In this document: positions 1 to 64,000 of the stretch, one piece after another
Layout: the number at the start of each line of letters is the position of its first letter
How positions within the stretch are numbered: position 1 is the first letter of the stretch
Assembly: GCA_964409385.1 (NCBI GenBank)
Contig: CAYPCY010000001.1
Location: 106,546-170,545 of the forward strand
Source of the DNA: an uncultured Methanosarcinales archaeon
GTDB lineage: Archaea > Nanobdellota > Nanobdellia > Woesearchaeales > CAYPCY01
Direction: 5' to 3'
DNA: 64,000 nucleotides
Notes under the pieces: generated by a model
Seen by the model: the letters and a program-made list of their open reading frames with translations, nothing else
Databases searched by the model: none
What the model was told of the DNA's origin: nothing
Position numbers and translations under genes: made by a program

Positions 1-1118
1 GTTCGCCTAGTTTGTTTATTTACAGTAGCGCCTAAAGCACAAGGAGAGTATATTTCTCCCCTATTTTCTGTTAAGAAAATAAACGGATTTTCCTTCCTTT
101 CATCTTCATTATAAAATTTAAAATCCACATTTCTAGATAAATCTCCTAATTCCAGTTTTGCCCTCTTTATGGATGATCTAGTAATATCTGTTGCTATTAC
201 TCTTGCATTTTGATTCACTAAATGCTTCATCACTTCCCTCCCACAATTTCCTATTCCTTCTAATAAGATTATTCTATCTTTCAAAGGATTTTCTTCAATC
301 CTAAAAACTCTTTTTGCTCCTTCAATCATACTATAAATAGTTCCTATAGCCGTATATGGAGAAGGATTTCCAGTCCCTCCTAGAGTTAGCGACTTACAAA
401 TAGCATATTTTGTAGTTTGGAACATTTCATCAAAATCAGAACATTTAGTTCCTACATCTTCAGCAGTATAGTATGGATGTACATTTCTTGAGATTCTTTT
501 TTTATTTATTATGTTTAACGCAATTGCTAATTCCCAATTTGCATCATTTCTTTTTTTATTATATTTTTTTGAAAATTCCTCATTCTCTAATTGTTCCTTC
601 TTCGGTTTTATATTAGACCTTGCTGATTTTCCCCCTCCCGAATTGGTTTCATTAATTGCACCTTTATAGGTCATTCCTTCAGCCAACCTCAAACAATCTA
701 TGAGCATAGAATCATTATGGAAATTCCCATATTCCTTCTTGTAGTCATACTCTCTCAAACCTCCAATTCCAGGCCCTAAAACATGATTATGCATAACAAA
801 TAATTGTGGCAGATTACTTTGTTTAGAATATACAAAAACAACTTCTCCATCACCATCTTTCTCCCTGAAGTTATGCTCTCTCATATACTTTCTTAATGAA
901 GTATAATGTATTTTTTCCTGATGCGTCATTCTATTAGTTGTATCAACGAAAAGAACATCATCAATATTTGATAAATCGTCAGATTTTTGACATTTGTCCT
1001 CTTTAGTAATATAATGATTTATTTTATTAGAAGTTACAGAAATTATATGAACCTCTTTAGCCCTAGAAGTTTTTCTTAAATTAGAGTATAATTCCCTAAC
1101 CGTAAGTTCTACACCCAT
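1..1118 (-). CDS. Glu/Leu/Phe/Val dehydrogenase family protein, partial (C-terminus runs off the window start)
   Basis: Minus-strand translation starting at ATG 1118 reads MGVELTVRELY...VFVYSK...LFVMHNHVLGPGIGGLREY...MTYKGAINETNSGGGKSARSNIKPKK...ILLEGIGNCGREVMKHL. The G-x-x-GG-L-R and GGGK-S motifs of the GDH/LeuDH dimerisation domain and a Rossmann GxGxxG are present. It is missing from the ORF track because it is truncated by the window edge. Confidence 0.7.
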   Translation of the reverse strand, partial: MGVELTVRELYSNLRKTSRAKEVHIISVTSNKINHYITKEDKCQKSDDLSNIDDVLFVDTTNRMTHQEKIHYTSLRKYMREHNFREKDGDGEVVFVYSKQSNLPQLFVMHNHVLGPGIGGLREYDYKKEYGNFHNDSMLIDCLRLAEGMTYKGAINETNSGGGKSARSNIKPKKEQLENEEFSKKYNKKRNDANWELAIALNIINKKRISRNVHPYYTAEDVGTKCSDFDEMFQTTKYAICKSLTLGGTGNPSPYTAIGTIYSMIEGAKRVFRIEENPLKDRIILLEGIGNCGREVMKHLVNQNARVIATDITRSSIKRAKLELGDLSRNVDFKFYNEDERKENPFIFLTENRGEIYSPCALGATVNKQTRR

Positions 1119-1148
1119 ACCCTTAGTAATTGTTAAAGATTTAAAAAA

Positions 1149-1475
1149 TTAAGCGTTAACTTTAAAGAATGAAATTGATAATGGATATCTCCATAACTTA
1201 CTATCTCCTGCCTTAACTGCTGCAATTATACAAAATATTGTATTTAATATTGCTAATAGAAACATTGTTACAAAACCTATCAATATTAATACTAAAATAA
1301 AAGATATTACAAAATATATTAAGAGACTGAATTGCCAATTTAATGCTAGTCTTGCATGGTTTTTCACATATTCATCCTTAGTTACTAAAAGAATTATTAA
1401 TGGACCTAAAAAACCAGTAATTAATCCTAAAACATGAGTTAGTACTGGTAAAACATTATCTTGTGATTCTGTCAT
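1149..1475 (-). CDS. small integral membrane protein (3-4 predicted TM helices), function unknown
   Basis: 108-aa ORF, strongly hydrophobic (LPVLTHVLGLITGFLGPLIILLV..., FSLLIYFVISFILVLILIGFVTMFLLAIL), lying just upstream of the dehydrogenase on the same strand. Confidence 0.45.
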   Translation of the reverse strand: MTESQDNVLPVLTHVLGLITGFLGPLIILLVTKDEYVKNHARLALNWQFSLLIYFVISFILVLILIGFVTMFLLAILNTIFCIIAAVKAGDSKLWRYPLSISFFKVNA

Positions 1476-1536
1476 AAACTTAATTTGTTTTTTTATTTAT
1501 ATAATTTTGTATTTAGAAGAATGAGTCTGGTAGAAT

Positions 1537-1634
1537 CGAGTGTTAATGGGCCTGCGGAGATTTGAACTCCGGACCACTCGATTTCTATAAAGAATATATC
1601 AGTCGAGCACTCTACCAGACTGAGCCACAGGCCC
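1537..1634 (-). tRNA. tRNA-Ile (anticodon GAU) with a ~14-nt intron at the canonical 37/38 position
   Basis: Minus-strand reading: GGGCCTG-T-G-GCTC-AGTCTGGTA-GAGT-G-CTCGA-CTGATA[intron]...TCGAG-TGGTC-CGGAG-TTCAAAT-CTCCG-CAGGCCC-A. Clean acceptor, D and T arms. The anticodon stem CTCGA/TCGAG is interrupted by ATTCTTTATAGAAA-like inserted sequence. Confidence 0.7.
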
Positions 1635-1690
1635 ATAGGTGTTTGAGACTAATATTTCATTTATAATAGTTTTGCTTTTAATAGAAAATA

Positions 1691-1709
1691 GAGGCTCAAA
1701 AAGAGCCTC
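1691..1709. terminator. perfect 7-bp stem / 5-nt loop hairpin (GAGGCTC-aaaaa-GAGCCTC) between the two tRNA genes
   Basis: Seen directly in the sequence. It sits 6 nt beyond the 3' end of tRNA-Asn on the transcribed strand. Confidence 0.3.
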
Positions 1710-1714
1710 AAGAG

Positions 1715-1827
1715 CGCCTCCGACCAGGATCGAACTGGTGACCTTGCGGTTACTTTCGAACTCGTTTTGAAAGTTCAAAACGAAGTTTTGTTAACAGCCG
1801 CACGCTCTACCGCTAAGCTACGGAGGC
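1715..1827 (-). tRNA. tRNA-Asn (anticodon GUU) with a ~41-nt intron after position 37
   Basis: Minus-strand reading: GCCTCCG-TA-GCTT-AGCGGTA-GAGC-G-TGCGG-CTGTTA[intron ACAAAACTTCG...AAAGTA]A-CCGCA-AGGTC-ACCAG-TTCGATC-CTGGT-CGGAGGC-G. All arms pair, and the intron is at the canonical archaeal position. Confidence 0.8.
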
Positions 1828-1952
1828 TTAATAGTATGCTTGACCGTAGGGAAACATACATTCCCGATCAAACCTGAAAAGGTTTGCTACGGAGGCACAA
1901 AATTATGAATTCAATCTTATTTTATAAAAGTTTTGGAATATTCAACAACCTA

Positions 1953-1984
1953 CTGTATTCAAAGAATACAGAAGTTCAAAATGC
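1953..1984. repeat. 32-nt hairpin-plus-flank element; an inverted copy of it lies at 4397..4428
   Basis: ctgtattcaaagaatacagaagttcaaaatgc. Its reverse complement matches 4397..4428 at 28 of 32 positions (attttgaacttctgtattctt-gaataca). The core is a 7-8 bp stem-loop. Confidence 0.6.
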
Positions 1985-2009
1985 ATTTTACACATTTTTC
2001 AACTCATGA

Positions 2010-3914
2010 TCACAATATGTAACAATTAGTTTTTTTCTCTCCTCCAACTCTCCCTCCGAAAGAGTCTGAATATGCTAATTCTCCAAAATCTACTGTGATT
2101 TCCATCAAATTATTATTTTTTATTTTTTTAATTTCTTCATTTGTGAATCTATTTGTTAAATTTTCAGGAACTGCTAGTTTTTTGTTTGCATTTTCTGAAA
2201 TTTCTTTTATTTCATTAAGAATTCCTATGTTTTCTCCATAAATATCATCTATAACAACATATTCATCAGTAGTCCACAATAATGCTCGTTTTAAGTCTTT
2301 TCCTTCTGCAGTTGCGATTAATGGTATAACATTAGGATTATCTGCCATTTTTATTAGACAATCAGAGTTTGATCTTCTAAGATTCAAACAGGTTTCTCTT
2401 GGTTCATGTCCTATAAATGCGAAATCTCTCAAACTATATGCAGTTCTGAATGTTATTGAATTTGTTGTTATTGAACTATTATTTTGAAATGTTAAAACAT
2501 ATTCTAAATGTTCAATTGCGTCTTGAATATTTTTATTATTTCCTTCAATTATTTTTAAAATTTGACTAGAATTTTTCATCATATTAGTATAGAATTTACA
2601 ATTAATATTTTCTTTTTCGAGCAATTTTATCGCTTCGTCATAACTATCTTGAATTTTGTCTTCAATATTAATTTTTATGCCCTCAATATTCTTTTCTGAA
2701 AAATATTCTATTTCAGGAGTTATTGATCTATAACTGAATATATCTTCATTCATTAATAATGATGCAGTGAATCTTTTGGTTTCATCTAATTTTTTATTTT
2801 TTTCATATCCTGAAAATATATAATTTAAATCTTTTTCATTTATTGATATGGTTGTAATATTAAAATAATCTTTTACTATTTTACTAATTTCTTTTTCTAA
2901 CTTGTTAATATTTCCAATATTTTCTTTTTTTGAAAATTCATTTAGAAATTCTATAATTGTATCTCCATATATTGAGTGTAAGTCTCCCATTCTGTTAAAG
3001 AATTTGCTTTTTTTCTTTTTCCCTAAATAATATGTTTTTTCTAGAAGATTTTTATCTTTATCCAATGTTATTAGAACATTTACTGAATTATTCATATTTC
3101 TTCTTGATCCTCTTTCAATCAAATGCGTGAATATTTCTCTTGCTTTATTTGATAAATCACTTTCATGTTTTGCATAATTTTCTAAATTTTTAAATCTGAA
3201 TCCTCTTTTTATTCCTATAGGTAATTTTCCTATAAATTCTTTATTCTCAATATTTTCAAGAATTCCTGTAATCTTTTCTAGTTCCCAGTATGTATTCCAT
3301 CCTTTTTCTAAGGCAATTTCATAAATTTTTTGATATTCTCTCTTATAATTCATATTTTTTATTAATTCTAGACTTGTTGAATAATGACCGCCTCTAATTC
3401 CCGCCTTTGCTAATTCAATAATATGTTTTGGTTCTTTGTCAAAACTTTCGATAATATCATCTATATCGTAGGAATAATTTTTTTTGGAATTGAATAAGTC
3501 TCTTAACAAGCCCATATTTTTATCTTCTGTCGTATTTATCTTATCTAAAATTTCATGTAATACCCAAGAATATTTGGTAATTCTTTCAGTATATTTATTA
3601 TTTTTAAGAATTTCAGTTACTAAGTCTATCCTGTTTTCATCCACACTTAATAATTTATAGTCTGTTTTTACATTCCTTCCTAGATAGACAAGTCCTGTTC
3701 CTGCAAATACTATTGAAGACACTATTTCTGGATATTCTTTGATTGCTGAAGACGTTGCAATAGCCAAATTTAATCCTGCCAATCCAGACCATTTAATATC
3801 TTCTTTAAAATTATTCTTATGAATTTCAAAAAGTAAGTCTGTATGAGTTTTATTAGTTAAATTCTTACTTATCTTCTTAAGATTTCTTCCCGTTTCCAAT
3901 ATTTTTTCTAGCAT
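2010..3914 (-). CDS. hypothetical protein, 634 aa, no recognisable domain
   Basis: Long uninterrupted ORF with normal Lys/Asn/Ile-rich composition for this genome. No motif was recognised by eye. It is flanked by tRNA genes and by the inverted hairpin repeats. Confidence 0.55.
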   Translation of the reverse strand: MLEKILETGRNLKKISKNLTNKTHTDLLFEIHKNNFKEDIKWSGLAGLNLAIATSSAIKEYPEIVSSIVFAGTGLVYLGRNVKTDYKLLSVDENRIDLVTEILKNNKYTERITKYSWVLHEILDKINTTEDKNMGLLRDLFNSKKNYSYDIDDIIESFDKEPKHIIELAKAGIRGGHYSTSLELIKNMNYKREYQKIYEIALEKGWNTYWELEKITGILENIENKEFIGKLPIGIKRGFRFKNLENYAKHESDLSNKAREIFTHLIERGSRRNMNNSVNVLITLDKDKNLLEKTYYLGKKKKSKFFNRMGDLHSIYGDTIIEFLNEFSKKENIGNINKLEKEISKIVKDYFNITTISINEKDLNYIFSGYEKNKKLDETKRFTASLLMNEDIFSYRSITPEIEYFSEKNIEGIKINIEDKIQDSYDEAIKLLEKENINCKFYTNMMKNSSQILKIIEGNNKNIQDAIEHLEYVLTFQNNSSITTNSITFRTAYSLRDFAFIGHEPRETCLNLRRSNSDCLIKMADNPNVIPLIATAEGKDLKRALLWTTDEYVVIDDIYGENIGILNEIKEISENANKKLAVPENLTNRFTNEEIKKIKNNNLMEITVDFGELAYSDSFGGRVGGEKKTNCYIL

Positions 3915-3991
3915 TACGGGGTCTTAAATAATTTAATCTTATTTATATAGCTTATGAAAAGATTTATTTATGATAAATTCTTAATAATTCT

Positions 3992-4378
3992 ATGAAAATC
4001 TTAATAGTTGTTATAATTGTAACTTTACTTGCCCAATTAATCAAATTTTGTCATCATTATTTAATTAGTGGAAAGTTTCGGTTTGAAAAGTTTTTTGAGA
4101 CGGGAGGAATTCCTAGTTCTCATAGTTCTGCAATTTCTGCAATGAGCCTTGCAGTTTATTTCGAAGATGGTTTTTCAACATTATTTTTTGTTAGTTTAAT
4201 AATTGCAGTAATGGTTATTAGGGATTCTTTTGGAATTCGTTATGCTGTAGGTCAGAACACTAGAAGATTGAATGAATTAACTCATAATAATATTAACGAA
4301 ATTAGTGGTCATACTCCTTTCCAAGTTATTGTTGGTATCGTGCTTGGAATTATTGTTTCTTGGATTGCTTATGCATAA
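3992..4378 (+). CDS. divergent PAP2 family membrane protein (DUF212 / YuiD-like acid phosphatase-related)
   Basis: 128 aa with several TM helices and the family-diagnostic GGIPSSHSSAISA motif (GGMPSSHSA in DUF212). Confidence 0.7.
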   Translation: MKILIVVIIVTLLAQLIKFCHHYLISGKFRFEKFFETGGIPSSHSSAISAMSLAVYFEDGFSTLFFVSLIIAVMVIRDSFGIRYAVGQNTRRLNELTHNNINEISGHTPFQVIVGIVLGIIVSWIAYA

Positions 4379-4396
4379 TTACAAAATGTGTTTCAC

Positions 4397-4428
4397 AGAT
4401 TTTGAACTTCTGTATTCTTCGAATACAA
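4397..4428. repeat. inverted copy of the 1953..1984 hairpin element, 3' of the PAP2 gene
   Basis: agattttgaacttctgtattcttcgaatacaa; see the 1953..1984 feature. Confidence 0.6.
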
Positions 4429-4440
4429 TAAGTTATGAAA

Positions 4441-4516
4441 TTGTTTCAATTTCAAACTTTGGAATTTTAAAAAATTCCATAAGTTTCATAATTTCACTTT
4501 GTTAAATTCTGAACTT
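4441..4516. repeat. copy 1 of a ~60-nt palindrome-containing intergenic repeat (second copy at 44122..44195)
   Basis: caaactttggaattttaaaaaattccataagtttcataatttcactttgttaaattctgaactt. It contains a perfect 20-nt palindrome tggaattttaaaaaattcca. Near-identical sequence recurs in circularly permuted order at 44.1 kb. Confidence 0.65.
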
Positions 4517-4574
4517 AGAAATCTCTTTGAGATTTCGTAAGTTTTTTAAATTAATTCTTTATTTTCAATTTCAC

Positions 4575-4588
4575 GCCTCTGTAGCATA
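4575..4588 (+). repeat. 14-nt exact copy of the tRNA-Thr 5' end (GCCTCTGTAGCATA), 50 nt upstream of the gene
   Basis: Exact match to 4638..4651. Confidence 0.7.
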
Positions 4589-4637
4589 CACTGCAATCTA
4601 AGATTGCTGGACGCTCCACAGGCTCATAAAAACACTT

Positions 4638-4710
4638 GCCTCTGTAGCATAGTGGCTAATGCGTCAGCCTTGTAAGCTGAAGATCATGGGTTCAACTCCC
4701 ATCAGAGGCT
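4638..4710 (+). tRNA. tRNA-Thr (anticodon UGU), intronless
   Basis: GCCTCTG-TA-GCAT-AGTGGCTA-ATGC-G-TCAGC-CTTGTAA-GCTGA-AGATC-ATGGG-TTCAACT-CCCAT-CAGAGGC-T. Canonical cloverleaf. Confidence 0.85.
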
Positions 4711-4781
4711 TTTAATATTAACTGTTGAACGAAGTTGTTCATGATCACATTATGAACTCAAGAAATTCTAAATTTCGCAGA

Positions 4782-4800
4782 CAACTCCCATCAGAGGCTT
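4782..4800 (+). repeat. 19-nt exact direct repeat of the tRNA-Thr 3' end (CAACTCCCATCAGAGGCTT), 71 nt downstream of the gene
   Basis: Exact match to 4693..4711. It abuts the stop codon of the minus-strand membrane-protein gene. Confidence 0.8.
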
Positions 4801-5482
4801 ATCCTGTTTCATTAACAAATTGGGAGGTATTCATTGTATTATTTAATACTTCAATAAAATTCGCCACTCCCCAATCTGATTTAAAAACATCTATTAAGAA
4901 AAAGAAAAGAACATCATAAACTGCTGTCATTCCAAAAAGCAATATTAACATTAGTATTGAATGTCTAAACTTAAAAGGGTACAATCCAGTTAGTAAAGCT
5001 ATTATGAACAGTAAGATTGGAATTGATACAAACCAAATAAAGAATAAACTAAATGAGAAAAAAGGAGATAATATTCCTAGTAAAGTTCCCATAACAAAGT
5101 TTTTTCTCCAAGAATTATTAAATTCTGTAGTTGGAAATGCTAAATCTACAGTTATTTTTATTGTTAAAGAATAAATAATAATTTTAGGTATTATTATTAT
5201 TGAAAAAGGAAGTATTAATACTTGATAAGAAGGATTTTTTAATAAAACAAAAGCCAAAGCTCCAGCTAGAAATGCAAAGAACATTATGTAAAAATTATCA
5301 TAGAAAAAATCAAAAAATTTACTTTCAGACTTTGCAAGTTCGGACCTATTAATATTACGTAATGCCTTATCAACTTCTTTTTCAGAAAAATTACTTGATA
5401 GTAGAAAACTTCTTGTTTTACTTGGATGAAGACCTTCCTCTAAAGATTTCTTTGCTAAATCTTCACATTCTTTTAAACTCAT
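4799..5482 (-). CDS. hypothetical polytopic membrane protein with a soluble N-terminal region
   Basis: 227-aa ORF. The N-terminal ~65 aa are hydrophilic, followed by 5-6 hydrophobic helices. Confidence 0.5.
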   Translation of the reverse strand: MSLKECEDLAKKSLEEGLHPSKTRSFLLSSNFSEKEVDKALRNINRSELAKSESKFFDFFYDNFYIMFFAFLAGALAFVLLKNPSYQVLILPFSIIIIPKIIIYSLTIKITVDLAFPTTEFNNSWRKNFVMGTLLGILSPFFSFSLFFIWFVSIPILLFIIALLTGLYPFKFRHSILMLILLFGMTAVYDVLFFFLIDVFKSDWGVANFIEVLNNTMNTSQFVNETG

Positions 5483-5547
5483 TAACTTATGTTTAGCAAG
5501 TCCCTATTTAAATTTAACTTTTTGAAAATATCTTTACTAATTTAATA

Positions 5548-5560
5548 GCAAATTATAAAT
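5548..5560 (+). promoter_or_regulatory. candidate BRE/TATA box (gcaaaTTATAAATa) ~28 nt upstream of the pilin-like ATG, implying a leaderless transcript
   Basis: The TATA-like octamer ttataaat at 5553..5560 is spaced as in archaeal promoters relative to the ATG at 5584. The AT-rich background reduces its specificity. Confidence 0.3.
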
Positions 5561-5583
5561 AGTGTTCTTCCAAATTATTAGCT

Positions 5584-6531
5584 ATGAAAAAAGGTCAAGT
5601 TGCTACAGAATTCTTAACTACTTACGGTTGGGCTATAATGCTTATTTTATTAGCAATGAGCGTATTGTTTTATTTTGGTTTCTTTGATATTGATGTTTTT
5701 ATTGAGGATTCTTGTTTTTTTGGTCAGAATTTTGGAGAGTGTGATGAATTTACTAGAGTTGGAGACAAAATTTTTATCAAATTAACTAATAATGGACTCC
5801 AAAACTTGACTTTTCATGCTTGTAATGTTTCTGTTCAGGATTGTGAGACTTCTTGTTCTTTTGATGAAGAAGATTTTGCTATTGAGAGAGTTTGGGAACC
5901 TTATACTCAAAAAGTGTTGAGTTTTTCCTGTCCTGCCTTGTTAGAAGATATAGATTCAAATATTGAATTAACATTCAGTCTTTCTGACAGTGATAGAATA
6001 CACTCTTTAAAAGGAAAACTTATTAGTTCTATGAAAAAACAAGATGATATTTATAACGAGAATGATATTCTAGGATGTACTACTCCTACCGCGTCTAACT
6101 ATGATCCTGAGGCTACTGTTGATGACGGTAGTTGTGAATATTTACCATTTATTAATTCATTCAGCATTAATGATGTTAGTGATCAGTTAGAGTTTTATTT
6201 TCCTGAAGGAACTCCTTTAAATTTTGAATTTGTTCTTTATGATCATTATCCTTCCGAGAATATGGAAGCTTGGTTTACTGGTCCTTTAGCTAATTTAGGA
6301 TCTCTTAATATTCCTAATATATGTATTTCTCATAGCGACTCTCTTAATACTTATTCTTGTGGTGGTGAATTTAATTGCCCAGGTGATGAACCTTGTCAAT
6401 TTACATTAACAATTTCTAACGTTCCTGGCTTGTCAGAAGGAGAATATGAGTATGATATAATGCTTACTCAACAACCTGGTACTACAGAATTTACTGATTT
6501 AGCTTTTAACATTAATTTTTATGACCCTTAG
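5584..6531 (+). CDS. archaeal type IV pilin-like protein with a class III (prepilin-type) signal peptide and a Cys-rich extracellular domain
   Basis: The N-terminus MKKGQVATEFLTTYGWAIMLILLAMSV matches the class III signal peptide pattern (KG-Q-x-x-x-E-F/Y-L followed by a hydrophobic helix). The mature part is Cys-rich and contains a GCTTPTASNYDPEATVDDGSCEY motif. It ends at a single TAG. Confidence 0.7.
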   Translation: MKKGQVATEFLTTYGWAIMLILLAMSVLFYFGFFDIDVFIEDSCFFGQNFGECDEFTRVGDKIFIKLTNNGLQNLTFHACNVSVQDCETSCSFDEEDFAIERVWEPYTQKVLSFSCPALLEDIDSNIELTFSLSDSDRIHSLKGKLISSMKKQDDIYNENDILGCTTPTASNYDPEATVDDGSCEYLPFINSFSINDVSDQLEFYFPEGTPLNFEFVLYDHYPSENMEAWFTGPLANLGSLNIPNICISHSDSLNTYSCGGEFNCPGDEPCQFTLTISNVPGLSEGEYEYDIMLTQQPGTTEFTDLAFNINFYDP

Positions 6532-7350
6532 GGTTGTACTGATTCTTCCGCTTGTAATTATGACCCTGCTGCTGAGATTGATGATAATAGTTGTGAGAGT
6601 ACGGATACTTATTATTTGGATTGGGATGGAGATAGTTTTGGAGATCCTTATGTTGGTGTTGAAAGTTGTGGTTATCCTGACTGTGATGGTCCTGAAAATG
6701 AAATTGGAAATCCAACTTGTTATTCTAATGCTCATGGAGATTGTGATGATACAACTTCATTAATTCATCCTAATATTATTGAAGATGGTTCTTATTGTTT
6801 TGATGATTTAGATAATGATTGTGATGGTTTTATTGATTTTTGCAGTATTAAGTGTGACGAGGATGACCTTCCTCCTGGAACTTCAATTTCTGGTTGTGGA
6901 ATTAAGGAATCTGCTTGTGATGATGGTCTTGATAATGATAATGATGGTAATATTGACTTGTGCGATTCTGACTGTGGTTGTGGATCTGCTATTAAGATAG
7001 GTTGTGAATGTTATAACTGTGATATAGAACCTTACGCTGTTGGTAGTGTTTATTGTTTTGATCCTGGATCTTCAATTAATCTAGAATTTTCTTTAATTAA
7101 TAGTGATACAGGTTCTCCATTAAGTAATTGTAACAGTGTAGAATTTCATGAGAATTTAGGAACTAATAATGTTTATTATAATTTGCTTTCTCCGGGTTGT
7201 ACTACAACTTTAAATCTTGATGAAGCATTAGGAAATCTTGGCTTGCTTGACATTCCAAGATTCAAAATAGACTATGCTTACTATGATTATAGTAGTGAGG
7301 CAACATGTGGTTTTGATATTTACAATACTGGAAATCCTGAATGTACTTAA
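6532..7350 (+). CDS. Cys/Asp-rich repeat protein carrying 'putative metal-binding motif'-type C-x-D-x-D-N-D-C-D-G repeats; same frame as 5584..6531, separated from it only by one TAG
   Basis: Translation directly after the TAG reads GCTDSSACNYDPAAEIDDNSCES (a repeat of the motif in the upstream ORF), then DCDGPENE...DCDDTTSL...DDLDNDCDGFIDFC...CDDGLDNDNDGNIDLCDSDCGCG. There is no ATG start; the ORF track used TTG at 6616. Confidence 0.55.
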   Translation, partial: GCTDSSACNYDPAAEIDDNSCESTDTYYLDWDGDSFGDPYVGVESCGYPDCDGPENEIGNPTCYSNAHGDCDDTTSLIHPNIIEDGSYCFDDLDNDCDGFIDFCSIKCDEDDLPPGTSISGCGIKESACDDGLDNDNDGNIDLCDSDCGCGSAIKIGCECYNCDIEPYAVGSVYCFDPGSSINLEFSLINSDTGSPLSNCNSVEFHENLGTNNVYYNLLSPGCTTTLNLDEALGNLGLLDIPRFKIDYAYYDYSSEATCGFDIYNTGNPECT

Positions 7351-7368
7351 ATACTTAACAACAAACTT

Positions 7369-7662
7369 TTATATGTTTTTGTCAGTGAAGTAATTGTTTG
7401 CTCTGCTTGCAAATCTTATAATCCATCTTGATGCTGGCCCTGGATTTTTTGAAAAGTATCGTTTAACTTGTTCCAATTCTTCACCTTGATAGAGTGCATA
7501 TTCTATAATGCATACTGTTCCTGTATCAATTGCATTAACTATTCCTTTTTTTTCTTTTTGTATTCTTTCGAAAGTAATTGTTTCCGAGTCTGTTCTTTCC
7601 CAACCTATTCTTTGCATTAATCCTGAAATGTCCTTTTTTTCTATTAATTCTTCAAGTTTCAT
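7369..7662 (-). CDS. hypothetical protein (97 aa)
   Basis: Complete ORF with a plausible ATG. No motif recognised. Confidence 0.4.
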   Translation of the reverse strand: MKLEELIEKKDISGLMQRIGWERTDSETITFERIQKEKKGIVNAIDTGTVCIIEYALYQGEELEQVKRYFSKNPGPASRWIIRFASRANNYFTDKNI

Positions 7663-7747
7663 TACTTTAGATAATTAGTTGTTTATTTTAAAGTTAACGA
7701 GAAAAAACATAGCAAGCATTAAATACTCAGTCATAATCTTTATTATT

Positions 7748-8095
7748 ATGAGAGCGACAATAATTCACAATCCTAAATGTGGAACTTCTAGGAAAGTTTT
7801 GGAAATATTAAGGGAAAATAAGATTTATGCTAGTATTATTAATTATTTGGAAGAACCTCTTTCCATGGATGAACTTAAGGGATTATTGTCTAAATTAGAA
7901 ATGTCTGCTGATGATATTGTTAGGAAGAAGGAAAAAGAGGCGTCATTAATTAAGCCTGGCATGTCTGAGAATGAAAAACTTCAAATTATTCACGATAATC
8001 CCATCCTTATTGAAAGGCCTATTGTAATAACGCGTAAGCATGCTAAGATCTGTAGACCTAAAGAACTTGTTCTTGAATTAATCAAACAAGGATAA
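7748..8095 (+). CDS. ArsC/Spx-family protein (arsenate reductase-like thioredoxin-fold)
   Basis: From the internal ATG: MRATIIHNPKCGTSRKVLEILREN...IINYLEEPLS..EL..LLSKL....DIVRKKEKEA......SENEKLQIIHDNPILIERPIVI. This shows the family's N-terminal Cys-x-x-S/T-R motif and the C-terminal LIeRPIV motif. The ORF-track start at 7679 adds an unlikely hydrophobic leader. Confidence 0.65.
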   Translation: MRATIIHNPKCGTSRKVLEILRENKIYASIINYLEEPLSMDELKGLLSKLEMSADDIVRKKEKEASLIKPGMSENEKLQIIHDNPILIERPIVITRKHAKICRPKELVLELIKQG

Positions 8096-8926
8096 TAAAT
8101 CTTTCTTTGAAGATTTTTTTGAATATTCTATATTGCTATTCAATAAGTAATTTTCAATTTCTTCTTTTGAATTTTTAGATGTTGGTTTTATTATTCTTGG
8201 TTTTATAACTTCTGGAGTTTCTAAACTTTTTACATCGTCAAAGTTCACTTTTTCTCTTCCGTTAATAATTGCATTCCTGCAAGAGTCTTCACAATTAGCT
8301 AATACTGCTCTTGGATTTCTGTCAAGATCATAGATTGCTTGTGTCATTTCTTCATTTAATATCTCATGACCTTCAAGTCTTCCTTGAATTAGTTCTACTG
8401 CTTGTTGTGGAGTTAGTTCTCCTAGTTTGTAAGTGTTTTCTTCAACTAAATCTCTTAAGTCTTCAGTTAGTAATACTTCTTTTTTAGAAACTAGTACTAT
8501 TGATTTAAAGTATCCTTGGTCGTACAAGTCTACTATTTTCTCCATTTCGCCAGGTTTTAAGTCTTGAGCTTCATCAAGTAGTAATATTGCATCTCTTGAT
8601 TTTATATTTATTAGTCTTTTGAAGAAGGAGTTTCTTCCGATTAATAATTTATTGAATGGTATTGTTTTTTCTGTAGTATTGCAACTATAATAAATTATTT
8701 TTCCTTCTCCTAAATAATCATTGATTATTGTTTTTAGTGTTGTTGTCTTTCCACTTCCATACTCGCCTTTTAGTAGTATTAACTGTCCTGATTCTATTTT
8801 ATCAAGAATTTCTTGGTTAACTTTTTCTTGGCCTATCATATCAGTAGCTCTTGGCTTCATACTAAATGGATTTTCTTCAAATCCTAATTCCTCATACCAT
8901 GTTTCTTCCGTCATTTTAATTTTCAA
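8078..8926 (-). CDS. ExeA/GspA-like AAA+ ATPase (AAA_22 type)
   Basis: The N-terminus YEELGFEENPFSMKPRATDMIG...ILLKGEYGSGKTTTLKTI reproduces the ExeA signature (hFGL-x-x-x-PF, then a Walker A ~45 aa later). A Walker B-like LLLDEAQDL follows. Confidence 0.6.
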   Translation of the reverse strand: MKIKMTEETWYEELGFEENPFSMKPRATDMIGQEKVNQEILDKIESGQLILLKGEYGSGKTTTLKTIINDYLGEGKIIYYSCNTTEKTIPFNKLLIGRNSFFKRLINIKSRDAILLLDEAQDLKPGEMEKIVDLYDQGYFKSIVLVSKKEVLLTEDLRDLVEENTYKLGELTPQQAVELIQGRLEGHEILNEEMTQAIYDLDRNPRAVLANCEDSCRNAIINGREKVNFDDVKSLETPEVIKPRIIKPTSKNSKEEIENYLLNSNIEYSKKSSKKDLLSLFD

Positions 8927-9791
8927 ATATTGCCTCGCATCCTATGCATTGGTCATTTTCTATTTCCACTTTAGTTCCACATTCTACACAGTAAGTGTCA
9001 CATTTTGGACATAACCATTCTTCCTTTATATTTTCTAGTTTTGTTTTGCAAGCATTACATAATAGGACTCCATTGGGATATTCTACATGTTGCTTGTGCA
9101 AGATCAAATCTAATTCTTTCTTGGATAATTCTTTTCCTTTTGAAATTCTTTTTTCCATATAATTACTTAATTTCATGAAAAAATCTTTTGTTGAATTTGA
9201 TGTTTTGAAAATTTCGCTTAATTCTTTTTCATTTATATGCTCTTCATATTCTGAAAATTTGTCTTTTAAAATTTCTTGTGTTTGTTTAAAGTTCAGTTTG
9301 GGAACTGTTACTATTCTATTTCCTATCCTATCTTTTAAACTTCCAGAAATTTTTGCGTTTTCATAATCATGTGTTGTTAAGACTGCTGATTTTATGTATC
9401 CTTGATCAAAATAGAATTTTATTCTTTCACAGTTTTTTCTTGTTAGTTTATTAACATCATCAAGAAGTAATACCCTGTTTTTCGGAGTATTTCCAGTTAG
9501 TCTTTTTAAAAATCCGTATTTTTTTCTTAGAAGATCTTCAATGTTTAGTCTTTTACTAACATCTGAAGCATTTACATAAATTATTTTTCCTCTGAAATTA
9601 TCTATTATTCCTTTTAGTAATTGTGTCTTTCCAGTTCCTTTATGTCCTTGTAAGACCACTAGACTTCCAGCTTTAACTCTGTAAAGTAAGTCTTCAAATT
9701 CTTTATCAAAGAATTTCGTTTCACTATCACTCCTTAAGGGTTCTAATCCTAAAGGGTTATCAAAAAAGCCTAAATCCTCAAACCACTCCAT
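8916..9791 (-). CDS. ExeA/GspA-like AAA+ ATPase paralogue with a C-terminal double zinc-ribbon
   Basis: MEWFEDLGFFDNPLGLEPL...VVLQGHKGTGKTQLLKGI, then LLLDDVNKL (Walker B). The C-terminus CNACKTK..CPKCDTYCVECGTK...CIGCE gives four CxxC pairs. It overlaps the downstream paralogue by 11 nt. Confidence 0.6.
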   Translation of the reverse strand: MEWFEDLGFFDNPLGLEPLRSDSETKFFDKEFEDLLYRVKAGSLVVLQGHKGTGKTQLLKGIIDNFRGKIIYVNASDVSKRLNIEDLLRKKYGFLKRLTGNTPKNRVLLLDDVNKLTRKNCERIKFYFDQGYIKSAVLTTHDYENAKISGSLKDRIGNRIVTVPKLNFKQTQEILKDKFSEYEEHINEKELSEIFKTSNSTKDFFMKLSNYMEKRISKGKELSKKELDLILHKQHVEYPNGVLLCNACKTKLENIKEEWLCPKCDTYCVECGTKVEIENDQCIGCEAIFEN

Positions 9792-9928
9792 CTTGCAAGT
9801 AAGAATTTACTAGGGATTTTTAAACCTTTTGTTTCTTAAGAGTGGTTTTTTTGTATTATTACTTTAGGATGGAAAGTTTCCAGTTATTCATAACAAGTTT
9901 TTTAAATAATCAACGCCATACTATTTTT

Positions 9929-10060
9929 ATGGAAACAATTACAATTCCTAAAAAACAATTTGATGAACTAAAATCTTCAGAATCAAATATTAATCTCTTA
10001 AAACAATTAAAGGAAAGCTTGAAAGATATTAAAGAAGGAAGAATAAAAAGAGTGAGATAA
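9929..10060 (+). CDS. small hypothetical protein (43 aa from the internal ATG), convergent with the RelE/ParE-like gene
   Basis: METITIPKKQFDELKSSESNINLLKQLKESLKDIKEGRIKRVR. Its stop abuts the toxin's stop. It is not recognisably an antitoxin. Confidence 0.25.
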   Translation: METITIPKKQFDELKSSESNINLLKQLKESLKDIKEGRIKRVR

Positions 10061-10375
10061 TTATCTATTCATTAAATTTTCAAGTTCTTCTTTGAAAAGA
10101 GTTGAAAACATTCTTACATTATTTATTGTGTTTTGTTGATTTTTCTTTTCGCTAATTCCCACCATTATCACTGAGCACAATTTCTCATGTATTAAATAAT
10201 AAATTCTATATTTTCCAAATCTTTTTTCTCTAAAATTTAAAGGTCCTAGAACTTTTCCAGATTTTGGATTTAGTTTTAATTGTAGTTCTATTTTTTCTAT
10301 CCTTTCTCTTAGCTTCTTTTCACATTTCTTGAATTCTTTTTCAAATCTGAATGATCTATAAACTTTAAAAATCAT
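10061..10375 (-). CDS. RelE/ParE-family type II toxin-like protein (no co-directional antitoxin ORF found)
   Basis: ...KKCEKKLRERIEKIELQLKLNPKSGKVLGPL...RFGKYRIYYLIHEKLCSVIMVGISEKKNQ matches the ParE/RelE pattern (l..nP..G..L.g.l....R.G.YRiiY.i.......V.il.i.hRk). Confidence 0.6.
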   Translation of the reverse strand: MIFKVYRSFRFEKEFKKCEKKLRERIEKIELQLKLNPKSGKVLGPLNFREKRFGKYRIYYLIHEKLCSVIMVGISEKKNQQNTINNVRMFSTLFKEELENLMNR

Positions 10376-10458
10376 GTTTGAAATAGTGAGTTAAAATAAT
10401 AAAATAATTCTTCACGAATATTCGAAATATTTTTATTATCTTAGAATAAACTCATGCT

Positions 10459-11091
10459 ATGACCGTAATATTAATTTCTGGACCTCAAGCTTCCGGAAAG
10501 GGGACTCAAGCAGAACTTTTGGAGAAAAGACTTGGTTTTAAGCATGTTTCTATAGGTAAAATTTTAAGGGATAAAACTAAAAAAAATGATGTTTTAGGAA
10601 GACAAATTAAGGAATTAATTGATAAGGGCGAATTTGTTCCTAATGAAATAACTAATGAGATTGCATTAGAGTATATTAATAATAATGAGAAGATCATTCT
10701 TGATGGCTATCCTAGAAATAAGGAACAGGCAGAATTCTTGTCTAGAGAGTCAGATATTGATTTGATGATTGTTTTAGAAATTTTTGAGTCTTTAACTATT
10801 CAAAGAATTTCTAACAGGAGGGAATGTCCATCTTGTGGAAATGTTTATAATTTAATCACTAAACCTCCTAAAAATAATAAAACGTGCGATTGCGGGACTA
10901 ATTTGGTTTTAAGAAAGGACGATACACAAGAATATATTAAGAAAAGATTATATTCTTATCATAAAAGAACAGAACCTGTTATTAATATTTTTAAGAAGAG
11001 GAATAAGGTTGTATTCTTTGATGGGAGTAAAGATATTGAAGAAATTTATAAGGATGTTCTTTCTATTTTGAAGAAGAAGGAGCTCATTTAA
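10459..11091 (+). CDS. adk: adenylate kinase (long form with Zn-binding LID)
   Basis: P-loop GPQASGKGTQAELL, AMP-binding region, and LID with CPSCG...CDCG zinc knuckle. Confidence 0.9.
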   Translation: MTVILISGPQASGKGTQAELLEKRLGFKHVSIGKILRDKTKKNDVLGRQIKELIDKGEFVPNEITNEIALEYINNNEKIILDGYPRNKEQAEFLSRESDIDLMIVLEIFESLTIQRISNRRECPSCGNVYNLITKPPKNNKTCDCGTNLVLRKDDTQEYIKKRLYSYHKRTEPVINIFKKRNKVVFFDGSKDIEEIYKDVLSILKKKELI

Positions 11092-14000
11092 AGTTTGCTA
11101 GTTCTTTCTTTATTTTTTCTATTTCTTTATCGTCTTTTATTTTTCTCGCATTCTTTAAATCATTAGCTAAAGAATCAAGTCTTAATTTAGTTATGTCTTT
11201 TGTTTTCTCGGAATTTTTTAATTCTTCAATTTCATCTTCTAATGTTTTTTCTTTTTTAGTTTCTTCCTTTACAACTTTCTTTTCTTCAGTTAACACTTTC
11301 TTTTCTGCAGTCCATCCGTGTACTATTGAAAATTCTGTTTCTAATTGTTCTTTCTGTTCTGGAGTTAGTGTGTCTGTATCTATAGAAACTAATATTATTC
11401 CGTCTTTGGTGCTTATTTTATCTTTCATATGATCTAGTAAGTATATTGCCCTATCAAAACTTGTATTTTTCATTATGAACAAGAATGAATCAAAGAATAC
11501 TACTGGATTGTTTTCTTTTAATATATAGTCTACAAATGCCCTGTATATTTTATCAATATCTGTCGGACTTAATGTTTCTTTTCCTTGCTCTAGTGTTATC
11601 CAATAACTCTTATCTTGAGGAATGTCTTTAAGTAATAATTCAGGATTTTCTCTTGTGAATGAAAGTATTTTTCTTCCTTCCATATTACTCTTTACTAGTT
11701 TTAACGAAATTGTGTTTTTCTTTTCTTCAACAATATATAAATTTCTAGATCTTAATTTTCTTTCTAATAATCTAGGATTGAAAATTTCATGGCCTGTTTT
11801 CTTCAAATATTCTTCTCTTTCTTTCTTAGCCTGTGCTAATTCTTTAATTAATTCTTCATCTTCTACTAGTTCTAATGGTTTTTTCTTGACTGTTTTATTA
11901 ATTCCTTTCCATAATGCTTCAACTCTTGGAAGTACACTTTCTAAATAGATTTGTACCATGTTGAAATTTCCTGATTTTAATTTTTCAGTTGCTAGATTTA
12001 CTTCTATCCTAACATCGAAAACATCTACTTTTTCTTTTTCTAATTCTTCAAGTTGATACTCTAAATCTTCTATTATTGTATTATATTTTGAATAATTTGC
12101 TAATGCTTGATCATCTAACCTTTCTATATTATGTAGTAGTGGTCTGAAGTTTACAAAGTATGCTCTTCCTTTGTTATAATCCGCATTCTCTATCATTCCA
12201 GTTCCAGTTCCTGCTTTTATTAAACTCTGCATTATATCAATTCCATATTTTGTTTTTATTCTTTCTAGATCTCCTTCATCTTTAGTTTTCATTTGTATTT
12301 CTGTACTTATGTTTGCTTTTATTTCTCCTATAAAATCACTTAATACTTGACTTATTAGTACTAGACCAACTCCCCATTTCCTAAATTCTCTCGCTCCCCT
12401 TTCTATTTGTAAGAATCCTGCACCACTACCTCCAAATTTAGGTAGTAGTCTGTGAACTTCGTCATATATCATTAATAGTTTTAGTTCTGGACTTTCTGGT
12501 AGGTTTTCTCTGAAGACTTGTCTTATGGTGTTTGCTACGAATAAGTCTACATCTTTTTGACTTAACTTGTTAATTACAAAAACATGAATTTCTCCTGGCT
12601 TCATGAATTTTTTAATACTTACTTTTTGTCTTGGGTTTTCTACTACATGAACATTACCATTAAATGCTCTTGCTTCATTTCTTTTCATTTGGAATTTATG
12701 GTATAATTTCAGCATTGGTTTATTTTCTGATTTTCTTAAGAATCCTGTCCATTGTGCTGTTGGATCAAATACTATAACTGCAGTATTATGCTTTAGTGCT
12801 TCTTCTGCAATATCTTGTGCGGCTACTGTTTTTCCGCCTCCAGTAGCTCCTGCTACTATAGTGTGTGTTTTCAATTTTTCTAATTCTACAAATGTTCTAA
12901 TACTGGTTTCTGCAACATTTCCTAAGAATGCTACTTTTCCTTCTGGCTTTGGTAATGCACTATAGTCAATTTGTATTTTATACCTTGACTTTTTCCTTTT
13001 CCTATACTCATAAAATTCGAACATTCCAAAGTTTAATCCTAAGAATATTATTATTCCTAGAATCACCCATACTGGAATTATTCCTGCAATCCTATAATTA
13101 TACCAGTAATCAGATACTAATACTGTGGCTAGACTAGTAGCTGTCATGTTAAATCCTGTTCCTGAAGGATAAGTTGCTGTTCCTCTTAATACATACCTTC
13201 CTTTAATTAAATCTTCAGGAATTTTTAATGTCTTTATAACGGAGATTGTTGTCTCTATAGCTATTGCTTCTTCCGCTGCTGCTAAGACTTCAAGAGTAGA
13301 TTGGTCTACAAGTTCAAGCAGCAGCTGAACATCCACTCTCTTGGACATCCCTAGGTTATAGACATCCGCCTGAATTTTCAAGGTTTTTCCGGGGGGAATC
13401 CTATCCTGTAATGGAGTTATTTTCAGATCGAGAAGCTTCTCCCTCAATTCCAAAACCCGAATTTCTACAGGGATTGAATTAACGATTGCATCTGCAAGCA
13501 TTAATACAAGGTCTCCTTGATACATTCTTGGTTTGGTCTCGTAGGGTATTGCTATTCTGATCTCTACGTCTCCTTTTTCCCCAGGCGGGATTTCTATTAT
13601 TTGATTCACTACCGTTATGAAATCAGTGATTTCTCCTGATAGTTGCACAACTAGTGCTGCTGCTTCTTGTAGACCGTTTACTATTCCTACTTTCGTATCT
13701 GTTATTTCACCAGGGTAGAGTTGTCGGGATATCCTTGCGGTATCCACTGTAAACTCACTGGTTTTTTGCATATACTTTTGTAGGAGTTCTTCTATTGCTG
13801 TGAGCGTTAAATTTCCCATGTCTGCGACTTGGGTTGAAGTTGAAGCTGTTGAAGATGTTGATACTAATGTTAGAACTTGTGTTACATTTTGGAATGCAGC
13901 ACAATCTTCTGGACTATTTTGGAAACTTTCTCCAAGACTTATTGTACATATTCCGTCTCCTATTACAAATCCTGCCGCTGCATGTTCTGTTAGTACATAT

Positions 14001-17000
14001 GCTGAGAATCCTGTTGTGTTTGCAGTGATTTTATTATTGGTTTGGTCTAATGTTGTATTTATTGAAGTCCATCCTGATTGACAAGCATCATCTATTGATG
14101 ACCAGTTTGTACATTTTGCAACTACTAGTCTTGAAGGATCGTTAACTAGTGAAGTGTCATAATCGAATTCTATACTTATATTATTGGTTAAACTAATATT
14201 TCCTGCTATTCCTGCATGGTTTATTCCTGTTCCTGCTATTGAGAATGCTGTAGTGTTTAGTTTTTCTAGTATGAAATTTTCATTTAATTGTGAAGCATTT
14301 ACATTTATGAAATTCACTATGAAATTGTTGAAGTTGAAACTTGTTTTTGAGAATGTCCTGTCTGGAATTGTTGCGGTATAATCACCGTCAGAATCTAAGG
14401 TTATGTTTGTTCCTTTAGTATCTCCAGTCCATCTGTAAAGGGTTAATTCTGCATTTGATGAAGTTCCATTAAAGTCTTTTACACTTCCTGTTATACTTCT
14501 TGTATTGAAGACTTCAAATAATTCTGATGTGTTTCTTGTATTTCCTAAACTGTCTACTAAATTGTAGCTTATGTTATAATCGTTTTCTGTTGTTATTGTT
14601 AGTGTATTTGTTAGTAGACTTCCAGATACTGAATTTGTTACTTCCCTTTCAGTATATGGAGATACTGTCTCGTAAACTTTTGCATTTGTTGATGATCCTA
14701 TTCCTGTCTCGTCTGTTAAGTAGGTTTTTAGCGTTATTGATCCTGGCGTGAATGAGTCTGTATAGTTTACTATTGTTGGTCCAAAAACGTCAAGGTATGT
14801 TACTGTACTATAATCGTAAGCGTGACTAGTGTCATATACTGCTTTTAATGTGAAGTTTTTAGTTAAATCTCCTGTTGTTATTGTTGGCGCGGTGCATTGT
14901 ACCGTTTCTGAAGTTCCTGATGTTACTTGGCAAGTACTTCCGTCAATGTATACTTTGAAACTTTCCAAGGTTCCACTTCCTTCTGTTGCAGTGGTTATGT
15001 TTATTGTATCTCCTGATTTTATTCCTGTGGATGGTGAGATAGTTAATATTTTAGTGTGTGAAGTAACATTAATGTATGCTGCGAAGTTTTTATCATAACT
15101 CAAGTTTATTGCGTAAGTGTAAAAATTTTTTGTGTCTGGTGCTGTATAATTTATGCTTATTAGGTTGGTAGTATTACTTGATACTGTTGTATTAGTTGGT
15201 AATTCTAGGTTTGTTGTTATGTTAAGGAATAATTCTGTATTTCCAATATTTGTTATGTTTAGATATCCTATAACTCCTTGAACTTGACTTCCTACAGTTA
15301 CTCTATCATTCGTTAATGATGCATTGTATGATTTGTCTTCTGGTACTGTTACGGTTAGTAAGACTTGTTGGTCTGCATCGTTGCTTGTTATTTTTAATGA
15401 TCCTATGTATGTTCCTGCAGGGTAATGTTTTGGCACTGTAATATTTACATCCATGTATCTTGTTGATCCTGCTGGTATTTGTGTGTAGTAGATAGTGTCT
15501 ATTGTGAAATTATTACATACTGTTCCTGAAACACATGTTGCTAATACTCCAACAAGTGGAAATGTTCCAGTACTTTGTACTGTTAATTGTTTTGAGACTG
15601 TTTGTGAATGATTTATTGTGTATGTTAAAGTTGTAGTGTCTAGTGTTAATTCTGCAAGGCTTGATTCTGGCTGTTGTGCTAGTACGAATGATCTATTTCC
15701 GTTTGCGAAAGTGTCAAATGTTGATGTTATTCTTTTGTTCACCTTGTCTATTGTTGTTGTTAGTGCGTTCCAGTCTTGTAAACAGTTTTTGCCTGTTACA
15801 TTCCATGAATTACACTGGTATATTCTTAGGTCGTCTTCTATTGCTATATCGCTCATGAATGAGTTGTATTCTTTTATTACTGTTCCATTACTTGAGAAAT
15901 TATTTTCGAATGATATTCCTGTTATTGATCCTTGTAGTTGTCCTGCTGTTTCACTTCCTAATAAAGTATCTACTGTTAGAAAATTTGATGGTACTTTTCT
16001 AAAGTCTGCCTCGTTTATTGTAAAGTTAAATCCTTCTATTTGTATTTTTGTGATGTATTGTCTTTTTGGAATTGTGAAATTATAATGTCCTGTGGAGTTT
16101 GTTGAATTTTCTAGATAGAAGTTTTTTACAGTATTATTGATTGAAAAATTTGCTAGTAGTGGATTGTTGTTTTGGTCTATTAATTGTCCTTGGAATGTCC
16201 CGTTTTGTCTAACTTCAAAATATCCAGTTCCTGTTCCTGTATTATTTTCTGAATCTGTCGCGTATACTGTTACTTGGAATAGTCCTACTCCATCGTATAC
16301 TGTGGATGCTATTGTTCCTGTATAAATATCAGTTCCTGCTGCTGATAAGTCATCATTATGTGTTCCTCCCCCAAATAATTCTACACTGAAGTTTACTGTG
16401 GTTATTGCATTATTATCTGTTGCATTTACTGTAATGTTAATGTCTGTTCCTGAATCAACATCTGTTAGGTTTATTAGGTTTACTACTGGAACTGTTACAT
16501 CTTTGTAGAATACTGCATTTGTTGTTTCTTTAGTTACTGTAACGTCCGATCCTGAAATGGTATAATTAGCTATTATCTTTAGTGTGTGGTTTACTGCGTC
16601 TGTTGTTGATGGCGCGTAACATTCTAGAGTTGTATTGCTTGTAGTATCGTCAGTAGTGAATATTGTGCATTCAGTATTGTTTATGTATGCCTTATAAGTC
16701 GTATTTGTTGAAATATGATTTGTGTCTGTCCATGTTAGTTTTACTGTTGTATTTATTTGATCGCCTGAAACTACTTTTTCAGGAGCTTCTATTTTTAGAA
16801 TGTTTAGTATTAGTTTTAAGACTCTGAAATTGAAGTTTATTGTTTCATTAACTCCTGTTTCTGTATTATTCACAAATATTGTTCCATTGTAGAGTGTATT
16901 ATCATCTGGAGTTGTATAGTTTAGTTGTATACTTCTTGATTCTTGTTTTTGTATTGTTAATGAAGTGTTTAGATTGGTTGTTATTTGAGATACGTTTCCT

Positions 17001-20000
17001 GAAATATTAGTTGTGAAGTTTAATTCAGTATTTCCTAAATTGTTAATTATTAAATCTGTTATTGTTCCTGTTTCATTTGCTTGTCTGGAAACATTTAATT
17101 CATTAGTTGATAAATTCCATGAATTGTCTGTTAGCACATTTGCTGATGAACTTTCTGTCTTGTCATTAACATTATTTGCTCCTGTGAAGTTTATGTTGTA
17201 GGAGTAACTTCCTGGAGTTTGCCCTAGTGTTGTATTAAATCTTACGAATATTGTTTGGGTTTGTCCTTTTGTTATTTCTGTTAATGATGTTGTGAAGTCT
17301 AGACTGTTTGAGTAGACAGTATTATTTTTTGATAGTTCTATTGTTGTATTTTCTGGTGGTGAATCTACAGTTATTAATAATTGAGTATTATCATTTCCTA
17401 ATGCTGTTATTGTAAAGTTTGTAATGTTTAATTGTCCGTGAGTTACATTATATACTGTTGAGAAGTTGTTTATTGTGTAGTAATGGTTTTCTTCAATTAG
17501 TAGTGTTCCTGTGGTTGATGATTCCGAACCATTAGTTCCGTCAGTATTCGTAAAGTTTGCAATGAATCTTACTCCGTTAGTGTATAGTCCAACACTCTTT
17601 TTTGGAATTTCTATTGTTAAGTTTGTTTGTTTTGTTGCTCCTACACTAATATTCCCTAGGAAATTTCCTGTCACATTCCAGTCTTCAATAGTTCCTGTTA
17701 GATTAACATTATAAGCTGTTGCATATCCTGAATTTGTAATATTTACTGGGAATGTTATGTTCTCTCCCCATAAGTTAGTTACATTGTTTGCATTAACTTG
17801 TGATGATGCAAAGCTTAATGTTGTGTTTCCATGAACCATGAAGTATTCTGTGGTATTACCATTCTTTCCTGAAGTATCGTATACTTGGAAGTATACACTA
17901 TGATTTCCTGTCTTGTTTGTTTCATAGGTTAGATTGAATAATTCTGCATCTTCATATCCTGATGATTCCGGCCAGTTTACAAATTGTCCATAATAATTTG
18001 TTCCGTTAATTGTCCAGTTTCTTTCTGTTTCATTAACATTCACATCATCTTGGACTATTGCTTCAAAAGTTATATTCTTGCCTAGTTCAACATTACTTGT
18101 TTCTACCCCATTAACTAGTTTTTTGAAGCTAGTAATTACTGGTTCAGTATCTGTAACGTTGAAGAACATGAATGCAATATTTGAGGATGGAGATGCTGTA
18201 TTGTTTGAAATGTTTATTTGAACTCCTGATTCGTAATTCGATATATATCCATTAGGGTCTAAAACCCATACTTTTAGATTATAAGTTGAATTTTTATCTA
18301 CATAAACACTTGTTGGATTATATAATTCTAAAGATTCAGTATGATTTTCAGTAATACAATTAATAGAACTACATGAGTCCAAACCAGGAATATTATCATA
18401 TGAAATTGTGAAATTTAAAGGAATATTACCAATATTTTTTATTGTTAGATTTGCTAAGTTTCCTTCTTGATTTAGATTGAATACTTTTGATTGATTATAT
18501 GCTGGTGTGAAATACCATGTGGAGTTTGTAGGTACTTCTATTGATATATTTACTATTTGTGAATCTACATTATCAGTACTTACATTAATAATGCTCGAAT
18601 AATTTCCTGGACTTAAGAATTCTGGCAATGTAATATTTATTGGTATTACTTGCTTATTATTTTCTGTCAGGTTAAATATTGAATTGTTAAAACTTACCCA
18701 TGATTCGTTCAGTGTTTGTTCAATAAATGTTGTGTTCACATTTACTAATTTTGCATTTCCAACACTACTAATATTCATTAAATACTCAATGCTTGAGTTT
18801 CTTGATTGGACTGCTGAAATATTATGTGTTGTCATTAATGGATTAATTATTATTGTTATGTTTATGCTATCATTAAGTCCTTCAGTTGTTGTTATGTTAA
18901 TAAAGCCAGTATAAGTTCCATTAGTGAAATTTGTTACTGTAACATTAACTTCTAAGTCTGCGGCAAATCCGTCTTGTAATGGGTCCCATTCATTAAGGGT
19001 GGGATTCCAAGATGTAAAAGAACTGTTGAACTTAAACCAGGAACTATTAATTTCAGTAACATTTAGTTTTACATGATTTAAATCTTTATTTCCTGTACTG
19101 TTTACAATATAATTGAATATTTTGCTTGAACTAATATTAGTATTATGTAATAATGTGTGATTGTCTAGTTCCATTACTGGATTTCCAGTTATTGTTAGTG
19201 AAGAAGTTGTTATTATGTAAGCTTCAGTAGTGTCATTATTAGTCCAGTTAGCCCCCCATGTGAAAGTGTAGGAGAATACTTGAGCAGAATCACTTATTGT
19301 AATATTCATTCTAACAGTACAATTTTTATTAGGATATACGATTGAATCACAATTATCAAGTCTTTGTACAGAATCAATAATATTAGGAGTGTCTGAATCA
19401 TATATTAACGAATCATGCATTAATCCAAAACCAGTATTGTTTAATGTTGCATTAACTATGTAATTATAAGTACTTCCTGAAGAATAATCTGTTATTGTAA
19501 CGTCAGGAACAATTAATTCTGCTGTTGTTACAGCATCGTAAATTGTTAAGTTTACATTATTGCTTACTGTTGTATTTCTTGTATCATTTGCTGTGAAGTT
19601 TACTAGTCTTGTTCCGTAAAAGTTTGTGTCTGGTGTTATTGTTATTACTTTTGTAATATTATTTATGTTATAGCTTAAGTTAGTTGCGGGTGTTATAGTA
19701 TAATTAATATCATCCTCGTCCAAGTCTGAGAAATAATCTGATAGGGTGAGTGTTAAATCATTATTTTCAAACCAGGATTGGTTTGGTATTGTAGTATCTT
19801 GACTTGGTGGAGTGTTTAATACTGTAATATTCTGTTCTCTTATTACTGAAATGTTTTCTGTATCATTAGCGTATGTTCTTACTCTTATTGTATCATGAGC
19901 GTCTGTTATTTGAATAGTGTAATTGTTTCTTGAATAATCTGATCCAGTTCCTGTTATGTAAAGATTATCGATTGTGAATCCGTCTACTGTAGTATCTCCA

Positions 20001-23000
20001 GTAATTGCTGCATCATCATATTTGGTTATTGCCCAACCGTATGCTTTACCATCTCCGCCGCATTGATTATTTGCATTTTGTGAGATATTATATGTTTTGT
20101 AATACCAAACTCCATTATTTGAGGCTGATATATCTATATTTTCGACTAGTTTGTATTTATTATCACTGCATTTTACAAATACTCCGTCACAATCAGTAAT
20201 ATTGTTTATATTATCGTATGAAGCAGTGCATGAGTTTGATTCTTCTCCATGATCTTTTATATAAAAACTTAATTTAATATCATTATAGTCACTTATTGAA
20301 TTATTATTCCAGTAAAGAATATTATGATGATACTCATTAGGAGTACCAGCCATGTCCATTCTTAATTGGTAATTTCCTTTGAAAGGTTCTCCACAATATT
20401 TACCACCTGACTGACAACTTTCATTATCTACAATACCTACAACACCTGTATAATTAGATAAATTGCTAAATTGTGAATTCATCACTCCAGATTCAAATCC
20501 AGTACTGAATATTACATTCAACTCTTCAGAATCATTCAGATTATAAAACTTGAAAATGAAGTTGAAACTATCCCCATCTGCATCTGTAGTGTTTGCCGAA
20601 GCATTCAGTGTTTGTAATACGTAAATTGGTTCTGTCAGGTTTAATGTTGGCTGTTCTGGTGGTTTGTTCAGTATTGTTATTGTTTCATTCATCCAATCTC
20701 CCGAATAAGTATCGTTTGCCATGCATGAAAATGTCCAGTTTTGATACTTTTTGGCAATGTTTGCAGTTAGATTCTGAACATTAATTTCAACTGCTGTCGA
20801 GAATGAACTTCTACTTCCTGAACTGTAAGTTACTGATTCATTATACCATTTCCAATTATAAGTTATCAAATCACTATCTGGATCTGCACTCGTATTACAA
20901 TAACCTAATAAAATATCATCAGTATATGCTGTTGTTGGAGTTATTCTTACAGTTGTAACGTTTGGAATGTCTAACCATTTGAAACTTGTTGAGTTTTTCC
21001 AATAGCTCTCTACTGTAGTATTTGCATTACATGAGAAAGTCCAATTTTTGTGTATTGAAGAATCCGTAGTTACATTATTAATATTAACTTCTATTCCTTC
21101 AGTGTATGAACTTGTTGTTCCTGACTCGTTAAGAACACCATCCGCATACCATTTCCAAGAGTAGGATATGGGATTTCCTTCTGGTTCTGTTGCGTTACAG
21201 TATCCCTTAAGAATTTTTTGAGAATAAGTGGTTGGTATTATTTCTACTGTTCTAACTATTGGGAATGATGTGTTAAAGAAAGAACCCGCATCTCCTTCTT
21301 CCGCATTTCCAGATGCTACATATCCTCCAGCAGTATCAATAGTTCCTGTAAAACTATAATTATTTGAATAAGAAATCAGTATTCTTCCTCCTGCCCCTCC
21401 TCCTCCATCAAAACTTGTAGAACCACTAGCTCCTCCCTTAACACTAATAAGTCCAGCGCCCGTAATTAAACTAGTCTTAATACTTATTCCGCCACCACTT
21501 CCTCCGCCACCATAAGTTCCCAAAGAACTCCCACCACCGCTACAAGTAGTACTACTAAGATACGATGAACCTCCACCTATAGAAGTTATATTTCCTGTTA
21601 AATTTAGAGTATTTTTAACTTCTAATATTAATAAACCCCCTCCATCACCACCATCACCACTATTCTCGTCATTACAAGTTCCAAAACAAGATGATGCTCC
21701 TCCACTTCCTAAGAAAGTAACATTAGTTTCTGAACCGTAAGGTTCTCCCCTGTATGAGGTGGGACAACTCCATCTATTTCCTGAAAAATTTCCATATTCA
21801 CATCTTCCTCCAAACCCTCCAAAACCACCTCCTGACCCTCCTGAACACCTGCTGGGTAAACTATATTGTTCTCCTCCTCCATCATCAGATCCATTAAGCA
21901 CTCCTCTCCCATCATCCTCAATAGTACCTCCATAGTATCCTTTCCCATCAATATTTATTTCTCCTGAAGAAGTAATTGTAAGATTTTCTGCAGTAATATC
22001 TAACCAGTATGTCTTATTTCCATCTTTTGCTTCATTAATTGATAATCCATCATTTGAAGAATGAGTTAAACTTCCTGTTATTGTCAAGTCTTGTAGAACT
22101 TCTAATTTTCCATTATAAGTTATACTTCCATTCACTATTGCATCATTATTAACTATTAATGTTCCATTATTATTTACAGTTCCTGTAGATAGATTTAACG
22201 AATTAGTTGTTATAGTATTTCCTTCCTGAATATTTAATGTTCCACTACTTAATAATATACTATTAAGAGTAACATTGTCAGAGAGTGTTTCAGTAAGTCC
22301 ATCTTCAATTACCAGATTAGGCGACCTAAAACTCCCTTTAAGTCCATCACCCGCACTGCCCGGTCCTGTTCCTCCTGAAACATTTGTTTGCCCCGTAAAA
22401 CCCGAAATATTAACATCAAGATTAACTTTAATTCTTCCACCTCCACCACCACCACCATTATGACTACCTTCTATATCTTCACCCCCATCCCCTCCTACTG
22501 AAGTAATATTTCCTATACCTCCAAGAATACTGGTATTAATTGAAATTGTCCCTCCAGACCCACCTCCAGAACCATCAAACAGGTAGGAAGAAGTTCCTGT
22601 TAAACCTTCAGTTCCATCTGCTAAAATCTGTCCATTAATAGTTAAATTGTCAAGAATATTTAATATTACTAATCCTCCTCCAATTCCAGTATTATTTTCG
22701 CTTTGATTTCTTCCATCTCCAGAGCCACCTCCAGAACCTAAATCTGCAGGATTGGAAACACTTCCATAAGTAATCCCCTCATTATTTTCATCATAATATC
22801 CTTCTCCTCCTTGTCCACCATAACCACCACCACCACCACCTTCACCTATTGATTCTCCACCACCACCAAGACCATAACCAGTTCCATTATCTTCTGAATG
22901 ATCCCCTCCAGAATATCCCTTTCCAGAAACATTAATTAAACCTCCAGATTCAATTGTTAAGTTAGTAGCATTAATTTCTAGCCAATAATTTTTCACACTA

Positions 23001-26000
23001 TTAAAAGCATCTATTCTGTTCATATCTGAATTAGTTGAGTGAGTTAAACTACCACCAGACTGAACTATTAAATTATTAAATTCATAACTCCCATTCCATA
23101 TTTTTGCAGTAGTAATATAACAAGTAGTAAATTGATTTCCTGAATCACAACTGTTTTCATTAATAGTAATATTATTAGATTCGATAGAATAAACATCTTC
23201 AGAACCAATGCTTGCTGTGGAAACAACAGCCCACATTTCTGCTCTATCAGATTCTGAACTTGATAATTCTAAATTTTTATTTTGAAATAATAAGCTTATT
23301 TGCTCTGGTGATAATGCTCTTTTGTAGATCATTACTTCGTCTAATGTTCCGTTGAAGTAACTTCCTGTACTATTACTTCCTATTGTCATATTTTCTGAAG
23401 TTGGAATTAAATTTGATGAAGTTGTTGATCCTTGATATGTTCCATCTACATAAAGACTTAGGTTGGAATTTGTGAACGTTCCTGTTATTAAATGCCAGTT
23501 TTTATCGTTTAAATTTCCTGAATAAGTAACATTATCATATCCTAATCTTATTTCTCCTCCATTAATAGTGTTCAAATTCAAACTACTTACATCCTGAGAA
23601 GTTAGATTAATATTATCTATTGCTCGTCCATCACTAGAGCAAGGAAAATCGTCTTTTTGCGAAAATTTAATAGAGAAAGAAGAATTGGTTGTTCCTCCAC
23701 ATTGCTCAGTGATGTTATTTGTTAAATCAAAATCATAATTTGTATAAGTATTATCATTTGCAAGATCTGTTATTTTATACCAATAACTTCCATCACATGT
23801 AAAAAATACTCCGTCACAATTTGCAAACAATCCTGAATGACTAGAACAACTATCTTCTTCATCATCTCCAGAATCATCAATATGATAAAAATTAAAAGTT
23901 AAATTTGATATTCCTGCTAAAGAGAAGTTTGTTTTTACAGTATTATTAACTAGATTACTGTTTGATGTACTTCTTAATATTAGATGATTTGAACCTGCAT
24001 ATGGACTACCACAATCAGAATTAGAAGAAACATCAACATCACCATATGAATTGCTTGAACTTACAGTCCAATTTGATGAAATACTTCCTGATTCCCAGTC
24101 TTCAAAGAACTTTAGAGAATTAATTTCTTCTTTTCCAATCTTCATTATTACTCCTTCACTACTAGCGTTTATCCATGCTGATAAAGTAATGTCATTAGAT
24201 AAATTAGAAACATTCTCTAATTCAATATAATCATCAACTCCATCAAAAATATAAGCTCCTCCCTTGTAACCAGAAGAAGTCCAATTAGGACTATTTGATA
24301 AACTTCCACTTCCTAATGTTCCATTATTTCCATAGCTTGAATAATCCTTAACTATAGTTTCATAATCAGTATCGAAAGGATAATTAAGAACTGCTATTGA
24401 ATTACCATCAATTCTCCAGTCTGTAATGTTAGTGTACGCTAATCCTAAAGGATTATATGTTTCGTTAATATGAGATGTTAAATTATCAGTTGTAAAATTA
24501 TATGCTGATGTTGAATTCAGTAAGACAGTAAAATTTAATGCTTGTGTAACACTAATAATATTAGATAATGCGCTTGCTTCTTGGTCAGTATCTGTAGAAG
24601 TTACCATTACAGTCCAGTTCTCTTCAGTATTAATTTCTTCACCAATTATTTTTTCTAGAGAATGATTATTAAAACCTGCAAGGTATAACTCATTAATCTG
24701 ATCTGCAGACAATATTCTATCATAAACACTTATTTCATCTATACTTCCATTCCATTCAGATGATCCAATATTATCATCTGATCTTCCTATTTGAATATTA
24801 TTTTGAGGAACAGATAATCCACTTGATGTTGTTTTCGAACTCATATATTCTTTATTTCCATTTAGAAATAATGATCCAATTCCAGTATTATTTTTTAGTG
24901 TTAATGCAAAATGATACCACGTTCCTGCAGATAACGGTGTTGTTGAAAATGTAGTTATAGAACCTGTACCATCCTCTAATCTCATTGATGCCTTAATTTT
25001 TACTATTCCTGTATTATTCAATATTTGCAAATACCATCCTTTAAGTAGTGATGTGTTATATTGTTCTATGATAAAATTATCAGATGCTCCGACACTACCT
25101 TCATAATTCATCCAACCAACAATAGTTAATTCTGTTGTCAGATTTAAACTTTCATTATATGGTATTGTTAAGTAATCATCAATTCCATCAAAAGAATAAC
25201 ATCCTCCCACTTTACAATTATCAGTCCATACTGGTCCAGTCACTGTTCCATCATTATCATAAGTGGAATAATCCTTAATACTACTTGAAGAATTAGTGTC
25301 GAATGGCATGTTCAATACGGCTATTGAAGTTCCATTAATTCTCCAATCTGTAATATTAATTATTGACTTATCATTAGTATGTGAAGAATTTATTTTTACA
25401 GTAAGATTATCAACACTAGTATTATAACTACTTGAAGAATTCAAGAATACACTATTAACAACAGGAATATTTAATTTTACTTGTACAGTATTACTTAATA
25501 ATTGAGCTTCATTCTCTGTATCTGTAGCAGTTAGCATAACACTCCAATTCTCTTCAGCCCTAGTTTCATTATGAACTATCTTCTCTAAAGAATGATTATT
25601 AAAGCCAGCAAGATAAATCTCATTAATTTGATCAGTGGTTAATACTCTATTAAAAAATAAGAATTTGTCTATCAAACCTTCAAACTGATATCCTATTTTT
25701 ACATCTGCTATAGGATTTATAGTGGCATCATTACCATCACAATACTCAAAAGAAATAGTAGTTAGTTGACCATCAAAATATACGTTATTACCATCACATC
25801 CTACTGTAATATGTGGTAATTCAGTAGTTACTGCTATAAAATGCCAATCAGTATCATTATTTGTTGAATGTACTGAATACTGCCCACCAACTCCAGTACC
25901 ATCGTAAGAATCAATAACTATATTATCAGTTTCAATTTGTATACTATATCTGTCTGAACTTCCTGTATAGTGATACCATGCATATCCTACATTTGCTTCA

Positions 26001-26740
26001 GTTGATCTTTTATACCAGAATGTTATAGTATTACTCCCATAAATTAAAGAGTCATTATCAGATATGTTAATTTCAGAATTAGAACCATCAAAAAGAAATG
26101 CACCACCAACTTTTCCTGAAGAACTCCAAGTGGCACCGCCTTCAATCCCATCATTACCATAAGTGGAATAATCATTAACCGTACTTGAATTAACATCAAA
26201 AGGCATGTTCAATACAGCTATTGAAGTTCCTTCTACCCTCCAGTCTGTAATATTGTAAACAGTATCTCCACCAATATCACTGGTTGAATAACTTATTGTC
26301 AAGTTGGAAATATTAGTTGGATTAAGAGGCGTTAAATCAACAGAATTTATCGTTGGTGTTGCTTGTGAAGTAAACACTTCCTTGTCAATAACATCTCCTG
26401 TTTCAAAGGTTCCTCCTGAACTGCTTCCTCCAGAATCGGGTGTTTGATCATTAGTTCCTGATCTTGTTTCTGGAGGGGGTTCTTCCTCTTCAGGTTCTCT
26501 ACTAGGTTGTTTCTCAATTGGTTTTTCTATAATATCTCCTTCTTTAGGAGTTTCTTTTGGAGATGCTGGTTTTTCTGTATAGTCTGGAGTTCCTGGTTTT
26601 TCTACAGGGTCTGTAAATCCAAAATCGTCAGTAACTACTGCTGCAAATCCTGTTGGAGAAGGTTGTAAAACTAATGAAAATAAGAAAGTGATTACTATAA
26701 AGAGCACTAGTTCTAAAACTCTATGATTCCCCCGTTTCAT
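11084..26740 (-). CDS. giant (5218 aa) secreted surface protein with a C-terminal single TM helix and a cytoplasmic HerA/FtsK-type (DUF87-like) P-loop ATPase tail
   Basis: N-terminal signal peptide (MKRGNHRVLELVLFIVITFLFSLVLQ) and a Pro/Glu-rich linker. At least 3 LamG/ConA-like lectin modules show the recurring DDYIxL...LDEVxIYxRxLSxxQIxxLY pattern. Two Gly-rich beta-helix-like modules carry GGGGxxGGGG runs. Hundreds of N-x-S/T sequons are present. The TM helix is YRIAGIIPVWVILGIIIFLGLNFGMF. The ~640-aa tail has Walker A THTIVAGATGGGKTVAA, Walker B LLMIYDEVHRLL, an REFRKWGVGLVLISQ arginine-finger box as in HerA/VirB4, and a coiled-coil plus an alpha/beta domain of unknown function. Confidence 0.85.
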   Translation of the reverse strand: MKRGNHRVLELVLFIVITFLFSLVLQPSPTGFAAVVTDDFGFTDPVEKPGTPDYTEKPASPKETPKEGDIIEKPIEKQPSREPEEEEPPPETRSGTNDQTPDSGGSSSGGTFETGDVIDKEVFTSQATPTINSVDLTPLNPTNISNLTISYSTSDIGGDTVYNITDWRVEGTSIAVLNMPFDVNSSTVNDYSTYGNDGIEGGATWSSSGKVGGAFLFDGSNSEINISDNDSLIYGSNTITFWYKRSTEANVGYAWYHYTGSSDRYSIQIETDNIVIDSYDGTGVGGQYSVHSTNNDTDWHFIAVTTELPHITVGCDGNNVYFDGQLTTISFEYCDGNDATINPIADVKIGYQFEGLIDKFLFFNRVLTTDQINEIYLAGFNNHSLEKIVHNETRAEENWSVMLTATDTENEAQLLSNTVQVKLNIPVVNSVFLNSSSSYNTSVDNLTVKINSSHTNDKSIINITDWRINGTSIAVLNMPFDTNSSSSIKDYSTYDNDGTVTGPVWTDNCKVGGCYSFDGIDDYLTIPYNESLNLTTELTIVGWMNYEGSVGASDNFIIEQYNTSLLKGWYLQILNNTGIVKIKASMRLEDGTGSITTFSTTPLSAGTWYHFALTLKNNTGIGSLFLNGNKEYMSSKTTSSGLSVPQNNIQIGRSDDNIGSSEWNGSIDEISVYDRILSADQINELYLAGFNNHSLEKIIGEEINTEENWTVMVTSTDTDQEASALSNIISVTQALNFTVLLNSTSAYNFTTDNLTSHINETYNPLGLAYTNITDWRIDGNSIAVLNYPFDTDYETIVKDYSSYGNNGTLGSGSLSNSPNWTSSGYKGGAYIFDGVDDYIELENVSNLSNDITLSAWINASSEGVIMKIGKEEINSLKFFEDWESGSISSNWTVSSSNSYGDVDVSSNSDCGSPYAGSNHLILRSTSNSNLVNNTVKTNFSLAGISNLTFNFYHIDDSGDDEEDSCSSHSGLFANCDGVFFTCDGSYWYKITDLANDNTYTNYDFDLTNNITEQCGGTTNSSFSIKFSQKDDFPCSSDGRAIDNINLTSQDVSSLNLNTINGGEIRLGYDNVTYSGNLNDKNWHLITGTFTNSNLSLYVDGTYQGSTTSSNLIPTSENMTIGSNSTGSYFNGTLDEVMIYKRALSPEQISLLFQNKNLELSSSESDRAEMWAVVSTASIGSEDVYSIESNNITINENSCDSGNQFTTCYITTAKIWNGSYEFNNLIVQSGGSLTHSTNSDMNRIDAFNSVKNYWLEINATNLTIESGGLINVSGKGYSGGDHSEDNGTGYGLGGGGESIGEGGGGGGYGGQGGEGYYDENNEGITYGSVSNPADLGSGGGSGDGRNQSENNTGIGGGLVILNILDNLTINGQILADGTEGLTGTSSYLFDGSGGGSGGTISINTSILGGIGNITSVGGDGGEDIEGSHNGGGGGGGRIKVNLDVNISGFTGQTNVSGGTGPGSAGDGLKGSFRSPNLVIEDGLTETLSDNVTLNSILLSSGTLNIQEGNTITTNSLNLSTGTVNNNGTLIVNNDAIVNGSITYNGKLEVLQDLTITGSLTHSSNDGLSINEAKDGNKTYWLDITAENLTITSSGEINIDGKGYYGGTIEDDGRGVLNGSDDGGGEQYSLPSRCSGGSGGGFGGFGGRCEYGNFSGNRWSCPTSYRGEPYGSETNVTFLGSGGASSCFGTCNDENSGDGGDGGGLLILEVKNTLNLTGNITSIGGGSSYLSSTTCSGGGSSLGTYGGGGSGGGISIKTSLITGAGLISVKGGASGSTSFDGGGGAGGRILISYSNNYSFTGTIDTAGGYVASGNAEEGDAGSFFNTSFPIVRTVEIIPTTYSQKILKGYCNATEPEGNPISYSWKWYADGVLNESGTTSSYTEGIEVNINNVTTDSSIHKNWTFSCNANTTVESYWKNSTSFKWLDIPNVTTVRITPTTAYTDDILLGYCNTSADPDSDLITYNWKWYNESVTYSSGSRSSFSTAVEINVQNLTANIAKKYQNWTFSCMANDTYSGDWMNETITILNKPPEQPTLNLTEPIYVLQTLNASANTTDADGDSFNFIFKFYNLNDSEELNVIFSTGFESGVMNSQFSNLSNYTGVVGIVDNESCQSGGKYCGEPFKGNYQLRMDMAGTPNEYHHNILYWNNNSISDYNDIKLSFYIKDHGEESNSCTASYDNINNITDCDGVFVKCSDNKYKLVENIDISASNNGVWYYKTYNISQNANNQCGGDGKAYGWAITKYDDAAITGDTTVDGFTIDNLYITGTGSDYSRNNYTIQITDAHDTIRVRTYANDTENISVIREQNITVLNTPPSQDTTIPNQSWFENNDLTLTLSDYFSDLDEDDINYTITPATNLSYNINNITKVITITPDTNFYGTRLVNFTANDTRNTTVSNNVNLTIYDAVTTAELIVPDVTITDYSSGSTYNYIVNATLNNTGFGLMHDSLIYDSDTPNIIDSVQRLDNCDSIVYPNKNCTVRMNITISDSAQVFSYTFTWGANWTNNDTTEAYIITTSSLTITGNPVMELDNHTLLHNTNISSSKIFNYIVNSTGNKDLNHVKLNVTEINSSWFKFNSSFTSWNPTLNEWDPLQDGFAADLEVNVTVTNFTNGTYTGFINITTTEGLNDSINITIIINPLMTTHNISAVQSRNSSIEYLMNISSVGNAKLVNVNTTFIEQTLNESWVSFNNSIFNLTENNKQVIPINITLPEFLSPGNYSSIINVSTDNVDSQIVNISIEVPTNSTWYFTPAYNQSKVFNLNQEGNLANLTIKNIGNIPLNFTISYDNIPGLDSCSSINCITENHTESLELYNPTSVYVDKNSTYNLKVWVLDPNGYISNYESGVQINISNNTASPSSNIAFMFFNVTDTEPVITSFKKLVNGVETSNVELGKNITFEAIVQDDVNVNETERNWTINGTNYYGQFVNWPESSGYEDAELFNLTYETNKTGNHSVYFQVYDTSGKNGNTTEYFMVHGNTTLSFASSQVNANNVTNLWGENITFPVNITNSGYATAYNVNLTGTIEDWNVTGNFLGNISVGATKQTNLTIEIPKKSVGLYTNGVRFIANFTNTDGTNGSESSTTGTLLIEENHYYTINNFSTVYNVTHGQLNITNFTITALGNDNTQLLITVDSPPENTTIELSKNNTVYSNSLDFTTSLTEITKGQTQTIFVRFNTTLGQTPGSYSYNINFTGANNVNDKTESSSANVLTDNSWNLSTNELNVSRQANETGTITDLIINNLGNTELNFTTNISGNVSQITTNLNTSLTIQKQESRSIQLNYTTPDDNTLYNGTIFVNNTETGVNETINFNFRVLKLILNILKIEAPEKVVSGDQINTTVKLTWTDTNHISTNTTYKAYINNTECTIFTTDDTTSNTTLECYAPSTTDAVNHTLKIIANYTISGSDVTVTKETTNAVFYKDVTVPVVNLINLTDVDSGTDINITVNATDNNAITTVNFSVELFGGGTHNDDLSAAGTDIYTGTIASTVYDGVGLFQVTVYATDSENNTGTGTGYFEVRQNGTFQGQLIDQNNNPLLANFSINNTVKNFYLENSTNSTGHYNFTIPKRQYITKIQIEGFNFTINEADFRKVPSNFLTVDTLLGSETAGQLQGSITGISFENNFSSNGTVIKEYNSFMSDIAIEDDLRIYQCNSWNVTGKNCLQDWNALTTTIDKVNKRITSTFDTFANGNRSFVLAQQPESSLAELTLDTTTLTYTINHSQTVSKQLTVQSTGTFPLVGVLATCVSGTVCNNFTIDTIYYTQIPAGSTRYMDVNITVPKHYPAGTYIGSLKITSNDADQQVLLTVTVPEDKSYNASLTNDRVTVGSQVQGVIGYLNITNIGNTELFLNITTNLELPTNTTVSSNTTNLISINYTAPDTKNFYTYAINLSYDKNFAAYINVTSHTKILTISPSTGIKSGDTINITTATEGSGTLESFKVYIDGSTCQVTSGTSETVQCTAPTITTGDLTKNFTLKAVYDTSHAYDYSTVTYLDVFGPTIVNYTDSFTPGSITLKTYLTDETGIGSSTNAKVYETVSPYTEREVTNSVSGSLLTNTLTITTENDYNISYNLVDSLGNTRNTSELFEVFNTRSITGSVKDFNGTSSNAELTLYRWTGDTKGTNITLDSDGDYTATIPDRTFSKTSFNFNNFIVNFINVNASQLNENFILEKLNTTAFSIAGTGINHAGIAGNISLTNNISIEFDYDTSLVNDPSRLVVAKCTNWSSIDDACQSGWTSINTTLDQTNNKITANTTGFSAYVLTEHAAAGFVIGDGICTISLGESFQNSPEDCAAFQNVTQVLTLVSTSSTASTSTQVADMGNLTLTAIEELLQKYMQKTSEFTVDTARISRQLYPGEITDTKVGIVNGLQEAAALVVQLSGEITDFITVVNQIIEIPPGEKGDVEIRIAIPYETKPRMYQGDLVLMLADAIVNSIPVEIRVLELREKLLDLKITPLQDRIPPGKTLKIQADVYNLGMSKRVDVQLLLELVDQSTLEVLAAAEEAIAIETTISVIKTLKIPEDLIKGRYVLRGTATYPSGTGFNMTATSLATVLVSDYWYNYRIAGIIPVWVILGIIIFLGLNFGMFEFYEYRKRKKSRYKIQIDYSALPKPEGKVAFLGNVAETSIRTFVELEKLKTHTIVAGATGGGKTVAAQDIAEEALKHNTAVIVFDPTAQWTGFLRKSENKPMLKLYHKFQMKRNEARAFNGNVHVVENPRQKVSIKKFMKPGEIHVFVINKLSQKDVDLFVANTIRQVFRENLPESPELKLLMIYDEVHRLLPKFGGSGAGFLQIERGAREFRKWGVGLVLISQVLSDFIGEIKANISTEIQMKTKDEGDLERIKTKYGIDIMQSLIKAGTGTGMIENADYNKGRAYFVNFRPLLHNIERLDDQALANYSKYNTIIEDLEYQLEELEKEKVDVFDVRIEVNLATEKLKSGNFNMVQIYLESVLPRVEALWKGINKTVKKKPLELVEDEELIKELAQAKKEREEYLKKTGHEIFNPRLLERKLRSRNLYIVEEKKNTISLKLVKSNMEGRKILSFTRENPELLLKDIPQDKSYWITLEQGKETLSPTDIDKIYRAFVDYILKENNPVVFFDSFLFIMKNTSFDRAIYLLDHMKDKISTKDGIILVSIDTDTLTPEQKEQLETEFSIVHGWTAEKKVLTEEKKVVKEETKKEKTLEDEIEELKNSEKTKDITKLRLDSLANDLKNARKIKDDKEIEKIKKELANFK

Positions 26741-26844
26741 AAACCCCAGGTTTTATGTCGACAAATTAACTATATAAAACTTTCGAAAAGAACATTAATT
26801 TTCGAACAAATAATTTTTATATGATTTAATTAATTATTACTAAA

Positions 26845-27879
26845 ATGAAAAAACTTCCCAAGCCAAAAAAACCTAAGGGTTACAAAGAAAAAAAAGCAGT
26901 TAAAGAAATTAAATTCAAGGCTAAACCTCCTAAAAAGTCTGGTTTAATGCCTGGTTTTATGAAGGATCCTTCTGATTTAGAAACTGTAAGGGAGAGTTTA
27001 GGACTTAAGAAAAAACCTGAAGGACTTAAAAAATTAAGAGAAGTATTAGAACCTCCAAAAGAGTCTGATCCTTTAGAAACTTATGCTGATGATATTCTTG
27101 CCATGGAAGATTTTGAAATTCCAAAACTAAAGTCTGAAAAGACATTAATGGACAAAACAATATCACAAATAAGTATTAAGAAAGAATTATTGAAATTAAG
27201 AAGAGAAAAAAGACAATTACAGGAGGAACAACAACAAATTAAGGAAATTCTTGTTAAAACTACAGAAAGAAAAAGCAAGCCAGTAATTTCTGATGTTTAT
27301 AATGAGGTTAAGAAGACATTAAACAAACTAAAAAGTAAGTCTGAAAAACTTAAAGAAAAAGAAAGAATTCTCTTTCATAAATTCAAAAAGTTAATGCTTG
27401 CTGGAAAAACTATTGAACAAGCCAACTTAAGTATTAATGAAAGATTTGCTAAAATTAGGGAACTTCAAGAACAGGTAGAATCTCATGAAGTCAAGATAGA
27501 ATCAGTTACTTCTTTCAATTCATTAAATGCTTTCATTAAAGATATTGATTTTTATTTAACAGCCGTAAAAAATAGAAAATCAAAACTAAAAATTAATTCA
27601 GAATTCATAGAAAAAGAACAACAATTTCATAGGTTTTTAAAGAACAGAATAATAAACAAAAAAAGTCTTAATGCTAGTTTAACTAGAGAAGTTCAAGGGT
27701 TAGAAAAAGTCGAAATTTATAATTTAATAGATGAAACTTTTACTTTATTAAGAAAAGAACAAATAGAAGATGCAAGAAATAATTATAAATTAATTAGAAA
27801 GAAATATTCTGAATCTAATATTAAAAATCCTGAAATTTACGATTCAATATATTCACTTTACGAAACTATAACTTCTTAA
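26845..27879 (+). CDS. Lys-rich coiled-coil protein, function unknown
   Basis: 344 aa. The N-terminus MKKLPKPKKPKGYKEKKAVKEIKFKAKPPKK is extremely basic, followed by long heptad-like Lys/Glu segments. Confidence 0.5.
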   Translation: MKKLPKPKKPKGYKEKKAVKEIKFKAKPPKKSGLMPGFMKDPSDLETVRESLGLKKKPEGLKKLREVLEPPKESDPLETYADDILAMEDFEIPKLKSEKTLMDKTISQISIKKELLKLRREKRQLQEEQQQIKEILVKTTERKSKPVISDVYNEVKKTLNKLKSKSEKLKEKERILFHKFKKLMLAGKTIEQANLSINERFAKIRELQEQVESHEVKIESVTSFNSLNAFIKDIDFYLTAVKNRKSKLKINSEFIEKEQQFHRFLKNRIINKKSLNASLTREVQGLEKVEIYNLIDETFTLLRKEQIEDARNNYKLIRKKYSESNIKNPEIYDSIYSLYETITS

Positions 27880-28879
27880 TAACCTTATCTACATGTCTTA
27901 AATAATCTATAACATCTGCTAATTTTGTAGTGTGCCTAGCAACTAAATCTTTTAATTTATCATTTGTTTTTCTTAACTCTTCATAACCAACTTCTAAAGA
28001 ATCTACAATTTCATTTTTATCATCAACTTTGTTTTTAGTATTTTCAGAAGTGTCTAAGACAGTTCCTAATTGTTCAAGAACTTCTCCTTGCTTATTTAAC
28101 AAATTAGAGTATTTTTTTTCGAACTTTTCAATATTCTCATCACTTGCCTTACTATCCCTATCTAATTTTTCAATCTTTTGAGAATGTTCTTTAAGCTCTT
28201 CTAATCTTTTATCAAATTCTACAAATCTTGATTCGTTCTTGCCTTGGAAACTATTTAATTCTTGTTTTCCAACAAATTTCTCCATATTAATCTTTAAATT
28301 ATCAAATTCTTTTCTCATTTCTTTAAAGCTCTCATCTAATAATTTTGCAATTTGTTCATATTTTTTGAAGTCTTGAAAATTTTCTTTAACTTGCATAAAA
28401 ATATTTTCTACCTTGTTAGAATTCTTATCAACCATTGCAGATAATCTCTCCATAGCACCAAGGTTTTTCTTGGTTTCCTGACTCATTTTAAAAACTTCTT
28501 CAACACCCTTAAATTTTGCAACATCCCTTCTTAATTCTGCAATTTGTTCCAAAAACTTTTCTCCAAGAACTTGATTACTTTCTATCTTTGCTCTTAATCC
28601 TTCCATCTTAGCTTCGGACTTTTGAGTTTCAAGAATTATTTTTTCAGGCTCTAATTGTGTTACTAAATCTTCAGCCTTTGTTGCCTTTGCCTCTACTCTT
28701 CCAAGTGATTTTTCTAGATTTGCTAATGATGTTCTTATTTCTCCAATAATCTCATCATGTCTTGAGAATTTTTCAGAATTTACCTTCCTTAATTCAGTGG
28801 TTGCTTCTGCTTGTGCTTTTAACTTCTCCACTTCTGCCTGTAATTGTGCAATTATTGCATCTTTAGAATCTTCTGCCAA
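27866..28879 (-). CDS. coiled-coil protein (SMC/intermediate-filament-like heptads), function unknown
   Basis: 337 aa, almost entirely E/K/L/Q-rich predicted coiled coil. It is convergent with, and overlaps by 14 nt, the preceding gene. Confidence 0.5.
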   Translation of the reverse strand: MAEDSKDAIIAQLQAEVEKLKAQAEATTELRKVNSEKFSRHDEIIGEIRTSLANLEKSLGRVEAKATKAEDLVTQLEPEKIILETQKSEAKMEGLRAKIESNQVLGEKFLEQIAELRRDVAKFKGVEEVFKMSQETKKNLGAMERLSAMVDKNSNKVENIFMQVKENFQDFKKYEQIAKLLDESFKEMRKEFDNLKINMEKFVGKQELNSFQGKNESRFVEFDKRLEELKEHSQKIEKLDRDSKASDENIEKFEKKYSNLLNKQGEVLEQLGTVLDTSENTKNKVDDKNEIVDSLEVGYEELRKTNDKLKDLVARHTTKLADVIDYLRHVDKVIKKL

Positions 28880-28994
28880 TGTTCACCTCTTACTTAGAAA
28901 TAGACAACTACCTATATAAAAATTATTCTAAAATTATTGCTTATTTCTACTAGAAACCAAAATATTTAAATAAGCTGTTAAATTATTTTAACAG

Positions 28995-29510
28995 ATGTTA
29001 AGAAAAATTAACAGTTTGAACCTTTTTTTTAAAGATAATTATAGAAGAATAAATATTAGGGAATATGGTCGTTTACAAAATATCAGTCCTCCAACCGCTT
29101 CTAAATTCCTGGCCTCTTTTCAAAAAAGTGGATTACTAAAAAAGGAAGAACACAAACAATATTTATATTATTATGCTAATAAAGAGAATAGTCTTTTCAT
29201 CGAATTATCCAGAATTTACTGGAAATCAGTTCTAGAAAAAATAGGAATTATTGATTTTCTTGAAAAAGAATTACTAACTCCCATAATAATTTTATTCGGT
29301 TCAATATCTAAAGCAGAAGCACGGCCAGAATCAGATATTGATCTAGCAATATTCACAACCAGTGATAAAAACATCAAATTAAACAAATTTGAAAAGAAAC
29401 TTAATAAAAATATTCAATTATTCATATTCAAAACACGAAAAGATGTTAAGAATCCTGAATTACTAAATAATATTCTAAACGGGTACAAAATAAAAGGAGC
29501 TTGGCAATAA
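28995..29510 (+). CDS. MNT-type nucleotidyltransferase with N-terminal wHTH
   Basis: GS-x10-DxD pattern: ILFGSISKAEARPESDIDLAIF. Confidence 0.6.
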   Translation: MLRKINSLNLFFKDNYRRINIREYGRLQNISPPTASKFLASFQKSGLLKKEEHKQYLYYYANKENSLFIELSRIYWKSVLEKIGIIDFLEKELLTPIIILFGSISKAEARPESDIDLAIFTTSDKNIKLNKFEKKLNKNIQLFIFKTRKDVKNPELLNNILNGYKIKGAWQ

Positions 29511-29905
29511 TGGATTGGAAAGAATGTATTAATAGAAGAATAATAAAAGAAGTTGGAAAAGATAATAATCTTATTAAATCCACTAGACAAATAGCAAGTA
29601 TTAAAGTTAAATCTGCAGATTTTTTATCAAATGATTTGTATTATGGAAAGATTTCTCTTCTTTATGATGCTCTAAGAGAATATTTAGAATGTATTGCTTT
29701 AGAAAAAGGATATAAAATATATAATCACGAATGCTACTCTGCCTTTTTAAAAGAAATAATTAATCTATCTAATGAAGCAGATAAGTTTGATAATTTAAGA
29801 AAAATTAGAAATGGAATTAATTATTATGGACAAGAATTCTCTCAAGTAGAAGCTAATAAAATAATAAAAGACTTAAAAGAATTAATTAATAAATTTCAAA
29901 AATGA
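29501..29905 (+). CDS. HEPN domain protein, cognate partner of the upstream nucleotidyltransferase
   Basis: 134-aa all-alpha protein immediately downstream, overlapping the NTase gene by 10 nt. This is the typical MNT-HEPN pair arrangement. Confidence 0.55.
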   Translation: MAIMDWKECINRRIIKEVGKDNNLIKSTRQIASIKVKSADFLSNDLYYGKISLLYDALREYLECIALEKGYKIYNHECYSAFLKEIINLSNEADKFDNLRKIRNGINYYGQEFSQVEANKIIKDLKELINKFQK

Positions 29906-29910
29906 TTTTT

Positions 29911-32682
29911 CTATTCTAAAATTATTGCTGGCTTTCCAGGCATTGCATTACTTGCTTTTTCATTGGATGATTCACTTTCTATAGCTAATTCTATCCTTAA
30001 ATTTAATTTCTTACTTATTCCTACTGCTGACTCTTTAAACAAATTAAATTCTTCCTTTGATGTTGATACTTTCTCAGAAACTTTCCCTGTATTAAACATT
30101 TTAGGAAGTTTTTTGTTAATGAATTGGCCATATTTTCTAAAATTAGGCTTTTTCATTAAAGTAGGAACCAACTTTTTAAAATTTCCAATTTTATTCGCTT
30201 CTTTAAACAATGAATATTTCCATTCATCAGCAATAATAACAATTGCAACTTTTGGAGTTTTTATTCCTGACAACCCAATAACTTTTTGAATGTCTTTTTC
30301 TAACAAGTCTGAAGATTCTTTCAATGACTCTGAAATTTCATCAATATATTTCTTTTCTATTTTTGGCCAGTCTGAATTAACAATTAAATCCATTCCTAAC
30401 CTCTCGCCTAGTTCTTCTGAAAAGTGTGGGATGAACGGACTCATCATTACCACCCATCTGCTAAGTATATAATGTAAGACATGAGGATTTAATACAGTAT
30501 AATCTTTCAAGTCTTTCAAGAATTCAAAAAACAGTATTTGAATGCTTTTTCTTAGTAAGAACTTGTCCATTAATGAAGTTACTTCTTTAACTACTGAGTT
30601 TGTTCTTGAGAGTATCCATTTGTCTAATGATGTTAAGTCTTCTGGCTTTCCTTGTTTAGCCTTTCCAGCCAGTTCCAAAATTTCAGATAGTTTGTTCTTT
30701 AACGTCTTGGACATTTGAGCTACTGTTTCAGTATTCCAATCAAAATCCTGCCATGGTTCAACAAAATTCATTAAGAACAACCTAATCAGATCAGCTCCTA
30801 ATTCTTCACCAATATCAGTTACTATTATTACATGTCCTTTTGAAGCACTCATTTTTTTACCATTTAGATTTCCCATTCCAAGACCAATCTCTCCTTTTAT
30901 CCACTTGGATTCGGGGAATAATACTACATGATGGAATATTGTGAATGTCATATGATTAGGTACTAGTTCTACTGCTGAAATATTATAATCTAATGGGTAC
31001 CAGTAATCAAAACTCTTCTTTAATTCTTTTAATTTCTTAACAGGAATATTCTTTACTTTTTTAGATCCTTTTCCTGTAAAAACATACTCGAAAAAGTCAT
31101 AAGTCATATCTTTAACTTTCACATCTGCTAACAAATGCGATATTGTAAAGTAAGCCATATAAATTGTCGAGTCGGATAATGGTTCTATAATCCATTTTTT
31201 ATCCCAGGGCAATTTAGTTCCTAATCCTTTTTGTCTAGCACAAGGTTTATTCTCTAACCAACCAATTGTATGTTCAAAATTATTTCTTTGGTTTGAAGGT
31301 ATAATATTCATTTTTTTAAAGTGTTTTCTTACTTTTTGCTTCCATTTTTCATCAGAATATTTTAGGAACCACTGCCCTGCCAAAACAGCAACTATTACTT
31401 TACAACCACATCTGCAAACTACTTTTCCTTCTAGTTCATGAAGAACGTCTGCTCTTCCTTGTTTTATTAAAAAATTTTTCACTAGGTCTTTCGCTTCAGA
31501 AACTTTCTTCCCCTTGAATTTTCCAGTAATCATCACTCCCTTGTAAAATCCTGCCTTGTATACTTCTTTAGTTGCCTCTTCTAACTTAGTATCATCTTGA
31601 GATTTTATTTTTAGTTTTTCACAAATTTCTTTTGCAGGAAACTTTCCAAATCCTGGAGTTTTTATTATGCTTACAAGTTTTATTTTTCCATATTTATCCC
31701 CTAAATCTTTCAATGCCATGTAATCCTTAGGCGCGTCTGAAGGTACTGAAGTTACTATTCCTGATCCTATGTTTGGATCACAAAATTTGGAAGGCAATAT
31801 TATTATTTCTTTATTTATTCCTGGCGCGAGTGCATATTTTCCTAGTAATTCTTTTCCTTTCAACACACCTATTTTCTTTACAATTTTTCCTTGTTGCTTT
31901 AACTTTTCCATGCATTCTTTTGAAGCCAACCAAGTTTCTTTTCCAACCTTAAATTTATAATAAGAAATGTTCGCATCCACCCACAAATTAGTTTGTCCAT
32001 AAACTGTTTCAGGTCTTAAAGTGGCTGCTATAATATTATAATCTTCAATTTTGAATTTTAACAATGTAAATTCTTGAATTCCGACACCTTCTCCATCTTT
32101 AAGATCATGATCTCCTACTGCTTGTTTATCATCAGGACAGAATCTTACTGGATAATTTCCTTTAATAACCAATCCTTGTTTTTTCAGTTTGAGATATTGC
32201 CATTCTATAAACTTGTTATATTTAGGATCCATTGTAGTATATTGTCTTCTCCAGTCAAAGCCAAGTCCTAACGCGTTCATTCCATTAACATAACCAGTCT
32301 CGCATTTGTTCACAAAATAATTAACGAATGATTTTGATTCTTCTAATTGTTTAAGTTCAGAATTTTTAACTTTACAAACTTCTTTTAATACTTTCAAAGT
32401 TTGAGGGTCTTTCTTCTTCACAAGTTCGGTCTGGGCTAGTACTGGCGTTCCAGTAACATGCCAAGCCATTGGAAGTAATGAATTAAATCCTTTCAATCTT
32501 TTGTATCTAGTAATAACGTCTGGAAATGTGTATGTTCTTGCATGGCCAAGGTGCATCGCACCACTAGGATATGGGTAAGGAACTACATTAAAGAATTTTT
32601 TATTATTATTTGGTTCTGAATCATAAATTTTCTTTTCAGACCATTTCTTCTTCCACTTCTTCTGAATCTTTATTAAATCCAT
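29911..32682 (-). CDS. leuS: leucyl-tRNA synthetase, archaeal type
   Basis: PYPSGAMHLGHARTY (HIGH-class motif), AWHVTGTP, KMSASKG (KMSKS), and a length of 923 aa. Confidence 0.9.
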   Translation of the reverse strand: MDLIKIQKKWKKKWSEKKIYDSEPNNNKKFFNVVPYPYPSGAMHLGHARTYTFPDVITRYKRLKGFNSLLPMAWHVTGTPVLAQTELVKKKDPQTLKVLKEVCKVKNSELKQLEESKSFVNYFVNKCETGYVNGMNALGLGFDWRRQYTTMDPKYNKFIEWQYLKLKKQGLVIKGNYPVRFCPDDKQAVGDHDLKDGEGVGIQEFTLLKFKIEDYNIIAATLRPETVYGQTNLWVDANISYYKFKVGKETWLASKECMEKLKQQGKIVKKIGVLKGKELLGKYALAPGINKEIIILPSKFCDPNIGSGIVTSVPSDAPKDYMALKDLGDKYGKIKLVSIIKTPGFGKFPAKEICEKLKIKSQDDTKLEEATKEVYKAGFYKGVMITGKFKGKKVSEAKDLVKNFLIKQGRADVLHELEGKVVCRCGCKVIVAVLAGQWFLKYSDEKWKQKVRKHFKKMNIIPSNQRNNFEHTIGWLENKPCARQKGLGTKLPWDKKWIIEPLSDSTIYMAYFTISHLLADVKVKDMTYDFFEYVFTGKGSKKVKNIPVKKLKELKKSFDYWYPLDYNISAVELVPNHMTFTIFHHVVLFPESKWIKGEIGLGMGNLNGKKMSASKGHVIIVTDIGEELGADLIRLFLMNFVEPWQDFDWNTETVAQMSKTLKNKLSEILELAGKAKQGKPEDLTSLDKWILSRTNSVVKEVTSLMDKFLLRKSIQILFFEFLKDLKDYTVLNPHVLHYILSRWVVMMSPFIPHFSEELGERLGMDLIVNSDWPKIEKKYIDEISESLKESSDLLEKDIQKVIGLSGIKTPKVAIVIIADEWKYSLFKEANKIGNFKKLVPTLMKKPNFRKYGQFINKKLPKMFNTGKVSEKVSTSKEEFNLFKESAVGISKKLNLRIELAIESESSNEKASNAMPGKPAIILE

Positions 32683-32755
32683 AATATCTGCAATACAATT
32701 AAAATTTATAAATTTTTACAAAAAACTTTTAAACAAAAAACCTTCCTTTCTTGCC

Positions 32756-34273
32756 ATGGGACTTGAGAAGACTGCAGATTCTTTAACAAATGATGAAAGA
32801 ACTGTAATTTTTAAGCTTGAAAAAGTTGGTTCATTAAGTGAATTATCTAAGGGCATGAATAATACTAAAGCCCAAAGAGTTATTATGTGGTTATTAAGTA
32901 AGAATATAGTAAAAACTAATAATATAGAAACTGAACTAATTATTTTAGGGAAGAATGCTAAAAAATATAAGAAGAAGGGATTGCCAGAAAAAGTTTTTCT
33001 TAAATCAATAAGATCATCTTCAAAAAAAATTGGTGATATTCCTTTGGACAAGCAAGAAATTAATGCTTGTATTGGCCTTTTGAAAAATAATTTAGCAATT
33101 AATATTAAGAAGGATAAAGAACTAATTTTCAGTATTACCAATATTGGCAAGGAATTATTAAAGAAGAAAACTCCTGAAGAATTATTTCTTGAGAAAAAAT
33201 TTCCTTTAGAAATTAAAAAACTTAAAGGTTTAGATCTTAAAGTCTATAATGATTTTTCTAAAAGGAAAGACTTTATTGAAACTATTATATCAAAAGATAA
33301 AACCATTCTATTAACACAATTTGGAAAGAAAGTTTCTGATTATGTTAAGAAAACGCCTGCATTAACTGAAAAATTAACTCCTGAACTTTTAATTAATGGA
33401 GAGTGGAAGAATAAGAAATTTAGAAGATTTGATGTTTCATGTTCTTTACCTAATAAACAATTTGGCAGAAAACATTTTGTTAATGACGTTATTAAGTATG
33501 TTAAGAAGATTTGGTTAGAGCTTGGTTTTGAAGAGATGAAAGGAGATAATATTCAGTCTGCATTTTGGGATATGGATGCTTTATTCGTTCCTCAAAATCA
33601 TCCTGCTCGTGAAATGCAAGATACTTTTTATGTTAATGGTTCTAAAAAGATTAATGATAAATTATTGAATACTATTAAGGAAGTTCATGAGACTGGCGGT
33701 AATACTGGGAGTGTTGGTTGGAAGTACAAATTCTCTAAGAAAGAATCTGAAAAATTATTGTTAAGAACTCATACTACTGTATTGAGTGCTTTGGCAATTT
33801 CTAAATTGAAAAAGAGTGACTTGCCTAAAAAATTCTTTTCTGTCGGCAAGGTTTACAGGAATGAAAATTTAGATGCACATCATCTGTTCGAGTTTCATCA
33901 GATTGAGGGTATTGTTGTTGATCCTAATGCTAACTTGCAGCATTTGAAGGGTTACTTGAGAGAATTTTATACTAAAATGGGATTTACTGATGTTAGGATG
34001 CGACCTGCTCATTTTCCTTATACTGAGCCTAGTTTGGAAGTGGATGTTTTTCATCCTGTTAAGAAGAAATGGATTGAATTGGGTGGTGCAGGTATTTTCA
34101 GGCCTGAAGTTGTAAAGCCACTCTTAGGTTTTGACTGTCCAGTTCTTGCCTGGGGTCAGGGTCTTGAAAGGATTGCTGTTGATTACTGGAAATTAAAAGA
34201 CCTTAGGGATTTATACAATAATGATTTGAAACATATTAAGGAGTTGAAGAAATTCGTAAAATGCCAACAATAA
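32756..34273 (+). CDS. pheS: phenylalanyl-tRNA synthetase alpha subunit, archaeal type
   Basis: N-terminal HTH repeats. Class II core shows FRPEVVKPLLG...AWGQGLERIAV and motif 3. Confidence 0.9.
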   Translation: MGLEKTADSLTNDERTVIFKLEKVGSLSELSKGMNNTKAQRVIMWLLSKNIVKTNNIETELIILGKNAKKYKKKGLPEKVFLKSIRSSSKKIGDIPLDKQEINACIGLLKNNLAINIKKDKELIFSITNIGKELLKKKTPEELFLEKKFPLEIKKLKGLDLKVYNDFSKRKDFIETIISKDKTILLTQFGKKVSDYVKKTPALTEKLTPELLINGEWKNKKFRRFDVSCSLPNKQFGRKHFVNDVIKYVKKIWLELGFEEMKGDNIQSAFWDMDALFVPQNHPAREMQDTFYVNGSKKINDKLLNTIKEVHETGGNTGSVGWKYKFSKKESEKLLLRTHTTVLSALAISKLKKSDLPKKFFSVGKVYRNENLDAHHLFEFHQIEGIVVDPNANLQHLKGYLREFYTKMGFTDVRMRPAHFPYTEPSLEVDVFHPVKKKWIELGGAGIFRPEVVKPLLGFDCPVLAWGQGLERIAVDYWKLKDLRDLYNNDLKHIKELKKFVKCQQ

Positions 34274-35877
34274 ACTTCAACAAACAAGAAATCCTAAAAC
34301 TTGCTGAGGTTAAACTTACTGACAAGGAACTTAAAGATAGAATTCCTATGCTAGGAACTGACTTGGAAGAAGTTAATGATAAGGAAATTATTGTTGAGAT
34401 TTTTCCTAACCGTCCTGATTTACTTTCTGCACAGGGTTTTTCCAGAGCATTATCTAGTTTTATTGGTAGAAAGACTGGATTAATTAATTATTCTTGTAAG
34501 AAGGGAAGTTTGAAAGTTTTTGTTGATAAGGGAATGAGTAATGTAAGGCCTTATACTGTATGTGCAATTGTTAAAAACTTAAAATTAGATGATGAGAAGA
34601 TTAAGGATATTATTCAAATTCAAGAAAAATTACATGTTACTTTCGCAAGGAATAGGAAGAAAGCTGCTATTGGTGTTTATCCTTTAGAACATATTAAATT
34701 TCCTGTTTATTTTAAGGGTTTAGATCCTAAGACTAAATTTCAGCCTTTAGAGTCTAGAACTAAAATGACTGGAGAGCAAATAGTAAAACAACACTCTAGT
34801 GGTAAAGAGTACGGTCACTTATTAGCTGGTTTGAAGAAGTTTCCTTTTTTTATAGATTCTAATAATGAAATTTTGAGCTTGCCTCCATTAATTAATTCTA
34901 ATAAGACTGGTAAAATTACTGATAATACTAAGGATGTTTTTATTGAAGTTTCCGGTTGGGATTTGAATACTCAAGAGTCTTGTTTGAACATGTTAGTTAC
35001 TTCTCTTGCTGATATGGGCGGAGTGGTTTATTCTGTTGACGTTGTTTATCCTGATAAGAAATTAACAACTCCTAATTTAGTTCCTGGAAGGATGAGGTTG
35101 GATTTGAAATATATTAATAATCTTTTAGGTTTGAAACTTACTGAAAAGCAAGCTTCTAACTTGTTGGGAAGGATGGGTTTTGGTTTTGACAAGCAAGTTT
35201 TAATTCCTTGTTACAGGACTGATATTTTGCACCAGGCTGATTTGGCCGAGGATATAGCTATAGCTTATGGCTATGAGAATATTAAGGAAGTAATTCCTGG
35301 AGTTGCAACTATTGGAAAGGAAAGTTCGCTTGATTTATTCATTGATAGTTTGAGGGAGGTTCTTGTTGGTATGGGTTTTATTGAAGTTAAGAATTTTGAT
35401 TTGACTTCTGAAGAGAAACAAACTTCTATGCTTAATAAGAAAATTAAATTAGTTAGTATTGAGAATAGTATTAGTCAAGAATTTAATGTTTTAAGAGCTT
35501 CACTTCTTGGTTCTTTAATGAATACTTTAAGAAATAATAGGAATAGGGAGTATCCTCAAGAGATTTTTGAGACTGGGACTGTTTATGATACTGGTGAAAC
35601 TGAAAATTTCGCTTGTGTTATTGCTTCTAAAGATGCTGATTTTACTAATTCTAGAGTAATAGTGGATTCTTTAATTAGTGCTTTAGGTATTAAGCCATCT
35701 TATGATGAAGTTGAAGATTCTAGTTTTATTTCTGGAAGGTGTGCTTCAATAAAAGTTAAGGGCAAGATTATTGGTAGGGTTGGAGAAGTACATCCTAGCG
35801 TATTAACTAATTGGGATTTAGAAGTTCCAATTTCTAGTTTTGAATTAGATGTTAAGAAATTAATTACTCTTTTCTAA
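34261..35877 (+). CDS. pheT: phenylalanyl-tRNA synthetase beta subunit, archaeal type
   Basis: 538-aa ORF overlapping pheS by 13 nt, with B3/B4 and B5-like regions. Its position immediately after pheS supports the call. Confidence 0.85.
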   Translation: MPTINFNKQEILKLAEVKLTDKELKDRIPMLGTDLEEVNDKEIIVEIFPNRPDLLSAQGFSRALSSFIGRKTGLINYSCKKGSLKVFVDKGMSNVRPYTVCAIVKNLKLDDEKIKDIIQIQEKLHVTFARNRKKAAIGVYPLEHIKFPVYFKGLDPKTKFQPLESRTKMTGEQIVKQHSSGKEYGHLLAGLKKFPFFIDSNNEILSLPPLINSNKTGKITDNTKDVFIEVSGWDLNTQESCLNMLVTSLADMGGVVYSVDVVYPDKKLTTPNLVPGRMRLDLKYINNLLGLKLTEKQASNLLGRMGFGFDKQVLIPCYRTDILHQADLAEDIAIAYGYENIKEVIPGVATIGKESSLDLFIDSLREVLVGMGFIEVKNFDLTSEEKQTSMLNKKIKLVSIENSISQEFNVLRASLLGSLMNTLRNNRNREYPQEIFETGTVYDTGETENFACVIASKDADFTNSRVIVDSLISALGIKPSYDEVEDSSFISGRCASIKVKGKIIGRVGEVHPSVLTNWDLEVPISSFELDVKKLITLF

Positions 35878-37143
35878 TTTTTTCTTTCCGAACATGTATG
35901 GTTGTAAGACTTTAGGTATTGTTACACTACCATCCTTGTTTTGATTATTTTCTAGTATTGCCACCATTACTCTTGAAGTGGCAATTGCAGTATTGTTTAG
36001 TGTGTGTAATACTTCTCTCTGACCATTTTTTCTTACTAGTTTAATATTTGCTTTTCTTGCTTGGTAGTCGGTACAGTTTGATAGTGAGGTTACTTCTCCA
36101 TAATTTTTGGTTGTTGGCCTGTAAACTTCTATATCTGAACTTTTACTTTTCCAGTCTTGCAAGTCTCCAGAGCATATTTCTAATATTCTTATTGGTAATT
36201 TTAGGCTTTTGAATAATTCAATAGTGTTTTTTTGTAGTTCATCATACATTTTATGGCTTTCTTCAGGCTTGCAGAATATGAATTGTTCTACTTTGTTGAA
36301 TTGGTGTGTTCTCCATAGTCCTTTCTCGTTAATTCCGTGGCTTCCTATTTCTTTTCTAAAGCACATACTGTAAGAATAATATTTTGTGGGTAGTTTGTTC
36401 TCGTGAATTTCATGGTCTAAATGCATTGCTAGTAGTGAATGTTCACTAGTTCCTATTAACGATAATTCTTCATTTTTAACTTCGTATATTGTTTGTTCGA
36501 ATTCTTGAGTGTCTAATGCTGTTGATAATACTTCTTTTCTTAACATTAGTGGTGGTTCTATATAATTATATTTTTTCTTTTGCATAAAGTCTATTGAATA
36601 TCTTATTAATGCCTGATTTAGTAGTGCAAGATCTCCTTTTAGAAAGTAGAATCCGTTTCCTGAAGTTTTTGCACTTGCTTCAAAATCTGCCAGTCCTAGT
36701 TCTTCTATTATTTCTACATGATTTTTTATTTTGAAAGTTGGCTTTTTTGGTTTTCCTATTATTTTAATAACATTATTTTTTGAGTCGTCACGTCCTTTTG
36801 TAACTTTAGAATGTATGATGTTGGGCATTTGTAGTATTGCCTTGTCTGCTTTATTTTTGACTCTTTTTAGTTTTGTTTCTATCTTTTCTAGTTCTTTTGG
36901 TATTTCTTTTGCTTTCTTTAGTATTGGCTTAATGTTTTTTCCTTCTTTTTTTGCTTTTGAAATTTCTAGGCTTATCTTGTTCCTTTCACTTCTTTTATTA
37001 TCTGCTTTTAACTTTAGTTTTCTCCATTCGTTATCGTCTTTTATTAATTGTTGTAATACTGGAATTTTATCTTCTTGAAACTTGTTTTTTAAGTTTTTCT
37101 CTATTAATTTTGGATTTTCTCTTACTAGATTAATGTCTAACAT
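35860..37143 (-). CDS. serS: seryl-tRNA synthetase
   Basis: N-terminal coiled-coil arm followed by a class II core (YSMCFRKEIGSHG, GTSEHSL...). Confidence 0.85.
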   Translation of the reverse strand: MLDINLVRENPKLIEKNLKNKFQEDKIPVLQQLIKDDNEWRKLKLKADNKRSERNKISLEISKAKKEGKNIKPILKKAKEIPKELEKIETKLKRVKNKADKAILQMPNIIHSKVTKGRDDSKNNVIKIIGKPKKPTFKIKNHVEIIEELGLADFEASAKTSGNGFYFLKGDLALLNQALIRYSIDFMQKKKYNYIEPPLMLRKEVLSTALDTQEFEQTIYEVKNEELSLIGTSEHSLLAMHLDHEIHENKLPTKYYSYSMCFRKEIGSHGINEKGLWRTHQFNKVEQFIFCKPEESHKMYDELQKNTIELFKSLKLPIRILEICSGDLQDWKSKSSDIEVYRPTTKNYGEVTSLSNCTDYQARKANIKLVRKNGQREVLHTLNNTAIATSRVMVAILENNQNKDGSVTIPKVLQPYMFGKKKLEKSN

Positions 37144-37179
37144 AGTAGTTTGAATAATTTATTTAGAATATATATTTTT

Positions 37180-38628
37180 CTATCCTTTAATATTACCAAG
37201 TGGTTTTAAGGATGCTACCTTATTAGAAATTCCTGCCTTGTGAATTGCATCTATTACTGTGTCTATATCTTTGTATGCCGCTCCTGCTTCTTCTGCTAAG
37301 CCTTTCATTGATACTGCCTTTACATAAATTCCTTTCTTCAACATTTGTTTTTCTAACTCTTCGCCCGTAAATTGTTTTTTTGCTTGTGTTCTTGACATTA
37401 CCCTTCCACTACCGTGTGCTGTACTTCCAAAGGTTAATTCCATTGCTTTTTTAGTTCCTGTTAGTAAGTATGATCCTGTCTCCATGCTTCCTCCTAGTAT
37501 TACTGGCTGTCCTATCTTTTTGAATTTGGGGTTTAAGTCTTCACTTCCCGGACCGAAACTCCTGGTTGCTCCCTTCCTGTGTACTATTAATTCTTTTATT
37601 TTACCATTTACCTTGTGTTTTTCTAATTTTGCAATATTATGTGCTACATCATAGACTAGCTTCATTTCTTCGAATGGAACATTCATTATTTTATTGAATG
37701 CTTCCCTAACCCTGTGCGTTATTACTTGCCTGTTTGCAAAGGCCATGTTTGCAGCGCATGCCATTGCTTTGTAATAGTCTTGTCCTTCCTTGCTTTTGAA
37801 TGGTACTGCTGCTAATTGTCTATCATTAACTTTTATTCCATAACTATCTAGTTTTTCTTCGAACACTTTCAGATAGTCTGATGCTATTTGATGTCCGAAT
37901 CCTCTACTTCCACAATGTATCATTATTACTACTTGGTCTTTGAATATTCCCATTACTTTTGCTTTTTCTTCATCGAATATTTCTGAAACAAATTGTATTT
38001 CTAAATAGTGGTTTCCACTTCCTAAAGTTCCTAATTGTATTCTTCCTCTTTTTCTTGCCCTGTCTGAAACTTTTGTAGGGTCTGCAAATTTTATTCTTCC
38101 ATTCTCTTCTGCAGAGTCTAGATCATCTTTTATTCCATATCCATTATCTACAGCCCATTTTAGGCCGTCAATCATTACTTTTTCAAACTCTTCATCTTCT
38201 AATTTTAAGAATCCTTTATTTCCCACTCCTGCTGGGACTGTTTTGAATAAATAATCAACTAGTCTTTTCAATTCTAATTTTATTTCTTCTTTTTTTAGGG
38301 GTGTTGTTATTAGTCTCATTCCACAATTTATATCAAAGCCAATCCCTCCTGGACTTATTACTCCTGTTTCTTTGTCAAAAGCTGCAACTCCTCCTATTGG
38401 AAATCCGTATCCCCAGTGTCCGTCTGGCATGCAATATGCTTGTTTTTGTATTCCGGGTAGTGCTGCTACATTTATGATTTGTTCAAAAACTCCATCATCC
38501 ATATTTTCTAGGATTGTTTCTGAAGCTATTATTCTTGCCGTTACTTGCATTGTGTCTTTATAACTAGTTGGTATTTCCCATACTAGATTATCTACTTTCT
38601 TTAGATATTTCTTATCCATAATCTTCAA
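37180..38628 (-). CDS. rtcB: RtcB RNA-splicing ligase
   Basis: 482 aa with the family's metal-binding pattern: FDINCGMRLI, HCGSRGFGHQ, GSTAHGSGR. Confidence 0.9.
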   Translation of the reverse strand: MKIMDKKYLKKVDNLVWEIPTSYKDTMQVTARIIASETILENMDDGVFEQIINVAALPGIQKQAYCMPDGHWGYGFPIGGVAAFDKETGVISPGGIGFDINCGMRLITTPLKKEEIKLELKRLVDYLFKTVPAGVGNKGFLKLEDEEFEKVMIDGLKWAVDNGYGIKDDLDSAEENGRIKFADPTKVSDRARKRGRIQLGTLGSGNHYLEIQFVSEIFDEEKAKVMGIFKDQVVIMIHCGSRGFGHQIASDYLKVFEEKLDSYGIKVNDRQLAAVPFKSKEGQDYYKAMACAANMAFANRQVITHRVREAFNKIMNVPFEEMKLVYDVAHNIAKLEKHKVNGKIKELIVHRKGATRSFGPGSEDLNPKFKKIGQPVILGGSMETGSYLLTGTKKAMELTFGSTAHGSGRVMSRTQAKKQFTGEELEKQMLKKGIYVKAVSMKGLAEEAGAAYKDIDTVIDAIHKAGISNKVASLKPLGNIKG

Positions 38629-38686
38629 AGGTATGTTAATATGTATAAAAGTGTTTCCTTGTATTAGTTCTTAAGAAAGATTCTAG

Positions 38687-39100
38687 TCATATATCAAATA
38701 TTATTCTTGCTTTCCAGTTTTTTTCTTTTTGTTCTATTTTAAATTGATGGTATGTTATTGCTTTAATATCGTCTAGTACTACATGTTTGGTTTGGTTTAG
38801 TTCTTCTCCTTTTGCTTTACAAATTAGTTTATTATTTTTTATTTTGCAATTGAAACTTTTGAAAATAGTTAGTTCTGTGTCTTTTATGAATACTAGTTCT
38901 TCTAAGAATTTGAATAATAATTTTTCTGTATTTTCTGCTTTTAGTATTATTTCTTTCTCTATTTTTTCTTCTACCTTATCTAATTCTGCAGTGCATTCTG
39001 AGAATGATACTCCTGCTTCTTCAAATAATTCATTTAAAGTGTTTGCTTCTATATCTACTGCTATGTCTGCAGTTGCTATTTCTTCTAAGTATGTTCTCAT
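38687..39100 (-). CDS. archease (RtcB activator)
   Basis: 137 aa. N-terminus MRTYLEEIATADIAVDIEA and C-terminus KAITYHQF...ARIIFDI match the archease family pattern. It lies adjacent to rtcB. Confidence 0.8.
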   Translation of the reverse strand: MRTYLEEIATADIAVDIEANTLNELFEEAGVSFSECTAELDKVEEKIEKEIILKAENTEKLLFKFLEELVFIKDTELTIFKSFNCKIKNNKLICKAKGEELNQTKHVVLDDIKAITYHQFKIEQKEKNWKARIIFDI

Positions 39101-39179
39101 AACAGGTTAGATTAAAAGATTCTTTTAAAAAATTAATTAATTATAAATATTTATAAATTCTGTATATTGTTCTTTTATT

Positions 39180-39851
39180 ATGAATAAAGTTTTAATCATA
39201 CTTCCTGCTTTTAATGAAGGTAAGGTTATTGGAAAAGTTATAACATCCGTTAGAAAGGAGGGTTTTAAGAACATTTTAGTAGTTGATGATTCGTCTAAAG
39301 ATAATACTTCTGAAACTGCTGAAAAGGCAGGGGCGATTGTGTTAAGACATTCTATTAATAGGGGTGCGGGTGCTACTACTCTTACTGGATTAACTTATGC
39401 AAGACTGAAAAATTATGATTTTGCCGTGACTATGGATTCTGACGGCCAGCATAATCCTAAAGAGATTAAGAAATTATTGAATAAATCTAGGAAGTATGAT
39501 GTTGTTATTGGTTCTAGAATGATTAACTCTGAGGGTATGCCTTTACATAGAAGAATTGCTAATAATATTGGTAGTTTACTAACTTGGTTTTTTTTCGGAT
39601 TGTTCGTTAAGGATTCTCAGAGTGGCTTTAAAATTTTCAATAAGAAAGCTTTAGATAAGATCACCATTACTTTTGACAGGTATGAATTCTGTTCAGAAGT
39701 TATTGGTGAAATTCACAAGCATAAACTTTCTTTTGTTGAAGTTCCTATTCATGTTATTTACACTAGTCATTCTCAATCTAAGGGCCAGAGTATTAAGAAT
39801 GGTTTCATTATGATTTTGAGGTTTATTTATAGGAAACTGTTGAAATCTTAA
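39180..39851 (+). CDS. GT2 glycosyltransferase (dolichol-phosphate sugar transferase-like)
   Basis: ILPAFNEGKVIGKVI..., VVDDSSKDNT, DSDGQH (the DxD-like motif of the GT-A fold). Confidence 0.75.
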   Translation: MNKVLIILPAFNEGKVIGKVITSVRKEGFKNILVVDDSSKDNTSETAEKAGAIVLRHSINRGAGATTLTGLTYARLKNYDFAVTMDSDGQHNPKEIKKLLNKSRKYDVVIGSRMINSEGMPLHRRIANNIGSLLTWFFFGLFVKDSQSGFKIFNKKALDKITITFDRYEFCSEVIGEIHKHKLSFVEVPIHVIYTSHSQSKGQSIKNGFIMILRFIYRKLLKS

Positions 39852-39916
39852 AAAAACACGATTTCAAAGTTTCCCCAACAGTAAACTATTAAAATCTTGA
39901 TTATTTCTAGAATAAA

Positions 39917-40837
39917 ATGAAGAAATTAGTTGTTTGTGGGGCTGCTGGCTTTGTAGGTCAGAATTTAGTTCCTTTACTTAAGAAAAAGTATGATATTGTT
40001 GCTATTGACAAGCATTTTCATAATCTTAACTTGTTAAAAACTTTAAATCCTGAGATTGAAACTGTATATTCTGACTTGGCTGAACTTACTAAGTGGACGG
40101 ATACTTTCAAAGGTGCTGATTGTATTATTCAATTAAATGCTGAGATTGCTTCTCATGATAAGGATCCTTTCATTAGGAATAATATTATTTCTACTAAGAA
40201 TGTTGTTGATATTATGAAGAAGTATAAGATTCCTTACCTTGTTCATGTCAGTAGTGCTGCTGTTAATTCTATAAGGAGGGATTACTATTCTGAAACTAAA
40301 GAGGAGGGTGAAGGTCTTGTTAGAAAGTCAGGGATTAAACATTCTATATTAAGACCTTCTATGATGTATGGTTGTTTTGATAATAAGAATGTTGGTTGGC
40401 TAATGAGTTTTATGAGGAAGAGTCCTTTATTTCCTATTCCTGGAACTGGCAATTATCCTAGACAGCCAGTTTTTGTGACTGACTTTTGTAATATTATCGA
40501 GAAGCTTGTTGAGAATAGGCCTAATGGTAAAGACTATAATATTAATGGTGATAAGATTGATTTTATTGACATGGTTAGGGTTATTATTAAGGCTAAAAAG
40601 ATTTTCAGGCCTGTCGTTAAGCTTCCTTTAAGAATGTTTATTTTCTTAATGCAATCTTATAATTTTATTCTTAGAAAGGTCGAGTTTACTCCTGATCAGG
40701 TTAGGTCTTTAACTTCTGGTGAAGTTTTTGAAATGTTTCCTTGGTGGTCAGAATTTGATATTGAAAAAACCTCTTTTAAGGATGGAATTCATAAAATGTT
40801 AAATTCTAAATTTTCTAAGATTGTTTTGGAAAGATAA
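39917..40837 (+). CDS. NAD-dependent epimerase/dehydratase family protein
   Basis: N-terminal Rossmann GAAGFVGQNL and a downstream YxxxK region; length 306 aa. Confidence 0.7.
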   Translation: MKKLVVCGAAGFVGQNLVPLLKKKYDIVAIDKHFHNLNLLKTLNPEIETVYSDLAELTKWTDTFKGADCIIQLNAEIASHDKDPFIRNNIISTKNVVDIMKKYKIPYLVHVSSAAVNSIRRDYYSETKEEGEGLVRKSGIKHSILRPSMMYGCFDNKNVGWLMSFMRKSPLFPIPGTGNYPRQPVFVTDFCNIIEKLVENRPNGKDYNINGDKIDFIDMVRVIIKAKKIFRPVVKLPLRMFIFLMQSYNFILRKVEFTPDQVRSLTSGEVFEMFPWWSEFDIEKTSFKDGIHKMLNSKFSKIVLER

Positions 40838-40884
40838 AAACTGTGTGAAACACATATTAAATTAACTTAATGAATAATATTGTA

Positions 40885-41094
40885 ACTAACATCGGGATTA
40901 TGAGAAGTTCGCGAAGCGAATTTGGGCAAAATCCTGCAAGGATTTTCCTCATAATCCTTGTTAAATGAGGGTGAGCGAAGCGAAAGGCTGCAAGCCGTCC
41001 CCGAGGATTACTATCGTTCCGAAAGTACCATCAGTAGTATTATTAACATAAGTGAGTAGTTCGTACGGTCTTGTAATGTTTGGGCTTGCGAATG
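40885..41094. ncRNA. candidate structured noncoding element: a GC-rich island with GNRA-type loops and an internal duplication
   Basis: Local GC is far above the surrounding ~25-30%. 10-bp perfect inverted repeat gggattatgag/ctcataatcc. Hairpins aaaatcc-tgcaa-ggatttt and ggc-tgcaa-gcc. gcgaagcgaa occurs twice. No ORF of 60 aa or more lies here. Confidence 0.3.
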
Positions 41095-41520
41095 TCATAA
41101 GTCTTTCCTCATCATTAGGCTTAATAAAGCGAGTAGTATAGTTATTACGATCACTGTCTTTATACCATTAGTAATCCAAGGATTACTATCTATCCCTGGT
41201 GCTTGACTCGTAGCGTCCACCATCTCCCCAGCAGTTTCTACGCTCGAGTATGTTCCTTTAATCTGTCCTCTTTTCTTTGCAAGTAAAAAATCTCTGTAAG
41301 TTACAACAATCTCCCAAGCCATTCTGTCTTTATGGGTTCCTGTTGGATTATGACTTTCATCTTTTAGCCATACATTTGAGAATTCTAGAACTTTAATCTT
41401 GTATGTAGGAGTAGCAGGAAACTTTGGATTATCTGCTGGAAATTCAGGTTTGTCAGGATCATTTTCAGAAGCTATAATAATTGACTTCAATATTTGTTCT
41501 TCTTTTTTAGATAAAATCAT
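41095..41520 (-). pseudogene. remnant of a PLP-dependent beta-family enzyme (Thr synthase / Cys synthase / TrpB-like N-terminus only)
   Basis: KDESHNPTGTHKDRMAWEIV is the Lys-PLP motif (NPTGSFKDR). The ORF is only 141 aa, loses family similarity after ~100 aa and ends in a hydrophobic tail. Full-length members are 300-450 aa. Confidence 0.45.
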
Positions 41521-41592
41521 ACTATTTGATTAAAAATAAAATTATTATATAAACATTTCTTTTAATGTGCCAAAAGTTGTTCTTATTACAAT

Positions 41593-43203
41593 TTAGTAAG
41601 TTAATTCTATATATGTTGATGCTGTCCATGCTTGTAGCCATGATCCTTCTTGTTCTAATTCTTCCGCACTGCTCACTTCTGGGCATGAGTCTTCTAAGAC
41701 TTTTGTTGTTGCTTTGATTATTTTATTAATATATTTTGAGTATTTTTTCTTGTTTACTTGTTTCATTGATAATGCTGTTATATTGTTTATGAAAAACCAT
41801 GAATCTCCCTGATGATAACTTAATGGGTCTTCTCCAGTGTGTTTTCTTTGGAAGTTTTTTGAATTTGTTGATAGTGTTGATATTCCTCCCCAGTATATCC
41901 ATAATTCGTCAAGTGCCTTGTCGAATAGTTTCTCCCATTCTTTCTTTGTATATAAGCCTGGATAATAATAGTGTGCTAGGAAAATATTGCATGTGCATTC
42001 CGTTCCTTCTATGGAATCCCAGTTTATTCCTTTCTTCCCAAATTCTTTCTTTACTTTTTTCTTTGTCAGTTCTAATAATTTTTCATACTTTGAAGCATGA
42101 TCTTCATTCAACATTTTGGTTAGGTAGTATGCTAATTCTATAGTTGCCAGTAGTAATGATTGCATTTCTATCGTTCTTCCTTTTCTTGATATTGAATCCA
42201 TCCATGTTTCTCCCGTTTCATTGTAATAAAGTGAGTTTCTAGTTTCTTTTTCTTGAATATGATGCAGATTTTTTATTACATTAGTGTATATTTGTTTAAG
42301 TTCGTGCTTGGTGAATTTTACATTTTCTTTTAATAATTTTAGAATGTTAGTGTAGGCTATTAATCTCGCATCACAACTTTTTCTGTCACTTCCTGGTTTT
42401 GTTTCGAACTTGCCAATTCCTTTTACATATTTTAATAGTATTTGTTTCGTTAGTTTAGAATTTCCCATCACATGATATGCTATTGAGGATATTGCTTCAT
42501 CCCGCCTCCAGTCTTGATTAAACCAGGGCATTCCCGCCAATATTTTTGGTGGGTTTTCTCTTATTGTCAGACTATCTAATGTTTTAATGGCTTGTGTTAA
42601 TGCCTTATTTTTTGTTATTAGCTTTTTTGAGTGTGCATTTAATGCTGCTTTTAGTATTTTAATGTTTGAATTTGCTTTTCTTACTGCTTCATTCTTGGTT
42701 GTACCTTCTGCAAATATTAATTCAGAATTGCCGTGAATGTGAAATTTTAATGCTTTATACACCCATTGACTGTATGGTTTTGAATTTCTTTCTTTATCTC
42801 TTGAAAAGAATTTTTCTTCCCAACTCATTATTTTATTATATTCTTTTATTCCTTTTATTGCCAAGTATTTTTTGTATTCTATTTCTTTTAATGAATTATT
42901 GTTGTATTTTTTGTATTCTATTATTATAATGTTTTTTTCTTCTTTTATATCGTAGATTCTTCCTTCTTCTGGAGTTTCATTTTGTCTTCTGAAGTCTAGT
43001 TCTAGTGTTATTTCTGAATCACAATTGTTTATGTCGTGTATTAATCCTGCTTTTGACAGGTAGAATTGTTTTGTAGTGTTTTTCTTCTTGTTTTCAATTA
43101 TTATATTGTGTATTGTCTTGTATCCTTTAATGAATAATCCGTCATATCTTGAATTCCATCCTCTTGCAAAGTAGGAATTCCCGAATGCTATTATTTGTTT
43201 CAT
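41593..43203 (-). CDS. amylo-alpha-1,6-glucosidase family protein (glycogen debranching enzyme, GDE_C-type six-hairpin glycosidase)
   Basis: LAGMPWFNQDWRRDEAIS and the C-terminus GSWLQAWTASTYIEL are family-typical. Confidence 0.65.
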   Translation of the reverse strand: MKQIIAFGNSYFARGWNSRYDGLFIKGYKTIHNIIIENKKKNTTKQFYLSKAGLIHDINNCDSEITLELDFRRQNETPEEGRIYDIKEEKNIIIIEYKKYNNNSLKEIEYKKYLAIKGIKEYNKIMSWEEKFFSRDKERNSKPYSQWVYKALKFHIHGNSELIFAEGTTKNEAVRKANSNIKILKAALNAHSKKLITKNKALTQAIKTLDSLTIRENPPKILAGMPWFNQDWRRDEAISSIAYHVMGNSKLTKQILLKYVKGIGKFETKPGSDRKSCDARLIAYTNILKLLKENVKFTKHELKQIYTNVIKNLHHIQEKETRNSLYYNETGETWMDSISRKGRTIEMQSLLLATIELAYYLTKMLNEDHASKYEKLLELTKKKVKKEFGKKGINWDSIEGTECTCNIFLAHYYYPGLYTKKEWEKLFDKALDELWIYWGGISTLSTNSKNFQRKHTGEDPLSYHQGDSWFFINNITALSMKQVNKKKYSKYINKIIKATTKVLEDSCPEVSSAEELEQEGSWLQAWTASTYIELTY

Positions 43204-44132
43204 TTTCGATAATATTCTGCTGCTGTTTCTGGACTTACTGAGATTATGTATGTTCCGGTTCCTAGTTCAAAACCTGCCCATATTGCTAGTCTTGGTATTA
43301 TTTCTATTTGTAAGTGTAAGTTTTCTTTTTTTGGAGAATAATGTAGTATTAGATTGTATGATGCGTTTATTTTTTTTAGTTTTCCTAATATTTTTATTAT
43401 TGCTTTTGCAATGTCTTTTTTTTCTTGTTCGTTCAGTTCTGATATTCTTTTTACATGTCTCTTGGGAAAGATCATTGCGTGATATGGTTCTATGCTACAG
43501 TAGGGTGTGAAGCTGGCTATATTTTCTGTTTCTAATATTTTTCTTTCGGAATTTTGTTCTTTTTCTATTATTTCGCAGTATTTGCAATGTTTTTTTGTTG
43601 ACTTTTCTATTTTTTCTTTTACTAGTGGGGGTATTTGATTGTATGCTATTAGTTGTGAGTGTGAATGTAGTATTGAAGTTCCTGCTTCGCTTCCTTTATT
43701 CTTGAAGACTGTTACGTACTTTACGCCTTTCTTTTTTTCTAGTGTTTCTATTCTTTGCGAGTATGTTTCTAATACTTTTACGACATGTTCTTCTGAAAGG
43801 TCTGATAGCATTTTTGTTTTGCTTCTTGTTTCTACTATTACTTCGTGAAATCCGTATGCTGTTGCGAACTTGTAGTATTTGTTATGTGTTTCGAATTCTT
43901 TTTTTCCTTTATTTTCTACTGCTGAGAATTTGTTTGGGAATGTTCTTATTTGCCAGAGTTTATTTCCTACCCTGTATGTTTCTTTTGGGGTTAGTTTTTC
44001 ATTTTCTGGTGAGAAATAGTCTATTCCTTTGTTTAGTTCTATTTTTCTTTTGAAATCGTGCGGTCTCTTGCCTCTCTTTTCTGATATTATACAGTATCTT
44101 TCTAGTATGTAGTCTTTTCTAATCTGTTTCAT
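43200..44132 (-). CDS. galactose-1-phosphate uridylyltransferase (GalT) family nucleotidyltransferase
   Basis: Zn-knuckle CKYCEII and the HIT-like HSHSQ (HxHxQ) active-site motif. It overlaps the GDE gene by 4 nt. Confidence 0.65.
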   Translation of the reverse strand: MKQIRKDYILERYCIISEKRGKRPHDFKRKIELNKGIDYFSPENEKLTPKETYRVGNKLWQIRTFPNKFSAVENKGKKEFETHNKYYKFATAYGFHEVIVETRSKTKMLSDLSEEHVVKVLETYSQRIETLEKKKGVKYVTVFKNKGSEAGTSILHSHSQLIAYNQIPPLVKEKIEKSTKKHCKYCEIIEKEQNSERKILETENIASFTPYCSIEPYHAMIFPKRHVKRISELNEQEKKDIAKAIIKILGKLKKINASYNLILHYSPKKENLHLQIEIIPRLAIWAGFELGTGTYIISVSPETAAEYYRK

Positions 44133-44195
44133 AATTTCACTTCGTTAAATTCTGAACTTTGGAATTCTAAAAAATTCCATGAGTTTCATTCAAAC
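44122..44195. repeat. copy 2 of the ~60-nt palindrome-containing repeat (see 4441..4516), intergenic within the glycogen operon
   Basis: tttcataatttcacttcgttaaattctgaactttggaattctaaaaaattccatgagtttcat. Same unit as at 4.45 kb, with 3-4 substitutions and permuted order. Confidence 0.65.
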
Positions 44196-44210
44196 TCACT
44201 TCTTTAATTT

Positions 44211-45959
44211 TTATTTTTCTAATGCTTTCTGGTGTGCTTCAAAATAATTTTTTATTAGTATGTTCCAGTCTGCTATTTCACTTGTTTTTTTTGCTATCAT
44301 TTTTTGGTGGATTCTGTCATGGTGTGACATTGTTATGTATTTGTGGATTAAGTCTACGAATTGTTTTTGTTCTTCTTCTGGTGTTTTGTTTAGTCTTTCA
44401 AGAACGAAAATTCCTTCTTTTCCTTTTCCTCTGCTTTTTAGGAACTTTCCAAATCCTGAAAGGTCTGATGTTAATGCTGGCGTTCCTAATGCTGCACTTT
44501 CTAATGGCGTGTATCCCCATGGTTCGTAGTAGCTTGGGAATATTCCTAGGTGTCCTCCTGCCATTGCGTCATAGTATGGTAGATTTATCATTTCATCATT
44601 TCCGTCTAGATATACTGGATAGAATATTACTTTTACTTTGTCTTCTTCCTTGTTTGTAAGGCCTTCTTTCTTGAAGTTTTGTATTATTGGATCATTGTCT
44701 TCATCTATATTATGTGTTGTTAATGGTGGTAGTCCTTCTCTTTTGAAATGTAGTAGGTCTTTTCTTACTCTTAGCATGAATTCTTTAGTGAATAAGTTCC
44801 CTTGATTAAGGTCTTTTTGAGATATTAGGTCGGATACTATCTTTTTTTGTATTGCGTCTGAATGCCATGCTATGAAGTTTTTTATATGTCTGTAGTAACT
44901 CTTATTTTCTAAGATTTCTACTTTTAATCCTTTTGTTGCTGTTGGTATCCAGAAGAATACTGATACTGTTCTTTCCGTTTTTTCTTTCTTTAGTTTCTTG
45001 TTTAATTCTCCTAATGCTTTAATTAGTATGTCTACTCCTTTATTTCTAAATTCGTATCTTCCTACTATGAATAGTATTAGGTTTTTTTCTAGGTCGAATG
45101 TGTAGTATGGGAAGAAGAAGAATGTTAGGAATTCTCTTATTTTTTCTCTTCTTGTTACATGTTTTATTGATGTGTCTTCCATTGTTGGAAATTTTTCTGC
45201 GTCTAGTCCGTTTAGTACTAGGACTTCTGCTTTTCTTCCTATTATTTTTTCTGCTTCTAATGCTGTTATTTCACTTACTGTTGTGAATATGTGTGCATTT
45301 GTTGCTGCTGATCTTTCCATTGTGAACTTGTCTTGTACTCCGTGCTTGTATGCTTCTTCTTCAGGGTTTATTTTATCTAGTATGCTGTATAAGTCCTGTC
45401 CTGATCCTGCTAGTGTTCTTCCTAGCATTGTCGCGTGGGTTGTGAATACTGTTTTTATTACGTCTTTAGTGTAGAGTAATGCTCCTCCACTTAGCCATTC
45501 GTGGAAATGTCCTACTATTTTCTTGTTTGATCTTTCTGCTATTTTTCTTAATAGTCTGCTTACTGCCCATCCCCATATTAGTGGTTCTTCAAAGTCCCAT
45601 CCTGCTTTTATGGAGTCTATTTTGTAATCATCCCAGTATTTTGTTTTTATCTCGTTTTTTCTTTCTGTCATTCCTGTAAAGTCTATTAGTATTGTTTTTG
45701 GTTCTCCTTTAATCTGCCATTTTCCGTAATGGAATTTTAGTCCTTCTTGTTTTAATTCTTTGAATGCCACTGATAATTCTGCTGGTGGTTCTTCCTCTTC
45801 CAAGTCTACTTTTGCTTTTTCTTCAAAGTATGGTCCTATTAAGAAGTAATTTTTGTATTCTTTGTTCATCAGGTCTGCTTTTGATTTTATTACTGTGTAT
45901 ATTCCGCCTACTTTGTTACATACTTCCCATGATACTTCAAATAAATAGTCTGGTTTCAT
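44211..45959 (-). CDS. glycogen synthase, GT3 (eukaryote/archaeal type)
   Basis: The N-terminus FEVSWEVCNKVGGIYTVI closely matches the GT3 glycogen synthase signature (FEVAWEVANKVGGIYTV); length 582 aa. Confidence 0.8.
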   Translation of the reverse strand: MKPDYLFEVSWEVCNKVGGIYTVIKSKADLMNKEYKNYFLIGPYFEEKAKVDLEEEEPPAELSVAFKELKQEGLKFHYGKWQIKGEPKTILIDFTGMTERKNEIKTKYWDDYKIDSIKAGWDFEEPLIWGWAVSRLLRKIAERSNKKIVGHFHEWLSGGALLYTKDVIKTVFTTHATMLGRTLAGSGQDLYSILDKINPEEEAYKHGVQDKFTMERSAATNAHIFTTVSEITALEAEKIIGRKAEVLVLNGLDAEKFPTMEDTSIKHVTRREKIREFLTFFFFPYYTFDLEKNLILFIVGRYEFRNKGVDILIKALGELNKKLKKEKTERTVSVFFWIPTATKGLKVEILENKSYYRHIKNFIAWHSDAIQKKIVSDLISQKDLNQGNLFTKEFMLRVRKDLLHFKREGLPPLTTHNIDEDNDPIIQNFKKEGLTNKEEDKVKVIFYPVYLDGNDEMINLPYYDAMAGGHLGIFPSYYEPWGYTPLESAALGTPALTSDLSGFGKFLKSRGKGKEGIFVLERLNKTPEEEQKQFVDLIHKYITMSHHDRIHQKMIAKKTSEIADWNILIKNYFEAHQKALEK

Positions 45960-46393
45960 GCTAGTATCCTCCCTATGATTAATCCTATGAATAGTCCTAG
46001 TAATACGCCTATTATTATGTCTGAAGTTATCATTTTTCTTTCTGGCGTTTCTATTATTGCTACTTGTTGTGTTTGTTTTGGACTTGTTGTTTCGTGTATT
46101 GTTCTTGCTATTTTTTCTTCTTTCTTTTTACTTGTGTGTTTGTGAATTTTTGGTTTTACGTAAGAATCTAAGTATTGAATAAATTCGGGTAGTGAACTTG
46201 ATTTTCTTAATTGGTTTGCTAATGTTTTGTTATGCATGGCGTGTTCTATCCAGTCTGCAAAATCGTTTTTTTTTCCTTTTGTGTGTTGTAGATATATTTC
46301 TGGATGTTTTTTTAGCAAGCTAGATAAGTCTTTCAGGTTTGAAACTATCTTTCCTGTTGAGAATTTGAACTCTTCTCCTCTTTTTGACTGCAT
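45956..46393 (-). CDS. hypothetical tail-anchored membrane protein embedded in the glycogen operon
   Basis: 145 aa, hydrophilic with a single C-terminal TM helix (IIIGVLLGLFIGLIIGRILA). The reading frame overlaps neighbouring genes by 4 nt. Confidence 0.45.
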   Translation of the reverse strand: MQSKRGEEFKFSTGKIVSNLKDLSSLLKKHPEIYLQHTKGKKNDFADWIEHAMHNKTLANQLRKSSSLPEFIQYLDSYVKPKIHKHTSKKKEEKIARTIHETTSPKQTQQVAIIETPERKMITSDIIIGVLLGLFIGLIIGRILA

Positions 46394-46413
46394 TAACTCA
46401 CCTCTTTCTCTTT

Positions 46414-47574
46414 TTATTGTGTTACTTTAGTTTTTAATCTTTCTGTTATGTCTGCTAGTATGTTCATGTATGCTATGAATGCATCGTATGGATTATTGTA
46501 TGGGTTGAAGTATTTGTGAACATCTCCGTCTTGAAACCATTTTGTGCACATGTAGTAGTAATGGTCTGATGTTGATAGTTTCCTCCATGTTTCTTGTAAT
46601 TCTTTATTGTTTCTTGTTTCTTTTTCTAGCGAGTATAGTTTTTTTGCTGCGAAGTCTTGCATTTCATTTCCTAGCCATGCTGATGTGTCTCTTTCTACGT
46701 CTGCCCAGGATATTAGTGTTGGAACTTCTATTTTGTCTTTTGTTTCTAGTGTTAGTGTTTCGCTTACTGTTCTAAATCCTATTCCTTCTAGTAATGCTGT
46801 TTCTGGTAGTGTTTTTAAGAAATTGAATATTCCTGTGTCTTCCCATTGGTGTTCTCCGAATGTTTCGTAGTCCATGAATAAGTTTGTTGTTTCTCCTTCT
46901 GATTTTCTTATCCAGTCTATGAATTTTTCTGTTGTTAATGGGTGGTCTTTCCATTCTTTATTTGAGAATCTGAATGCTATATCGTCTGATAATCTGTAGT
47001 TTTTCATTAGTGTTGGTAGTTCACTTACTTGGTATATGTAGTTTGGACTTCTCCATCCTAGTATTTTTTCTGTTCCTTCCATTAGTATTCCATTAAATCC
47101 TAGTGTTTTGATTTTGCTTGCTATTACATTATTCATTATTAATTCTGTATTTCTGAATACTTTTGGTTCTTGATTGAATAATTCTTTCATTGTTTTCTTG
47201 TGTAGTTCTATTTGTTCGTTGAATTCTTGGTCTGAGAAGATTGCTGCTAGGCTGTGGTAATATGTTTCTGCTAGGAATTCTACCTTTCCTGTTTTTGCTA
47301 GTTCTTTGAAGCTTTCTAGGACTTCTGGCGTGTATTTTTTGAATTGTTCTATTGCAGTTCCTGTTATTGAGTATGTTACTTTGAATTCGGGATATTTGTT
47401 TAGTAGTTCAAGGATTATTTTGTTTGTTGGTATGTAGCATTTTCTTGCTACTTTTTCCATTATTTCTTTGTTTTTTGTTTCGTCAAAGTATTCTTTTGAT
47501 TGGCCTATGTCTAGTACTGAGTAGTTTTTCATTCTGTATGGTTGGTGTACTTGGAAGTATAGACATAACTTCAT
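46414..47574 (-). CDS. glycoside hydrolase family 57 protein (alpha-amylase / 4-alpha-glucanotransferase / branching enzyme type)
   Basis: N-terminus LYFQVHQPYR (GH57 HQP motif) and a conserved (beta/alpha)7 region with Glu/Asp catalytic candidates. Confidence 0.7.
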   Translation of the reverse strand: MKLCLYFQVHQPYRMKNYSVLDIGQSKEYFDETKNKEIMEKVARKCYIPTNKIILELLNKYPEFKVTYSITGTAIEQFKKYTPEVLESFKELAKTGKVEFLAETYYHSLAAIFSDQEFNEQIELHKKTMKELFNQEPKVFRNTELIMNNVIASKIKTLGFNGILMEGTEKILGWRSPNYIYQVSELPTLMKNYRLSDDIAFRFSNKEWKDHPLTTEKFIDWIRKSEGETTNLFMDYETFGEHQWEDTGIFNFLKTLPETALLEGIGFRTVSETLTLETKDKIEVPTLISWADVERDTSAWLGNEMQDFAAKKLYSLEKETRNNKELQETWRKLSTSDHYYYMCTKWFQDGDVHKYFNPYNNPYDAFIAYMNILADITERLKTKVTQ

Positions 47575-48767
47575 GATAATGCCTCTTCGTATACTTGTTT
47601 GCAGAGTAGTGCTTGTTTTTCCCAGGAGAATTTTTTTAATTCTTTAGTTCCGTGTTTTGTTAGTTCGTGATGTAATGCTCTGTATTTTAGCACACTTAAT
47701 ATTTTGTTTGTTAGTTCGTTAATATCCCAAAAGTCTACTTTTAATGCGTGTTGTAGTACTTCTGAGACTCCTGATTGTTTTGAGATTATTACTGGTATAT
47801 TATTTCTTAATGCTTCTAGTGGTGTTATTCCGAATGGTTCTGATACTGATGGCATTACATAAAGGTCTGCTAGTTTGTATGCTCTGTCTACATCTTTTCC
47901 TCTTAAGTATCCTGAGAATAGTATTTTATCTCCTAGTCCTAATGCTGCTACTTTTTTTATTATTTGTAGTTCCATATCTCCTGTTCCTGCTATTATGAAT
48001 TTTACGTTCGGGTCTTTTTCTAGGACTTTTTTTGCTGCTTCTACGAAGTAGTCTGGCCCTTTTTGTAGGGTTATTCTTCCTAGGAATAAGACTACTTTTT
48101 CGTCTTTGCTTATTTTGAATGGTTTTGTTTCTTCTACGTCAAAGTCTACTGCATTATGTACTACTTTTATTTTGTTTTCTGGTATTCCGTATTTTTCTAT
48201 TATTTTGTTTTTTGTGAATTGGCTTACTGCTATTATTTTGTCTGCGAATAGTAATCCTTCTTTTTCTATCTTGTGAACTTCTGGATTTCCTCCTAGGTCT
48301 CCTGTTCTATCGTATTCTGTTGCGTGTATGTGTAGAATTAGTTTTTTTCCTGTGATTTTTTTTGCTTGTATTCCTGCTGGGTATGTCATCCAGTCGTGTG
48401 CGTGTATTATGTCGAAGTTTTCTTGTTTTACTATTTTCTTGGCTCTTTCCGCGTATAGTTTTACTTCGTTGAATAGGTTATCTCCGTAGATTCCTTTTTT
48501 TTGTTCTTTTCTTATTTGTATGTATTCTTGGTTTGTTATGTATGGTGTCATTAGTGAGTCAACTCTTTTTATTTTTAGTTCTGGTATTAGTTTCTCTGCT
48601 GATTTTAGATCTACGTATTCTGATAATGCTTCGTATTCTGCATTCGGAATTACAAATAGGACTTGGACTTTATTTTTGCTTAGTCCTTTCGTTAATCCAT
48701 AACATGCAGTTCCTAAACCACCCATACTAAAAGGTGGGAATTCCCACCCAAACATTAGCACTTTCAT
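47571..48767 (-). CDS. GT4/GT5 glycosyltransferase (GlgA-like starch/glycogen synthase)
   Basis: N-terminus FGWEFPPFSMGGLGTACYGL (cf. GlgA GGLADV) and a C-terminal GT-B Glycos_transf_1 region with the E-x7-E-like EPFGITPLEAL. Confidence 0.7.
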   Translation of the reverse strand: MKVLMFGWEFPPFSMGGLGTACYGLTKGLSKNKVQVLFVIPNAEYEALSEYVDLKSAEKLIPELKIKRVDSLMTPYITNQEYIQIRKEQKKGIYGDNLFNEVKLYAERAKKIVKQENFDIIHAHDWMTYPAGIQAKKITGKKLILHIHATEYDRTGDLGGNPEVHKIEKEGLLFADKIIAVSQFTKNKIIEKYGIPENKIKVVHNAVDFDVEETKPFKISKDEKVVLFLGRITLQKGPDYFVEAAKKVLEKDPNVKFIIAGTGDMELQIIKKVAALGLGDKILFSGYLRGKDVDRAYKLADLYVMPSVSEPFGITPLEALRNNIPVIISKQSGVSEVLQHALKVDFWDINELTNKILSVLKYRALHHELTKHGTKELKKFSWEKQALLCKQVYEEALS

Positions 48768-48785
48768 TTAATACCTCTTCTCCCC

Positions 48786-48806
48786 TAGAATACACTATGC
48801 ATTCTA
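48786..48806. promoter_or_regulatory. 6-9-6 inverted repeat (TAGAAT-n9-ATTCTA) overlapping the predicted promoter of the glycogen operon, in the divergent region shared with the wHTH regulator gene
   Basis: tagaatacactatgcattcta lies 19-39 nt upstream of the GT4 start codon (48767). Confidence 0.3.
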
Positions 48807-48948
48807 TACCTTACTAAACCTTGATTTCTAGTATAAATAACTTTGCGAAATTTAAGCACAAATTCTTATTTTTTAATTTCATAATTATAATACTTTCATA
48901 TTTTTGAAATAACAATAAATTTATATATTATAAGTATTAAATAAACCC

Positions 48949-49584
48949 ATGAATCAAGATATGTTAACAGGTTTAAAATGGGAATTAATAAAAGAAATTT
49001 CCAAGAATGAAACTAATCCTTTAGAACTTAGTAAGAAAGTAGGCAAGAGTCTTCCCAATGTTTCCCAACAATTACAATTTCTTGAAGCTGTAGGAATAAT
49101 AAAAAAAAGAAAACTAAACACTAATGAAAGGAACAAGCCAAGAGTTCTTTACTCAATTAATCAAAGCAAAAATTTCATAACACTATTAAATCCTGGAATG
49201 TCTGGCAAAAAAAGTTTTGATTCTGAAATAATCATGGCATTCATTAGAATGTTATTCTATACTAATGAAAAATTATCATTGGGTTTTATGAAAACATATT
49301 TCGAACATAATATTTTCAATAATAATTCTTTAGCATTAATTTCTCATTCAAAGGATGAATTCACATTATTAATAATTTCAGAAAACAAACATGATTTAAT
49401 TAACAAAATGCACAATGCTAAAGTTAAAGTAGATGATAAAATTATTAAAATTAAGACTCAGATTTATGCTAGGATTGATTTTGAAGAGGCATATTCTCAA
49501 AACAATAAACACTTAGTTGATTTACTAAATTCAAAAATAATTTATGATCCTTTAAAACAGTTTAACAAATTGAAAAATGAATAA
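48949..49584 (+). CDS. winged-helix (ArsR/MarR-like) transcriptional regulator with a C-terminal domain of unknown function
   Basis: N-terminal LELSKKVGKSLPNVSQQLQFLEAVGIIKK fits the HTH recognition helix plus wing. It is transcribed divergently from the glycogen operon. Confidence 0.5.
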   Translation: MNQDMLTGLKWELIKEISKNETNPLELSKKVGKSLPNVSQQLQFLEAVGIIKKRKLNTNERNKPRVLYSINQSKNFITLLNPGMSGKKSFDSEIIMAFIRMLFYTNEKLSLGFMKTYFEHNIFNNNSLALISHSKDEFTLLIISENKHDLINKMHNAKVKVDDKIIKIKTQIYARIDFEEAYSQNNKHLVDLLNSKIIYDPLKQFNKLKNE

Positions 49585-49867
49585 ACTATCCAAATTAATC
49601 AACCAGTTAGAAAAGAATGATTTAGAAAAGATAAAGCTAGATTTAGAAACTGGTAATATTAAGAGAATAATTGAAAAAAGACTTGAAATTTCCGAACTAA
49701 AAACTTGTCCAGTTTGTAATTCTAACTTCCAAATTGAAAACATTAAGTATTCCTTAACCTTCGGTCCTGAAAGTTTTAAGAAACAAGCTTGTTTTGACGA
49801 GTTAGACTGTATGGAATATTTCATTACCAACTACATAAAAGTTTTAAAAGAACAGTCTTTTCCTTAG
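49577..49867 (+). CDS. small hypothetical protein with a CPVC zinc-ribbon-like motif
   Basis: 96 aa with a single CxxC; it overlaps the regulator gene by 8 nt. Confidence 0.35.
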   Translation: MNKLSKLINQLEKNDLEKIKLDLETGNIKRIIEKRLEISELKTCPVCNSNFQIENIKYSLTFGPESFKKQACFDELDCMEYFITNYIKVLKEQSFP

Positions 49868-49870
49868 AAA

Positions 49871-50920
49871 ATGACATTAACTAAAGAAGAAATAAGTAAA
49901 TTTAAAGATATACTTAATAATTGTAAAAGACCATTATTCTTTTTTGATGCTGATCCTGACGGTTTAACCTCTTTCTTACTATTATACAGAATAAAAAAGG
50001 AAGGAACTGGAGTTTTTGTTAAGAAAGGACCTGATTTTGAGGATAGGATGAGAAGGAAGGTTGAAGAATATTCTCCAGACGCTATTTTCATTCTTGACAT
50101 TCCAGTATTAGATAGTTTCTTTGACAATTTAAAGATTACAACTTGTTGGTTAGATCATCATCCAGTAATTAAAATAAACAATAATAATTTACAGTATTTC
50201 AATCCTAGAGTTCATGATGATGAAGATAATAGACCAACCTCATACTGGGCATACAAAATAGCAAATAATAAGGAAGATTCTTGGATTGGCTTGTTAGGTA
50301 ATGTTGCAGACTGGTTCATTCCAGAATATAAGAATGAAGTTCATAAAAAACATCCTGACTTTTTCAATATTAAAGCTAAGAAAGCTCCAGAAATTTTATT
50401 TTCTAATGATAAACTAGGAAGATTATACCAAATTATTAGTTTAATGTTTAAAACTCCAACTAAAGACATTAATTCATGCATTAAAATACTAACTAGAATA
50501 AATCATTATGATGAGATTCTTGAACAAACAACTCCACAAGGAAAATTCATTTTTAAGAAAGCAAGTAAAATAAGCGAGTTTTACGATAATTACAGAAAAG
50601 AAGCTCTTGATCAAGTAACCAATGATGATTTTTGCCTGATTAAACTTCACAAGTCCAAATATTCTTTCTCTTCAGAAATTAGTAATGAGATAGTCTTCAA
50701 AAATCCTAACAAGTTAGTTATGGTTTGTACAGAAGCAGAAGATACATATAGATGTTCTTTAAGGTCTGAAAATCACATGGTTATAGACATTCTTAACAAT
50801 ACCCTGAAAGAAGTTCCTAGCGCTTCAGGCGGTGGTCATGATCATGCTTGTGGAGCTAGTGTTTCCAAAGAACATTTTGAAGATTTTATAGCTGGATTAA
50901 AGAAGCATTTTCAAAAGTAA
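49871..50920 (+). CDS. DHH/DHHA1 family phosphoesterase (RecJ-like / nanoRNase-like)
   Basis: FFFDADPDG (motif I), LDHHP (DHH), and C-terminal GGGHDHACGA (the DHHA1 GGGH motif). Confidence 0.7.
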   Translation: MTLTKEEISKFKDILNNCKRPLFFFDADPDGLTSFLLLYRIKKEGTGVFVKKGPDFEDRMRRKVEEYSPDAIFILDIPVLDSFFDNLKITTCWLDHHPVIKINNNNLQYFNPRVHDDEDNRPTSYWAYKIANNKEDSWIGLLGNVADWFIPEYKNEVHKKHPDFFNIKAKKAPEILFSNDKLGRLYQIISLMFKTPTKDINSCIKILTRINHYDEILEQTTPQGKFIFKKASKISEFYDNYRKEALDQVTNDDFCLIKLHKSKYSFSSEISNEIVFKNPNKLVMVCTEAEDTYRCSLRSENHMVIDILNNTLKEVPSASGGGHDHACGASVSKEHFEDFIAGLKKHFQK

Positions 50921-50953
50921 ATATTTTTATTCTGTTCCAAATTCTTTTTATTC

Positions 50954-51883
50954 ATGGATTTGAGTCGTCAGAAGCTTTTAGACCCTTCAATGCTAGATTC
51001 CAGAATAGCAATTGTAGGAGTGGGAGCATTAGGAAGTGTAGTTCTTGAATTACTAGTAAGAGCAGGAATTAAACATTTTAAGATTGCAGATCCTGACCTT
51101 GTTGAAGAGTCAAACCTACAAAGACAAGTGATCTACACCAGCAAACAAGTTAATATGCCTAAAGTCTATGCTGCAAGAGATTATGCTATGGAAGTAAATC
51201 CTGAAGTTAATATAGAATGCTTAAAAGATAGAATAAACGCGAAAAACATTCAGTTTCTAGATTCAGAAATTATTATAGACTGCACAGACAATCTAAACAC
51301 GAGATTCTTAATTAATGATTATGCAATAAAAAACAAAATACCTTGGATTTTTGGCTCTGCAATCAGACAAGAAGGAATGGTATTCTTAACTAACGACAAA
51401 CCATGCTTCCAATGCATATTCAAAAATTCTGGACTTGACGAAAGTTGTGAAAGGGAAGGAATACTAAATTCAATATCTACATTAATAGCTAGTTTACAAG
51501 TTCATTATGTGTATGAATTATTACGAGGAGATGAAATAAAAAAAGAATTAATCAAGGTTGATCTCAAAACTTTCAAAATTGAAAATTTCAAGGTTAAAAA
51601 CAACAATTGTAACGCTTGTAAAGGAAAACTTAATTATTTGAACAAGCCCTTCGTCGTTGAAAAATGCAAGGTTAAGAACCATTTAAGAATAACACCAATT
51701 AACAAGTCAAAACTTAATATTAAACATTTAAAAAAACTTGCTAAAATCACTGCAAAAAATAAATATTCAATAGCAGGAGAGATTAACAAAGTAAGATTCA
51801 TTACTGAAGATATAGGATTAAAACTAGCAACTACTGATTATGAACTTGCAGAAAAGATAGGAAAAGAACTATTCAAAAGTTAA
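50954..51883 (+). CDS. ThiF/MoeB/E1-like adenylyltransferase
   Basis: RIAIVGVGALGSVVLELLVRAGI (nucleotide-binding), ESNLQRQ, and the zinc-binding CFQC...CNAC. Confidence 0.75.
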   Translation: MDLSRQKLLDPSMLDSRIAIVGVGALGSVVLELLVRAGIKHFKIADPDLVEESNLQRQVIYTSKQVNMPKVYAARDYAMEVNPEVNIECLKDRINAKNIQFLDSEIIIDCTDNLNTRFLINDYAIKNKIPWIFGSAIRQEGMVFLTNDKPCFQCIFKNSGLDESCEREGILNSISTLIASLQVHYVYELLRGDEIKKELIKVDLKTFKIENFKVKNNNCNACKGKLNYLNKPFVVEKCKVKNHLRITPINKSKLNIKHLKKLAKITAKNKYSIAGEINKVRFITEDIGLKLATTDYELAEKIGKELFKS

Positions 51884-52402
51884 TTCTTTAAAATCATCAA
51901 TATCAATATTATTTTTTAAGTATAATTTTTTAGTATTTATCGAGGTTGTATCTTTCATTTCATAACCTAATGATTTAACTGCATTCTCTACTTTTTCTTC
52001 TGAAGATCCTTCTATTTCCAGGTAAGGAGGTATTTTTGGCCAGGTGTCAATCTCAAAGTCTACATCGCCTAATTTGTAACTTTCTCTTTTATTTTCTTGT
52101 AGTGCCTTATGCTTATATCCTAATTTATCTAGGATTTGATGTGTTTTTTCAAAATCACTAACATCTATTTCTAATTCTTTAGTTCCAGTGATTGAATCAT
52201 CAGATATTTCTTTAATTGTCAATTGTGTTTTTTCCCCATCATCTCTTAATCTAATCCAAGTTTGTTGATATTTAGAATCTATATCATAAACATATCTTCA
52301 CATATTCCTTTCTAAATACTTCTTAGCACCTATAGAAATCAATTTCTTTCTTATTTCTTTAATATCAATATTTAAAATTTTAACTTCATATTCTGTTTTC
52401 AT
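51869..52402 (-). pseudogene. CYTH-domain (class IV adenylyl cyclase / triphosphate tunnel metalloenzyme) gene interrupted by a single in-frame TGA at 52288..52290
   Basis: Minus-strand translation from ATG 52402 reads MKTEYEVKILNIDIKEIRKKLISIGAKKYLERNM-[TGA]-RYVYDIDSKYQQTWIRLRDDGEKTQLTIKEISDD...DFEIDTWPKIPPYLEIEG. The span is 534 nt (178 codons) with one stop. The ExExK and ExE tunnel motifs lie on opposite sides of the stop. Confidence 0.55.
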
Positions 52403-52465
52403 TTTGTTTGAGAATAAAATCTTGTTTAAATAAGTTTTTATACCTTGTCTAATTTCTTTATTCTC

Positions 52466-53077
52466 ATGAAAGCATTATTATTACTCAGTGGAGGGATAGA
52501 CAGTCCAGTTGCTGGATTATTAATGAAAAAAAGTCTTGAATTAGAAGCAGTTCATTTCTCTCTAGAACCATTCACCGGACCTGAAAGTGTTGAGAAAAGT
52601 ATTGAACTAGCTAAAATTCTAAAACTAAAAACTCTTAACATAATAAAACACGGCAATATCCAAGCAGAAATTGCAGAAAGGGCAAACAGAAAATATTATT
52701 TTGTTCTTGCAAGAAGGTTAATGTTAAGAACTGCTGAAGAACTAGCTAAGAAACTAGATTGTAAATACTTAATCACTGGAGAGAATATGAGTCAAGTTTC
52801 AAGCCAAACATTAAGTAATATGGCAACTACTGACAAATCAGTAAAAATGCACATTCTCAGACCATTACTAACCATGGACAAGGTAGAAATAATTAAACTT
52901 GCTGAAAAATTCAAGACTTTCGAAACTTCTAAAGGCCCAGAAACTTGTGATGTTCTAGGCCCTAAAAATCCAGCAACTAATATTCCTGAAAAGGTAGCAT
53001 TGAATGAAGAAAGAAAGTTTGATTCTGAACTGTTAATAAAGAAAGGACTGGAAGAATTAACTATTAAAAAAATTTAA
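52466..53077 (+). CDS. ThiI-like PP-loop ATP pyrophosphatase domain protein (no THUMP domain)
   Basis: MKALLLLSGGIDSPVAG is the SGGxDS PP-loop. It is similar to the ThiI C-terminal AANH domain. Confidence 0.6.
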   Translation: MKALLLLSGGIDSPVAGLLMKKSLELEAVHFSLEPFTGPESVEKSIELAKILKLKTLNIIKHGNIQAEIAERANRKYYFVLARRLMLRTAEELAKKLDCKYLITGENMSQVSSQTLSNMATTDKSVKMHILRPLLTMDKVEIIKLAEKFKTFETSKGPETCDVLGPKNPATNIPEKVALNEERKFDSELLIKKGLEELTIKKI

Positions 53078-53102
53078 AAACTTCTTTAATAACTAAAAAT
53101 TC

Positions 53103-54428
53103 ATGAAGGTTTACAACACATTAACAAGGAAGAAAGAAGCATTAAATAAGAAAAAATTAAACTTGTTCGTATGTGGCCCTACAGTTTATGATCTTCCTCA
53201 TGTTGGCCATGCAAAAACTTACATTCAATTTGATTTCATCACTAAATACTTAAGAAAGAAAGGAATTGAAGTTTTCTATCTTCAAAATATTACTGACTTG
53301 GACGATAAAATTATTCAACGGGCTAAAGAACAAAATACTACACCAAAACAATTAGCAAAGAAATTCGAAAATGCTTATTATAAAGATATGGAAGCATTAA
53401 AGATTGATTCAGTAACTGAATATGCTAGGGCTACCGATTTCATTCCAGAAATTATAAATCAAGTAAAGACCCTAATAAAAAAAGGATTTGCTTACAAGAT
53501 AGAAGATGGTTATTACTTTAACATTTCTAAATTTAAAGATTACGGTAAATTATCTAAGAGGAAAGTCCAACAGGCAGAAGACGCAATTACTAGGATTGAC
53601 GATAGTATTAATAAGAAAAACAAGGGAGATTTTTGCTTGTGGAAATTATCTAAAGAAGAACCTAAGTGGGATTCTGAACTTGGAAGTGGAAGACCAGGTT
53701 GGCATATTGAAGATACTGCAATTACCGAAAAGTATTTCGGTCCTCAATATGATATTCATGGTGGTGCTTTAGATCTCATATTCCCTCATCATGAAGCAGA
53801 GATTTCACAAATGGAAGCTGCTTCTGGAAAGAAGCCATTAGTTAAATACTGGATTCATACTGGATTCTTAAATTTTAAGGGAGAGAAAATGTCTAAGTCT
53901 TTAGGAAATTTCTTAACAGTAAGAAATGCATTAAAAAATTATAATTACAAAACTATAAGATTCGCTTTCATTAGCAATCATTATAAAAGTCCAATGGATT
54001 TCTCTGAAAAAATTCTTAATCAAAGCAAGAATTCTTTAGATCGACTTAATGACCTAGCATTAAATTCTAAAGGAAAACCTAGAAAGATGACAGGAATTAA
54101 AAAATATAAAGAAAAATTCTATAATGAATTAAATGATGATTTTAACACTCCAAAAGCATTTTCTGTATTGTTTGATTTTGTAAGAGAAGCAAACAAAGTG
54201 AATGCGGGAGATGAAGCATTCCAATTCCTTAAAGAAATAGATGAATTATGTAATATTTTAACTTTAGAACAGAATATTCCAAAAGAAATTATTAAATTAG
54301 CAGAAGAAAGAAAAACAGCAAGAAAAGACAAGAATTGGAAAAAATCTGACAAGTTAAGAGATAAGATTTTAAAGAAGGGATACATTATAGAAGATACTAG
54401 TAACAGTTACAAAATAAAAAATGTTTAA
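53103..54428 (+). CDS. cysS: cysteinyl-tRNA synthetase
   Basis: CGPTVYDLPHVGHAKTY (HIGH), KMSKSLGN (KMSKS), WHIE zinc site. Confidence 0.9.
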   Translation: MKVYNTLTRKKEALNKKKLNLFVCGPTVYDLPHVGHAKTYIQFDFITKYLRKKGIEVFYLQNITDLDDKIIQRAKEQNTTPKQLAKKFENAYYKDMEALKIDSVTEYARATDFIPEIINQVKTLIKKGFAYKIEDGYYFNISKFKDYGKLSKRKVQQAEDAITRIDDSINKKNKGDFCLWKLSKEEPKWDSELGSGRPGWHIEDTAITEKYFGPQYDIHGGALDLIFPHHEAEISQMEAASGKKPLVKYWIHTGFLNFKGEKMSKSLGNFLTVRNALKNYNYKTIRFAFISNHYKSPMDFSEKILNQSKNSLDRLNDLALNSKGKPRKMTGIKKYKEKFYNELNDDFNTPKAFSVLFDFVREANKVNAGDEAFQFLKEIDELCNILTLEQNIPKEIIKLAEERKTARKDKNWKKSDKLRDKILKKGYIIEDTSNSYKIKNV

Positions 54429-54789
54429 ACTTGAAGATTTAGTTTATAAATTTCATGAAGACAAGATTAATTTTGATAATCTTTCTAAAGAATTATTACC
54501 AGTTTACAACTATTTATACCAAAATGGTTATTCAGTAAAACATAGGATTGATGAATTATCTCTTGATTTTAAATTCTTCTTTCATGAAAGAACTGAAGAT
54601 TATGAACTAGCAGAAAAATTAACTAATGAACCCGTATTTCCTAAAATAGAATTAATTCCTAGAAATAATAAATTAAGACCATTATTTGAACTTGCCGAGG
54701 CAATATATGATAATATTAATCATGGCAGAAAGTACAAGGCAAGAAGACATAGAAGTTTGCTTGCTGATGTTGTATTGATAACTTTATGA
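54421..54789 (+). CDS. hypothetical protein (122 aa)
   Basis: Complete ORF overlapping the cysS stop by 8 nt. No motif recognised. Confidence 0.4.
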   Translation: MFKLEDLVYKFHEDKINFDNLSKELLPVYNYLYQNGYSVKHRIDELSLDFKFFFHERTEDYELAEKLTNEPVFPKIELIPRNNKLRPLFELAEAIYDNINHGRKYKARRHRSLLADVVLITL

Positions 54790-54851
54790 AATTATTTAAT
54801 TTCAAACTTCTAAAAAGATAAGTTTTTAAACTAATAACATAAAATAATCAC

Positions 54852-55415
54852 ATGACAGAATCTGATTGGAAAAAACCTTTTCTTATTGCCTTGATTGGTT
54901 CATTATGTGTTAGTGCATTTATTGGAGTTATTATTTTCTTAATAGGTAATTTTGGAGAGTTAGAAATGCGAATTCTAGGAACTACAATATCTATCGGCGT
55001 ATTCAGCCTTATTGGATTATTCTTCGCGAACTTATATGAAAAAAACAAAGTTTTATTATTCTCGTCAACAGGGTTAATCTTTACAATTTTAGGATTTTTA
55101 ATTAATATTTTGTATATTTGGGATTTATTAGATGATGAAATATATTGGAAATCTATGTTAATATTTATTATAATAACTCTATCTGCATTACACGCTTCTT
55201 TAATCATGTTATTAAAATCAAACAATTTAGTAAACACTTCTATAATGGCCACTTTGTTAATGATTGGACTGGTTGCGATTTTCTTGATTGTGCTGGTTAT
55301 TTTAGATGGTGATGTTAGTGAATTTATTTTTAGAATTTTAGGTGCTATTGCCATTCTTGACGGTTTAGGAACAATAGTAACACCATTGTTGAAAAGATTC
55401 GTTAAACTTCAGTAA
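54852..55415 (+). CDS. hypothetical polytopic membrane protein
   Basis: 187 aa with 5-6 hydrophobic helices. Confidence 0.5.
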   Translation: MTESDWKKPFLIALIGSLCVSAFIGVIIFLIGNFGELEMRILGTTISIGVFSLIGLFFANLYEKNKVLLFSSTGLIFTILGFLINILYIWDLLDDEIYWKSMLIFIIITLSALHASLIMLLKSNNLVNTSIMATLLMIGLVAIFLIVLVILDGDVSEFIFRILGAIAILDGLGTIVTPLLKRFVKLQ

Positions 55416-56197
55416 GGATTATTATCAAAGTATACTTTACTAAATCCCATTTCTCTAACTAAATTTGGAATTTCACAAGAAATAAATGTGTTTCCTTTCT
55501 TTTGATAAGCCAAACCACCATTATCACACAATTTCTTAACTTTTTCAATAAGATTTTCATTAGTTGTATTTGTTGATAATTCTTTTCCTAATAATACTCT
55601 ACTAAATGTTTCTCTAGCAACACCTGAAAATCTTGACATATCAGTCCAAGTCATTCTTTCACACTCGTAAAATTTATGACTGGGAACTTTTGATGATTTT
55701 CTCGCTTGTTCAATTTCAAAATTCAAAAACAAAATTATTTTATCCATTGAAGAGTATGATTGAAGTCTTGCAATTTCTAAATAATGAATTCTTTGAACCG
55801 CACCCAATACTGAATAACCTAGATTTACAGAAGCGTTTCCTCCTCTCTTATGAATATACTCAAAACAATACTGTGGAATTTTAAGAACTATAGAATCTTT
55901 TCTTGACTTCCACCTGTGATTTCCTAAATCATCATCAGATATTAAATCTCCAAAAACTTGAGAGCCTACAATATGATCTTGAATTGCTGTCGGTTCGTAC
56001 TTATTATCTGTTGGCAATACTTCAACCAAATCTCCTTCAACAACATAATAAATATTTAGTATTTTTTCTTCTGGTTGAATAAAATCTTTTTTTGAATAAT
56101 GCCTTACAGAAACTCCTGAGGAAGCAATCAATTCAACCTCCCAATCAGAAAGGTCAGTTCCCAATGAAGTTTTCCTTATTGCTTCTTCAATATCCAT
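55409..56197 (-). CDS. Crp/Fnr-family-like regulator (cNMP-binding-like beta-barrel plus C-terminal HTH)
   Basis: IYYVVEGDLVEV... and C-terminal MTWTDMSRFSGVARETFSRVL, which resembles the Crp HTH (ltr.elA...G.trEtvsRvL). Confidence 0.45.
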   Translation of the reverse strand: MDIEEAIRKTSLGTDLSDWEVELIASSGVSVRHYSKKDFIQPEEKILNIYYVVEGDLVEVLPTDNKYEPTAIQDHIVGSQVFGDLISDDDLGNHRWKSRKDSIVLKIPQYCFEYIHKRGGNASVNLGYSVLGAVQRIHYLEIARLQSYSSMDKIILFLNFEIEQARKSSKVPSHKFYECERMTWTDMSRFSGVARETFSRVLLGKELSTNTTNENLIEKVKKLCDNGGLAYQKKGNTFISCEIPNLVREMGFSKVYFDNNPY

Positions 56198-56272
56198 TTT
56201 GTCAAGAGAATCTTATCTTGTTTAAATTGTTTTTGGAAATAGTTTATTAAACTAGTAAATAATATTAACAGT

Positions 56273-56602
56273 ATGGATTTTAATACTTACCAAAAAGAAG
56301 CTAGAAAATCAGCAATCTATCCACATTTAGGAAGTAATTTATCTTATCCAACTCTTGGACTTTGTGGAGAAGCTGGCGAAGTTGCTGAAAAAGTTAAAAA
56401 GTTATTCAGAGATAGAAAAGGAAGGGCAGATATTCAGTTTAAGACGGAATTGTTAAAAGAACTTGGTGATGTTCTTTGGTATTTAAGTTCATTAACTTCA
56501 GAATTGGGTTTTGAACTGGATGATGTTGCCAAAATTAATGTTGAAAAATTAAATAGTAGAATGAAAAACAACAAAATTCATGGTGATGGAGACAACCGTT
56601 AA
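56273..56602 (+). CDS. MazG-like nucleotide pyrophosphohydrolase
   Basis: LGLCGEAGEVAEKVKK...ELGDVLWYLSSL: the EExxE / ExxD metal-binding helices of the all-alpha NTP-PPase fold. Confidence 0.65.
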   Translation: MDFNTYQKEARKSAIYPHLGSNLSYPTLGLCGEAGEVAEKVKKLFRDRKGRADIQFKTELLKELGDVLWYLSSLTSELGFELDDVAKINVEKLNSRMKNNKIHGDGDNR

Positions 56603-58998
56603 AGAATCAATTTTAATTTTCCTTTCTTAACTTCTTTAGCATTATGCATTGTTTTCAAATCTACTGAAATACTTTCTAAACTTGAAGGAATTTGTAATAA
56701 TTTAATTTCAGAATTTAAACTCATTCCTTCATCCTTTTTTGATTTCCAAACTAATGAATTTACTTCAGCAATTATTTCATTGGATAATTTAGAATTTACT
56801 TTTTTAATAATTGGAAATGGTCTTGAATGAATATCTTCATTGTACAATTCATTATATAGTTTGAATGTTATAAAAGGCAATATTGGACTTAATATTTCTA
56901 ATAAAATTCTCAAGCAATAATTTAATGTTTCTAATGCCCCATTCTGTTCTTCCTTGCTAAAATTCTTGTCTTCATTATATGCCCTATTCTTTACCAGTTC
57001 TAAATAATGTGACGAGAATATTTCCCAAATAAAATGTTTTAGTTTGATTGCGGGATTGTGAAAATCATATTTTTCAAATCTTTTCTTTGAATAGTCTACT
57101 AGTGAGTTTAATTCTTTCATTATCCACTTGTCAACCTCCCTATATTTTATTTTGCCATTAACTTTTGGAAATGAACTAATGAATTTTGCAACATTCCATA
57201 ATTTCATTAGTGTTTTTCCTGCACCTTCTATCCTTTCAAACGAACATCTAAAATCAGTACTTACTAGGTTTCCTTCCGTTACAGACCAGAGTCTGAAAGA
57301 TTCTGCTCCAAACTTGTTAAGAACATTTTGAGGATCAATCATGTTACCTTTTGACTTGGACATTTTATATCCTTCCCCATCTACAATATGGTAGTTTACC
57401 CAAACATCCTTGAATATTAATTCATCAGTTAACAAGTAATCTTTTAACACTGTATAATACAACCAAGTTCTTACTATTTCTTTTCCTTGTGGTCTTAAAC
57501 TACAAGGTTTTGCCTTGTTAAAGAATTTGTCATCCCTTCCCCATTTTAGAATGTATAATGGACTTATTGAACTATCAAACCAAGTATCAAATACTCTTTC
57601 TTCACCAATCCATTTTGTTTTTGGAAAGTCTTTAACTAATCCAATCTTTTTTCTTGATTTATTATAAACTTCAAAATTTTTCTTTGGAGTTTTTTTCCAT
57701 GGTTGATGATAACCTCCTTTTTTTGGCAATGCAATATTTCCTTTTTCATCCTTCCACAAAGGAATTTCAGTAGCATAATATCTTCTTCTTGATATTGGCC
57801 AGTCTATACTTACTGATTCTATCCAGTCTAACAATATCTTCTTGCTTCTTGGAGAATGAAAATTTAGTTTTTTAGCCAGTTGTTTCATCTTCTTCTTTTG
57901 ATCTAACTGTTTAACATAATATTCTGGCATTGCAATAAATTCTATTGGGTCTTTGCTTCTTTCACAAACGGGAGTTCTATGATTTATTCTTTTCTGACTT
58001 ACTAATAATCCTTTATTATTAAGTTCCATTACTATCTTCTTTTGCGCTTCCTTAATGTTTAATCCTTTCAAGAAACCTGAATTTTCATTCATTGTCCCAT
58101 CTTTATTTATTGCAATTACTGGCTTTAGATTTAATTCTCTGAAGAATCTTATATCTGTAACATCTCCGAAACTACACATCATCATTATTCCAGTTCCTTT
58201 ATCCATTATTGCTGACGAATGTGCTTTTATTGGTATTTCCTTATTGTAGATTGGAGTTATTGCTTTTTTTCCTTCTAAATGTTTGTATCTTTTATCTTTT
58301 GGATTGTATATTATCATTTCACAAGCGCAAATTAATTCTGGTCTTGTAGTTGCTATTATTAATTCTTCCTTGCTTCCTTTAATTCCGAATTTTATATCAT
58401 TAAAGAATGATGGTAATTCTTCATAAACTATTTCTGCATCTGCAAGGGTTGTTTGACATCCTGGACAATAATTATTTGTTCTTTCCGCTTCATAAATTAA
58501 GTTTTTCTTCCACAAATCAATAAACGTGTCTTGTGTTAAACTCCTATATTCCGGACTGTCAGTTTCATAAACTGAACCTATATTATTATTTTTTTTATAC
58601 TCGTTAAAACTAATTCCTAATTGTTGAAATGAATCCATAGTTGCAGTGCTCGCTTCTTTTAAAACAAGTTCACATTTTTTTAAGAATTCATTTCTTGAAA
58701 TTTGATTAAATTTTATTTTGAACTTTTTCTCTGCAGCCATTTCTATTGGAAGACCATTCCTATCCAAACCTAAAGGAAAAAGTACTGAATGTCCTGTTTG
58801 TCTCTTAAATCTTGCAAACATATCCATTAATACATAAGTTGTTGCCTGTCCTATGTGAACTGGAGAATTAACGTATGGTGGTGGTGTGTCTATTGAATAA
58901 ATTTTTTTCGAATCTTTAAATCTGTAAGGATTCTTTTTCTTCCAAGAATTGATTATTTCTTTCTCAAATTCTTTCTTCCACTTCTTATCTTTAATCAT
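56599..58998 (-). CDS. valS: valyl-tRNA synthetase, archaeal type
   Basis: IDTPPPYVNSPVHIGQATTYVLMD...LFPLGLDRNGLPIE parallels archaeal ValRS (DTPPPFTSGTLHLGH...FPQGFDNHGLPTE). KMSKSKGN is present; length 799 aa. Note the HIGH motif reads HIGQ. Confidence 0.75.
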   Translation of the reverse strand: MIKDKKWKKEFEKEIINSWKKKNPYRFKDSKKIYSIDTPPPYVNSPVHIGQATTYVLMDMFARFKRQTGHSVLFPLGLDRNGLPIEMAAEKKFKIKFNQISRNEFLKKCELVLKEASTATMDSFQQLGISFNEYKKNNNIGSVYETDSPEYRSLTQDTFIDLWKKNLIYEAERTNNYCPGCQTTLADAEIVYEELPSFFNDIKFGIKGSKEELIIATTRPELICACEMIIYNPKDKRYKHLEGKKAITPIYNKEIPIKAHSSAIMDKGTGIMMMCSFGDVTDIRFFRELNLKPVIAINKDGTMNENSGFLKGLNIKEAQKKIVMELNNKGLLVSQKRINHRTPVCERSKDPIEFIAMPEYYVKQLDQKKKMKQLAKKLNFHSPRSKKILLDWIESVSIDWPISRRRYYATEIPLWKDEKGNIALPKKGGYHQPWKKTPKKNFEVYNKSRKKIGLVKDFPKTKWIGEERVFDTWFDSSISPLYILKWGRDDKFFNKAKPCSLRPQGKEIVRTWLYYTVLKDYLLTDELIFKDVWVNYHIVDGEGYKMSKSKGNMIDPQNVLNKFGAESFRLWSVTEGNLVSTDFRCSFERIEGAGKTLMKLWNVAKFISSFPKVNGKIKYREVDKWIMKELNSLVDYSKKRFEKYDFHNPAIKLKHFIWEIFSSHYLELVKNRAYNEDKNFSKEEQNGALETLNYCLRILLEILSPILPFITFKLYNELYNEDIHSRPFPIIKKVNSKLSNEIIAEVNSLVWKSKKDEGMSLNSEIKLLQIPSSLESISVDLKTMHNAKEVKKGKLKLIL

Positions 58999-59082
58999 TA
59001 CATCCTCAAATTAGTTTTTCTTTTTATAATTTGTTGCTTTTTTCCCCAAAGGTTTTTAAATTATCCCGCACATACTATTTAT

Positions 59083-60258
59083 ATGGGTGTTAAGAGGGAT
59101 AAAGTCCTTATTATGGGGGCTGGAACTGTTGGTAATAGGGCTGCTGATGTTCTCTTAAGTCTTGGTATTACTCCAATTCTTTGCAAGTATGATGCTAATC
59201 CTGATGATTTTAAGACTGATCATATTAATACGATTCTTGAAAGATATCCTGATAAGGATATTGAATTATATGTTGCCAGGGGTAAAAAACTTGAGGAAAG
59301 AATAGAAAATTTCAATACTAATTTCGGAAGATGCGAGGGAAGTATTGATGATCTTGACTTTTCAAGGGTTAAACTAGCTATTGATTCTACTGGTAAGAAA
59401 ATGGATGTCAGGAATTTTCTAGAAATTTATCATCCTAACAATTTAGATTTTGCAATTAATGGTGGTGGGGATGATAAACTAGTCAGGAGTCTTTATTTTG
59501 CTAGCATTCCAGGAACTCCAATTCCTGACAATCAAAAGCTTTACAAGAGAAAGAATGCTAAGATTGTTTCTTGTAATACTCACGCTTTAGCCACTGCTTT
59601 TAATATAGTAAAATCAGTTTTTGGGAAAAAATTCGAGAATAAATTAAGGGATAAAATATTTGTGAATTTTGCCAGGAGGTTTGACGATCCTCATAAGGGA
59701 AGGGCAAAACCTGAATTTGTAACAACTTCTCACAAGCCATACCATATTGAAGAGATTGATTATTTAGTTCCTGAAGTTGCTGGAAAGGTTGACACTTTCT
59801 ATTCTAAATGGCCTACAGAGTTTTTTCATAATCTTACTATAATAATGGATTTTAAGGATGAAATATCTTATGAATTAATTGATGATATTAAGTTAGCTTT
59901 TCAAATGTATCCTAGAAGTATTTTAGTGGAGGATGAGATTAGTCATGAGAGAACTATGGATGCTGCAAGATGGGCTAGGATTGAAGATGCTGACATTCCC
60001 TTCCCTGTTTATATGATTGATAAACTTGGAAATTATAAAATTTGTATTAATGCATTAACTCCCCAGAGAGGAATTGTTTCTCCAAGCACTACTGATTATA
60101 TATTGTTAAGAACTGGATTGATTAAAGGTTTAGACTCTTGGGAGGAAGTTTTTGATCATGTTAATAAGAATGCTAAGTTTAGGAATGAGAATTTCACTCA
60201 TATTAAGGATAGTGTTCAGGATAATTTATTAAATTATGACTTGAGAAAACCTCAATAA
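59083..60258 (+). CDS. type II (archaeal) glyceraldehyde-3-phosphate dehydrogenase-like protein, unusually long (391 aa)
   Basis: MGAGTVGNRAADVL (cf. GYGTIGKRVADAV) and catalytic-Cys context KIVSCNTHALA (cf. VSCNTTGL). Confidence 0.55.
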   Translation: MGVKRDKVLIMGAGTVGNRAADVLLSLGITPILCKYDANPDDFKTDHINTILERYPDKDIELYVARGKKLEERIENFNTNFGRCEGSIDDLDFSRVKLAIDSTGKKMDVRNFLEIYHPNNLDFAINGGGDDKLVRSLYFASIPGTPIPDNQKLYKRKNAKIVSCNTHALATAFNIVKSVFGKKFENKLRDKIFVNFARRFDDPHKGRAKPEFVTTSHKPYHIEEIDYLVPEVAGKVDTFYSKWPTEFFHNLTIIMDFKDEISYELIDDIKLAFQMYPRSILVEDEISHERTMDAARWARIEDADIPFPVYMIDKLGNYKICINALTPQRGIVSPSTTDYILLRTGLIKGLDSWEEVFDHVNKNAKFRNENFTHIKDSVQDNLLNYDLRKPQ

Positions 60259-60289
60259 TCTTTATAATTCTTGAGTCATTATTAATATC

Positions 60290-61447
60290 ATGTTGTATAC
60301 TTTAAAATACATTCCCAGAAATTCTAGTGAGGTTATTGGACAGCCTTTAATAGAACTAAAAAGTTTTATTGAAAATTATAATAAAGGTTATGTTTTGCTT
60401 TCAGGACCTACTGGTGTTGGTAAGACTTCAGCAGTTCATGCTATCGCTAACGAGTTAGATTTAGAAATTGTTGAAATTAATGCTTCTGAAACAAGGAATA
60501 AAAATTCTGTAAATTCTATTATTGGAGTTAGTTTGAAACAACAATCATTATTTTCTAGGGGCAAGGTCATTTTGATTGATGAGATTGATGCTATTTCTGG
60601 AAGGAGTGATTATGGTGGTTTGGCAGCTTTAAAAAAATTAATTTCTAAAAGTTCTTTTCCTGTAGTTTTAACTTGTAATGATGATAGTATTCCTAAACTT
60701 AAAGAATTAAGGAAGAAAGCTGTTAAGATTAACTTCTCTCAAGTTGATTATTTGAGGATTACCGAATTATTAAAGCAAATTTGTTTGAAAGAAAATGTTG
60801 TTTTTGAAGAGCCTGCATTAACTCTTATTGCTAGACGATCTGGTGGTGATATTAGAGCTGCATTGAATGATTTGCAAACCTTAGCAATTTCTGAGTCTGT
60901 GACTGTTGAAGAAGCCCAATTGCTTGATGAGAGGAAACAGGAGAAACAAATTCAGGAGGGTTTGTTTAAAGTTTTCAAGTCTACAGATCCTTCAATATTC
61001 TTGGGTGCTTTTGATGATTTTGACGATTCTGAAATTACTTTATGGTTGGAAGAGAATATTCCTAGAGAGTATGAAGATATTAAAGAGGTTGAGAAAGCTT
61101 TTAATTTCTTGAGCAAGGTTGATGTTTTCAAGGGACGAATTAGAAGAAGACAATACTGGAGATTATTATATTATATTCATCAATTCTTAACTGCAGGAGT
61201 TGCACTTTCTAAAAAAGAAAAGTATAGGAAGCAAGTTGAGTATAAGCGAAGTTTAAGATTATTATTTATTTGGCAGGCTAATATGAAGAATGCTTCTAAG
61301 AAAAAAATGGCTGAAGACTTTTCTGAACATTTACACATTTCTAAAAACAGGTTTTTGAAGGATGTTTATTTTTATTTTAGGATTATGATGGAAAATCCTG
61401 TTTTCTTTAAGACTATTAATGAGGAATTATCTGAGAAAAGAATATAA
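60290..61447 (+). CDS. rfcL: replication factor C large subunit
   Basis: LKYIPRNSSEVIGQ..., LLSGPTGVGKTSAVHAIANEL, VEINASETRNK, ILIDEIDAI, SGGDIRAALNDLQ (sensor 2). Confidence 0.8.
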   Translation: MLYTLKYIPRNSSEVIGQPLIELKSFIENYNKGYVLLSGPTGVGKTSAVHAIANELDLEIVEINASETRNKNSVNSIIGVSLKQQSLFSRGKVILIDEIDAISGRSDYGGLAALKKLISKSSFPVVLTCNDDSIPKLKELRKKAVKINFSQVDYLRITELLKQICLKENVVFEEPALTLIARRSGGDIRAALNDLQTLAISESVTVEEAQLLDERKQEKQIQEGLFKVFKSTDPSIFLGAFDDFDDSEITLWLEENIPREYEDIKEVEKAFNFLSKVDVFKGRIRRRQYWRLLYYIHQFLTAGVALSKKEKYRKQVEYKRSLRLLFIWQANMKNASKKKMAEDFSEHLHISKNRFLKDVYFYFRIMMENPVFFKTINEELSEKRI

Positions 61448-61470
61448 ACTTCATGATAAACTAACTAGCT

Positions 61471-61929
61471 ATGGAAATTATTAAAATTGTTGATTATGAT
61501 CCTGTCTATCTCAAAATTTTTGAAAAGTATGAAAAAATAATTAAAAAAGCACTTCTAAGATCACGAGTTAATCTTATTGGTTCTATTGCTGTTCCTATGT
61601 TGGGAAAGGAAGAGATCGATATTATTGTAGAGGTTGAGAATATTAAAGAGTCCCAGGAAGTATTATCAAAAATCAAATTTGGTAAAGGCCCCATTGTTAA
61701 TGGAACTGGTTATCTTAGGGATTATAGGTTTAATATTGAATGTGAAGTGCATCTTGTTAAATTTAATGATTCTAAAGTTAAGAAAACTTTATCTCTTGTT
61801 AACAAGCTTCAAACTAATGTTTTTTTAAGAAAACAATTTGAAGAATTTAAAAAAAGTTGTGATGGGATTTCTCGTGATGAATACAGAAAAAGGAAAACTG
61901 ATTTTTTAAAAAAGAACAATCTCGTTTAA
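61471..61929 (+). CDS. GrpB/UPF0157-family nucleotidyltransferase-fold protein
   Basis: IVDYDPVYLKIFEKYEKIIKKAL...LIGSIAVPML.KEEIDIIVEV fits the GrpB pattern (dp.W...f..e...i...l...ieHiGSTaVpgl.aKpiiDi). Confidence 0.5.
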   Translation: MEIIKIVDYDPVYLKIFEKYEKIIKKALLRSRVNLIGSIAVPMLGKEEIDIIVEVENIKESQEVLSKIKFGKGPIVNGTGYLRDYRFNIECEVHLVKFNDSKVKKTLSLVNKLQTNVFLRKQFEEFKKSCDGISRDEYRKRKTDFLKKNNLV

Positions 61930-63005
61930 TCAAAAAAGAACCAATTCTCTGAACTAATTGCCCATGCTTGATATACTGGATCGTCCTCTCTTCCTACAAA
62001 AAATCCTGCTTCTGTTGAATAATCACATTCTAGAGGGTTTGCGTCTCTTTCTTCCTTTGTAATTATTACATCTTCAACTTGTACTATTCCTCTAGCTTCA
62101 TATTCTGAAAAGACAGTTTCATCAACTATTTCTAGGAAAGAAACTAATTGTAGTCCTTCTGTCGTATCTATTTCTACTGCTATTTCTCCATGTGCATCTT
62201 CATGTCCTATTGTTCCTATTTCTTGTCCTGCAGTTACTTCCGCCCCACTTTGTATTTCATCAAGTAATTTCACGTGAAAGAATTTTATTCTGAATGCTGT
62301 TTGTTCTGTAGGATGTAGTACAAACTGTGCTTCTTGTCCATACTCGTGTTCTGTATATATTACATCTCTTAATGTTCCGTCTACTGGTGAATAATATTTT
62401 ACTGTCATCCATGGAGGATTATGTGTTCCTCCTGGATCTCCTCCTTTTGCCCAGAAGTAATGTTTCATACTTCGACATTCTTCATCAGTTCCGTAAGAGA
62501 AATCATGTCCATATCCTGAACGTAGTTTTGACATTCTGTCTATCCTGTCCAGTTCTATAAAGTTTGAAGTTGCAAATTTTGGAATTCCTTGACTAATATC
62601 TAGTTGTTCTCCGCCGCCCATTGTTTGCATCATCATTGTCATCATTTCTTGTAATGCATTCTCATCAATCATATCTTCCATTCCCATTTGCATCATTTGT
62701 TCCATGTTAGCAATTGTATTTTCCATGTTCATTATTGCTGATGCTGGCATTTTTGCTTTCATATGTGCAGGCATGTTCTCTAGTATTTGCTTCATTGCAT
62801 CTATTTGTTCTTGAATACTGCTTGTTGTTTCAGGAGTTGTTTCTTCTTCAGTTTCTGGTTCTTCATCAATATCTTCTTGGTCTTCTAAAACTGTTTCTCC
62901 CTGTGCATCATTATCGTCCTCCGGAGCTTCCATATACTTATCTGTAGGTTCTTCTACAGTGCAGGCAGTAAGTAATAAAATTAGAAGTATTATCCTAAAT
63001 TCCAT
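61926..63005 (-). CDS. secreted lipoprotein with an acidic, Met-rich (MxxM-type) region and a C-terminal domain weakly resembling M23/LytM-type folds
   Basis: Signal peptide plus lipobox-like LLLTAC. Acidic linker, then MPAHMKAKMPASAIMNMENTIANMEQMMQMGMEDM...MMTMMMQTMGGG. The C-terminus shows GHDFSYG... and GQEIGTIGHEDAHGEIAVEI. Confidence 0.45.
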   Translation of the reverse strand: MEFRIILLILLLTACTVEEPTDKYMEAPEDDNDAQGETVLEDQEDIDEEPETEEETTPETTSSIQEQIDAMKQILENMPAHMKAKMPASAIMNMENTIANMEQMMQMGMEDMIDENALQEMMTMMMQTMGGGEQLDISQGIPKFATSNFIELDRIDRMSKLRSGYGHDFSYGTDEECRSMKHYFWAKGGDPGGTHNPPWMTVKYYSPVDGTLRDVIYTEHEYGQEAQFVLHPTEQTAFRIKFFHVKLLDEIQSGAEVTAGQEIGTIGHEDAHGEIAVEIDTTEGLQLVSFLEIVDETVFSEYEARGIVQVEDVIITKEERDANPLECDYSTEAGFFVGREDDPVYQAWAISSENWFFFD

Positions 63006-63370
63006 CCTATCATCCCCTCAACACTGAATTCTCCATTCAGCATTAATAATGCTATTAAACAAGCCGTTAGTAACAAGCTTAATTCATAATTTTTAAAAGA
63101 ATCCTTCCATACAAAAACATGATAAATTAATGCTATTAACATTACAATAAGTAATAAAGCAGCTGCTATTTTAGTCATAAACCCTATTAATAAAAATAAT
63201 CCTCCGAAGAACTCTGTAGTTCCTAATATTATCGCCCATAAAGTTACTGGTTTAAACCATCTTAGAGTCATAATAAAATCTTTAGTCTTGTCTAAATTTT
63301 GCAATTTTGGAAATCCGTGCGTTAAGAAGATAATTCCTACAATTAATCTTATTATTAATGATGCAGCCAT
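62990..63370 (-). CDS. DoxX family membrane protein
   Basis: 126 aa with 4 TM helices. LIVGIIFLTHGFPKL and EFFGGLFLLIG are typical of DoxX. Confidence 0.6.
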   Translation of the reverse strand: MAASLIIRLIVGIIFLTHGFPKLQNLDKTKDFIMTLRWFKPVTLWAIILGTTEFFGGLFLLIGFMTKIAAALLLIVMLIALIYHVFVWKDSFKNYELSLLLTACLIALLMLNGEFSVEGMIGWNLG

Positions 63371-63454
63371 GGTATTTCATTAATTAGTTCTTATTTAAAA
63401 CTTTTGAACATAATAAAAAAAATATTTTTATAGTATAAAGTAAAATAAGTAGTC

Positions 63455-63724
63455 ATGGCTAAACAGCATGATCATGATTTTGAAATGATGGCAATAGTTG
63501 CGATTGTTGCAGTGGTTGGTCTTATTATAATGTTTATGAATACTGGAAAAACTTCTACTAGTGAAAACTTGGTTGGACAAGGAATCGGAGCACCAACCTG
63601 TCCACCAAATAGTAATTGTGAGGTTTATTGTGAAGAAGCAGGCGGTTGGGAATGTTCTAATGGTTGGTGCAATTGTATGGTAAAAGGAGTAATTAGTAAG
63701 AATGAACCTTCTTCAGAGAAATAA
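63455..63724 (+). CDS. small membrane-anchored Cys-rich protein (8 Cys in ~45 aa ectodomain)
   Basis: TM helix MMAIVAIVAVVGLIIMF, then CPPNSNCEVYCEEAGGWECSNGWCNCMVKG. Confidence 0.35.
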   Translation: MAKQHDHDFEMMAIVAIVAVVGLIIMFMNTGKTSTSENLVGQGIGAPTCPPNSNCEVYCEEAGGWECSNGWCNCMVKGVISKNEPSSEK

Positions 63725-63730
63725 TACTTA

Positions 63731-64000
63731 TTAATATTTTTTAGAAATCTTTTCAATCTTATAAACTCCTGTATTCTCACTTTCCATTATTATTTCTCCT
63801 TCTTTAATTATAATTTTCTTCTTAAAACAAGGACCATTAAGAACTAGAGTCTCAAACTCTCCACCCTCTCCTGCAATATTCAATCCTATCTTATTATTTA
63901 ATTCTACCAACTTATCAACATCTTCTTCCATTATTTTCCTTCCCAGCCAGGTCTTATCAAGACCCTCTGCTGCTACACTGCTCATTATAATCTCGAATTC
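63731..64000 (-). CDS. PP-loop ATPase of the MJ0570/Dph6 (diphthine-ammonia ligase-like) family, C-terminal part; the gene continues beyond the window end
   Basis: GEGGEFETLVLNGPCFKK matches the family's conserved EGGEYET.VlD.P.F block. The frame stays open to the window edge. Confidence 0.45.
   Translation of the reverse strand, partial: EFEIIMSSVAAEGLDKTWLGRKIMEEDVDKLVELNNKIGLNIAGEGGEFETLVLNGPCFKKKIIIKEGEIIMESENTGVYKIEKISKKY

Follow-up and report, generated by a model that had tools for sequence, protein, structure and literature searches.

The locus and its giant surface protein

The window, that is, the whole 64-kb stretch of DNA analysed here, comes from a tiny DPANN archaeon of symbiotic type and carries on its minus strand a giant open reading frame (ORF) of 5,218 aa, the frame of which is open throughout 15.6 kb. 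The first-pass annotation had described positions 11084–13040 of this strand as the modular cytoplasmic tail of a giant protein. This segment is the end of one unbroken ORF, the strings quoted from it all lie where they had been placed, and the modules follow one another in the order proposed: ATPase, helical segment, alpha/beta domain and charged helical end. The features considered below are as follows.

11084..26740, minus strand: whole giant ORF, 5,218 aa, with Pfam matches of the ectodomain
13154..13756, minus strand: membrane-proximal beta-sandwich ectodomain pair, residues ~4329–4529 (phmmer and tblastn)
13010..13081, minus strand: predicted transmembrane (TM) helix, residues 4554–4577, next to the basic cluster RKRKKSRYK (sequon asymmetry)
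12110..13009, minus strand: HerA/FtsK-superfamily (DUF87) ATPase core, residues 4578–4877 (Pfam, AF2, Foldseek)
12827..12850, minus strand: Walker A GATGGGKT, residues 4631–4638 (G, G, G and K invariant in 87 sequences)
12446..12472, minus strand: Walker B region MIYDEVHRL, residues 4757–4765 (conservation among 87 sequences)
11786..12109, minus strand: family-conserved helical module (AF2 DSSP and pLDDT; family identity)
11318..11749, minus strand: DUF835, predicted inactivated KaiC-like alpha/beta domain, residues ~4998–5141 (Pfam, AF2, Foldseek)
11087..11317, minus strand: K/E-rich C-terminal tail, residues 5142–5218 (25% K, 17% E; three modelled helices)
11087..11248, minus strand: last 54 residues, 5165–5218 (weak match to a C-terminal helical motif)
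27866..28879, minus strand: 337-aa all-helical K/E-rich neighbour (recurrent beside SPEARE-like genes; possible partner)

The giant protein consists of a signal/anchor, a glycosylated LamG-rich ectodomain (Pfam matches to Laminin_G_3, 160 bits, and NPCBM_assoc), a single TM helix and a cytoplasmic tail. The ectodomain contains 234 N-X-S/T sequons where its composition predicts 113, and the tail contains 4 where 3.2 would be expected. This asymmetry, the TM helix and the RKRKKSRYK cluster agree with an ectodomain that lies outside the cell and a tail that lies in the cytoplasm, and the protein has a type-I topology. The ectodomain pair nearest the membrane is common to two other groups of proteins, a short ATPase family and a family in which the ectodomain is followed by a TM helix and DUF835 (ecto-TM-DUF835, or family B). 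Local phmmer searches matched it in P0123, P0128, P0196, P0125 and P0146 (E 6e-14 to 4e-7), and tblastn also in L005 and L006.

Giant membrane-anchored surface proteins known as SPEARE have been described from Nanohaloarchaeota and other DPANN (Hamm et al. 2019, PMC6642349; La Cono et al. 2023, PMC10266531). They have a signal peptide. Their ectodomain, thousands of residues long, contains PF10633 as well as adhesion domains of laminin-G and Ig-like type, and one TM helix near the C-terminus is followed by a conserved cytoplasmic P-loop domain with PF01935 (DUF87) and PF04851 (ResIII) matches, modelled on HerA 4d2i (PMC6642349, PMC10266531). A "coiled-coil at the tip", short versions of 655–717 aa and similar Woesearchaeota sequences have also been reported (PMC6642349, PMC10266531). 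By these published descriptions and the Pfam families in common, the giant resembles SPEARE proteins (NAR1_1133, AOV94740.1, SVXNc_0300) in its signal peptide, LamG ectodomain, single C-proximal TM helix, DUF87/ResIII-type ATPase and helical tip, and by its sequence features we take the tail to be that of a SPEARE-type giant protein of the DPANN cell surface. The difference lies beyond the ATPase: in the SPEARE of Ca. Nha. antarcticus the P-loop domain is followed by only ~100 residues, and a DUF835/KaiC-like domain is undescribed in the published SPEARE proteins, their supplementary information included. The SPEARE-type class is thus already known, and DUF835 is a rare add-on that has not been reported there.

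The gene for the 337-aa neighbour recurs at related loci. tblastn placed homologs in L012 (17897–18766, E 8e-34) and L006 (17154–17894, E 1e-36), so that this coiled-coil protein is conserved across three loci. It gave weak Pfam matches only, and no relative was matched among PDB sequences.

The ATPase core and its helical module

The assignment of the first tail module to HerA/FtsK-like ATPases was borne out by Pfam matches to DUF87 (35.6 bits, cutoff 23.2) and HerA_C (30.6 bits, cutoff 22) and by fold comparison. The AF2 model of the ATPase part, a monomer prediction, has a pLDDT of 91.6 and a pTM of 0.90, and Foldseek ranked HerA best (E 7e-11; 4d2i, 8woc and 8xau), with further matches to STIV2 B204 (8e-8), TcpA (1.6e-8) and FtsK (1e-7). 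Among 87 sequences, G4631, G4634, G4636, K4637, D4760, R4784, R4787, S4797 and Q4798 are invariant, as is H4763; the Walker B is IYDE at 4758–4761, in which E4761 is nearly invariant. With these motifs intact in sequence and model, the core looks catalytically competent. It is 55–63% identical to DPANN proteins of ~775 aa.

The core has in common with HerA the Walker A and Walker B motifs, conserved Arg residues and an "ISQ" motif. It differs in being membrane-anchored and in lacking the N-terminal HAS-barrel, because the ATPase core begins ~50 residues past the TM helix. The NCBIfam HerA equivalogs scored 17–21 bits on the protein, against a cutoff of 800, and no NurA, Sir2 or DUF4297 partner gene occurs among the neighbours of the giant ORF. 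By sequence, the ATPase is not a HerA sensu stricto, i.e., a HerA of DNA-end resection or anti-phage defence.

The segment after the core had been read as a Lys/Glu coiled coil. In the AF2 model it is mostly three short helices of 26, 15 and 21 residues (4877–4902, 4908–4922 and 4926–4946) separated by short turns (pLDDT ~96, pTM 0.90), and a K/E helix of 22 residues follows at 4961–4982. The module is 45–59% identical, up to residue ~4950, to the members of a large family of HerA-like (DUF87) ATPases that are anchored in the membrane and occur in DPANN, and homology stops at ~4980. As the first three helices are conserved across this family, they are part of it and not a generic charged coil.

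The terminal domain is a DUF835 domain

The alpha/beta domain, which the first-pass annotation could not place in a named family, matches Pfam PF05763 (DUF835) far over the threshold, with 76 bits against a cutoff of 33.1 (E 3.1e-21) and coverage of profile positions 5–136 of 136. The Pfam envelope spans residues 5009–5137 (window positions 11330–11716). The domain had been recognized as a compact alpha/beta unit, which holds, but its true start lies ~25 residues earlier and includes the strand NLYIVE (5000–5005) and a helix (5010–5018). AF2 modelled this part with a pLDDT of 86 overall and above 90 inside the domain. Foldseek matched PH0250 as well as FlaH/ArlH (4yds and 4wia), KaiC, BcsE, Psy3–Csm2 and RadA/DMC1, the last five with E values of 1e-4 to 3e-3 and TM-scores of ~0.4–0.47 for a query that included the helical tail. 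The modelled fold is RecA/KaiC-like. A single-sequence PDB search with the terminal part returned only noise (a capping enzyme, E 0.7); the DUF835 family profile, compared with PDB sequences, found FlaH 4yds at E 2.5e-4, its "vvlldgleyL" falling on the FlaH Walker B "FIVIDSLSIL". By profile, then, FlaH/ArlH is the closest solved relative of DUF835.

The domain retains the Walker B Asp (D5084). Where GxxxxGK[ST] would be expected, the beta1–alpha1 loop reads EEKKNTIS, and GK[ST] was found in none of the DUF835 segments of 37 aligned members. A Walker A regular expression applied to full-length DUF835 proteins matched 5 of 149 representatives. "TR.NP" was considered as a degenerate P-loop and rejected: the order of strands and helices, together with hhalign (weak, probability 7%), points to the EEKKNTIS loop, and "TR.NP" comes after beta2. 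Of the residues conserved in the family, the window's copy keeps Y5002, E5006, R5030, P5033, W5047, P5059 and D5084. It is nevertheless a divergent member, with "FDSFLFI" in place of the family's "LDGxEYL", and the Gly and Glu of the latter are therefore missing. The NCBIfam ArlH/FlaH models scored 19–21 bits against cutoffs of 194–215. Since no functional Walker A was found, the domain is not, as far as its sequence indicates, an active KaiC/ArlH ATPase (PF06745).

Three solved systems offer a basis for comparison. ArlH, a small protein of the KaiC type, binds to the hexameric secretion-type motor ArlI and modulates it; it is both the closest relative by profile and among the top fold matches. 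In contrast to DUF835, it has a functional Walker A and does bind ATP; it is also a chain of its own, and its partner, ArlI, belongs to the PilB/T2SSE type, not the HerA/FtsK type. The top Foldseek match (E 1e-4) is the N-terminal domain of BcsE (9fp0, 9fnn) from the E. coli cellulose secretion complex, a degenerate ATPase-like domain that serves a membrane secretion machine as a regulatory component; at 9–11% identity and a TM-score of ~0.4, and with a bacterial origin and another context, this is a fold resemblance only. Psy3–Csm2 are RecA-like proteins that have no P-loop and work as adaptors.

DUF835 in other proteins

DUF835 is a widespread archaeal domain, and to our knowledge no member has an experimentally established function. 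It has been called "iKaiC" (inactivated KaiC) and described as an output domain of archaeal response regulators in the arrangement REC–DUF835 (Galperin et al. 2018, PMC5847659). The regulatory or partner-binding role that had been suggested for the last domain agrees with this published label (PMC5847659), as does the absence of a P-loop. On the other hand, the domain is found well beyond this system: 471 cluster representatives matched at E<=1e-3, mostly in other architectures, i.e., stand-alone, linked to REC or at the cytoplasmic ends of membrane proteins. Of 149 representatives, 126 have DUF835 at their C-terminus, and in 53 of the 149 TM segments are predicted upstream of it, a layout that by sequence is receptor-like.

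In Methanomicrobia and Thermoplasmata, DUF835 proteins that stand alone or are response regulators with REC have in common with the window's domain the Pfam family and the motifs Y, TR.NP, W-L-T, P-T, hhhhD and K-D. They are only 20–30% identical to it and lack both an ATPase and a giant ectodomain, whereas the window's copy lacks the Gly and Glu of "DGxE" and continues for 81 more residues. The first-pass annotation had raised the idea of stand-alone copies next to HerA-like ATPase genes. None of the three gene contexts of stand-alone DUF835 genes contained such an ATPase; one gene follows a REC gene and another lies 3 kb from a KaiC-like gene. In an exhaustive search of the representatives, the nearest relatives of the window's domain were HerA–DUF835 fusions and ecto-TM-DUF835 proteins. 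The latter have the giant's ectodomain pair and TM helix and no ATPase, and the C-terminal motif is in common; a scan of genome contigs found no ATPase gene near either of the two loci recovered. The domain is not a ubiquitous housekeeping family without a link to ATPases, the finding that had been named in advance as refuting its reading.

Occurrence of the HerA–DUF835 fusion

The architecture is not confined to the window. P0188 (MBI3033592.1, Ca. Woesearchaeota, 3,933 aa) has LamG domains, a TM helix, DUF87 and DUF835, is 45% identical to the giant over 737 aa and is encoded by a gene internal to its contig; a KaiC-like gene lies 3 kb from it. The fragments P0016 and P0122 have the same HerA–DUF835 junction as the giant, and the linker motif H-x-x-F-[ND] is conserved in three of the four fusions. 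L001 and L002, from assemblies of two other samples, are 99.9% identical and have the same junction. Both complete cases of the DUF835-bearing ATPase are giant forms. With the last 234 aa as a single query, one near-identical TARA fragment was the only match, a metagenome scan returned five DUF835-only loci and no further HerA–DUF835 junction, and the fusion is present in 2 of the 120 best ATPase homologs. It is therefore rare but real. In a ranking by identity, the three DUF835-bearing ATPase domains were not mutual nearest relatives, so a single origin is not established. Elsewhere in the 64-kb window there is no ATPase paralogue, second DUF835 or KaiC-like gene.

The C-terminal tail

The K/E-rich tail is modelled as three helices at residues 5145–5217. 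A C-terminal helical motif is common to a subset of the ATPase family and the ecto-TM-DUF835 proteins: a profile built from ATPase-family members only gave 29–42 bits on the C-termini of family B. On the window's tail the same profile gave 19.9 bits, a score reached by 1 of 2000 composition-preserving shuffles, and a combined profile gave 22.5 bits (0 of 2000). The presence of the motif in the window's tail is suggestive only. P0188 stops directly after DUF835, and the K/E tail and C-terminal motif are therefore not obligatory. Another C-terminal module, not DUF835, is found in 88 of 122 ATPase-family members.

What the fused domain may do

SPEARE-type giants are leading candidates for the attachment of DPANN to their hosts and the exploitation of those hosts. 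With moderate confidence, we propose that the tail is of SPEARE type, comprising a HerA/FtsK ATPase, the helices of its family and a DUF835 domain that gates the motor, reports on it or docks partners. Sequence, models and analogy make it probable that DUF835 acts on the ATPase as a regulator or brings partners to it. If the ATPase hexamerises as its characterised relatives do, six tethered DUF835 copies would be gathered under the motor ring. Canonical nucleotide binding and hydrolysis would be beyond them, and they would work by contacting other proteins: the copies might make up a second, regulatory ring, or they might offer a KaiC-like ATPase, a response regulator or the neighbouring coiled-coil protein a place to dock. 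In either role, the domain would gate or report the activity of a motor that serves the giant ectodomain. The architecture may have arisen by insertion of the cytoplasmic part of the receptor-like DPANN ecto-TM-DUF835 family between the helical module of the ATPase family and the C-terminal motif.

What stands of the initial interpretation is the modularity, the ATPase type and, as a probable one, a regulatory or partner-binding role; the terminal domain is neither an orphan nor system-specific, and the segment read as a "coiled coil" is conserved within the motor family and belongs to it. The natural fusion is a testable link, in which an inactivated KaiC-like module would work together with a membrane motor of HerA type, and it points to ecto-TM-DUF835 proteins, KaiC-like ATPases and the conserved coiled-coil neighbour as candidate partners.

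In a more specific form, which we regard as unlikely, DUF835 would be the dedicated regulatory ring of SPEARE-type motors, with six copies under a HerA-like hexamer in the manner of ArlI–ArlH or KaiC CI–CII, coupling host contact by the ectodomain to KaiC-type signalling. Mixed assemblies would then form from the short ATPase family, ecto-TM-DUF835 proteins and giant fusions via the ectodomain pair, TM helix and C-terminal motif they have in common. If this is true, the fusion would be a "Rosetta stone" for an unrecognised DPANN cell-contact machine.

The strongest alternative, less probable than motor regulation and still deserving of weight, is that DUF835 is independent of the ATPase, as it presumably is in the ecto-TM-DUF835 proteins. 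Contact at the ectodomain would alter the state of DUF835, and DUF835 would signal to KaiC-like or response-regulator partners in the cytoplasm, while the ATPase served a separate purpose, e.g., translocation. Many membrane proteins without an ATPase end in DUF835, family B among them with the same ectodomain pair and TM helix, and links to REC exist. The data fit this reading and motor regulation alike, but independence is less economical when each copy is covalently tied to one copy of a motor expected to form a ring, and the linker motif is conserved in three of the four fusions.

It is rather improbable that DUF835 and the K/E helices form a pure scaffold without switching, anchoring the tail to a cytoplasmic coiled-coil lattice that contains, e.g., the 337-aa neighbour. 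The conservation of that neighbour at three loci, the occurrence of the C-terminal helical motif in several architectures and the adaptor role open to RecA-like domains without a P-loop (the Psy3–Csm2 fold match) are in its favour; yet most members of the ATPase family do without DUF835, the 88 of 122 with a different module included, and P0188 has DUF835 and no K/E tail.

Already disfavoured, and very improbable, is the view that DUF835 is degenerate in appearance only and acts as a KaiC/ArlH-like nucleotide-binding or autophosphorylating domain: it keeps the RecA fold and a Walker B Asp aligned with that of FlaH, but GxxxxGK[ST] is absent from it and from the 37 aligned members, its beta1–alpha1 loop is EEKKNTIS, and it has lost the Glu that follows Walker B in the family. 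Finally, an assembly or gene-calling artefact joining two adjacent genes is scarcely credible, for although ATPases and giant surface proteins are separate adjoining genes in related genomes, which bears on the join between ectodomain and ATPase, the reading frame is unbroken over 15.6 kb, the junction is identical in the assemblies from two other samples, and P0188, internal to its contig, has the same architecture at 45% identity.

Domain organization of the giant protein

The gene of the giant protein (window 11084-26740, -) is a single ORF of 5,218 codons without interruption, and the range 11084-13040 singled out in the first-pass annotation encodes its final ~650 residues. A basic N-terminus leads into a hydrophobic signal or anchor and then an ectodomain of ~4,500 residues in which N, S, T and G are abundant, with Pfam matches to Laminin_G_3 (160 bits), NPCBM_assoc and Ig-like families. 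N-X-S/T sequons number 234 in the ectodomain versus 113 expected from composition, and 4 in the tail versus 3.2 expected. This asymmetry, together with the transmembrane (TM) helix and the RKRKKSRYK stretch behind it, places the ectodomain outside, with one TM helix and a cytoplasmic tail; the topology proposed earlier, with a 641-residue cytoplasmic tail, is thus borne out. The modular tail noticed from the sequence was confirmed, and its interpretation is supported in part. The tail and its anchor comprise the following features:

Residues 4554-4577: hydrophobic TM helix, then RKRKKSRYK
Residues 4578-4877: ATPase core; Pfam DUF87 (35.6 bits, cutoff 23.2) and HerA_C
Residues 4877-4902, 4908-4922 and 4926-4946: helices after the core (AF2, pLDDT ~96)
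Residues 4961-4982: K/E helix (AF2)
Residues 5009-5137: DUF835 (Pfam PF05763; 76 bits, cutoff 33.1, E 3e-21)

Two contigs from other metagenomes (L001 and L002), 99.9% identical to the window, both stop at window 13385, inside the giant gene; the shared break suggests that short-read assembly fails there because the region encoding the ectodomain contains repeats or varies between strains.

The ATPase and its helical module

The core carries a Walker A motif (GATGGGKT) and a Walker B motif (IYDE), and two arginines and an ISQ motif vary little or not at all among 87 homologs. Modelled by AF2 on the alignment of these homologs (pLDDT 91.6, pTM 0.90), it finds its best PDB fold matches in the HerA hexameric translocases (E 7e-11), followed by the conjugative coupling protein TcpA, FtsK and the STIV2 packaging ATPase. 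It is apparently a competent, HerA-type ATPase. Assignment to HerA in the strict sense was rejected, as the HAS-barrel is absent and the NCBIfam equivalogs score far under their cutoffs.

The Lys/Glu coiled coil proposed after the core appears not to be a generic charged coil: residues 4878-4950 share 45-59% identity with the ATPase family, homology fades only near 4980, and AF2 gives separate helices. On alignment and prediction, residues 4877-4982 are a conserved helical module of the ATPase family plus a charged linker helix. The three helices (4877-4946) probably pack as a bundle, to judge by their lengths, the turns between them and the high pTM.

The terminal domain is a DUF835 domain

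The terminal domain, which the first-pass annotation could not place in a named family from sequence alone, is identified by Pfam as DUF835, well over the cutoff. Its boundaries, which come out alike in the AF2 model and when 36 relatives are aligned with it, run from strand NLYIVE (5000-5005) to ~5141; the alpha/beta domain described earlier is present, with its start ~25 residues upstream of the ILSFT chosen then. AF2 confidence is high (pLDDT 86 for the terminal part, >90 within DUF835). The fold matches (BcsE, FlaH/ArlH (4yds, 4wia), KaiC, PH0250, Psy3-Csm2, Rho and RadA/DMC1) are all of RecA/KaiC type (E 1e-4 to 3e-3). The family profile retrieves FlaH 4yds from PDB sequences (E 2.5e-4), its 'vvlldgleyL' falling on the FlaH Walker B, and NCBIfam gives weak ArlH/FlaH matches at the same position. 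GxxxxGK[ST] is absent from the giant's DUF835, where the beta1-alpha1 loop reads EEKKNTIS; a Walker-B-like Asp (D5084) is retained, and the family's subsequent Gly and Glu are lost. Taken together, the results show the topology, a helical module specific to the ATPase family and, tethered behind the ATPase, a domain of KaiC fold that lacks a P-loop.

Module shuffling among relatives

The relatives fall into three architectures. Family A, the best homologs of the tail (~775 aa, 55-63% identity from TM helix to helical module), is annotated mainly in MAGs of Woese-, Pace- and Nanoarchaeota; one fragment comes from Aenigmarchaeota. Its members consist of a signal, two beta-sandwich ectodomains, TM helix, ATPase, helical module and a variable end: a 'KNDFADW' module with weak DUF5752 matches (88 of 122) or a K/E spacer and C-terminal motif (at least 10); some add TPR repeats (P0017, P0073, P0075). 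Family B, among the closest relatives of the giant's DUF835, combines the same ectodomain pair as the giant (E 6e-14 to 4e-7) with TM helix, DUF835, a small 'HGW' segment and the C-terminal motif. Architecture C joins a giant ectodomain, the ectodomain pair, TM helix, ATPase, helical module, DUF835 and, in some, a tail. Besides the window protein, fragments P0016 and P0122 have it, and so does P0188 (MBI3033592.1), a Ca. Woesearchaeota protein of 3,933 aa that can be aligned over 737 aa with 45% identity and whose gene lies inside a 28-kb contig, away from its ends.

Three of four HerA-DUF835 junctions have a linker motif in common, and assemblies from two other samples match the window at 99.9% identity over the ATPase-DUF835 junction. 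Because it recurs in these proteins and assemblies and is found in 2 of the best 120 ATPase homologs, the fusion is genuine but rare; a metagenome scan found no HerA-DUF835 fusion beyond them. By identity ranking, DUF835-bearing ATPases are not mutual nearest relatives. DUF835 itself matches 471 cluster representatives at E<=1e-3; in the best 149 it lies within 25 residues of the C-terminus in 126 and behind predicted TM segments in 53, the remainder being soluble. It is also fused to STAND/AAA_16+TPR (P0143) and to a DnaA-like AAA+ domain (P0193). Both the ATPase-family C-terminus and DUF835 are evidently widely shuffled.

Family A genes directly adjoin very large, variable surface-protein genes, and one family B gene sits after a 1,371-aa surface-protein gene. 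In related loci, short TM-anchored ATPase or ecto-TM-DUF835 genes lie directly downstream of very large surface-protein genes:

L003, 3954-7997 then 8001-10349: surface-protein and ATPase or DUF835 gene neighbours
L006, 1-5778, 5780-8011, 8001-10295, 11620-16581 and 18152-end: the same
L008, 5803-9918 then 9920-11836: the same

These upstream proteins are mutually unrelated (PKD; LVIVD/Peptidase_S8; fn3/BNR; LamG/CARDB). The single ectodomain-ATPase ORF in the window looks like a fusion of such neighbours. Just downstream of short ATPase genes, and convergent with them, lies a gene whose ~555-aa product is secreted, carries a TM anchor at its C-terminus and matches nothing in Pfam; it has no homolog within the window:

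L003 10362-12032 (-), L004 5046-6716 (-) and L005 11678-13345 (-): ~555-aa secreted protein

The final 81 residues of the giant (25% K, 17% E) form three helices in AF2 (pLDDT 55-84). A C-terminal motif profile built only from ATPase-family members ending in a similar helical motif scores 29-42 bits on ecto-TM-DUF835 C-termini and 19.9 bits on the giant's tail, a score that 1 of 2000 composition-preserving shuffles attains; with a combined profile the tail scores 22.5 bits (0 of 2000). These scores are suggestive of membership in the motif group.

Comparison with SPEARE

The SPEARE proteins of Nanohaloarchaeota, described by Hamm et al. 2019 (PMC6642349), reach up to 8,553 aa, are mainly extracytoplasmic with at least one laminin-G domain, and have a C-terminus-proximal TM helix. 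Conservation is highest in their intracellular part, which gives 'type III restriction enzyme' (PF04851), DUF87 and P-loop matches and models on HerA 4d2i; short versions measure 655-717 aa, and Woesearchaeota and other DPANN have similar sequences. La Cono et al. 2023 reinterpreted the intracellular part: in their view it is a VirB4/TraG-like ATPase with a coiled-coil tip behind it, and they put forward a role in secretion (PMC10266531). Because its Pfam set and layout match the published descriptions, we file the giant protein as SPEARE-like. Neither PMC6642349 and its supplement nor PMC10266531 mentions a DUF835 or KaiC-like domain; the DUF835 module, and the shuffling of architectures A, B and C around it, is new here.

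Possible role of DUF835

As the likeliest role, we propose that DUF835 gates or reports the motor. If the ATPase hexamerises like its relatives, six DUF835 copies would be brought together; they would work by contact, not by catalysis, and form a second ring or a docking platform. Such a role would resemble that of ArlH, which acts on ArlI, and of other degenerate RecA-like domains that serve as adaptors.

A signalling output independent of the ATPase is a less probable role.

DUF835 has been listed as 'iKaiC', an inactivated KaiC-like output domain of REC-DUF835 response regulators (PMC5847659). Of three stand-alone DUF835 genes viewed in their context, one comes after a REC gene and another has a KaiC-like gene 3 kb away; the stand-alone genes beside HerA-like genes that the first-pass annotation suggested looking for occur in none. 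KaiC-like ATPase genes (PF06745 + DUF7125) were located as follows:

L012 20760-21566 (-): ~3 kb from the P0188 gene
L010 1227-1905 (-): ~3 kb from a stand-alone DUF835 gene

This proximity could be chance, and no KaiC-like gene was found within the 64-kb window.

It is rather unlikely that DUF835 has a structural role alone, anchoring the tail to the conserved coiled-coil neighbour. This neighbour is rich in K and E, all-helical and ~340 aa long:

Window 27866-28879 (-), L012 17909-19015 and L006 17043-18080: ~340-aa helical protein

It recurs next to SPEARE-like genes at three loci unrelated to one another (31-34% identity; E 8e-34 and 1e-36), has no meaningful match in Pfam or PDB sequences and could be a cytoplasmic partner of the giant's tail. 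A cryptically active ATPase is very improbable given the missing P-loop, and an artefactual fusion is excluded for practical purposes by the independent assemblies and homologous architectures.

Other genes near the giant gene

Window 26845-27879 (+): 344-aa lysine-rich protein, apparently helical, no Pfam match
Window 10459-11091 (+): adenylate kinase, convergent with the giant gene (end 11084, -), 3' overlap of 8 bases
Within window 8078-10375 (-): two AAA_14/STAND-like ATPases (282 and 291 aa), adjacent and overlapping
Window 11622-11948 (+): 108-aa ORF, antisense inside the DUF835-coding region

The lysine-rich gene is divergent from the start of the giant gene, between it and the ~340-aa neighbour. 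Just past the adenylate kinase gene, a ParE-toxin-like gene (104 aa) adjoins the AAA_14/STAND-like pair, and the three may form a defence or toxin-antitoxin islet. The antisense ORF is most likely a chance ORF of AT-rich DNA.
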